A DNA stretch of 41,204 nucleotides. Source: Jimgerdemannia flammicorona (Eukaryota). The notes under the pieces were generated by a model, which worked only from the letters and a program-made list of their open reading frames with translations, had not been told where the DNA came from and searched no databases. The stretch covers positions 1-41,204 of the forward strand of contig RBNJ01000112.1 of NCBI GenBank assembly GCA_003990765.1, read 5' to 3'. Position 1 is the stretch's first letter. Each line of letters opens with the position of its first letter. Both the position numbers and the translations under genes were made by a program. Below are positions 1 through 41,204 of the stretch, piece after piece.

Positions 1-1260
1 AAAAAAAAAAAAGACAACAATATGTCACATGACTATTATACAAAGCTCGAGCCATTAATATCGCATATCTGAACAATGTCACAAGCAATTTATTGCCTAA
101 GTTTCAATATGTCTTTTGATGAAATGATGATATGATTCTCAGAAAGAAGTCTACATACCATTCATTTGAGAAGTAAACCAATTCCGAAAGGCTTCAAGGT
201 TCTCGTGCTATGCAATTCTGACTATACATGGTCATTCCTCCCAACCTCTCATATTACACCCAACAGAGAGGTCAAGAAGATTAAAGATCTCAGTCAAACT
301 GGATGCATGGTTGCACTCCTTGTTGAAGAATTGCTGTACAGGATTCAGGCATTCAACATATACATAGTTAACTACTTCTCCTCTATTTTGTTATTCAAAT
401 ATCTGCAATCAAAGGGAATTGGCACATGCAGGACAGTTAAACCGAATTCGAAGAGGTTTCCACAATAACTCAAGGTTGCAAAAGACTTACAGCCAGCTTG
501 GAATACCAGGTCTGGCATAGTAATTGATAACAATGTTCTGGCATTGCTATGGATGGATAATGGCAAAGTCACTATATTAACAACAATCCATGAACTTGGA
601 CTTGGAGTTAAGTGGAACATCATTCGTGAATGACACCATCCAAGAATTACCAATAAGAATGCCAAATAAGTACCTGAAGTCTAGAGAAATAAACCAAAAA
701 AAAAGCTTCTGATTCCAAAGATCATCAACAATTACAATCATTATATGGGAGGGGTTGACATTGCTGATCAATGCCATTCATACTATAATATGCAGATTAC
801 GGCCTATTATAATTGGATGTTGATATTCTTCTGGCTATTAGACACTACCATCATCAACTTGTACTTGATGTATAAGTTAGTGACAGGGTTCAAGATGTGG
901 CATGGCGATTTCCAGCATGACTTGGCTTGGAAACTCATAAGGCTAGTGAGCAATAAAGAAAATGAGCAAAAGACACAAAAACGTCAACACAAAGATATTC
1001 CGGAAACATCATGTAAGAAGCATATTATAGAGAAATCATATAGTTTGGATCCTGCCTGACATACCCCTGGTGACCATCTACCAGAGTATCAAAAACACCA
1101 TGAGGTATATATCTGGTGCCATTACCAAGCAAAGATTGGCCAAATTGAAATAAATAAGTGGCACCCACCACAAAGCAATATTATCTGTCAATTATATAAT
1201 ATGATACTCTGTATAAATAATCAGTGTAGTTGTTTCACAGAATATCATACAATGAGTTAA
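1..1260 (+). pseudogene. piggyBac-like (PGBD / DDE_Tnp_1_7) transposase, degraded, 5' part outside the window
   Basis: Motifs read through stops: SFDEMMI*FS..SLHTIHLRSKPIPKGFKVLVLC, (D>V)NYFSSI.LF..L..KGIG.C.TV, WMDNGKVTILTTIH, YNHYMGGVDIADQ, W..IFFWLLD..IIN.Y, and a decayed Cys-rich C-terminus ending CFTEYH..TAA at 1258-1260. Confidence 0.92.
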
Positions 1261-1359
1261 TATACATTGGTATTATGAATAAAGCAAAAGCGATGATAAT
1301 GCATAATCACCTCAGGCATGTTCAGGTAGGAATAACCATTGACATGAACATGAATAATT

Positions 1360-1655
1360 GTTCAGGTATACATGAGGTGAATAACTGTCCAGGTATATAT
1401 AAGGAGGAATAGCCATCTGGGTATACGCAAGGAGGAATAGCTGTCCAGGTATACATAAGATAAATAACCATCCAGGTATACATAAGGAGGAATAGCCATC
1501 CAGGTATACCCAAGAATATATGCGAGGAGGATAAACCATCCAGGTACATACAAGGAGGTTAAACTGTCTAGGTATATATGAGGAGATCAAACCATCTGGG
1601 TATATACGAGGAGGTCAAACTGTCCGGGTACACACGAGGAGGATAAACTGTCTGT
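1360..1655. repeat. ~28-bp degenerate tandem repeat, about 10-11 units
   Basis: Unit ~GGAGGAATAGCCATCCAGGTATACATAA; GGAGG recurs at 1403, 1431, 1486, 1525 and 1553. Confidence 0.9.
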
Positions 1656-1779
1656 ATATATAAATATGCAAGGTAGAAGCAATAACTCTGTCTGGCACTG
1701 CACTCTATCTGACACTACACCTCCATCTGATATCACATTGCATGTCTGGTGCCACTTCTGGCAATGCTTCTGATACTGC

Positions 1780-2661
1780 TCAGCCTTTGGGAGACCGATG
1801 GTCGCAGCTCTCATCTGAGTTGTCATGATTCTGATTCAGTTGTTGGCAGTATTCGGTATATGAATGCTCTTGGGAGTAGCACAAGACACAAATATAGATA
1901 TAAGAGCATGGTCCTTCACAGGAATGCTTATATAGTGAAAATTTAAAATCTCTGTCATGTTTGTTATAGCACCGACATATTTGAAATGTAGTAGAAATGA
2001 GCTCTGAGCGAGATTCAGCATGAAGAGATATCATCGATTGTTTGAATTCAGATACCACTGCTCTGGAAGATAACTGTGTTTCAGGAATGAAGGATGGTTC
2101 ATCTATCTTCATCGTGGGTCTCAATGTGGCTGGAGTAGATTGGCTTGGCATAGGTTGGCTTAGTGTAGGTTGGCTTGGTGTAGATTGGCTTGGTGTAGGT
2201 TGGCTTGGCATAGGTTGGCTTGGCATAGGTTGGCATATTGGAATAGCTTGGGGTGTTGGAGTAGTTGGACATTAAAGGGTTGTTGAAGATTCTCCAAGAG
2301 GCAAACTTAGAACAACAAACAGGAATGGAGATGGGTCATTGCAGGGCATATGGGGGGATCCACACTGGCACATATCAGTGAGAAGGTGATCAAGAGATTG
2401 CAAGATCCCAGAGGCCAAATGAGATAGTTGGAGGGCCAAAGTCTGGAGGTTGGTGAGTTCATTAGTGTTATTTTGTAAAGTGGTGTGCTTGGCAAGGCTG
2501 CATATTTTGCAGTAGTCTGAAATGCTATAAATATCAGGGTAGTTGTTCATGGTTACAAGAGCAGAATTGAGGTCTTCGATTCTACTGAAATATGGACAGA
2601 CATAGCAGTCATTAGCGCAATATAGGATGTTACAAACTGGGTAGGAATTGTTGGATGACAT
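1780..2661 (-). pseudogene. Cys/His-rich (zinc-finger-like) ORF with PSQP[TM] repeats, split by one in-frame TAA
   Basis: ORFs 2272-2661 and 1780-2226 are in the same frame and separated by TAA (plausibly from CAA). The C-terminal part reads ICRCYN...SCEGPCSYIYICVLCYSQEHSYTEYC. Confidence 0.5.
2125..2235. repeat. 15-bp tandem repeat (GGTTGGCTTGGYRTA), about 6-7 units
   Basis: Directly visible; encodes PSQPM/PSQPT/PSQST on the minus strand. Confidence 0.9.
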
Positions 2662-2804
2662 ACTTAAAAAAAAAAAAAAAAAAAAAAGAATTAAGGCATT
2701 AAATCAATTGTCATAGTATTCCAGCAAATTCACTGCTTTCAGCATAAAAAGATATCTCATACACATACAAAATGCATACATATATAAATCTACAAAGTGT
2801 GAGC

Positions 2805-3045
2805 CTGTTCATTTGAGCACAAGTATGAGGCTGTTTGTTTAAGTGCGAGTGTGTTTGAGCACATTTGAGTGAGTTTGAGTGCATTTGACTGAGTTTGAGT
2901 GTATTTGAGCATATTTGAGCATGAGTGTGAGCCTATTTATTTGAGCATGAGTGTGTTTGAGTAGCTGTTCATTTAAGCATGAGTGAGTTTGAGCACATTT
3001 GAGTGCATTTGAGTGAATTTGAGCAGGTTTGAGTGCAGGTGCATT
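2805..3045. repeat. ~10-bp tandem array (TTTGAGYRYR), possibly a DNA-transposon subterminal repeat
   Basis: TTTGAG recurs roughly every 10 bp and the array ends about 30 bp before AAGGG at 3072-3076. Confidence 0.8.
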
Positions 3046-3271
3046 TGCTTGATTGTAGGCATAAGTGAAACAAGGGTATTGGAGCCCAAAGGATTTCAGG
3101 AGTATTTGATGATGATGTGTCAATTTCCTTATATCATCAGGGGATAGAGATAGGAGACATCATCAGGGGATGGAGATAGGTAACATTATCAAATTCTTGT
3201 GTCATCCATCCAGATATTATATTCAAAACATTATCCTCCAAATATGGGGGTATTATCATACAGACAAAGGG

Positions 3272-4123
3272 ATAGGTTACAGCACTATGAGTCACGGGGT
3301 TGTAGTAAGCTGGCGGCTGTGGTTTGTGTCACTCGTACTCAGGTGGTGGAGTAGTTGGTTCAATCTCGAGAGTTGTCTGGAGGTATAAGTTGTGTTCTAC
3401 AGTCTCTTTATTATAGTTGAAGTAATCAGGAGTGAACGCGGGTTAGTATTCATACCAGTGGTCATTGTCCCAATAAGTCTTGTATGCTGTTATGAATTGT
3501 TGTAAGTTTATCAGCAAGGTTGGTGGTGTGATCAGGTTTGGCAGAGATCCTTGGCTGGAGGTTATGTTGGCATCAGAGGGGTTATTGTCTTCTACTTCAT
3601 CTTCATCGAAGTGGATTATATCGTAGATGTCCTTTATGGTGTATCCAACTTGGGACATTTGCAGGATATGATCATTGGGGTGTGGGAAGGTTCTGTCTAT
3701 GGTTTTGATGTACTCAAGGTACTTGTGGTTGAGTTTTTGTATTATGTCGTCGATTTGGCCATAGGATAGGGTAGCAACCATTTCAGCTGTGATAACTTGG
3801 AGATAGGGAATAACAGTGCTATACTCATAGAAGAGTTCTCGATGTTTGCAGGCAATAAGCGTCTGGTGTTGAGACATCTGGATAATATCTATATTGTGGT
3901 GGTATTTGATCATATCTTCCAGGAGGCAGCCAATCTGGTAGTAGCTTGAGATTTGTCCAATTTGGTGGGCCTCGCTAAGCATGTTCAGAGCATTCCATCA
4001 GGCTTTCATGAAGTAGAGGAGTGCTAGGCTATAGATATTCATGAGGGGCAGAGGGGATGTGGCTTAGTTGATAATGGTATTCCAAATATCAGCGTGGATA
4101 TGGGTATAGATCTCAGTAGTCAT
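3272..4123 (-). pseudogene. LTR-embedded ORF of unknown function, copy 1 (best-preserved N-terminal part)
   Basis: ATG at 4123 (MTTEIYTHIHADIW...). Includes ORF 3443-3982 and continues to ...PPPEYE*HKPQPPAYYNP. Most stops correspond to CGA/CAA codons in other copies. Confidence 0.75.
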
Positions 4124-4190
4124 GTTTGTGTGTTTAGAAGTTGTAGTTGTTGTTTATTTTGGTTCTCTGATTCGATGTGTCTCAGTGCTC

Positions 4191-4217
4191 AGTATATATG
4201 CATTTGGTCCTGATTGG
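4191..4217 (-). promoter_or_regulatory. CCAAT box plus TATA-like element about 70 bp upstream of the LTR-ORF ATG
   Basis: Minus strand reads CCAATCAGGACCAAATGCATATATAC; recognisable in all four LTR copies (e.g. ~18345-18370 and ~34128-34155). Confidence 0.45.
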
Positions 4218-4380
4218 TAAGATTCTGTTTGTGTGAATCTTGTATTCTATGACTTTGGTTTAACTTAGCTTCATGATCAAGCAGGTGATTTCCAGATTTG
4301 TTCAGAGCTCACATGTGATTTCAGTGGCTTGTTCAGAGGGTGATATGTAATTTTGGTGGCTTGGAGGTTGTGTGCTTACA

Positions 4381-5555
4381 TATATCATACCCTTCTGGCC
4401 TTTAAAATACCAGACAGATATTTAGTCAGCCTCTCTCCTTCTTCTAACTACCTAGCCCTCAGCCTAGCTACCAGGCTATCTACTGCTCTATTCTCAGCTA
4501 TTCTTAAATCTGCCTGCAACTCTGCCACCTCTACTGCTAACTAGTGGTATACCTCTCCAGATAAGTTCCCCTCTTCCATTAGCTTCAATCACCATTATAG
4601 TCCTTTTTCTACCCTCCTTTTCTTGTCCTTCTGCTCCTTCCCCACTACCTCTCTAATATCATACCAGTAAGCACCTGTCAGATGTTTGAATTTACCCCAC
4701 CATTCTGCTATCAACTGCCCATTATTCTGCCATCATGCTACTTCCTATCTCACAATGGCCACAAACTGTTTCTTCTCCTTCTTCCTCCTAAGCAAAGCCA
4801 CATTAAGACATCAGTGCCCTCCACCACTGTCTACTGTTTAGAATCTACCACACACCTCTACTCTCTAATGATCTAACCAAGGGCACCAATGTATCTCTAC
4901 AATATTCAATATATTGCTCCAATATTTGACTACTAGCACCCAATCAATTTATCTCTCAACCAATCCTCCACTAACTGAGTACTATCAGGTGAAAGATCCT
5001 GACTTGTCCCCCTGATGCAGATAGATACCATCTATCAGTCCCATGTCACACTCCACCTGAAGCCACCAAGATAGTCTAGAGGATACTGCTACTCCAGTCT
5101 CACCATCTGACCTATCCAGTATCCTATCATATATCATATTGAAGTCCCCCCCCCAGAATGTCCAATACAACTGCCCCCTGACCCTCCCAAGCCTGCCAGC
5201 CCTCAACTCATTGGTTTTACTCTCTGCTAACTACAGAGAGATAAACCAAGCCTACTGCCAAACCATTACCTGTCCCTTCTTTTAGTCTTCCCTATACTAA
5301 TCTATCACCATAGACCTCTATCTCCACCAGCTCACCTTTGCCTACACCAACCAAGATGTCCACCTGCTTGTTCCAACCTATACCACTATACCATTCTTTA
5401 CTCCACACCTCATAGTCTTGCTCTTCATAAGCCTGAATATCCTGAAGAAAAACAATATCATATCTTCTGACTTCAAGCTATTGAAATAGCTGCCACCTCT
5501 TAACACTATCATGTAATCTATTGATATTCATTGATAAGATGTGTAAACTGTTCAT
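4381..5555 (-). pseudogene. LINE ORF2 N-terminus (APE-type endonuclease), degraded
   Basis: MNSLHILSMNIN(G>R)L, DIVFLQD, GGDFNMIYDRILDRSDG; many stops. Confidence 0.85.
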
Positions 5556-5627
5556 TATTATCAAAGAAATTGTTTAAAGCTTAGCTGGGACCACCATCAC
5601 TTTCTCTGCCCTTCCTCTAATAATCTC

Positions 5628-7441
5628 TTACTGGTCCTTACAAATTGCCCTCCAGATATAATCATCCTTTGCACTGCTGTAGAAAAGATCCACTCTTTCT
5701 GCTGCTATCTTTCTGATGTCCACCATTCTGCTCTCATCAATATCATATCCTTCATCATCTAAAAGAGCTGCTACCATCACTGTCACCAGCTTAGGCCCCT
5801 GCATTACAATATTAAGAAATCCTTCCCACATCTCCTGAGATCCATGAAATATATCCACTTCCTTGATGTCCTCCTCCACAAGTTTCTCAAGTACTATCTG
5901 ATACCAGTTTTCTGCCATCATCTCCAGGGGCCCAGAAGTCGATGGTCTAGGGGTCCTGCTCAATTTTTGCAACTGTTCTCTATCTGTCAATACATCTGAG
6001 ACCACATCCACCAGGTCATTCTCCTCTACAATCTTCTCCAAATGCACTACCTCACCAGCCTCAGGATACTCCCAATGAACATTCACTGCCCCAGCCATAT
6101 TGGTGTCCTCCATCTGAGTCTCTGGTACTACTTCAGTATTATTCTCAAAACTGCCTTCTCCTACCTCCTCCTTATCTGCCCACTTTCCTCTCACCAGTAC
6201 ATGTACTGAGCTCTCCATGTCACTCAGCTGGGAGAAGGACACCCCTGCTACTTTTACTCCTTCTATCTGATTTCTGGCCACCTCTACTCTCACCTCCTCT
6301 TCCACTGCTGCCCCCTGAAGAGCTGCCTGCAATGCTTCTAATTCTCTTTCCTCCACCTCTTCTACTTACCATCTGCTTGAATCCAGACCCAATCCTTGGC
6401 AAACTCTTCCCACTTCCTCTTTTGCAGCTCCTTGGCAGCCTCTCTCTCTTCTAGAGCAATTGCCAGCTCTTATTCCTCCTGTTCTGCTCCTTTCCTCCTC
6501 CACACCTTGTACTCTTGTCCTCTAATTCGAATTCTTTCAGGCCAATCTCATTCCAGCCCAGTCACCTCCTTGTCCTCCAGTTGCAGTATCACCTCACAGT
6601 TGCCATTCCTCAATTTAGTATCCTTCCAAAATATGAACCCAAAATCCACCATCTCACTATAGCTACCCAGTGCCTCCACCACTATCTCTTTGGTCTCCTG
6701 TCTGCCCAGAGCTAGCAGACCTTCCACCACCAGCCAAACAGCATGTGGATCCCACCTCAAACACCTCACCATTCCAATCCAGACACTCTTGACAGTCAGT
6801 CCTTTCTCCAGTGCCTTCATCATCACATTCTCCTCCACAAATCCAATCTCCACTGCCTCTGCTAAAGGGATGAACTTCAAGGACTCCACTCCAGCCACTT
6901 CATCCCCCACCAGTCTCAGAACCTCTCTAGCTGACATCACCAATCTCAGGAAGTTTACCAAAACCATCTATATTAATGCTGACTTATGAAAGAAGGGCCT
7001 CACCACTAGCTCACCAGTCCCAGCTACCAGAGTCACCTTCCCTTTAGTCCTAGAAATACCAGCAGTTGCCTCACCAGCTACAACTGCACCACCAGCAGTT
7101 CTCTCCCCAGTTACTGGTCTAGCTTCAGAAGAACCAGTCCCCAACATCACACCACCAGACCCCTGCTCCCTGCTGGGCACCTGACCAGCCATCTGACCTA
7201 TCACCTAACCCCTCTCCCTGTCAATACTATGCTCCCTCTACCCCACCTCCAAGGGCCTGACTATGGCCCTCCTGCTCTCCACTATAGTATATCAGCCCTT
7301 GACTCCACCAGATCTCCCCTGACCACCAGCCCCTCCAGCAGCTACACCAGCTCCTGCAATAGCTGCAAAACTCTTATGAAGACCCAGGTCAGACCTCCTC
7401 CTCTCTAGTTGCTTAGAGCTAGAGAAACCTTGACTAGCCAT
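5628..7441 (-). pseudogene. LINE ORF1 (Gly-rich N-terminus, RRM-like core, acidic C-terminus), degraded
   Basis: ORF pieces 6968-7204, 6548-6967 and 5628-6356 align with ORF1 at 35500-37524. Confidence 0.85.
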
Positions 7442-8594
7442 ATTACAAAAAATTATGGTTTGTACCAAAACTTATTGTATCTTGTAGATAGACTCCTACT
7501 GCACAATATATACCAGTATTATCAAAATAAAAACTTACAAACATGTTGTCTTTCACTGAAAGATGTCTGTGTGGCTTAGCTTACTCTGAGTAGTTTGAGC
7601 AAAAGAAGTCCTGCAGAAGTAGCTGTCTGTATTATTGCCAAATAATTCCTGGATATCCTCCAATAGTCCATTGATGGACCATCCAACTTCAGCATTATAG
7701 TGGTAGATAGAGCTCAAACTCAACCCCTTGGAGAAGTATGAAACATTACCATCTCTCTTGGACATATTCAGTTCTCTATCTCAAAAGCTGTTGTCACTGA
7801 AGCTGTCACCTATGATATAATTCTTAGCATCAACTGGATGAAGAAAATGAATACAGTTATTGATATCAGTCAATAAGTACTCAAGTTTGACTACTAAGGC
7901 AAGAAGTACAGAGTTAAGGTGACCAGCTATGAGCAATTGAAGAAGAAGAAGAAGATCACCATTTAGGAAGAATATGCCAGCAGTAAAGAATCTACCACAG
8001 AAGAGGAGGAAGAATCTGAAGATAGAAATAATCCCAGACTCAATCTCTAGATCAATCTAGTAGATAGTAGACCAGAAGACAATATATGGGCCAAGAACAC
8101 TATCTCCATTATCATTGGAGTCATTGCAGAAGAAATCAAAGAATGCCCTATCTACCTCAAGAGATACAAGTGCTCTAAGCACTTCTCCAAGATCATTGAG
8201 ATAAGGAATTCACCTGGCACAGCCTGTCCTGAGTGCAGAAAAAAGAAGAAGAAATACAGACATATTCCAGAAACACCTGTAGCAAAAGCTGCAGAAGTAT
8301 AAGCAATTTGGAGCCAAGAATTATCTGAGGAGAAAGAAGGACTCTCAAGATCTATAATTTAGAAGAAGACATCCTAGCTCTCATCAGATATATAATCTAC
8401 CAAGGAAAGGTAAAAGATGCCACCAACTTCATGGAAGCCCTAGACCCTACTGGAAGAAGAGGAATCAACTATCTCTGAGACCCCTCTACTGGAGCCAGAT
8501 GGCCACACCTCAACCTCAGAACCTGAAGGCTCTCTGTTAGTAGAGCCTCAGCCTAAGGATAGCCTGAACTCAGCAAGAATGTCACCCAGTATGC

Positions 8595-8995
8595 CCTGCT
8601 ATATCCCAAGGCCAAACTCTCAACCAAAGCTCACCCAGAAGATATAAGATATGATCTTCACAGTCTGGAGGATGAATCTATTAAGTCTGGAAAAATATTC
8701 ATAATCAGAACTAGACTAGCTATATAGCCACTCCAAGGAACTTATATCCAACTGACCTCAAGGTCTGGACTTGCCAGATAAGGAATAACTATAGAAGGAG
8801 GAACCATTGACCTGGGATATATAGGTAAAATCAAGATCATCCTACATAACAGTAGTATAGAATAACACTAAATCATTAGAGGACAGAAGATTACCCAAGC
8901 AGTCTTCATGAAGGTCAAGACCCCACAATTATAAGAAGTTCTCAAAATGACTGAAGGAATAAGATAAGCCAAAGAATTTGGAAGTTCAGATAAGA
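8595..8995 (+). pseudogene. dUTPase domain of G1, between protease and RT
   Basis: KAHPEDIRYDL (motif I), SRSGLA (II), GGTIDLGYIGKI (III), KITQAV (IV), IR*AKEFGSSD (V). Confidence 0.9.
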
Positions 8996-11873
8996 AGAAA
9001 GTATATCTCCTTTAAGTCAACCACCTCAAAAGGAATGTTTCCCAGCAAGTGTACTGCCAACTAGTCAGACTGCATAAGAATCTCATTCTAGAGCCTAGAG
9101 AGCAAACTACCTTCAAAATCTTTGTACCACCTGATACCAGAAATCTCTTCTTTGAACCCAATGAAGATATTCTGTACCTGGATATAGAAAGGCACACATT
9201 TCCCATTAAGATGAATCCAGTACACTCCCAAGAAACCAACCAAAGTTGAGAGACTATCATCTTGCCAAAAGGAACCATCATAGGACATCTGATGCCTTTT
9301 CTCAATCAAGCTCATAGAGAAGTTTATGAACTAAACTTATTGGGAAATGGCAAAAAATCTCAGAAGAAAGGAAAGACCCCTCTATAACCCAGGAGATAGT
9401 GAAGCCTTTCATCAATATTGGAGAAGAATTAACATCCCCACAATAGCAACAATTAGTAGAACTCCTCAATAAATATCAATATATCTTTACTACAGATTAT
9501 GGCAACCTGCCATACAACCCATCATACCACTACAGCATAAATATAGGAAATGCAACACCTATCTGGCAGAAATCCTATAGAATACTCCATCACCTAAAAA
9601 TATTCAAAAAGGAGCACATTCAAGAACTCCTAGACAATGGAGTCATCTAACCCTCAACTAGCCCCTGGGCCAGTCCTATATTTATTGTACTAAAGAAAAG
9701 AGGATAGAGACTCTATGTAGATTATAGAAAACTTAATTCAGTTACTGAAAAGAATACTTATCCTTTGCTCAGAATTGACAATATCTTGGACCAGTTATAA
9801 GATACCAGATACTTCAGCAGTATGGACCTTTTTGCAGGATTCCATAAAATCTCTATAGACCCAAAAGACATTCAAAAGACAGTCTTCCTTACTCTAGATA
9901 AACTGTCTGAATATCTCCAAATACTCTTTAGACTTTACAATGCACCCTCCACCTTCCAGAGGATGATAAATTTAGTCTATGCCTCTTTGATCTACTACTG
10001 CCTAATTATATATATAGACAATTCCAATATCTATTCAGTAAATTTCAAGGAATACCTGCACTATCTAGAAGAATTCTTCAAGCTCACTCATAAGACCTAC
10101 CTGAGACTTAATGCTAAGAAATGCTATTTTGGGAAACAGAAACTTGAATTCCTTGGATTCATAGTTTCAAAAGAAGGAATTTATACAGACCCAAAGAAAA
10201 CTGAAAAGATCAACAATTGGCCAGTATCCAAGATCCTAAAGAAAACACTATTATTTCTGATACTAGTATTCTACTACAGAAGATTTATCAAGGACTTTGC
10301 CCAAATTGCTGCCCCAATCCAAGTTCTTCTCAAGAAAGAAGTACCTTATAAATAAACAGAATCACAAGAGAAAGCTTTCAAAGAACTCAAGAACCACATG
10401 ATCATAGCACCAATCCTTATATACCCCAATCTACAGAAGCCATTCATTTTATATACAGATACTTCCAAAGACAGCCTAGGAGCAGTTCTAGCCCAAGAAG
10501 GACCTGACTAACAATACCATATGATAGCTTATACAAGTCAAGCTACCAATCAGCAATAGATGAACTATGGTAGCACCAAACTGAAATACCTTGCAGTCAT
10601 ATGAGCAGTCAATCTGTTCAAGCATTATCTCATTGGAAAAAGGTTCACCCTGATCACAGATCATACAGCTCTCAAATGACTATTCAACTGTAAGGAACCT
10701 ACTGGAATCCTAGCCTGCTGGATTCTTATCCTTCAGGATTACAAAATCACCATTATTCACAAAGTAGAGAAAGCTCACAACAATGTTGATATACTTTCTC
10801 ACCAGCTCTAATGAATCAGAAGAAGGGTGTCCAGAGAAACTACACCCTGAAGAAAGCTCCTTAGACCATCAAGACACCAGAAGATCTCATTCAAAAAGAA
10901 CATCAGAAAGCTCACCAAGAATAGACAAATATAGAAGAAAAGTTGTAAATAATATACCAACATTGGTCCAACCTTAGAACTCAAGTCTAAGACATACTCA
11001 AGAAATATAATACCTGCCAGAAGTACCAAGAAAGAAAGAACTACTAAGTATCACTACAACCAATTGTACCACCAGACAACATCTTTCAGAGATAGAGAGT
11101 AGATGTAATTGAACCCCTACCAGTTATACCAAGAAGAAATAAGTACATTCTTGTATTTGTGGAACATCTAACCAAGTGGTCTGAGGTTTTTCCAATAGAA
11201 ATCACAGATGCCATAACTATTGTAGGCCTTCTCTATAGACTCATACTCAGATATAGACCTCCAGAAGAACTCATCTCTGATCAAGACACAGAATTTATCA
11301 ACAATATAATCATAAGTTATGCCTGAATTCACAAGATCCATCTCAAATAGACTATATCATACTATTCTCAGACCAATGATATAACAGAAAGAATGAATTA
11401 GACTATCAAGAAAGGACTTGCCTGAGTCAATTCTACCAACTGGGACCTCTGCTTATCTGAGATCCTATGGGAAGTTCAAAGCACCTCTGCTGCCTCTACC
11501 AAACAAAAGTCAGTTGAAATGATATTTGTCAAGAAAACTAGAACTACTGACTATGAGAATTTTGGAGATCTTCTCAAGAAGGCAAAACAGTTATGTAATC
11601 AAGTCTGAGTTCAGATTATCAAAGCCCAAGAAAGACAAAAAAAGTACTATAATCAGAAGTAGAAGGATTAGAAGATCAAGATTGGAGATCAAGTATTAGT
11701 CTGGAGAAGTATGATTGAAACAAACTTTGCTACCAAATTAAAGCCCAAATGGGAAGAACTTTATCTTATATACAATATCAGAGGAACCAGTATCTATTTA
11801 AGAAGTATGGACAGATGAACTCTGAGAACACCAGTATACATCAATTGCCTCAAGATATACCTCTCCCCATATC

Positions 11874-12374
11874 ATGAATTAGAGAATTAACAACTGCCTT
11901 CAGACTCTTATCCTCAGCTCATTTCAATCACTGCCAGTTCCTCTACTCTAATTTTGAGAAGTCAATGGGAATACTCTTCAGAAAATTCAGATTTATCAAG
12001 AGAATCTTGTTCTGGCCAGATAGTTATTACAGGTCCATCAACTTCAGACCCATTATACAATTAGAGAACAATTGTAGAACCTTTTAGCTCTAGAACAAAT
12101 ATATATTAGAAATATTATAGGACTATTAAGAAGAGATATCACTACTGCAGACAGACTCTATACCCTTTATAAATGAAACTCTGTAGCTCTGGTACAAATA
12201 TAATTCTCCTAGTGTGATATATGAGGAATGAATCTAACCACCTATCTGAGCATTATTAATGCTGTTGAAATCCTATTCCCAGAAGAAGAATGGAGTAACT
12301 ATGATACAGATGATAAAGATAATGAAACAGGTATTGATGCAGAAGATATTTATTCATACTGGGATGATGACTAA
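11874..12374 (+). pseudogene. Extra ~166-codon ORF downstream of the G1 integrase, unknown function
   Basis: The ATG overlaps the end of IN. One frame reads without frameshift to ...EEEWSNYDTDD...YSYWDDD*. Internal stops are compatible with CAG/CAA/CGA/TGG decay. Confidence 0.6.
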
Positions 12375-12414
12375 AGGATAGTCTGAGGATAGATCATTCT
12401 TTAATGGGAGCTGA

Positions 12415-13224
12415 TATGATAAACCTAAATTATAACTTAGTCAGATGATGTGAACATATAGTATAGTAATCAGATACAGCAACCATTACTGTAAAAAACT
12501 ATATAAATAGCCAGACTACCAAGTAAGATATATCTATACCAAACCTACACACCTATGCTAAACCAGCACATTTATGCTAAACCAGCACACCTGTGCTGAA
12601 CCAGTACACCTGCTATAGATAGCAATCTATAATTAGTAATATAGTAATCAGATAGTAACCATAATATATAAAATACTTTAGAGATAAGAGTAAATAAACC
12701 TCAGTCCAAATTGAAGTACAAATCAAAGAAGCTTCTAAAGATTGAGCATTGGTCCTCTTATTTCCACTCTGGTCTATTTTCCAATATAAAGCCTTGGTTC
12801 ACTTATTAGATAAGTCTGAAAATTTGCTGCTAAGTTCAAAAAAGAACTTCACTGTCTTTTGAAGAGAAATCTACTGCTTAAGGAATAAGCCACTATATCT
12901 TAGTTTACTTACCAGATAAGCCTGAAGAGAAACCTGCATTTCCAGAAAGCCCTTAAAGAACCTTACCACAAATCAGTCTCTTGATGCAACTTTACAGTAA
13001 ACTTATTCATGCAAATAAAACCAGTCTTTGATGTAACTTATCAAGAATCCATAACATCTGAGTTATCTGAGATATTTGAATTATCTATATTATCTGAGTT
13101 ATATATCTATCTATTCTCAGTAAACCCAACTTAGGAGAATCCACCACCAGTATTATTCCTAGTAAGCCAATTCAGAAAGATCTATACCAAATTGAGTTAT
13201 CTACCAGATTGTCAGAACATCATA
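12415..13224 (+). mobile_element. 3' LTR of G1 (~810 bp), preceded by a decayed polypurine tract
   Basis: AATGGGAG at ~12403-12410; terminal inverted TATGAT...ATCATA (decayed TG..CA); TATAAA at ~12504; internal 19-bp x3 repeat at ~12548-12610. Confidence 0.6.
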
Positions 13225-13239
13225 CACAAGGAGACTGCT

Positions 13240-13395
13240 GTACTATACAAGATCATCATATCAGAAATTACATACTTTTGAAGATTGCTATACTATACAA
13301 AGATTGTTATACTAGAAATTACATACTTTTGAAAATCATCATGCTATATAAGAGATTGTCATATAGAAATTACATACTTTTGGAGGTCATCACCT
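13240..13395. repeat. 51-bp tandem repeat x3
   Basis: AGAAATTACATACTTTTG occurs at 13263, 13314 and 13365. Confidence 0.85.
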
Positions 13396-13719
13396 AAGAA
13401 GAAAAACTGCTAAATTATTAGTGATACATAAATCACTGCTATACTCAGAGAACTCTTCCTAATAAGGAAATTGCTCACAGATATCCAGTTTTGACTATTA
13501 TATCACTAAATACCAGGAATATTTTATTGCTTTTAACAAAGTAACTGGGGGCTCAAGTCAAACTACATCAATCCTTAACCTTGTAATTTGCCTCTATTGA
13601 GCTAGACATATTATAGTATGTATTTACATTTATATTTATAAATATACTTATGAATATTTTTCTCTCATATTCTTATATTTATATATAAGTAAATCATATA
13701 ATAAGTTTTATTTATTTAC

Positions 13720-14061
13720 AGAATTCAAATCAGATGATTCAAATTTAGTAATTTGAATTCAGTAATTTGAATTCAGTGATTTGAATTTGGTAATTTGAAT
13801 CTAATGATTCAAATCTGATAATTTGAATTCAGTGATTCAAATTCAGTAATTTGAATTCAGTAATTTGAATTCAGTAATTTGAATTATCAGTTTGGAGTTT
13901 TGGATCAGAGCAGTTACAATTTAAACTGATTCAAATTAATCATATGATGAATTTAAACTAATTCTGATCAGTTTGAATTGATCATGTGATTAATTCAAAT
14001 CAGTTCAAATCTGAAATAGTTATAATTCAAAATAGTTCAAACTAACTTATTCAGAGTACTA
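13720..14061. repeat. 14-bp tandem array (TTTGAATTCAGTAA) decaying into TTCAAA/TTTGAA motifs; possible DNA-transposon terminus
   Basis: About 12 units at 13720-13890, scattered motifs to ~14045, then a sharp end at ...GAGTACTA (14061). Confidence 0.75.
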
Positions 14062-14479
14062 TCCATTGTCATGGCTGGAGGTTTGAATCTCTCAAAAATA
14101 GTATTTCTTATAATCTAAGACAATTTCTAGTAATAATATCTATCATATAGATGAACTTGAGATTGGTTTCAACATTGTTAGCTTTCTTGAGTTCCATATA
14201 AAGCATCTATCATTCTCTAACAGAGATGATATAGATAATATAAAGAGTTATTCAAATGCATTTTGCTAAATCTTACTGAGCTAGTTCAGAGTAATTCTTC
14301 ATCTGAATATTCTCTTATTGGTTAATTATAGTATTCCTTTCCTTATAATGTTTGATATTATATATTCTAGATAAATATGTATTATCTTCTTTATTTACTA
14401 TGTACTCTAGGTTTAGAGCTGTAGTTCTTTCCTCTGCTATAAAGTAAGTATTTCCATATAATCCTAGAGAGCTTTATGT

Positions 14480-14625
14480 ATATTCTCCAGTATTTTTTTC
14501 TTTTTTCCAGATAGTATTATAAGTAGAGTAACTCTTCTACTTAATAAAAAAAAACTGCTTAACCATTTTGGTATATTTGCAGACCTTGTGATCAAGTACT
14601 TTCTCAATTTTGAATTCCTCATAAT
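14480..14625 (-). pseudogene. Chromodomain at the G2 integrase C-terminus
   Basis: EEFKIEKVLDHK...FFIK*KSYSTYNTIW, matching E.E.I...R...Y.VKWKGY.....TWE. Confidence 0.8.
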
Positions 14626-17600
14626 TATTGATCCTAATTGGGGATAGTGGTGGAACTGTATACTTAGAGAATGAGTTCATATAGTAGTTTACCAGTTGAC
14701 TAATATAGAATACTGTGAATATTATTAGGGAGTTGTAACTTATAGTTGACTTTGCTGACTTTTTCTACAATCTTGTATGGTTCAATTCTTCTAGTACAGA
14801 GTTTTTTAAATGGTTGCTATATCAGAATATCTGAATGAAGATAGTCTATTCTAAGCATAACCATGTCACCAATATTGTAGAAAACTTCCCTTCACTTCAA
14901 GTTAGCATACTTGGTCTAGTAGTCCTGTGCTTCTATAAAAGTATCTCTTATCATTCACATAAGGTCAGAAATAGTCTCAGCCAGATCTTGGGCTGCTGGG
15001 ACTACTGATTTTACTGTAGTACTTGGGGTCCTTGAGTATTGACTATAGTTCAGGAAGAATAGAGTTTTCTTCATAGAGGTTTTCTAGTTATTATTGTAGA
15101 CAAACTCAGCATAGACCAGATACTTGTCTCAATCATTTTGCTTGTAACAGCAGAAAATGCTAAGCATCTGCTTGAGGGTTCTATTGATTTACTCAGTCTG
15201 ACCATCAGTCTAGAGATGATAGACAGTAGAGAACTTTAGCTTGGTTTCATAGTGAGAGAAGAATGCCTTCTGAAAGTTACTGGTAAACTTTGCATCTCAG
15301 TCCAATATAATGGTACTAGGTATGCTATATAGCCTAAATACCTAATTGAGAAAGATCTTGACAATCTCTGGTACTGTGGCAGTAGTCTTAATAGATGCAA
15401 AATAGACTTATTTGCTTAGATAGTCTACAAATACTACAATGGCATCCCATTCTGCTTTGGTTTTAGGGAGCTGGACAATAAAGTTCATAGCAATCTAATT
15501 CCAGTTGTAGCTAAAGATAGGTAGGGGTTGCAGAAGTCCTGCTGATAACTTATTGCTGCTTTTGAATCTTTGATATATCTTACATGAGACTATAAAATCT
15601 TTGATATTCTTGGTTATCTTTGGCCAGTAGAACTCTCTTAAGAGAAGATTGTAGATTTTCTTGAAATCAAAATGTCCTACTGTAGGAGTGTCATAGAGTT
15701 CCTGTATGATCTTGAGCTGTAGAGCATTATTGTTAAGTATAACTACTCTATCATAGTTCCTATAGATAAGCCCATCATGGTAAGTAAATCTTTTGGATAT
15801 TTGTCTTATGGATTCTGGGACCTCAGCCTCTGGGTCTTGACAGAATTGAAGGAATTTCATCAAGGGGCTATTCTGTTAATAGCTATACTTAATTATTTGA
15901 ATAAGGTCTCCAATTACCTCAACTATGAAGACATGTTCATCTTCTATATATCTAGGGAAACCATCAGCTATGTAGTTGGTTTTGTCTGAGATATACTTAA
16001 TTTTTATATCAAAGTTAGTAATAATTTCCATCTAGCAGACTTGTCTGTAGGTCAGCATGAGTTGTGTATGAATATACCATAGAGTATAGTGATCAATATA
16101 GGCTACAAATAGTTGTTCTAAGAGGAAATGTCACTATTTCTGGAGTACAGTGATAATGACCAGGAGTTTCTTCTCATAGGTAGTATACTAGATCTTAGCT
16201 AGCTTGAGCTTTTGGGAAAGGTAGGCTACTGGATAATCTTTTTAGCTGAATACTGCCCCAATGATAATATTAGAGATATCTGTAATCAGAGTAAATAACC
16301 TAGTAGGGTCAGGTGCAATTAGTACTAGGGCCTTAGTAAGGAGTCTCTTGAGATAGTCCATAGTCTAAGTATACTCAGGGGTCCATTCAGTCTTGATGTT
16401 CACTCCTTTGTAGACCAGACTGGTCAGTGGGGCTATAATAGCAGATATTCTTGAATAAACCTTCAGTAGTAATCTATAATATCCAAGAAGCACTGGAGTA
16501 GCTTGAGAGTAGTGAGAACAAGAATATCCTTAAGAGTTGATATCTTTTGGAGATCTATATTGATATATATCTTCAGTAGAGATAATATATCCTAGGTACT
16601 CAATCTGATCTTGATAGAACTTACACTTGCTCATCTTGGCATAGAGCTGGTATTCTTGCAGAAGAGTCAGTATCTGCCTGAGGTGGATGTAGTTTAGCTC
16701 TACTGTTTCATTATAGATTAGTATATCATCAATATATATAAGGATGCAAATATTAAGTAGTGGTCTAAAGATATTATTCATCAGATACTAGAATGTTGCT
16801 AGTCTATTGGTCAAATCAAAAGGCATGACTTGGAACTGGTAGAGTCTAAACTATATTCAGAAAGCTATCTTTTCAACATCCTTTCCATCAATGAGGATCT
16901 GGTGATAATAATTTTACAAGTCTAGTAGGGAAAAGATCTTGATCTTGAAGATTTGGTACAGTAACTTATCAATCCTAGGTAAAACATATTGGTTCTTGAT
17001 GATAATCTTGTTGAGGGCTCTATAGTCAATATATATTCATAGAGAGCCATCCTTCTTTTTGATAAATAAAATGAGAGCTCTAATGGAGAGCAGCTGGGTT
17101 CAGTATATCCTTGGGCCAGTAGTTAGATCAACTCATTCTTGAGGATCTTGAGTTTGAGTTGGGCCAGCTAATAGATACTCTTATATAGAGGTTTAGATCC
17201 TAGAATAAGATCAATTCTATATTGGATTTGTCACTTAAGTGGAAGTCCTTTGGATTTCTGGAATACATCTTGGAATTTCTCAAATAATTCTTGAGCTTCT
17301 GGTGAGATTGGACTACTCAGGGCTTTAGTGACTTCTTGTATAGTATAGATGAAGTATGTGTTTCCCTTTTTATGAGAGAGTCTCTTCATTTGAATAGTAG
17401 AGATGATTTTGATTTCTTGATAATTGGTATCTTCTTGAGGTGACAGAGTGATCTTTCTGTCTTTATGAGTCAGATTAACCTTATTGGTCCTCTAGTTGAT
17501 ATCTGGGTTTTACTAAGTCAATCAGGCTTTTTCTAAGATAATATCTTATTCTAGGAGGTCTATGATACTGAAGTCTAACTTTTCTTGATATTTTTCAATC

Positions 17601-18114
17601 TTGAGCAATAGATCTTTGCAGATCTTGGTCAAAGGTATAGTCTTACTATCATTAAAGATAATACTTCTTTTCTCAGTAGCTGGTCTGCTTTGGGCTCCAA
17701 TCCTCTTAACAGTCTGGTGCTGATGTAGTTTCCAATAGCACTACTGTCTAGTAAGACATTGACATTCTGTCTGTAAACTTGGCCTGAGAACTTGATGCAA
17801 CTGTCCTTCTTCTTAATAGTATTGAGCTCTTTGTCCTTATTTTTCTAATTGCTATCAGTCTTCTCAAAGTCAGTCTCTTCCTATCTTTCACAAGGAGAGT
17901 GGTCTTGTTTAGATTCCTCAGTCTATTGGGCTTGATATTTCTTAGATTGGATTTTGAAACCTTTAGAGAGGTATATATAATATTCATCAATATGTTCTAT
18001 ACAGTACATTTAGATAGAATGAGAATATCATCTATATAGTATATAACCATCTGCAATTCTCTTGTACCAGTTTTCATTTTCCTTCATAGTAGTAACCTTT
18101 TGACTAGGGAGTTT

Positions 18115-18183
18115 GTTGATTGATCCAAACCCTTTCTTACCATGGTCTGTCTGAGAGAGCTTAGATACTTCTTTGATGGGGAG
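18115..18183 (-). pseudogene. C-terminal remnant of a dUTPase (motif V) upstream of the G2 protease
   Basis: LPIKEVSKLSQTDHGKKGFGS. The following linker (NKLPSQ..ENWYKRIADGY..YSHSI.MY) resembles that of G3 (NKTPAQ..DQFYKKIEDRF..YPHSVGMY). Confidence 0.75.
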
Positions 18184-19191
18184 TGTAAGTATACAACCTC
18201 TAAGCTATTAAATTATATATCACCCTCAGAACAAATTCAGAAATCATATGTAAGATCATGAAGCTGAGTTAAACCAAAGTTACAGAGCACAAAGCTAAGT
18301 CAACTCAAAGTTACAGAATATAAGATTACATAAACAGAACCTTACCAATTAGGACCAAATGTATATATACTAAGTACTCAGACATATCAAAATAGAACTA
18401 TAATAAATTAAACAAATAACTATAACTCTTAAATATATATACAAATATAACCACTGAGATCTACAACTGCATCTATGCTGATATTTGGAATGCTATTGTC
18501 AACTAAGCCACATCTCTCTTATCCCTTATAAATATCCATAGTCTGGTATCTCTTTACTTTGTAGAAGCTCAATAGAATACTCTGAATATACTCAGTAAAG
18601 TCTACTGAATTAGACAAATCTCAAGCTACTACCAGATTGGCTGTCTTCTGGAAGATATAGTTGAACACCACTATGATACAGATATTATCTAGATATCTCA
18701 ACACCAGAAACTCATTATCTGTAAATACTGAGAACTCTTTTATGAGTATAGCACCTTTATTTTCCTCCTCTAAGTTACTACTGCTGAAATGGTTGCCATC
18801 CTGTCCTATGGCCAAATTTATAATATGATATAAGAACTCAACTATAAGTATATTGAGTATATTTAAACAATGGACAGAACTTTTCTATACCCTGATGACC
18901 ACATTCTACAAATGCCCCAAGTTGGATATACTATGAAGAATGCCTATAATATAATCCAGTTTAATAATGATAAAGCAGAGGATAATAATCCCTCTGACAT
19001 CAATATGACCTCTAGCCAAGAATCTCTACCAGCTCTGATCACCCCACCAACCTTACTGATGAACTTACAATAGTTCATAACTACCTATAAGACCTATTGA
19101 GATAATGACTACTGGTATGAGTACCAACCTGTATTCATATCTGACTACTTCAACTATAATAAAGAGACTAGAGAATATAATATATATCTCC

Positions 19192-20384
19192 TTTTTTTTT
19201 TTTTTTTGTTTAACAGACTCTATGTCCCATGGAATTTTATTGGAAGGGAACCTAGACTGTATAGGCCAAAACCCTCCCCCACCACCCACCAAGCACTGCC
19301 CCCCCATTAACCTAGGCTAGCTATGGTCTAGCAGCTTGACCATGCCAGGCGCAGCAGAGCTAATAAGCCCACACCTCATTCTGTGTACCATGCTCTCCCT
19401 ACCACCAGGGGAAACCCAGCCATACACCAACGACCAAAAGTGCATGCCCAAGAACCCAACATATGTACAAGACCATGCCTGAGCCAAATAGAATAGCCCC
19501 TGCCACCCCAAAGAGAATGACAGGCAAAGAAAAAACCCTCATCAAAGCACAACATGGTGGGTAGGGCCTGGTTCTCCCAGTCGAGGTGAGTAAAGGACTT
19601 ATACATAAGGCAGGAGGAAACCCCCAATACCCCACTACTCAAGTCTGCGGGCCTCGATCACGTTGCCATGTCAGCTCCTGGTTCCAGTTGAGTACAGCCA
19701 AGACGCCTGAAATGGGTAGCCTCAGGCCCCCTGACCCCCCCTGATGACTGGGGCCTCACCCCACTACCTGCCAAAAGAAGCCGAGAGTGATACCTACCAT
19801 CTAACCGTGCCGCACCAATCAAAAGGCCCCACCGAAGCAGCACCTGCCCCAGCCCCAATGACCGCCCCCAGCCTGGCATCCTACTGGTCCACCATTATTG
19901 CCCTTCCTCCTATCTGTGATGGCCATCTCCCCTCCCAACCCGACAACACCCGAAAAGCAGTCACCTACGCCAGAACCATGCTCACCAGGAAGCTCGCCAA
20001 AGCCAGAGGGCCCCACCACAGGCACCGAAGACCTGCAGGTAACCTACACTGGGCACTTGATGCCCAAGGTTGGCCGACTCCCTACGTAGCCCAAGATATA
20101 CCGAGACAATACCTAGTTAGCAATGGCAAAAGGAAGAAGGTGCCGCACCAAAACGGGTATACCCCAGATGCAGCTGAAGGCACCAGAATCCATGAAAAAG
20201 TGGAGGAAGCACCAATCTGACACCAATAAAGGGGCAACTCATCACCATTGCCCTCCTCCCACCATGCCCCTGCAGGCACAGCAAACCAACCTGAGGTAGA
20301 GGGGGTAATATTAGGGGAAAGGGGACTCAGAAGGTCACCTACCAAACCTTGTGACTGGTAAGGTAGCGGAGAAAGGAGCTGATA
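19192..20384 (-). mobile_element. 5'-truncated non-LTR retrotransposon (LINE 3' end) with poly(A) tail and 15-bp target-site duplication
   Basis: Poly-T at 19192-19207; TSD ATAATATATATCTCC (19177-19191) / ATAATATATATGTCC (20385-20399); G-rich minus strand like the other LINEs. Confidence 0.85.
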
Positions 20385-20941
20385 ATAATATATATGTCCA
20401 GACAATCCTTGAGATTGAACTGACAACTCTATCTCCTGAGTGTGAATGAAATAAGTAATAGCTATCAGCATATTATAACTCTACAACTTATAGTACCATA
20501 ATCTATAGAAGATATGCAGATAGTGAATCCAATGAAAGTGAAGATGATGTACTCCTCCTTCACCCACCAACTCTATACTCAGTATATGAGACAGATGATA
20601 CTATCCTGTGAGATAGTGACATAATCCTAATATATTATTATCTGAGCAAACAGAGAGAAGTAATCCAAGAACCACTCTTTCTAGATAACTACTTCATCAG
20701 AGATAATATCATCAATAGTAATATTATTGAAGACTATCTAGACAGCATCTAAATTTATAGATAGCTTAACAGTTATTAGTATAGTTAAATTAGTCTTATA
20801 TAATATAACTATATACTGACTCAGCAGTCAGATGATCTCTTGATATATCAGTTCACACTTATACTATATAACTGCATTCTGACTCAGCAAAGCACTAAGT
20901 ACTATATCCATATTTAGCCTAGTCCAGATAGTCTCTTATTA

Positions 20942-21076
20942 GTATAAATACCCCCTCTTCTAGACCTCAGAATAATAGGTTTAAGCAGATCTAATACAAA
21001 AACTTCTGAACACTTCCTTACAATATCCCTTTACACAATTACTCCTAGTATAGTAATATTATGAATAGCAAATAAA
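20942..21076 (+). promoter_or_regulatory. Putative LTR core promoter (TATAAATA) and downstream AATAAA poly(A) signal
   Basis: GTATAAATACCCC at ~20942 (also in copy 4 at ~32755-32767 on the minus strand) and AATAAA at 21071-21076. Confidence 0.55.
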
Positions 21077-23450
21077 CCTATATAATAACCCACAAACCAC
21101 TCTTAAGTAAATCTATACCCCATTAGATCTCACTCCTAACTATATTATGAAATTTTCTAATTGAGTATTATCTGTAGTGATATGCCAATTCAACTAAGCT
21201 GGTCTTAGTTTCTTGAACTTCCTGAAATATGGAAAATTATAAATATTCAGAATAAGTGCAAAAAAGGACTTTGGTTGAGACATCAACCTGATCTTAAATC
21301 AATAAGTATAGAGAATATACTCTATATAAAATTGATTTTGACTAAAAGAAAACAGTCTTCTAGAATATTCAGAACTTTCAGAAAACCCTTTCAGAACTAT
21401 GTAATAATACTTTAATTATTAACTCTCTTACAACTTAATAGTAGTGGTTTACAATCTAATTCTGCTTTAAGATACTTCCTTATACTACTACAAACCTCTA
21501 TAAGAATTCATACAAGTTGGTATAAAGCCCTATCTCTGAACTGGAATTCATTCCAAACTATCTGACAATCTGGAGAGAATTGAACCTGACAATTTGACTT
21601 CTATACCTGTAATAAGTAGAACAGACTTTATCTATAAAAAGAAGTACTCTAATTAAATCAGCAAATAGATAAACCTCTATATATCAAAACTTCTTACTCT
21701 ATATCCTATAAGTCAAGATGAAGAAGATCTTATAGAAGTCTTCTTTACTCTTCTCAACAAGAGTTTTATTAGCTCTACAAATCTGAGTAACCTAGGACAA
21801 CCAGCAACTGACTTTTTAGCCTTAGTTCCTCATGAAGCCCAAGCCTCTATAGTCAAGTGGCTCAACTTTACCAACTATTACTATACCAGGACCAAGATGG
21901 TCTTATACTACTGCTTCCAGAATTGCAAGGCCTGCCATATTCTTAAAAAAGAAGTCAGAGAAATTCTTTGTCAATAACCTAACTCTGAATCAGAAGTAGG
22001 TCCAGCTATAGCTCTATCTGAAACTAAAACCAATACTGAACCAGATCAAATCTTGATTTAAGCCTATCTGAAATCTGATATATAACTAATACTATCTACT
22101 TTGATACTAAACAAACCCAACTATACAGAGATCAAAGTGAAGAGGAGGAGGAGTATCTTAGTAAATTCAATTCCGGATATACTACCAAAGGAGATATATC
22201 TCCATCAGAACAAAATACATCTATATAGCAATAGATAGTTATCTATTAAGCTCTTATACCAGACCCACAACAGTTACTCTAACAACTTATACAGACTCAA
22301 AGAACACCATCACACTCTGTACTAGTACCTCAAGTCATATCAGTAACACTCTTACCAGTAGTTTAACTGCCTTCAGTAAACAATATAGTAAACTAATAGA
22401 TTCTAGACCTTACAGCCCAAGTAACTATAATGGTAGCAACCATTACTACCTTAGCTGAACAGATCTAATCAACAAAAAATCTGAGTCTACCTACCTTCAA
22501 TATTACTATACAGGAAGTTCGAAAGCTTCATCAGTATAGTTGATATCAATTTTAAAGTCAACCAATAGACTAATAAATAAGTTGCTGACCACTTTCTGAC
22601 AAAAAATTAAGACCATACTCTGGAATAACTCTTTGCTACTACTATGGCCTTTATCTGTCAAGTTGTTACATTCTTCCAAAGATCTGCTAAAGAATAGTGA
22701 TGAACTCTTTCTGAAAAACCTCTTATATAGAATACCTGATCTGTAGTTATTATCCAAAATACAACAAATAATACCCCTAGATATAGAAATCATCCTGTGG
22801 CCTCTGGACTCAAATAACTTATAATTGCTCAATATTGCAGTGAAACTCTGATTGCTGAATCCTGAGCTAAACTCTGTAACCTCAAATTTGATATATATAG
22901 TAAGGAGAAATTCAAAACCTTCTATACAAAACTCAAGTTACTCCTGAACACTATTGGCCTAGGATATATTACTAATGATAAAACATGAAATAGTATAAAA
23001 GCAGACTATTTATTCAATATACTATCTGAATGACTTATAAGAAAAATCTGAGAACAAGGATATTCAGTTGGTTGTGATCACCAACAATGATGTCTGGTAA
23101 GAATCAAGATTATGGTCAAGTGAATCCTGACAGCTAGACCAATTCTGCCTCAAAGGCAATTCAATAATAAGGAAAAAACTTAGATTAAAAAAGAAGAACC
23201 CAAGCATGAAACATTCTGAGCTCCCTCTATATTCACCTCTTAGACACTCTGAAATCCTGAACCTATCCAGCCAAATATCTTCAAGAAACTCACTGAAGGA
23301 GAAAGAAATGAACTTTGAAGAAGTGGAATATGCTTCTATTGCTGAAAGACAGGACATATGGCCAGTGTCTATCCTAACCAAAAACCATGAACAGCAATAT
23401 GAGCAACTGTTACCACTCTGCACTACCTCAATAATCTGACTACCAAGATA

Positions 23451-23862
23451 TTGGACTTTATCAAGCTAAGGCAAACTGCTAAGGCCCCAACTAAAGAAAG
23501 TCCAAAAGCAGTTGAATATGACCTATATATAGCTGAAGAAGCTATAGTTTTCAACCAAGAAGTCAAGCAAGTCTATATAGAAATCAGCATTCAAATTCTG
23601 GAAGGACATATTGAAAGAATATATCATCACAGTAGCCTAGCATTAAAAGGACTCTTAGTAAAAGGAGGAATCATTGATGAAAATTATATAGATGAAATCA
23701 TCATCCTTATCTGAAACCATAGTTGGATACCCTTTAAGATCCCTATTGGTTTTTGCATTGCTCAGATTCTATTTGAGAAAATTAAATTAACTCTGATAGT
23801 CAAGAAAGTCCCAGAACTACTGCCTACTATCTGAGGATCCAGAGGATTTGGCTCATCAAACA
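23451..23862 (+). pseudogene. dUTPase domain of G3, between the gag zinc knuckle and the protease
   Basis: KAPTKESPKAVEYDL (I), HSSLA (II), GGIIDENYIDEI (III), CIAQIL (IV), I*GSRGFGSS (V). Confidence 0.9.
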
Positions 23863-25949
23863 AGACCCCAGCCCAACCTACTATAAACAAAGAAGATCAA
23901 TTCTACAAGAAAATTGAAGATAGATTTATATCAAGTAGCTAATACCCTCATAGTGTTGGAATGTACTCTTCTCAAATAATTAATAATTACTTCTCTTATA
24001 TCAATGAACTGGTCTAAAGGAGAACCAACAGAGGGAAAGCTCCTATAACTGAAATTATTACCATTGGATTAGACAAACTACTTATACTCCAAGCTTTTAT
24101 CAATAGAGCATCTGTCAAGATCATAATAGATAGTAGTATCTCGAGCAACTTTATCAATGAAGAAATAGCCAACAGACTCAAAGTTCTGACCTCTCCAGTA
24201 TAACAGACTCAAGCAGTTGCTATAGCTGATAAAACCTCCCATATCATTAGTAAGGAAGTCTGCAATCTATCCTTCCAAATTGATGACTATTGAGTATATA
24301 TTATACTTCAGATTGTTCCACTTTCTGAATAAAATCATCCTTGGAACTCTATGGTTAAAACAAGAGAACTCTATAATCAATTGGATAAACTATTCTCTAA
24401 CTATCAAGAAAAGATGTCACAACTTCAAACTGCAAGATAAAAAAGACCCACTCAGTTCTAGTGACCCTGGACCAAAGATCACTTACATCAATAAGCTACA
24501 ATTCAAGAAACTAGCTAAGAAATGCCCTCTCTTTATTATCTCTATCTAACCATTTAAAGGAGAATCTGAAAACCTCAAGGAAGACTTTTCCAAAGTTGAG
24601 AGCCATGTTAGACTCTTATTTCAGAAATTCTAAGATATATTTCCAAAGAAACTCCCAAAAAGCCTACCACCTAAATGAGTAGTAGACTATATCATCAAAA
24701 CTATCTCAGATGCCAAGTCTACCTTCAAGTCAATCTACTATATCTCTCTAAGAGAAATTGATGTACTCAAGAAAGAGATTGATGAACTCCTAGAATAAGG
24801 ATTCATCAGACCTAGTATATTGCCTTATAGAGCACCAGTTCTCTTTATTATCAAGAAAGGAGAAGATCTGCAAATGTGTATTAATTATTGAGATCTCAAT
24901 AAATAGACCATTAAGAACTGTTGCCCACTACTCTGAATTGATAAAATATTTAATAGGCTTATCAACCCACAATTCATGAGCTCTTTTAACCTGCAAAATA
25001 ATTACTGGTAAATTGTTATGAAGAAGAGGATATTTACAAGACTGCCTTCTGAACTTACTATGGATATTTCAAGTTCTTGATTATACTCTTTGGCTTAACT
25101 AATATTTCTACAACCTTTCAGATACTAATGAATACCATTCTATATCTATACCTAGATAAATTTATTGTTATCTATATTGACAACATTCTAGTCTTCAGCA
25201 AAATCTTGGAGAAATATCTTAAATATCTTGAACTAGTATTACTGAAGTTTTGAGAAAACTGACTCTTTGCAAAACTCAGTAAATATGAATTTCTCCTGAA
25301 GAAAATTCAATTTCTTACACACATTATTACTCTTAATAAAATTAAAGTAGACTCTAGCAAAATCTCTGCAATCAAGGAATGGCCCAGATCTAAGAAGTCA
25401 AATGACCTCCAGTCATTTCTAGAACTAACAAACTATTACTGATAATTTGTTGTCAACTTTGCCAAGATTACTACTACTCTTACCCAAATGATTAAGCATA
25501 GCAAGAAAGAAGAACAGCTCTGGACCACAAAATAAGAAAGAGACTTTAACAATCTTGCAAATTGGGGATCTAAATAAGACATAGCCTTTTAAGCATTGAA
25601 AAATACATTAATAACTACTCCAGTACTTCAAGCAGTAAACTCTGCCCTCCTATATGAAGTTACTACTAATGTCTCTGATCTAGCTCTTAGAGCAGTACTC
25701 ATACAAGAAGGATACTCAGTGGCCTATTATTCTTGAAAATTCAATATGCTAAAATTAACTATATAATCTATGAGAAGGAAATGTTAACCATCATAGACAC
25801 TCTGATTAAATAGTGACCTTATCTTGAAGGAGCACACTTTACTATATTGACAGACTACAAATTATTAGTCAATATCAAGACCCAGATTACCCTTTCTTGA
25901 AAGCAATCCAGATGGATGAAAGTCCTCACTAATTTTGACTATGAAATTT

Positions 25950-28900
25950 AGTAGAGGAAGAAGGCCCAGTGAGAGCCATGGGAGCAAACCCAGAGCCAGT
26001 GTCAAAGTAAATAGAAGATATGTAGAAGAGCATATATAAGAGGGATGAATAAAGAATATAATCAAAAATATATCAGCCATTTATTGCTACATAAAAATGT
26101 AGTCCTTATATATAAAATACAATATTCCAAAAGGGAGAATGTGTCACAACTCAGAGAAAACTGAATTAGGAACCACAAAACTATTGAAGATAAGCAGAAA
26201 TAAAGAGAAAGCCAATTCCAGTTACAGGATAAAAATCACAAATAAACACAAATAAAACAAATCCAAATCGAGATTAAAAAACATCTGCAGACCCTGGAGG
26301 GGTCTTGCACTCACTCTGGGGTCTCAGCCTTACTCTGCTCCCCTCTACTGCCTTTGGCCCCTCACTTTGCTCAGGATTGCTGTGGCTTGCTCTGTTTTGG
26401 CCTCACCCCTTGCTCACACTCACCCCTCTGGGGTCTGCAGATGTTTTTTAATCTTAATTTAGATTTGTTTTATTTGTATTTGTTTGTAATTTTTAGCCTG
26501 CAACTAGGATTGACTCCCTCTTTATCTCTACTTATCTCTGGTGATCATATGGTTCCTAATTCAGTTCACCCCAAGTTATGGCACATTCTCTCTTTTGGGA
26601 TATTGTATTTTGTATATAAGGACTATATTTTTATGTAGTAATAAATGGCTGATACATTTTCAGTTATATTCTTTATTCATTCCCCTTATACATACTCTTC
26701 TATTTACTTTGACACTGGCTCTGAGTTTGCTCCCATGGCTCCTGCTAGGCCTTCTTTCTCCACTGCTATACCATCTGCCCTCAGGGCCTCCATCCTCATT
26801 GATAAGATCATGGATGAGGTTCTTCCTCCTCCCCCCTCCCCCTGCTTTTATCTCTACCACTATCTCATTTAAGACCTATGTCTTGTCTGCCATTCTTTCC
26901 CTCCTCTTAGACCTTCACCCTTCTGGTCATCTGCTCCTTTCTCAGTTCTGGTCAGTTCTTGCCCTCTCTGCTAAAGAGGCTCATCTCTGCCATGATGTCA
27001 ATGTCATTGCTCCATCTGCCATCTGCTACTTCATTCTCCCCAAGACCCACCACTAAGCCCTCTCCAAAGAGATTCATGCCACCACTGCCACCACCAAGCT
27101 TGTCACTGTCAATGCTGCCACTACTTCTGCTGCCACTACTTCAGCCTCCTTTCACTATACCTATACTACTTTTGTGGCCTTTGCCTCCTCCTGCCTTATG
27201 GATGCTGCCCCTTTCTGTGGTTTTACTGTCCAAGATATTCCCTCTGCCACTACTGATATTAACACTATTCATTACTTCCTCCTTACCAGTACCTCTCTTG
27301 TTGCTCACCTTTATGAGTAGAAAACATCATATACTGTCACTACTGCTCACACCACCACCACTGCTCCCCTGCCTACCTCTCCTAAGGTTTCAGTCTCTGG
27401 GGCCATCTGTACTGAGACTCATGCCACTGCCTATACCAAGGTCCATTCTTTCACCACCACTGCTACCAAGGCTCCTGCCAAGATACATACCTGCCAAGTC
27501 CAACCAGGCTTTGTCAGCCTCTTCCTGGTTTCTCTCTCCCACTAAGACTTCTTCTTCTATTCTCCCTACTCCCAAGTATGACTGCCAACTTGGTTCTCAC
27601 CCCATCAGGGCCTGGCCTTGTGCTGTCTGCTCTGGTCACCTCCACTGTACCTACTGGTACCCAGCCAAGTCCATCTGCCCACATGATGGTATCCCTTATA
27701 CTACTGCTCCTTCAGCTGCTCACTCTCCCTCCACCTCCTCTGCCAGTTCCTCCTCCATCTCCTTTACCCATACTTCTGAATATAAGGGCTATACAAAAGC
27801 CTGTAGCCATAAGATCTGGCACTCTAATGGGGTATGCTCTCATTTATCAGATTTGCCATCTTCAAAAAAAGTCAGAGAGAAGGAGAAGGCCTCCCACTCT
27901 TAAACTTCCTCCCAGTATGGTTCTCCCCTAGTGTCCCTGTCCCTTCTCAGATTCTGTCATTACTTCTGGTGTACTCTGAGTGGTTCTTCATATTGTCTTC
28001 CCTTCATCTTTCCCAGTTGCTTGTCTCAAACTTTGGAGTTTACTCTTCTCTTAGAATACTTTTATCTCCTCCTTTTTCTTTGGATGACTGCCCCCTTTCT
28101 CTTCTTCAAGTCTTCGCCTTATCTTTGAGTCCTTACTTTGTTTTCCCTGCTACTCCCTCACAACTCTCCTTTACTGATCTGACTCATCTTATATGTTTTT
28201 ATTGTGCCCTTGACCTTGCCATCTTCTTTGAGGATCATAGTGAGATACTCTCTCACTATTTTGTTCCTAGCAATTAGGTCCCCCCTCCCAATGTCTCTTC
28301 ATACTGTATATTTCTTGATATGGCTTGCTCACTGTCCATTCCTAGACATGCTCACTCTTACTTAGTTTTGGATATGTCATGCATACTACACTTAAATTGG
28401 TCAAGCAATTGCCTCTGTATTTGCTCACAGTTACTAATAAGAATTAGGATTTTGTACTTATTTCTAAGTCACTCTACCTTGATGGCCTTTTTGCTCTCCT
28501 TTGAGCTGTGGCTTATGAGCTTAGCACTCTTAGATTGGATGAGGTTCTCACTCTCCTTTAGGTTTCTTTAGCTCATGCCAGGTCACTTTTAGATTCTCTT
28601 TTTGCAAACCCCATTTTAAACTTCTTTTAGGACTCCTTGTCCTTACCAGACATTTGTCTTCCAGTTTTCTATACTCTTCCTAAAGTCCACAAGCCTACTT
28701 TGGCCTGGTGTCCCATTACAGCTACTTATAGCTCTCTTATCACTGAGATTTCAAAGTAGTTATCCCACTTCTTCCTCTCTTGGATAGCTCTTCTTCAATA
28801 CTGTCTTGGGCCTGAGTATACTATTCTTTGTAATACTCAGGAGCTCATCCTTCTCTGTTCCACCATTATGCCTATTCACTATTTTTCCCATTTGGCCTCT

Positions 28901-30414
28901 GGTAACTTCTCTTTCTTCTACACTGCTATTCATTTTGATGAGATTGATGATTGTCTTCACTTCTTGAGTTCTATTGTTTTTCCTTTAGATTCTCTGATTT
29001 CATTGGCTTCTATTATTGAGCTTATGCTCCTCATCTGCAACTCCAATTATTTTAAGTCAGCTCTTGGCTCCTTTTATCAGACTTCTAGTATTATTATGGG
29101 AATGAATTGTGCCCCCACCCTTACCAATCTTATTGGTCTGACTCATGAACTTTGTACAATATATAATCCTTCTTCACCTCTTTCAATTATGTTCTGAGCT
29201 GGAGATATCTTCTTTTACCAATATATTGATGATTTCATTGTCCTCACTATTGCTGATATTGATATTCCTAGTGTGTTCTATAGTATCTACCCTCTCTACC
29301 ATTCTATTACCTGGGTGTGTGGTATGACCAGTATTCCCTTTTTGGACCTTTCTATCTCTCTTTCTCTCTTCAGAACTATTGTTTATTCTCATTTTCCCCA
29401 TTTACAATAGTTTCCTAACTTCCTTTCTAATCATTCTTGTCACACTCTTCTTGAATATATTTAGGGTGAGGTTTGTCATCTTGTATTATATTACTCCTAT
29501 TGTTCTGATTGGGTGTCTGCTGTTTGGGTTCTTGGCAACTTTATGGTTCATCATCATGCCTACCCAATTTCTATCATTCATGATCTGATTACTTCTGTTG
29601 AATGGTCTGTTGTTCACTCTTCCCTCCTCTCTCTCCTTTATCCCCCCTCCCTTCCCTCTCTTCTCTCTTACCCTCTCTGTATCCCCTTTTCATTTCCATC
29701 CTTGATTCTTGTCATACCATTTGATCATACTTGCTGGGTTGCTCAACACCCTGACACTATCCTGCACTCTTCTCTTTCATGCCATGGACTTTTGTCTCTT
29801 TCTTGACACCTTCTGATTGCTCATTCACATCTTCCTTCCATTTCTTCTTTAATCCATTACTCTCGTTTTGCATTTTTATCATCTTCTGGTACCTCTGACT
29901 CTGCTGAAGAGGATTAAAAAACATTCTTACCCCCTCTGGGATCTTGCACTTGCTCTGGGGTATTGGCCTTACTCTACTCCTCTCTACTGCCTTCAGCCCC
30001 TTACTTCACTCAGGCTCACTGTGGCTCACTCTATTTTGGCCTCACCCCTCACTCATACTCACTCCTCTAGAGTCTGCAGATGTTTTTTAATCTTGATTTG
30101 GATTTGTTTTGTTTATGTTTGTTTGTGATTTTTATCCTACAACTGAGATTGACTCTCCCTTTATCTCTACTTATCTCCAGTGATCATGTGGTTCCTAATT
30201 CAGTTCACTCTGAGTTGTAGCATGTTCTCTCTTTTGGGACATCATATTTTATATATAAAGACTGCATTTTTATATGGTAATAAACAGCTGATATATTTTC
30301 AGTTATGTTCTTTGTTTATCTCCCTTATATATGCTCTTCTACATATCTTCTGTTCACTTTGATACTGGCTCTGAGTTTGCTCCCATGGCTTCTGCTGGGT
30401 CTTCTTCCTCTACT
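25950..30414 (+). mobile_element. Penelope-like retroelement (PLE) without a detectable GIY-YIG endonuclease; inverted 5' pseudo-LTR arm plus direct pseudo-LTRs
   Basis: PLE RT motifs: PSN*VPP, NKN(L)G, PVFYTLPKVHKP...CPI, FYTAI, NYF...FYQ..IIMGMNCAPTLTNL, YIDD, PFLDL. Direct repeats 26303-26764 / 29942-30414 and inverted arm 25950-26302. Confidence 0.88.
26735..29917 (+). pseudogene. PLE coding region: Ala/Thr-rich N-terminal part, CCHC-like knuckle, RT and thumb
   Basis: ATG at 26735 lies inside the pseudo-LTR. CAVCSGHLHCTYW(C>Y) at ~27619-27660. RT at ~28000-29500. The frame ends ...SDSAEED-TAA at 29917 with no endonuclease domain. Confidence 0.8.
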
Positions 30415-30548
30415 ATTGCCCTAGTAAGGAGAATATTATTGCTGATGTAATCTCCAGACTACCAATCAAAGAAGTTATCCAAACTCTTACCTTGGTTATC
30501 AACTCTATCATAGAATAAATCATTATAGTATGTGCTAATAATAAAGAA

Positions 30549-32269
30549 TATAAGCACACAACCTCCAAACTACTGAAATCACATATCACCTCTGAACAAA
30601 TCTGGAAATCACATACAAGATCATAAAGCTAAGTCAAACTGAAGTTATAGAGCACAAAGCTAAGTCAACTTAAAGTTACAAAATATAAGATTTATATAAA
30701 CAAAATCTTACTAATCAGGACCAAATACATATATACCAAGCACTCAGATATGTTAAATAGAGAACTATAACAAATCAAATAAATAATCACAACTCTTAAA
30801 CATATATACAAACATGATTACTGAAATCTACAACTATATCTGCACTGATATTTGAAATGTCATTGTCAACTGAGCCACACCTACTCTGCTTCTTATAAAT
30901 ATCTATAACTTAGTACCTCTTTACTTTATGGAAGCCCAATGGAATGCCCTGAATATGCTCAGTGAAGTCTACTGTATTGGACAAATCTCAAGCTACTATC
31001 AGATTGGCTATCTCCTAGAAGATATGGTTGAACACTACTATGATATAGATATTACCCAAATGTCCTAACACCAGAAGCTCATTGCTTGCAAACACTAAGA
31101 ACTCTTTTATGAGTATAGCACCTTTATTCCCTGCCTCCAAGTTACTACTACTGAAATGATTGCTACTCTATCCTATGACTAAATTGATAATATAGTATAA
31201 GAACTCAACCATAAGTATATTAAATATGTTCAAACTACAGACTGAACCTTCCTACATCCTGATGACCACATTCTATAAATACTCTAAGTTGAATATATTA
31301 TGAAGAACATCTATAATATAATCTGATTTGATAATGATGAAGCAGAAGATAATGATCTCTCTAATACTGATATGACCTTAAACCAAGAATCTCTGCCAAC
31401 TCTGATCACTCTACCAACCTTACTGATGAACTTATAACAGTTCATAACTACCTACAAGACCTATTAGGACAATGACCACTGGTATGAGTACCAATCTGCA
31501 TTTACTCCTAATTACTTTAACTATAATGAAGAGACTGAAGAATATAATGTATATCTTTAGACAACTCTTGAGACTGAACCAACAACTCTACCTCCTGAGT
31601 ATGAATAAAATGAACTACAGCTACCATTATACTATAATCTAGCAACTCATAGTATTATTATCTATAGAAGGTATACAGATAGCAAATCCAATAAAAGTAA
31701 AAATAAAGCACTTCTCCTTTGCCCACCAATATCTTACCCAACATATGAGACAAATGATGCTATTCTGTGGGACAGTGATGAAGTTCTAATATATTATTAT
31801 CTCAGTAAACAGAAAGAAGTAATCTGAGAACCACTCTTCCTCAATAACTACTTCATCAGAGATGATATCATCAATGATGATATTATTGAAGACTATCCAG
31901 ACAGTATCTAAATCTATAGATAGCTTAGCAGTTATTAGTATAGTTAGATTAGTCTTATATGATATAACTATATACTGACTCAGCAGTCAGATAATCTCTT
32001 GATATATCAGATCATACTTGTACTATATAACTACATTTTAACTCAATAAGGCACTAAGTGCTATATCCATATCTAGTCTAGTCTAAATAGTCTCCCATTA
32101 GTACAAATACCCCCTCCCCCAGACCTCTAAATCTCAGACTCAAATATATAAGAACAATTCTGAATACTTCCCTTCATACAAACTACTTCTAGTATAGCAA
32201 TATTATAAATAGTGAATAAACCTATTTAATAATTCACAAACTATTCTTAAGTAAATCTACTCTCTATTA
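30549..32269 (+). mobile_element. Long-LTR family, copy 3 (3' ~300 bp missing)
   Basis: T(G>A)TAAGCACACAACCTCC at 30549; embedded ORF at 30814-31911 spans 1098 bp, the same as in copy 4. Confidence 0.9.
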
Positions 32270-32297
32270 ATGTGAGCAAATTACTTGTTAGAGTAAC

Positions 32298-34347
32298 TGT
32301 TACATAGTTCTGGAAGGGTTTTCTGAAAGTTCTGGATATTCTGGAAGATTATTTTCTTAAGATCAAGATCAATTTTATATGGAGTATGTTCTCTATACTT
32401 ATTGATTTCAAGTTCAGGTTGACATCTCAACCAAAGTCCTTTTTTGGACTAATTCTGGATGTTCAGGATTTTCTATATTTCAGAAAGTTCAAGAAACTAA
32501 GGCCAGCTTAGTTGAATTGGCATATTGCTATAGATAATACCTAATTAGAAATTTTCGTGATAGGGTTAAGAGTGGGACCTAATGGGGAGCAGATTTACTT
32601 AGAGTGATTTGTGGGTTATTAAATAGGTTTATTCACTATTCATGATATTACTATACTAGGAGTAGTTGTGAGAAGGAGTAATATAGAGAAGTATTCAAGA
32701 GTGTTCTTGTATATTTGAGTCTGTTTAAGTCTGAGATTCTGAGGTTTAGAAGAGGGGGTATTTATACTAGTGAGGAGTTATCTGGGCTATGCTAAATATA
32801 GATGTAGCACCTAGTGTCTTGCTGAGTCAGAATATAGTTACATAGTACAAATGTGATCTGACATATCAAGGGGTCATCTGACTACTGAGTTAGTTCATAG
32901 TTATATCATATAAGGCTAATCTAACTATGCTATAACTGCTAAGCTATTTATAGGTTTAGATACTGTTTGGGTAGTCTTCAATGACATTACCATCAATGAT
33001 ATTATCTTTGATATAGTAGTCATCTAGGAAGAGCAGTTTATGGATTAACTCTCCTTATTTACTGAGGTAATAATATATTAGAACTTCATCACTATCCCAC
33101 AGGATAGCATCATCTGTTTCATATACTGAGTAAGATGTTAGTGAGTGAAGAAGGAGTATATCATCTTTGCTTTCATCAAATTCACTATCTGTATACCTTC
33201 TATAGGTTACAGCACTATGAGTCATAGAGTTGTAGTAAGCTGGCAGTTGTGGTTCATATCACTTGTACTCAGGTGGTGGAGTGGTTGATTCAATCTTGAG
33301 AGTTGTCTGAAGATACAGGTTGTATTCTCCAGTCTCTTTATTATAGTTAAAGTAGTCAGGGGTAAATATAGATTGGTATTTGTATCAGTAGTCATTGTTC
33401 CAATAAGTCTTATAGGTGGTTATGAACTGTTGTAAGTTTATTGACAAGATTGGTAGGATGATCAGGGTTGGCAGAGATCTTTGGCTTGAGGTCATATTGG
33501 TATCAGAGGGATCATTGTCTTCTGCCTTATCTTCATCAAATTAGATTATATTATAGACATCCTTCATGGTATATCCTACTTGGGGTATTTGCAGGATGTG
33601 ATCATTGGGGTATGGGAAGGTTCTATCTGTAGTTCAAACATACTTGAGGTACTTATGGTTGAGTTCTTGTATCATGTCATCAATTTGGCCATAGGACAAA
33701 GTAGCAATCATTTTGCTGGTAGTAACTTAGAGGCAGGAAATAATAGTACTATACTTATAGAAGAGTTCTCAATGTTTGTGGGTAATAAGTTTCTGGTGTT
33801 GAGATATCTGGGTAATATCTATATCATGATAGTATTCAACTATATCTTCTAGAAGACAGCTGATCTAGTAGTAGCTTGAGATTTGTCTGATTTGGTAGGC
33901 CTCACTAAGTATGTTCAGGGCATTCTATTGGGCTTCTATGAAGTAAAGGAGTGCTAAGCTATAGATATTCATAAGGGATAGAAGGGGTGTGGCTCGATTG
34001 ACAATAGTATTCCAAATGTCAGCACAGATGTGGTTGTAGATCTTAGTGGTCATGTTTGTATATATTCAGGAGTTGGTGTTATATGTTTGGTTTGTTTTGA
34101 TTCTTTGTTTGGTACATCTCAGTGCTTAATATATATATATTTAATCCTAATTGGTAAGATTCTGTTTGTGTAAATCTTGTGTTCCATGACTTCATATTGA
34201 CTTAGCTTTGTGTACTGTGACTTCAGTTTGACTCAGCTTTGTGATTGAGCAGGTGATTTCCAGATTTATTCAGCTGTTGTATATATTTTAGTAGCTTGTT
34301 CAGAGGGTAATGTGTGATTTCAGTGGCTTGGAGGTTGTGTGCTTACA
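32298..34347 (-). mobile_element. Long-LTR family, copy 4: complete 2050-bp 3' LTR of G4
   Basis: TGTAAG...GTAACA termini, directly preceded by the polypurine tract AAGAAGGGGAGAGT. Confidence 0.92.
32956..34053 (-). pseudogene. LTR-embedded ~365-codon ORF, copy 4 (full span)
   Basis: ATG at 34053 to TAA at 32956 (1098 bp); acidic C-terminus ...DDYYIKDNIIDGNVIEDYPNSI*. Confidence 0.75.
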
Positions 34348-34361
34348 ACTCTCCCCTTCTT
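34348..34361 (-). promoter_or_regulatory. Polypurine tract of G4
   Basis: AAGAAGGGGAGAGT immediately 5' of the LTR TG. Confidence 0.85.
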
Positions 34362-34789
34362 AGCTTTCAATGTCCTCATTGAGTCCTTCTAATTTGTTCT
34401 AGTGTTATTATACCAATTGGAAGATCAAAAGTCTAGTGAGGTTTATTTTTTCAGAAAGTGGCATGCTTGTAGTACAGTTGCCTAACACATTGGATTTATA
34501 CATTAAAGAGTTGTATGTTCAATACCATACACTGGAAGTGATTCTGATATCATTCACTGCTGGAGAATTTCCTTTAAGGAATCTTCTTAAATATCTATGC
34601 CTTGTTTCCCACCAGTAGTATGGAGAGAATAGGCTTGCTTTCAGTTTTGCTATTTTTTCTAGAGAGTCAGTATTCTTTTATCTTAACTTACTGAGTTCTT
34701 AATTTTGTTTATGATAATTATAATGTTCAGGAGGATAATATATAGTATATACTGATAGATACAGAGGATTTGGTTTTAGTTGTTCAAGG

Positions 34790-35428
34790 AATTGTATTCC
34801 TGAACTAAGTCAGTTGTATTCTGGAGATTAGTCTTGGGTTCCTATATTACATCATGGATTGGGTAATCTTTCCATTTAACAAGATACTTAGGGTGATTCT
34901 TATAGCCACATTTGTTGAGAATTTGTTCAACTTTGTATTCTTCTTGATCATTAATAATAATAGGTGCAGGTAGTTCAGTGGTTTAGTTTGGGAATAGCTC
35001 ATCATCATTTTCATTATATTGTTTGAGATATTGGACATTAAAGACTGGGTGGATCTTAATAGTATCTGGTAGTACCAATTTGTAGGAGGTTGGAGAGACT
35101 TGTGCAATGACTTCAAATGGTCTAATAAACTTACTATTTAGCTTTATAGATGGTCTGTGCTTGAGGTTGTCAACTCAGTATTCTCAGATATCTAGTAGAA
35201 CTTTTTCTCCAATATCAAAAGTCTCTTCTTAGCAGTATTGGTTAACATACTGTAACTGTTGTTTTTGAGCTCATGATAAGTTCTCAATTGTGATTTGGCT
35301 TAGATTGTGCATTCAGAGTAGGAATTCTTCAATGGCTTCGACTGTAGAGGGTTCATTAGTAGTTTGGATAAGTGTCAGAGAAGTGTTTGGGTTTTGTCCA
35401 GTATTGGCAAAGAATGGGATCACTCTCT
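34790..35428 (-). pseudogene. G4 integrase C-terminus (GPY/F region) plus chromodomain
   Basis: PFFANTGQNP, FDIGEKVLL, KFIRPFEVI..VSPTSYKLVLPDTIKIHPVFNV, EEYKVEQILN...YLVKWKDYP....*EP..NL. Confidence 0.9.
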
Positions 35429-35499
35429 AGTACAATTCATGTTACACAAGACTTCAAGCAACAGTTTTTAACACTACTAGGAGAGAAGGTACTATCAAC

Positions 35500-37524
35500 A
35501 TGTCTTCAAGCAAGAGTTCCAATGGGTGTACTGGGTCGGGGGGAGCTGGAGCTTTCGGCTGGCAGGAGGTAGGGAGGGGTTTTGGCCTGGGGATAGGGGC
35601 CTTTGGAGGGTCGAAAGGTGGAGAGGGCTCTGGAGGAGGACCAGTGTTGGGTGGTAACAGGGGAAGGGCTGGCCCCTCCAGCTTTGCTGACAAGGTGAAG
35701 GGGAGTGGATGGCCAGTTGGAGACAGGGCTGGAGACAGGGCTGGTGCTGCTGTGGGGAAGAGCAAGGCGAGCCTTGGGAGGGGGGGTGGTCCTCAGGTTA
35801 GAGGTATGAGCATAGGGTCTGGAGGAGCTGTGGCTGGGGGTGGGACTGCTGATGGGGGTGTGACGGCGAATAGGGAAAAAAAAAGAGATGTGACGGCTGA
35901 TGGCCAGGGGGGTCAGGGGTTTCTGATGCAGGAGGGGGACCTGGCAGATGGTGTAACAGGGCTGGCGGTGGCCCTGTTGCTCAAGAAATTGATTTCAGAG
36001 TTCACAGTCACATTGTGCTTCCAGGGCTTGGCAGTGATGGCAAGGATAGTTCTGGGGCTGATTTCGAAGCAAGTGGCAGGGGCTGCCTCGGTGAAGTTCC
36101 TGAAGGGCTTGGAGGGGGTTGAGGTGGGCTTTGAGGAAGCGGGCCCACTGGATGAGGCCCTGAAGACTGGAGTTGTAGTTGGAGAGGTGGTGGTACCCAT
36201 GGTGTGGTGCTTGAGATGGGACCCCAGGGTGGTGTAGCTTTTGGTGAGGGGGGTGCCCACAGTGTCTAAGGAGGAGACTAGGAAGAGGGTGGAGGAGGTG
36301 ATGGTGGAGTATGGTAATGTGGTGGATGTTGGATTTCAGGTGTGGGAGGGGACTACGTTCAGGACGGGTAATGTCGATGTCAGGATCCGGCTGGCAGGGA
36401 AGGAGGCCACGGGGAAGATGAGTGACAGGCTCTCGGTACTGGTGTGGGGGGCATTCATCTATAAGGTGTCAAGGGTAAAGGGGAGTGAGGAAGAGGAGGA
36501 GGACTTGTTGGAGGTGCTGGAGGAGTTGGGTGGGGCTGTGGAGAGGAGGACGAAAGCCTGGAAGCTATTTGAGGAGTCGATGCATCTGGAGATTGTAAAT
36601 GGGAAGTATGTGCGCACTGACAAGAAGCAGTGGGAGAGGGCCCAGGGCCGCAAGAGGCAGAGGGAGCTCTTGGCGAGTATGACAGGAGGGGAGAAGAGGA
36701 AGGTGGATGGGGCTGTGGAGTCTGGAGGCATTAAAGCCAGTGTATGGGCTGGCAAAGGAGGGAAGGAGGCGGTGGGGACAGAGGAATGGGCTGCAAAGAT
36801 GCTGGGCCGAGATCCCTATGCTGATGGTACTTTCGAAGTTTGGGAGGTGGAGTCTGATGGCACTCCCCCCCCTCTAGTCAGGAGGGGCCCGGTGGGGCGG
36901 AGAGTGGTGGCAGAAGATATACAGATGCAGGGGGTCCAGCATATTACCTTTGGGGTCCCAGATGTGGCAAAAGGAGGCCAGGTGGTGGCGGTTGGAGAGG
37001 ATGAGCTGGTGGACATCTCTGAGGAGGCATGGGATGAGGCTGCCAGTATAGGTGCTGACACCACAATATTGGATGCAGGGCAGCCGGAGACTCCAGGAGG
37101 GAAGGAGGTGGGGAACTTGCTGTGGTTGAGCAAGGTGATGGATAACCTCGCGGCTGAGGCATTGGGGGATGTGGACCTGCAGGTAATGCCTGAGGAACAC
37201 TGGGCGAGTATTCTGTATAGCGATGGGGTGATGGAGGTGCTGGGGGTGGAGATTCTGGTAATCCTCTTGGAGGAGGAGGGATATGAGGTTGATGAGGCGA
37301 GGAAGGCAGAGCTAGTAGTGGTTGCAGGGGAGTGGGCAGCCTACTGTTGGGCTGAGCGTCGTGGTCTGCAGTTCTGGTGGGAGGCTTGCATGGAGTACCG
37401 TGAGGACTTTGAAGAGAAAGAAGATGGGGCAATGGTAGAACTTCTGAAAGGGCTGGAGGCACAGGATGCTGGGGAAAGGGAACTGGCTGCTGAGCATGAC
37501 TCGGACTTGGCGCAGGAGGAGTAG
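35500..37524 (+). pseudogene. LINE ORF1 (one in-frame TAG at 36235)
   Basis: ORFs 35500-36237 and 36241-37524 share a frame; RRM-like LLVRGVP...YGNVVDV...RTGNVDVRIRL. Confidence 0.85.
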
Positions 37525-37571
37525 AATGTGGACTTGTAGATGATGGGATTGCTCTTTCAACATTATTCCTT

Positions 37572-40500
37572 ATGAACAGTACAACTAACATTTTCTCGTT
37601 GAATGTGAATGGGTTGCGGGGATCAGGGAGGCGAAAAAGCATTTTTACTTGGCTCAAGGGATTGGAGGCTGATCTCTTCTTACTACAGGATGTTTGGTGT
37701 GAGGATGAGGGTAATTGTGTAGAGTGGACTAGGGAATGGGGAGGAGCTACTGCTTGGTTTGGAAAAGTGGTAATTCTGGTGAGGAAGGGTAGAGGAGACT
37801 TGGAGGGAATCAAGAACTGGGGTGATCATTTGGTCTGGGGTGATTGGTGGTGGCTGGGGTGGGAGCCGGTGAGGGTTGGCTCTTGCTACTGCCCTGTGGT
37901 TAGGGGAGAGAGAATTGTGTGGATTGAGGAACTACTGGAGGAGGGTATTCTGTTGGAGGAAGGGGTTGATGTTCTTGGTGGGGACTTTAACATGGTCCAG
38001 GATCAGCGTCTAGACAGAACTGATGGAGGGAGGAGTGCAGGGGGGAGAAGTGGGGGTCTGGATGCATGGGAGGAGGTGGAGAAGCTGAGTTCCCTAGGGG
38101 ATATGGGCAGATCTAGGTGGGGCAGTTCCAGGGTCTACACACATTGGGTGAATGGTTTAGGTACGAGGATTGATTGGATTCTGACAGCCGAGTGTTGGGG
38201 TTTGGATGTTTGGAAGGTGCTGGGGGTGGAGTGGTGCCCATGGTCTGATCATTGGGGACTGTTGGGGCAGGGGCAGTTTGGGGGGAGTGGAGATGGACCC
38301 AGACATTGGTACCTTAACTCCTCCCTGCTGGCTGAGAAGGGGTTGTGGGACTCATGGGTGGAGGGTGTTCAGGCGAAGGTTCTTCTTTGGAGGCATGAGG
38401 GTTTATTGGTGGGTGTCCATTGGATAAGACTGAAAGAGGCTGTGAGGGTCTTTTGGGGAGGAGCTGGTAAGGACGCTGGGAGGCGGAGGAAGGAGTGCAT
38501 GAGGTGTGCTTCTAGCAGGCTGAGAAGACTACAAATGGATTGGGCGGATTTACTTGCTTCTGATGGGGTAGAGGATTGGAGGATAGAGCAGGTTAAGTTG
38601 GAGATATTGGAGCTGAAGCAGGTACTGAGAGATGAGGAGGAGACTCACATACATGGTATAGCTGCTAGGCTATGGTGGCAGGGGCTTGAGGAGGGTGAGA
38701 GGCCTACTAGGTATTTATCAAGGCTCCTTCAGGCTAGGAGGGTGCGACATCGGTGGGAGGGGATCCTAGATACTGAGGGCGACATAGTGCATGGCACACA
38801 ACAAATCTTAGGGGTATTGAAGGAGAGATGGCAGGGTTTGTGGAGCGAGAGTGAAGGGGGTGCTGATGGGGAGGTGATAGCAGATACACTAGGAGAGTGG
38901 GGACTGCTGCCAGTGGATGGACTGGGCGACTTGATCTTACCAGTGCAAGGAGAGGAGATCCAGAGTGTCCTTGTGGCCACTAAGATTGGAATGGCACCAG
39001 GGGAGGATGGGTTGCCATGGGACTTCTGGAAGAAGATGGTGAAGGTCCCGGGCATGTTGGGTGAGATGGCTGCTCTCTGTGACCATGTCCTTCAAAGTAG
39101 TGAGTGGGTTGGAGAGCAGGACCTTGGACTGGTGGCCTTATTGTACAAAGACAAGGGGAGGAGGGAAGATTGGAAGAATTGGAGACCAATCATGCTGCTG
39201 GATATGGACAGGAAGATGGTGACTAAGGTGATCATCACAAGACTGCAGAAAGTTGCCCAACAGGTGCTGGGGGAGGAGCAGTGAGGCTTTGTTGGAGGCA
39301 GGCTTATAGAGATGGGATTGCATGGGTACATGGTGTCATTGAAGGGGCCCAGGCTTGTGGTTTGGATAGAAGGTTGGTCTTTTTGGACCAGGAGAAGGCC
39401 TATGACCGAGTAAGATGGGTTTGGCTAGGCAAGGTGTTGGACCGGATTAGTATTCCACCAGGATTTCGGACCTCTATGTTGAGTCTGCTGGAGAGTAGTC
39501 GAGCGGCGCTGATGTGTAATGATCACTGTGGTCTGGCATTCCCCTTGGATAGGGGAGTTCCTCAGGGGGACCCTCTGTCCCCTATTCTCTATGCCCTTTT
39601 GTTAGAGCCACTGATGGATAGGATTCGCCGGAAGGTGGTAGGGCTCTCTATATATAGTATAGTGTGGAAGGTGGGGGCCTTTGCTGATGATATGGTAGTC
39701 GGACTTGGGTCTGTGGCAGATGTCAAGACTCTCAAGGAGACAGTAGAATGGTATGAGGCGCATTCAGGGGCAAAGCTCAACTGGCATAAGTGTGAGACAA
39801 TGGTGCTTGGAAATAGACTAGTGGGTGGGGATATCATTGGAACAATTGTCCCCACAGGTGAGGTGGTGAGATACCTGGGCATCTTCCTCTCTGTATATGG
39901 TTCTGTCTTGCCATGAGGGTGGTGGGAGAGCAGAGTGACCATTTGGGGGGAGGCCCTTTGCAGCTGGGGAGGCCACCATATCTCTCTGGTGGGGAGGGTG
40001 TCGATTCTGAATGTGTACTGGTTCCCCAAGCTGTGGTACATGGCCTATCACCTGGACTTCCCAGCTTGGGTGGTGAAGAGGTTGACGAAGATGGCAAGAG
40101 ATTGGATTTGGGCAGGGAGGAGGTCCCAGATTGGTTGGGATATGCTTGCAACACCGGTGGTCAGGGGGGGTCTTGGCCTTATAGATTTCCCTAAGAGGTT
40201 GTACTGTCTGCGTGCCTGGTGGTTGAAAAGAGCTGCTGAACTGCAGGGGGGGAGTTGGGTGCTGCTGCTGCAGAAGGTGTGGGAGATGAGGACCTCCCCT
40301 CGAGGGTCCTCCAGAGATCTGCTCGCTCTGGTGGAGCTGAATGGAAGTAGGAGGCTGTGGTTTAAGGGCTTTTGGTGGGGGGTGGTAGATGGTGCCCACC
40401 GGATTGGTCTGCACTGGCAAGGCAATGAGGGGGAGGGAGTGTGGGGGCCTGATATGTGGCGATGGGAGGGACTGCTGCTGGGGGGTGCTCCAATTGAAAC

Positions 40501-41204
40501 ATTTAATCTTGGAGATAGGGTGGAGTGTCAGCAGGGTCTTGACCAGGATCTTAGGCCAAGTGGCTGGCAGGGGGCAGGGATTGGTGAGGAGTGGGACTGG
40601 GCGGGTATCTGGTCTTGGAGTGCTGAGGTGCAGAGATGGCTTCCCCCTAAGTACTGGGTAGTGTGGTGGCGAATGCTGCAGAGGAATATCATGCTGAATT
40701 TTCACACTGGGCATCTGGTGGATGGTGGCCATTTTGATTGTGAGGAGTGTTACAATGTAGGGCAGGCTGGGGGATTTGTGCAGACACTGGAATATTGGCT
40801 GGGGGAGTATGAGGTATTGGGGGACTTTTGGGTAGAAATAGGCAATAGACTGGGTGTGGAGTGGAGGCCGGCAGGTGTGGGAGGCTGCTGGGAGGACTTG
40901 AGATCTCGGCTTGTAGGGGGGGTGGGCGATAGTTGGATCACTGTAGGGTGAGTGTTGGCAATGTGGGTGGGGATGGCGGGCCATTGGCTTTTTGTATTTG
41001 AGGAGGGGCAGTAGGTAGGGTGCCAGGAGAAGATATTATAGTGGGAGGAGCTGTTGGGGGATCTTTTGATTGGATGGTGGGTGGGCTGGGGTCCTCAGGG
41101 TGGACGCCATCACAGTTTGGTGGCGAGGATTTGTGAGCAGAGTGGAGGGAGGGTAGAAATGATATTAGACAAGGTGGTCTTTCATAGGGAAGGAGTAGGG
41201 GGGG
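37572..41204 (+). pseudogene. LINE ORF2: APE endonuclease, reverse transcriptase and decayed zf-RVT
   Basis: SLNVNGL, GGDFN, RIDWIL, SDH; APGEDGLP, NWRPI, Q*GFV.GR (frameshift at ~39310), DQEKAYDRV, GVPQGDPLSP, FADD, RYLG; CEEC..TLEY...FW. Confidence 0.95.

Follow-up and report, generated by a model that had tools for sequence, protein, structure and literature searches.

The window (the whole stretch of DNA analysed, 41,204 nt) contains four copies of a repeat unit of ~2.05 kb, as detected by blastn of positions 32298-34347 against the window (Table 1). All four copies share a TGTAAGC-type start, and inside each of them lies a long open reading frame (ORF), or part of it. Copy 2 is split by a ~1.2-kb insert (19192-20398) that starts with a T run and is accompanied by a target duplication of ~16 nt. 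Copy 1 is the least decayed of the four, and since the LINE ORF2 sequence flanking it reaches up to its TG, the 5′ boundary of the repeat is fixed.

Table 1. Repeat copies, reading frames, protein domains, and candidate regulatory elements in the window
Feature	Position	Strand	Remarks
LTR copy 4	32298..34347	-	blastn query; complete as defined in the sequence-only reading; 2050 bp, TG..CA
LTR copy 3	~30549..32271	+	LTR positions 1-1768; 78% identity; head to head with copy 4
LTR copy 2 (5′ LTR)	18184..21406	+	79-81% identity
LTR copy 1	3272..4380	-	LTR positions 1-1146; 79% identity; within LINE ORF2
ORF, copy 4	32956..34053	-	365 codons + stop; 9 internal stops
ORF, copy 3	30814..31911	+	365 codons; 15 internal stops
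ORF, copy 2, piece 1	18447..19190	+	248 codons
ORF, copy 2, piece 2	20399..20752	+	117 codons + stop
ORF, copy 1	3272..4123	-	first 284 codons; 4 stops
Promoter-like module A, before ORF	34130..34237	-	two TGAGTCA-type sites + ATATATA run
Promoter-like module B, after ORF	32760..32892	-	two TGACTCAGC-type sites (32884-32892, 32821-32829) + TATAAAT (32760-32766, LTR ~1582)
AATAAA	32628..32633	-	LTR position 1715; kept in 3/3 covering copies
Polypurine tract AAGAAGGGGAGAG	34349..34361	-	one base ahead of copy 4 LTR start
Chromodomain	34791..34937	-	end of pol of element with copy 4 as 3′ LTR; PF00385, E 1.3e-9, 38.2 bits (cut-off 25.1)
Integrase C-terminal SH3 domain (Tf2-1 type)	35016..35210	-	PF24626, SH3_Tf2-1, E 1.4e-15
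Internal region downstream of copy 2	21407..25250	+	CCHC-like motif, dUTPase, and RT fragment on the same strand
CCHC-like motif	23328-23366	+	zf-CCHC, E 0.22
dUTPase	23403-23711	+	E 4.6e-13
RT fragment	25053-25250	+	RVT_1, E 2.3e-6, 27.9 bits (under the 29.6 cut-off)

Protein domains were sought in stop-to-stop fragments of at least 55 aa and in short read-through stretches of the window. Upstream of copy 4, a chromodomain directly follows an SH3_Tf2-1 domain. As copy 4 stands behind this domain pair and a polypurine tract, and copy 2 stands in front of the CCHC-like motif, dUTPase, and RT fragment, the 2-kb repeat is the long terminal repeat (LTR) of a chromovirus, a Ty3/gypsy element whose integrase bears a chromodomain and which also encodes a dUTPase. 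The sequence-only reading had described a 2050-bp TG..CA LTR; its identity as an LTR is borne out by the four copies, the polypurine tract, and the chromodomain-bearing pol, but its 3′ end probably lies ~27 nt further. The 47 nt past the end given there (32251..32297, minus strand) match the 46 nt past the end of copy 2 (21407-21452), and this homology between copies 2 and 4 continues for 25-47 nt beyond the terminal CA with a score that is reached by 0 of 1000 shuffles, which places the 3′ end of the LTR probably near 32272 instead of 32298.

A decayed TGGTAGCG-like string, recognized by eye ~37 nt past the LTR end of the sequence-only reading, is a candidate primer binding site that presumably corresponds to a tRNA-iMet match. 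Rfam and tRNA scans of the window returned no match. Self-priming of the Tf1 type was considered and set aside, since the leader that follows copy 2 is no more complementary to the LTR than shuffled sequences are (111/300 and 63/300 reach the score). Within the window there is no element with both LTRs: copies 1 and 3 are truncated, and the partners of copies 2 and 4 either are located beyond its ends or have been lost. The upstream flanks of copies 1-3 have no homology to the polypurine-tract side of copy 4, by which these copies were rejected as 3′ LTRs; copies 1 and 3, truncated and with foreign upstream flanks, may be 5′ LTRs or solo LTRs.

The ORF lies wholly inside the LTR, spanning positions 295-1392 of 2050 with 294 nt of LTR before and ~650 nt after it, and in the copies LTR homology flanks it on both sides. 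The observation from which this work started, a gene frame inside a chromovirus LTR, is confirmed: the sense ORF measures 1098 nt in copies 3 and 4, is truncated in copy 1, and is interrupted in copy 2 (14 internal stops). No copy of it in the window is intact. In copy 4, a stop occurs once per 41 codons in the frame, compared with once per 12 codons before and once per 14 codons after it (same frame). Stops were said to differ mostly between copies, which applies to 28 of the 29 stop-bearing codon columns, where another copy has a sense codon, but not to codon 265, a stop in all four. At codon 20, AAT-CGA-GCC is indeed preserved in copy 4, while the other three show TGA or TAA at this place.

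Further signs of coding come from the comparison of the copies. Not a single indel falls within the frame in any of the six copy pairs, whereas most pairs show 4-7 indel events on either side of it; counted as gap runs, there are 16 before the frame, none within, and 7 after it (23 in the LTR flanks). Columns with transversions are distributed over the three codon positions as 10/9/22 (p 0.022), with flat controls (10/7/5 and 12/9/8), and 17 of the 41 in the frame are synonymous. The sequence-only reading had proposed a consensus with transitions reverted as a check. This yields a frame that is identical to a database protein (P0003, see below) at 120 of 128 residues, versus 88-98 of 128 for single copies, although one internal stop stays. 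Because of the intact homologues, the lack of indels, the third-position transversions, and the copy-specific stops, the frame was once a real protein-coding gene. An antisense codon-aligned frame is equally stop-poor, so the strand is decided only by the two database proteins P0002 and P0003. All four copies are dead, having decayed by C-to-T and G-to-A changes with an almost total loss of CpG (observed/expected 0.00-0.03 in copies 2-4 and 0.35 in copy 1).

A profile search against 1.84 billion representatives gave three matches at E<=0.001, two of which are true. P0002 (247 aa, E 2.5e-93) covers query residues 115-365 with two 2-residue gaps only, and its C-terminus coincides with that of the LTR frame; P0003 (128 aa, E 1.3e-64) covers the N-terminus (query 1-128). 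Both are open frames, on source contigs of 998 and 1180 bp, respectively. The third match, repeat protein P0004 (E 1.1e-10 over 35-residue stretches), was rejected as compositional (hhalign probability 21%). Between lineages of the ORF family, protein identity is 55-67%, and across them the frame is open and free of indels. Word searches with P0002 and P0003 returned only the queries themselves. A metagenome scan with P0003 gave 92 pattern matches, none of them confirmed, and one with a 25-nt conserved DNA pattern gave none. Among viral contigs, the search with P0003 pointed to one stretch that encodes a relative but yielded no locus; P0002 and a 19-nt pattern had no match there.

The ORF protein has no match to any Pfam family, including transposases and other families of mobile elements, and no relative in the PDB at E<=10. 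As far as its sequence tells, it is an orphan that is conserved at the protein level. The structure check suggested in the sequence-only reading came to nothing, as AlphaFold models (mean pLDDT 30.5 and 35.9) were too poor for a fold search; the ESM Atlas gave no usable match (P0002 model pLDDT 0.39; P0003 feature matches to unnamed or unrelated clusters, scores 0.90-0.93). The protein has a putatively helical, Arg-rich N-terminal third and a long acidic tail with much Tyr and Pro, without Cys or a membrane segment; its N-terminal ~140 residues are modelled as helices with low confidence. P0002 has a pI of 4.05 and 46 D+E versus 10 K+R, lacks Cys, and reaches at most 0.97 in a Kyte-Doolittle window. 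As there is no family, solved relative, or confident model, a role can be argued only from position and composition. A regulatory adaptor or transactivator-like accessory factor fits better than an envelope protein, a capsid protein, or an enzyme.

The ORF is bracketed by two promoter-like modules. In module A, the two sites (34198-34206 and 34229-34237) are antisense to the LTR and 31 nt apart within a 31-nt tandem repeat, and the ATATATA run (34130-34141) is located 70-85 nt upstream of the ATG, providing a TATA-like motif at LTR position ~211. Exact TGACTCAGC matches occur five times in the window, all of them inside LTR copies (expected 0.46; 0 of 100 shuffles reach 5), and the four module-site positions are kept in copies 2, 3, and 4. 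TATA-like motifs are common in this AT-rich DNA, and only some are kept in all copies. The sequence-only reading had put the ORF upstream of the TATA box, and hence in U3. A TATA-like motif does follow the ORF (~1582), but another precedes it (~211), leaving U3 unsettled by sequence; because promoter-like modules stand on both sides of the ORF, its placement in U3 is plausible but unproven. The interpretation given in the sequence-only reading is partly supported, namely as regards the chromovirus LTR and the former coding gene inside it, while a position in U3, an accessory role for the element, and survival in solo LTRs are proposals.

The explanation that we favor, and regard as fairly probable, is a chromovirus LTR with a once-coding ORF in U3, two transcription modules, and an accessory-type protein as its product. 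Here, we infer the promoters, the U3 placement, and the protein role. From module A, situated 70-180 nt upstream of the ATG, a short mRNA encoding the ORF would be transcribed, with the conserved AATAAA at LTR position 1715 as its end, while module B, with its two TGACTCAGC sites and TATAAAT, would start the genomic RNA after the ORF. Located in U3, the ORF would be copied to both ends of the element in each cycle, and the genomic RNA would also contain it at its 3′ end.

Several other explanations can be given for the same arrangement. Module A might be the sole promoter, which would put the ORF in a very long R (about positions 250-1735), as a cap-proximal first cistron that is repeated at the 3′ end of the RNA. 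In agreement with this, tandem enhancer-like repeats and then a TATA-like run, as is usual for U3, are present before the ORF; the only AATAAA kept in all covering copies is downstream of it; the ATG has an A at -3; and in the least decayed copy no other ATG intervenes after the TATA-like run and ahead of the start codon. We nevertheless consider it unlikely, as a second pair of TGACTCAGC sites and a TATAAAT lie downstream of the ORF. Moreover, by analogy with retroviruses, an R of ~1.5 kb would mean that the 5′ LTR has a working poly(A) signal at a distance of 1.5 kb from the cap, and most transcripts would stop before gag. The ORF could also have been inserted into an ancestral LTR as part of another small mobile element and then copied along, in line with a 31-nt imperfect inverted repeat (71% complementary; LTR positions 111-141 and 1497-1527) that brackets it. 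The core of this inverted repeat is the TGACTCAGC motif, which is present four times in the LTR as paired sites and is better read as putative binding sites; a target duplication was not seen, nor was a match to a transposase or mobile-element family, making such an origin very improbable.

It is also rather improbable that the ORF is a passenger, i.e. that the LTR of one lineage captured a gene of host or foreign origin which has no role for the element. The searches assign the ORF no function, and the accessible text of PMC7264820 describes that LTR retrotransposons capture genes; according to it, such genes mostly occur in one or a few copies, which speaks against a passenger here. A cellular homologue outside the element, by which a transduced gene is recognized, was not found among the 1.84 billion representatives, which hold no host-type homologue but only the two short fragments of the same family. 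In addition, a frame that stays open and indel-free between lineages as far apart as these speaks for selection on its product while it was carried. That the frame is an artefact of chance or composition and never coded is scarcely credible and already contradicted: the DNA is AT-rich and decayed, and the antisense frame has as few stops, but two independent open database proteins match, and neither the missing indels, nor the third-position transversion bias, nor the gain in identity to P0003 upon reversion would be expected of such a frame.

Going beyond the U3 explanation that we favor, the LTR may be a self-contained gene, consisting of a promoter with bZIP sites and a TATA motif, the 365-codon orphan ORF, and the poly(A) signal of the LTR. 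Each LTR, solo LTRs included, would then express an acidic transactivator-like or anti-silencing factor that acts in trans and serves the whole family. We put this forward tentatively, as a possible but doubtful extension. It would be the retrotransposon counterpart of retroviral accessory genes, with a factor that outlasts the loss of the internal region.

Descriptions of extra genes in LTR retrotransposons usually place them in the internal region, and a conserved gene located wholly in the LTR is the layout of a few retroviruses. Should a fungal-type chromovirus share this layout, gene dosage would rise with the number of LTRs, solo LTRs could remain coding, and constraint on the protein sequence would have to be compatible with the functions of the LTR as promoter, R, and U5. 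A further consequence would be an additional orphan protein family that is a candidate for regulating the expression of transposons or silencing by the host and is nearly absent from public proteomes (two fragments among about 15 billion sequences), likely because repeats are masked before gene calling.

Among known systems, a similar layout is found in mouse mammary tumour virus (MMTV), where the superantigen gene sag is located in U3 of the LTR and encodes a type II membrane glycoprotein. In both cases, a whole sense ORF of ~320-365 codons resides in the LTR, so that the provirus has it at both ends and the genomic RNA has it in its 3′ part. Unlike Sag, the ORF protein described here contains no hydrophobic segment, and it has no sequence or family relation to Sag (Pfam, PDB); the host of MMTV is a mammal, whereas here it is probably a fungus, and the U3 placement is only plausible. 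Lentiviral nef and foamy-virus bel/bet are likewise extra genes that a reverse-transcribing element carries at its 3′ end; they use the LTR as coding sequence and likely have a regulatory role. These genes begin in the internal region and only overlap U3, whereas here the entire ORF is within the repeat.

Retroviral accessory proteins are catalogued in PMC7264820, alongside the additional ORFs (aORFs) of plant LTR retrotransposons and of Botrytis Boty (Vicient and Casacuberta 2020, PMC7264820). According to the available text of that article, aORFs lie in the internal region, in most cases downstream of pol and ahead of the 3′ LTR, in sense or antisense orientation. Like the ORF described here, they are extra ORFs without a known function that occur throughout families of Ty3/gypsy elements, are often orphans, and are thought to regulate the element; none is placed inside an LTR in this text, while the present ORF is in the terminal repeat in all four copies. 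The rice elements Retrosat2, RIRE3, and RIRE8 also belong to Ty3/gypsy, have LTRs of unusual length (>3 kb), and possess an additional orphan ORF, which evolves at a higher rate than pol (PMC3485330, available text). This ORF0 is located upstream of gag-pol in the internal region and not in the LTR, and these plant elements are not chromoviruses of the type found here. In the main text of the open-access literature searched, no retrotransposon with an ORF inside its LTR is described. For the dUTPase-bearing chromoviruses of basidiomycetes, such as PosPlaTy3 of Postia placenta and the Phanerochaete elements (PMC2864245; PMC5408684), the available text likewise reports no LTR-internal ORF, with one ‘additional ORF’ marked in a figure only. 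With both a chromodomain and a dUTPase in pol, these elements are, as far as these sources go, the nearest described kind of backbone to the chromovirus whose LTR carries the ORF.

A formerly coding, lineage-conserved orphan gene lies wholly within the LTR of a chromovirus family in this window, which is AT-rich DNA made up of nested mobile elements (39.6% GC; CpG observed/expected 0.10). The LTR is a unit of about 2 kb, found four times by blastn of the interval first proposed as the LTR against the window and by self-comparison of the window; pairs of copies are 76-84% identical. In the LTR sense of copy 4, a frame of 365 codons runs from an ATG at LTR position 295 to a stop at 1390-1392.

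LTR copies, motif pairs and neighbouring elements in the window (LTR positions follow the numbering of copy 4)
Feature	Position	Strand or sense	Details
LTR copy 1	3272-4380	-	LTR positions 1-1146
LTR copy 2	18184-21406	+	interrupted by a ~1.2-kb insert at 19192-20398
LTR copy 3	about 30549-32271	+	LTR positions 1-1768
LTR copy 4	32298-34347	- (LTR sense)	complete, 2050 bp
First TGACTCAGC-type pair	LTR positions ~111-150	antisense	31 nt apart, within a 31-nt tandem repeat
Second TGACTCAGC-type pair	LTR positions ~1456-1527	sense	63 nt apart
piggyBac-type transposase fragments	136-1056	+	DDE_Tnp_1_7, E 6.6e-11 and 1.6e-3
Left-hand LINE-like element	4388-6964	-	
Right-hand LINE-like element	35400-41204	+	endonuclease E 3.2e-10, RT E 2.4e-20; long ORFs of 245-570 aa
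Decayed Ty3/gypsy element	8000-12100	+	RT and integrase fragments
Decayed Ty3/gypsy element	14467-18204	-	RT and integrase fragments
Repeat-bounded block	25949-30415		~500-nt direct repeats 26272-26764 and 29912-30414 (82% identity); inverted third copy 25949-26303

The strongest evidence that this frame was a gene is that of proteins outside the window, with which the evidence inside it agrees. A profile built from five pieces of the ORF was scored against 1.84 billion representative proteins, and three reached the threshold of E<=0.001. Two are public protein fragments: P0003 (128 aa, E 1.3e-64) spans positions 1-128 and begins at the ORF's own Met, and P0002 (247 aa, E 2.5e-93) aligns to query positions 115-365. 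Both are open frames on short contigs of 998 and 1180 bp; ENA is the source of one and JGI/IMG of the other, and each protein is the sole member of its cluster. P0002 is 56% identical to copy 4, with only two gaps of 2 residues each and the same C-terminal residues, while P0003 is 69-77% identical to single copies. Word searches with P0002 and P0003 returned the queries alone. The third match, the repeat protein P0004, was dismissed (hhalign probability 21%, spurious Pfam rows only). A scan of viral contigs with P0003 reported one stretch as encoding a relative but gave no locus for it, so that such a relative may exist in that collection.

The copies themselves carry internal stops: copies 4, 3 and 2 have 9, 15 and 14, and copy 1 has 4 over its 284 codons. 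These were described in the sequence-only reading as mostly differing between copies, which holds for 28/29 stop-bearing codon columns, each of them sense in another copy, but not for codon 265, a stop in all four; its example at codon 20 was correct, with CGA in copy 4 and TGA or TAA in the others. That reading had also proposed a search for an open frame in a consensus with C->T and G->A changes reverted. With transition polymorphisms set towards C and G, for counting only, the frame is indeed open save for codon 265, and it is identical to P0003 at 120/128 positions and to P0002 at 165/247; the plain majority reading has four stops. The match to P0003 shows the window copies to be decayed descendants of a P0003-like sequence. 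CpG has almost vanished from them, with observed/expected ratios of 0.00, 0.00 and 0.03 for copies 2-4 and of 0.35 for copy 1, and transitions exceed transversions 7- to 11-fold between copies in the ORF region. Most singleton changes are C>T, with 137 cases, or G>A, with 93; the ones scored as T>C (97) or A>G (52) are in large part sites at which one copy only retains the older base. At positions of Arg in P0003, Cys, His, Gln or a stop is frequent in the copies, a pattern that would be expected from CpG loss.

Within the window, stops in the frame of copy 4 occur at 1/41 codons inside the ORF, compared with 1/12 before and 1/14 after it. The antisense codon-aligned frame is just as stop-poor (5, 15, 16 and 15), so stop counts alone do not fix the strand. 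Frame alignment of the four copies contains zero indels (0 in 6/6 copy pairs), and each flank (250-650 nt) has 4-7 indel events in most pairs; summed over copies, there are 16 gap runs before the frame, none inside and 7 after, these runs not being independent events. Copies 2 and 4 alone show 9 events in ~913 nt of flank, which predicts about 11 in the frame. Transversion columns in the frame are distributed 10/9/22 over the codon positions (p 0.022), with 12/9/8 and 10/7/5 in the flanks, and 17/41 of those in the frame are synonymous.

The unit was originally described as a 2050-bp TG..CA LTR of a chromovirus, and its chromovirus-type context stands. Upstream of copy 4, on the same strand, the polypurine tract AAGAAGGGGAGAG ends one base short of the TG; a chromodomain (E 1.3e-9, exceeding the Pfam cut-off) also lies upstream, as does, farther out, an integrase SH3_Tf2-1 domain (E 1.4e-15). 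Downstream of copy 2, on the same strand and in the expected order, come a degraded CCHC-like motif, which zf-CCHC matches below its cut-off (E 0.22), then a dUTPase domain (E 4.6e-13) and finally a 66-residue RT fragment (E 2.3e-6, 27.9 bits, just under cut-off). These neighbours place the unit at one 3′ end and one 5′ end of chromovirus-type internal regions; the 41-kb window holds no element with both LTRs, and the upstream flanks of copies 1-3 showed no relationship to the polypurine side of copy 4. At copy 1, a LINE ORF2 runs right up to the TG (5152-4388 matches residues 136-391 of ORF2 of the right-hand LINE-like element; tblastn, E 4.7e-31), so that the 5′ boundary of the LTR is fixed as the edge of an insertion. 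The LTR probably ends ~27 nt beyond the CA first proposed, at ...CACA/...TACA, since the 47 nt past that CA in copy 4 match 46 nt past copy 2 with a score reached by 0/1000 shuffles (2/1000 for the first 27 nt alone); or else the matching stretch after copy 4 would be leader sequence.

The GC-rich (about 50%) insert in copy 2 lies inside the ORF, has a T run at its start and has a ~16-nt stretch of its AT-rich target duplicated on either side; it had no Pfam match and looks like a 5′-truncated non-LTR retroposon inserted antisense. Copies 3 and 4 stand head to head (30549-34347), forming an inverted repeat of 1.7 kb whose arms are ~310 nt apart. At the copy 3 break (LTR position ~1768), ~20 nt fit both antisense LTR and the leader found after copy 2, which suggests a junction formed at microhomology; a fold-back or recombination event is a possible origin of the arrangement. 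The block at 25949-30415 sits within pol of the element starting at copy 2; the DNA inside it is C-rich, and its open frames, which reach 330 aa, had no Pfam match; it may be another nested repeat-bounded element. The two LINE-like elements are related (25-45% protein identity), and the right-hand one (GC 48-58%, GC skew +0.36 to +0.49) stands in sharp contrast to the LTR elements that it interrupts, which are decayed and free of CpG. The two further Ty3/gypsy elements share no nucleotide similarity with the chromovirus family, and the 2-kb LTR was not found beside them.

Within the LTR, the ORF is framed by paired motifs. The 41-kb window contains five exact TGACTCAGC matches, every one of them in an LTR copy (expected 0.46; 0/100 shuffles reach five), and with transitions allowed the same four sites recur in each of copies 2, 3 and 4; bZIP sites of the AP-1/Gcn4 type have TGA(C/G)TCA as their core. 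Downstream of the first pair come an ATATATA run (~211-225) and the ATG, with A at -3, and downstream of the second comes TATAAAT at ~1582, which copies 2 and 4 contain; farther on, AATAAA at LTR position 1715 is retained in 3/3 copies covering it. This layout suggests two promoter-like modules with a common poly(A) signal: the first, before the ORF, would drive the ORF, and the second, after it, the genomic RNA. Two such modules would place the ORF in U3, in agreement with the sequence-only reading, although the TATA box on which that reading relied is not assignable by sequence alone. If the first module were instead the sole promoter, the ORF would fall in a 1.5-kb R region, which we consider improbable. 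The placement of the ORF in U3, like its expression and role, is inferred.

The protein had no Pfam match (best GrpE, E 0.11), no match among PDB sequences at E<=10 and nothing usable in the ESM Atlas, and two AlphaFold models had mean pLDDT of 30.5 and 35.9. The N-terminal ~140 residues, Arg-rich in P0003, are modelled as helices at low confidence. The rest, represented by P0002, is acidic (pI 4.05; 46 D+E to 10 K+R), with 23 Tyr, 24 Pro, no Cys and no hydrophobic segment, a composition that speaks against a protein of the envelope, Sag or nucleocapsid type. Composition and position are compatible with a putative adaptor or acidic transactivator-like factor.

Among known systems, MMTV sag is likewise a whole ORF inside an LTR, while lentiviral nef and foamy-virus bel/bet merely overlap U3. 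Searches of the text of open-access papers turned up no ORF within the LTR of a retrotransposon, and a precedent may exist. The additional ORFs of plant LTR retrotransposons and of Botrytis Boty are described as internal, for the most part lying between pol and the 3′ LTR (Vicient and Casacuberta 2020, PMC7264820), and the orphan ORF0 of rice Retrosat2, whose LTRs are longer than 3.2 kb, lies upstream of gag-pol and outside the LTR (PMC3485330), whereas the ORF described here is inside it. Two further reports describe dUTPase domains in basidiomycete chromoviruses, a single ascomycete element and elements of bdelloid rotifers (PMC2864245, PMC5408684). By this comparison the backbone element in the window belongs to a described kind, and its host is probably a fungus. 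LTR retrotransposons that carry an accessory ORF are known; what differs here is the placement of that ORF inside the LTR.
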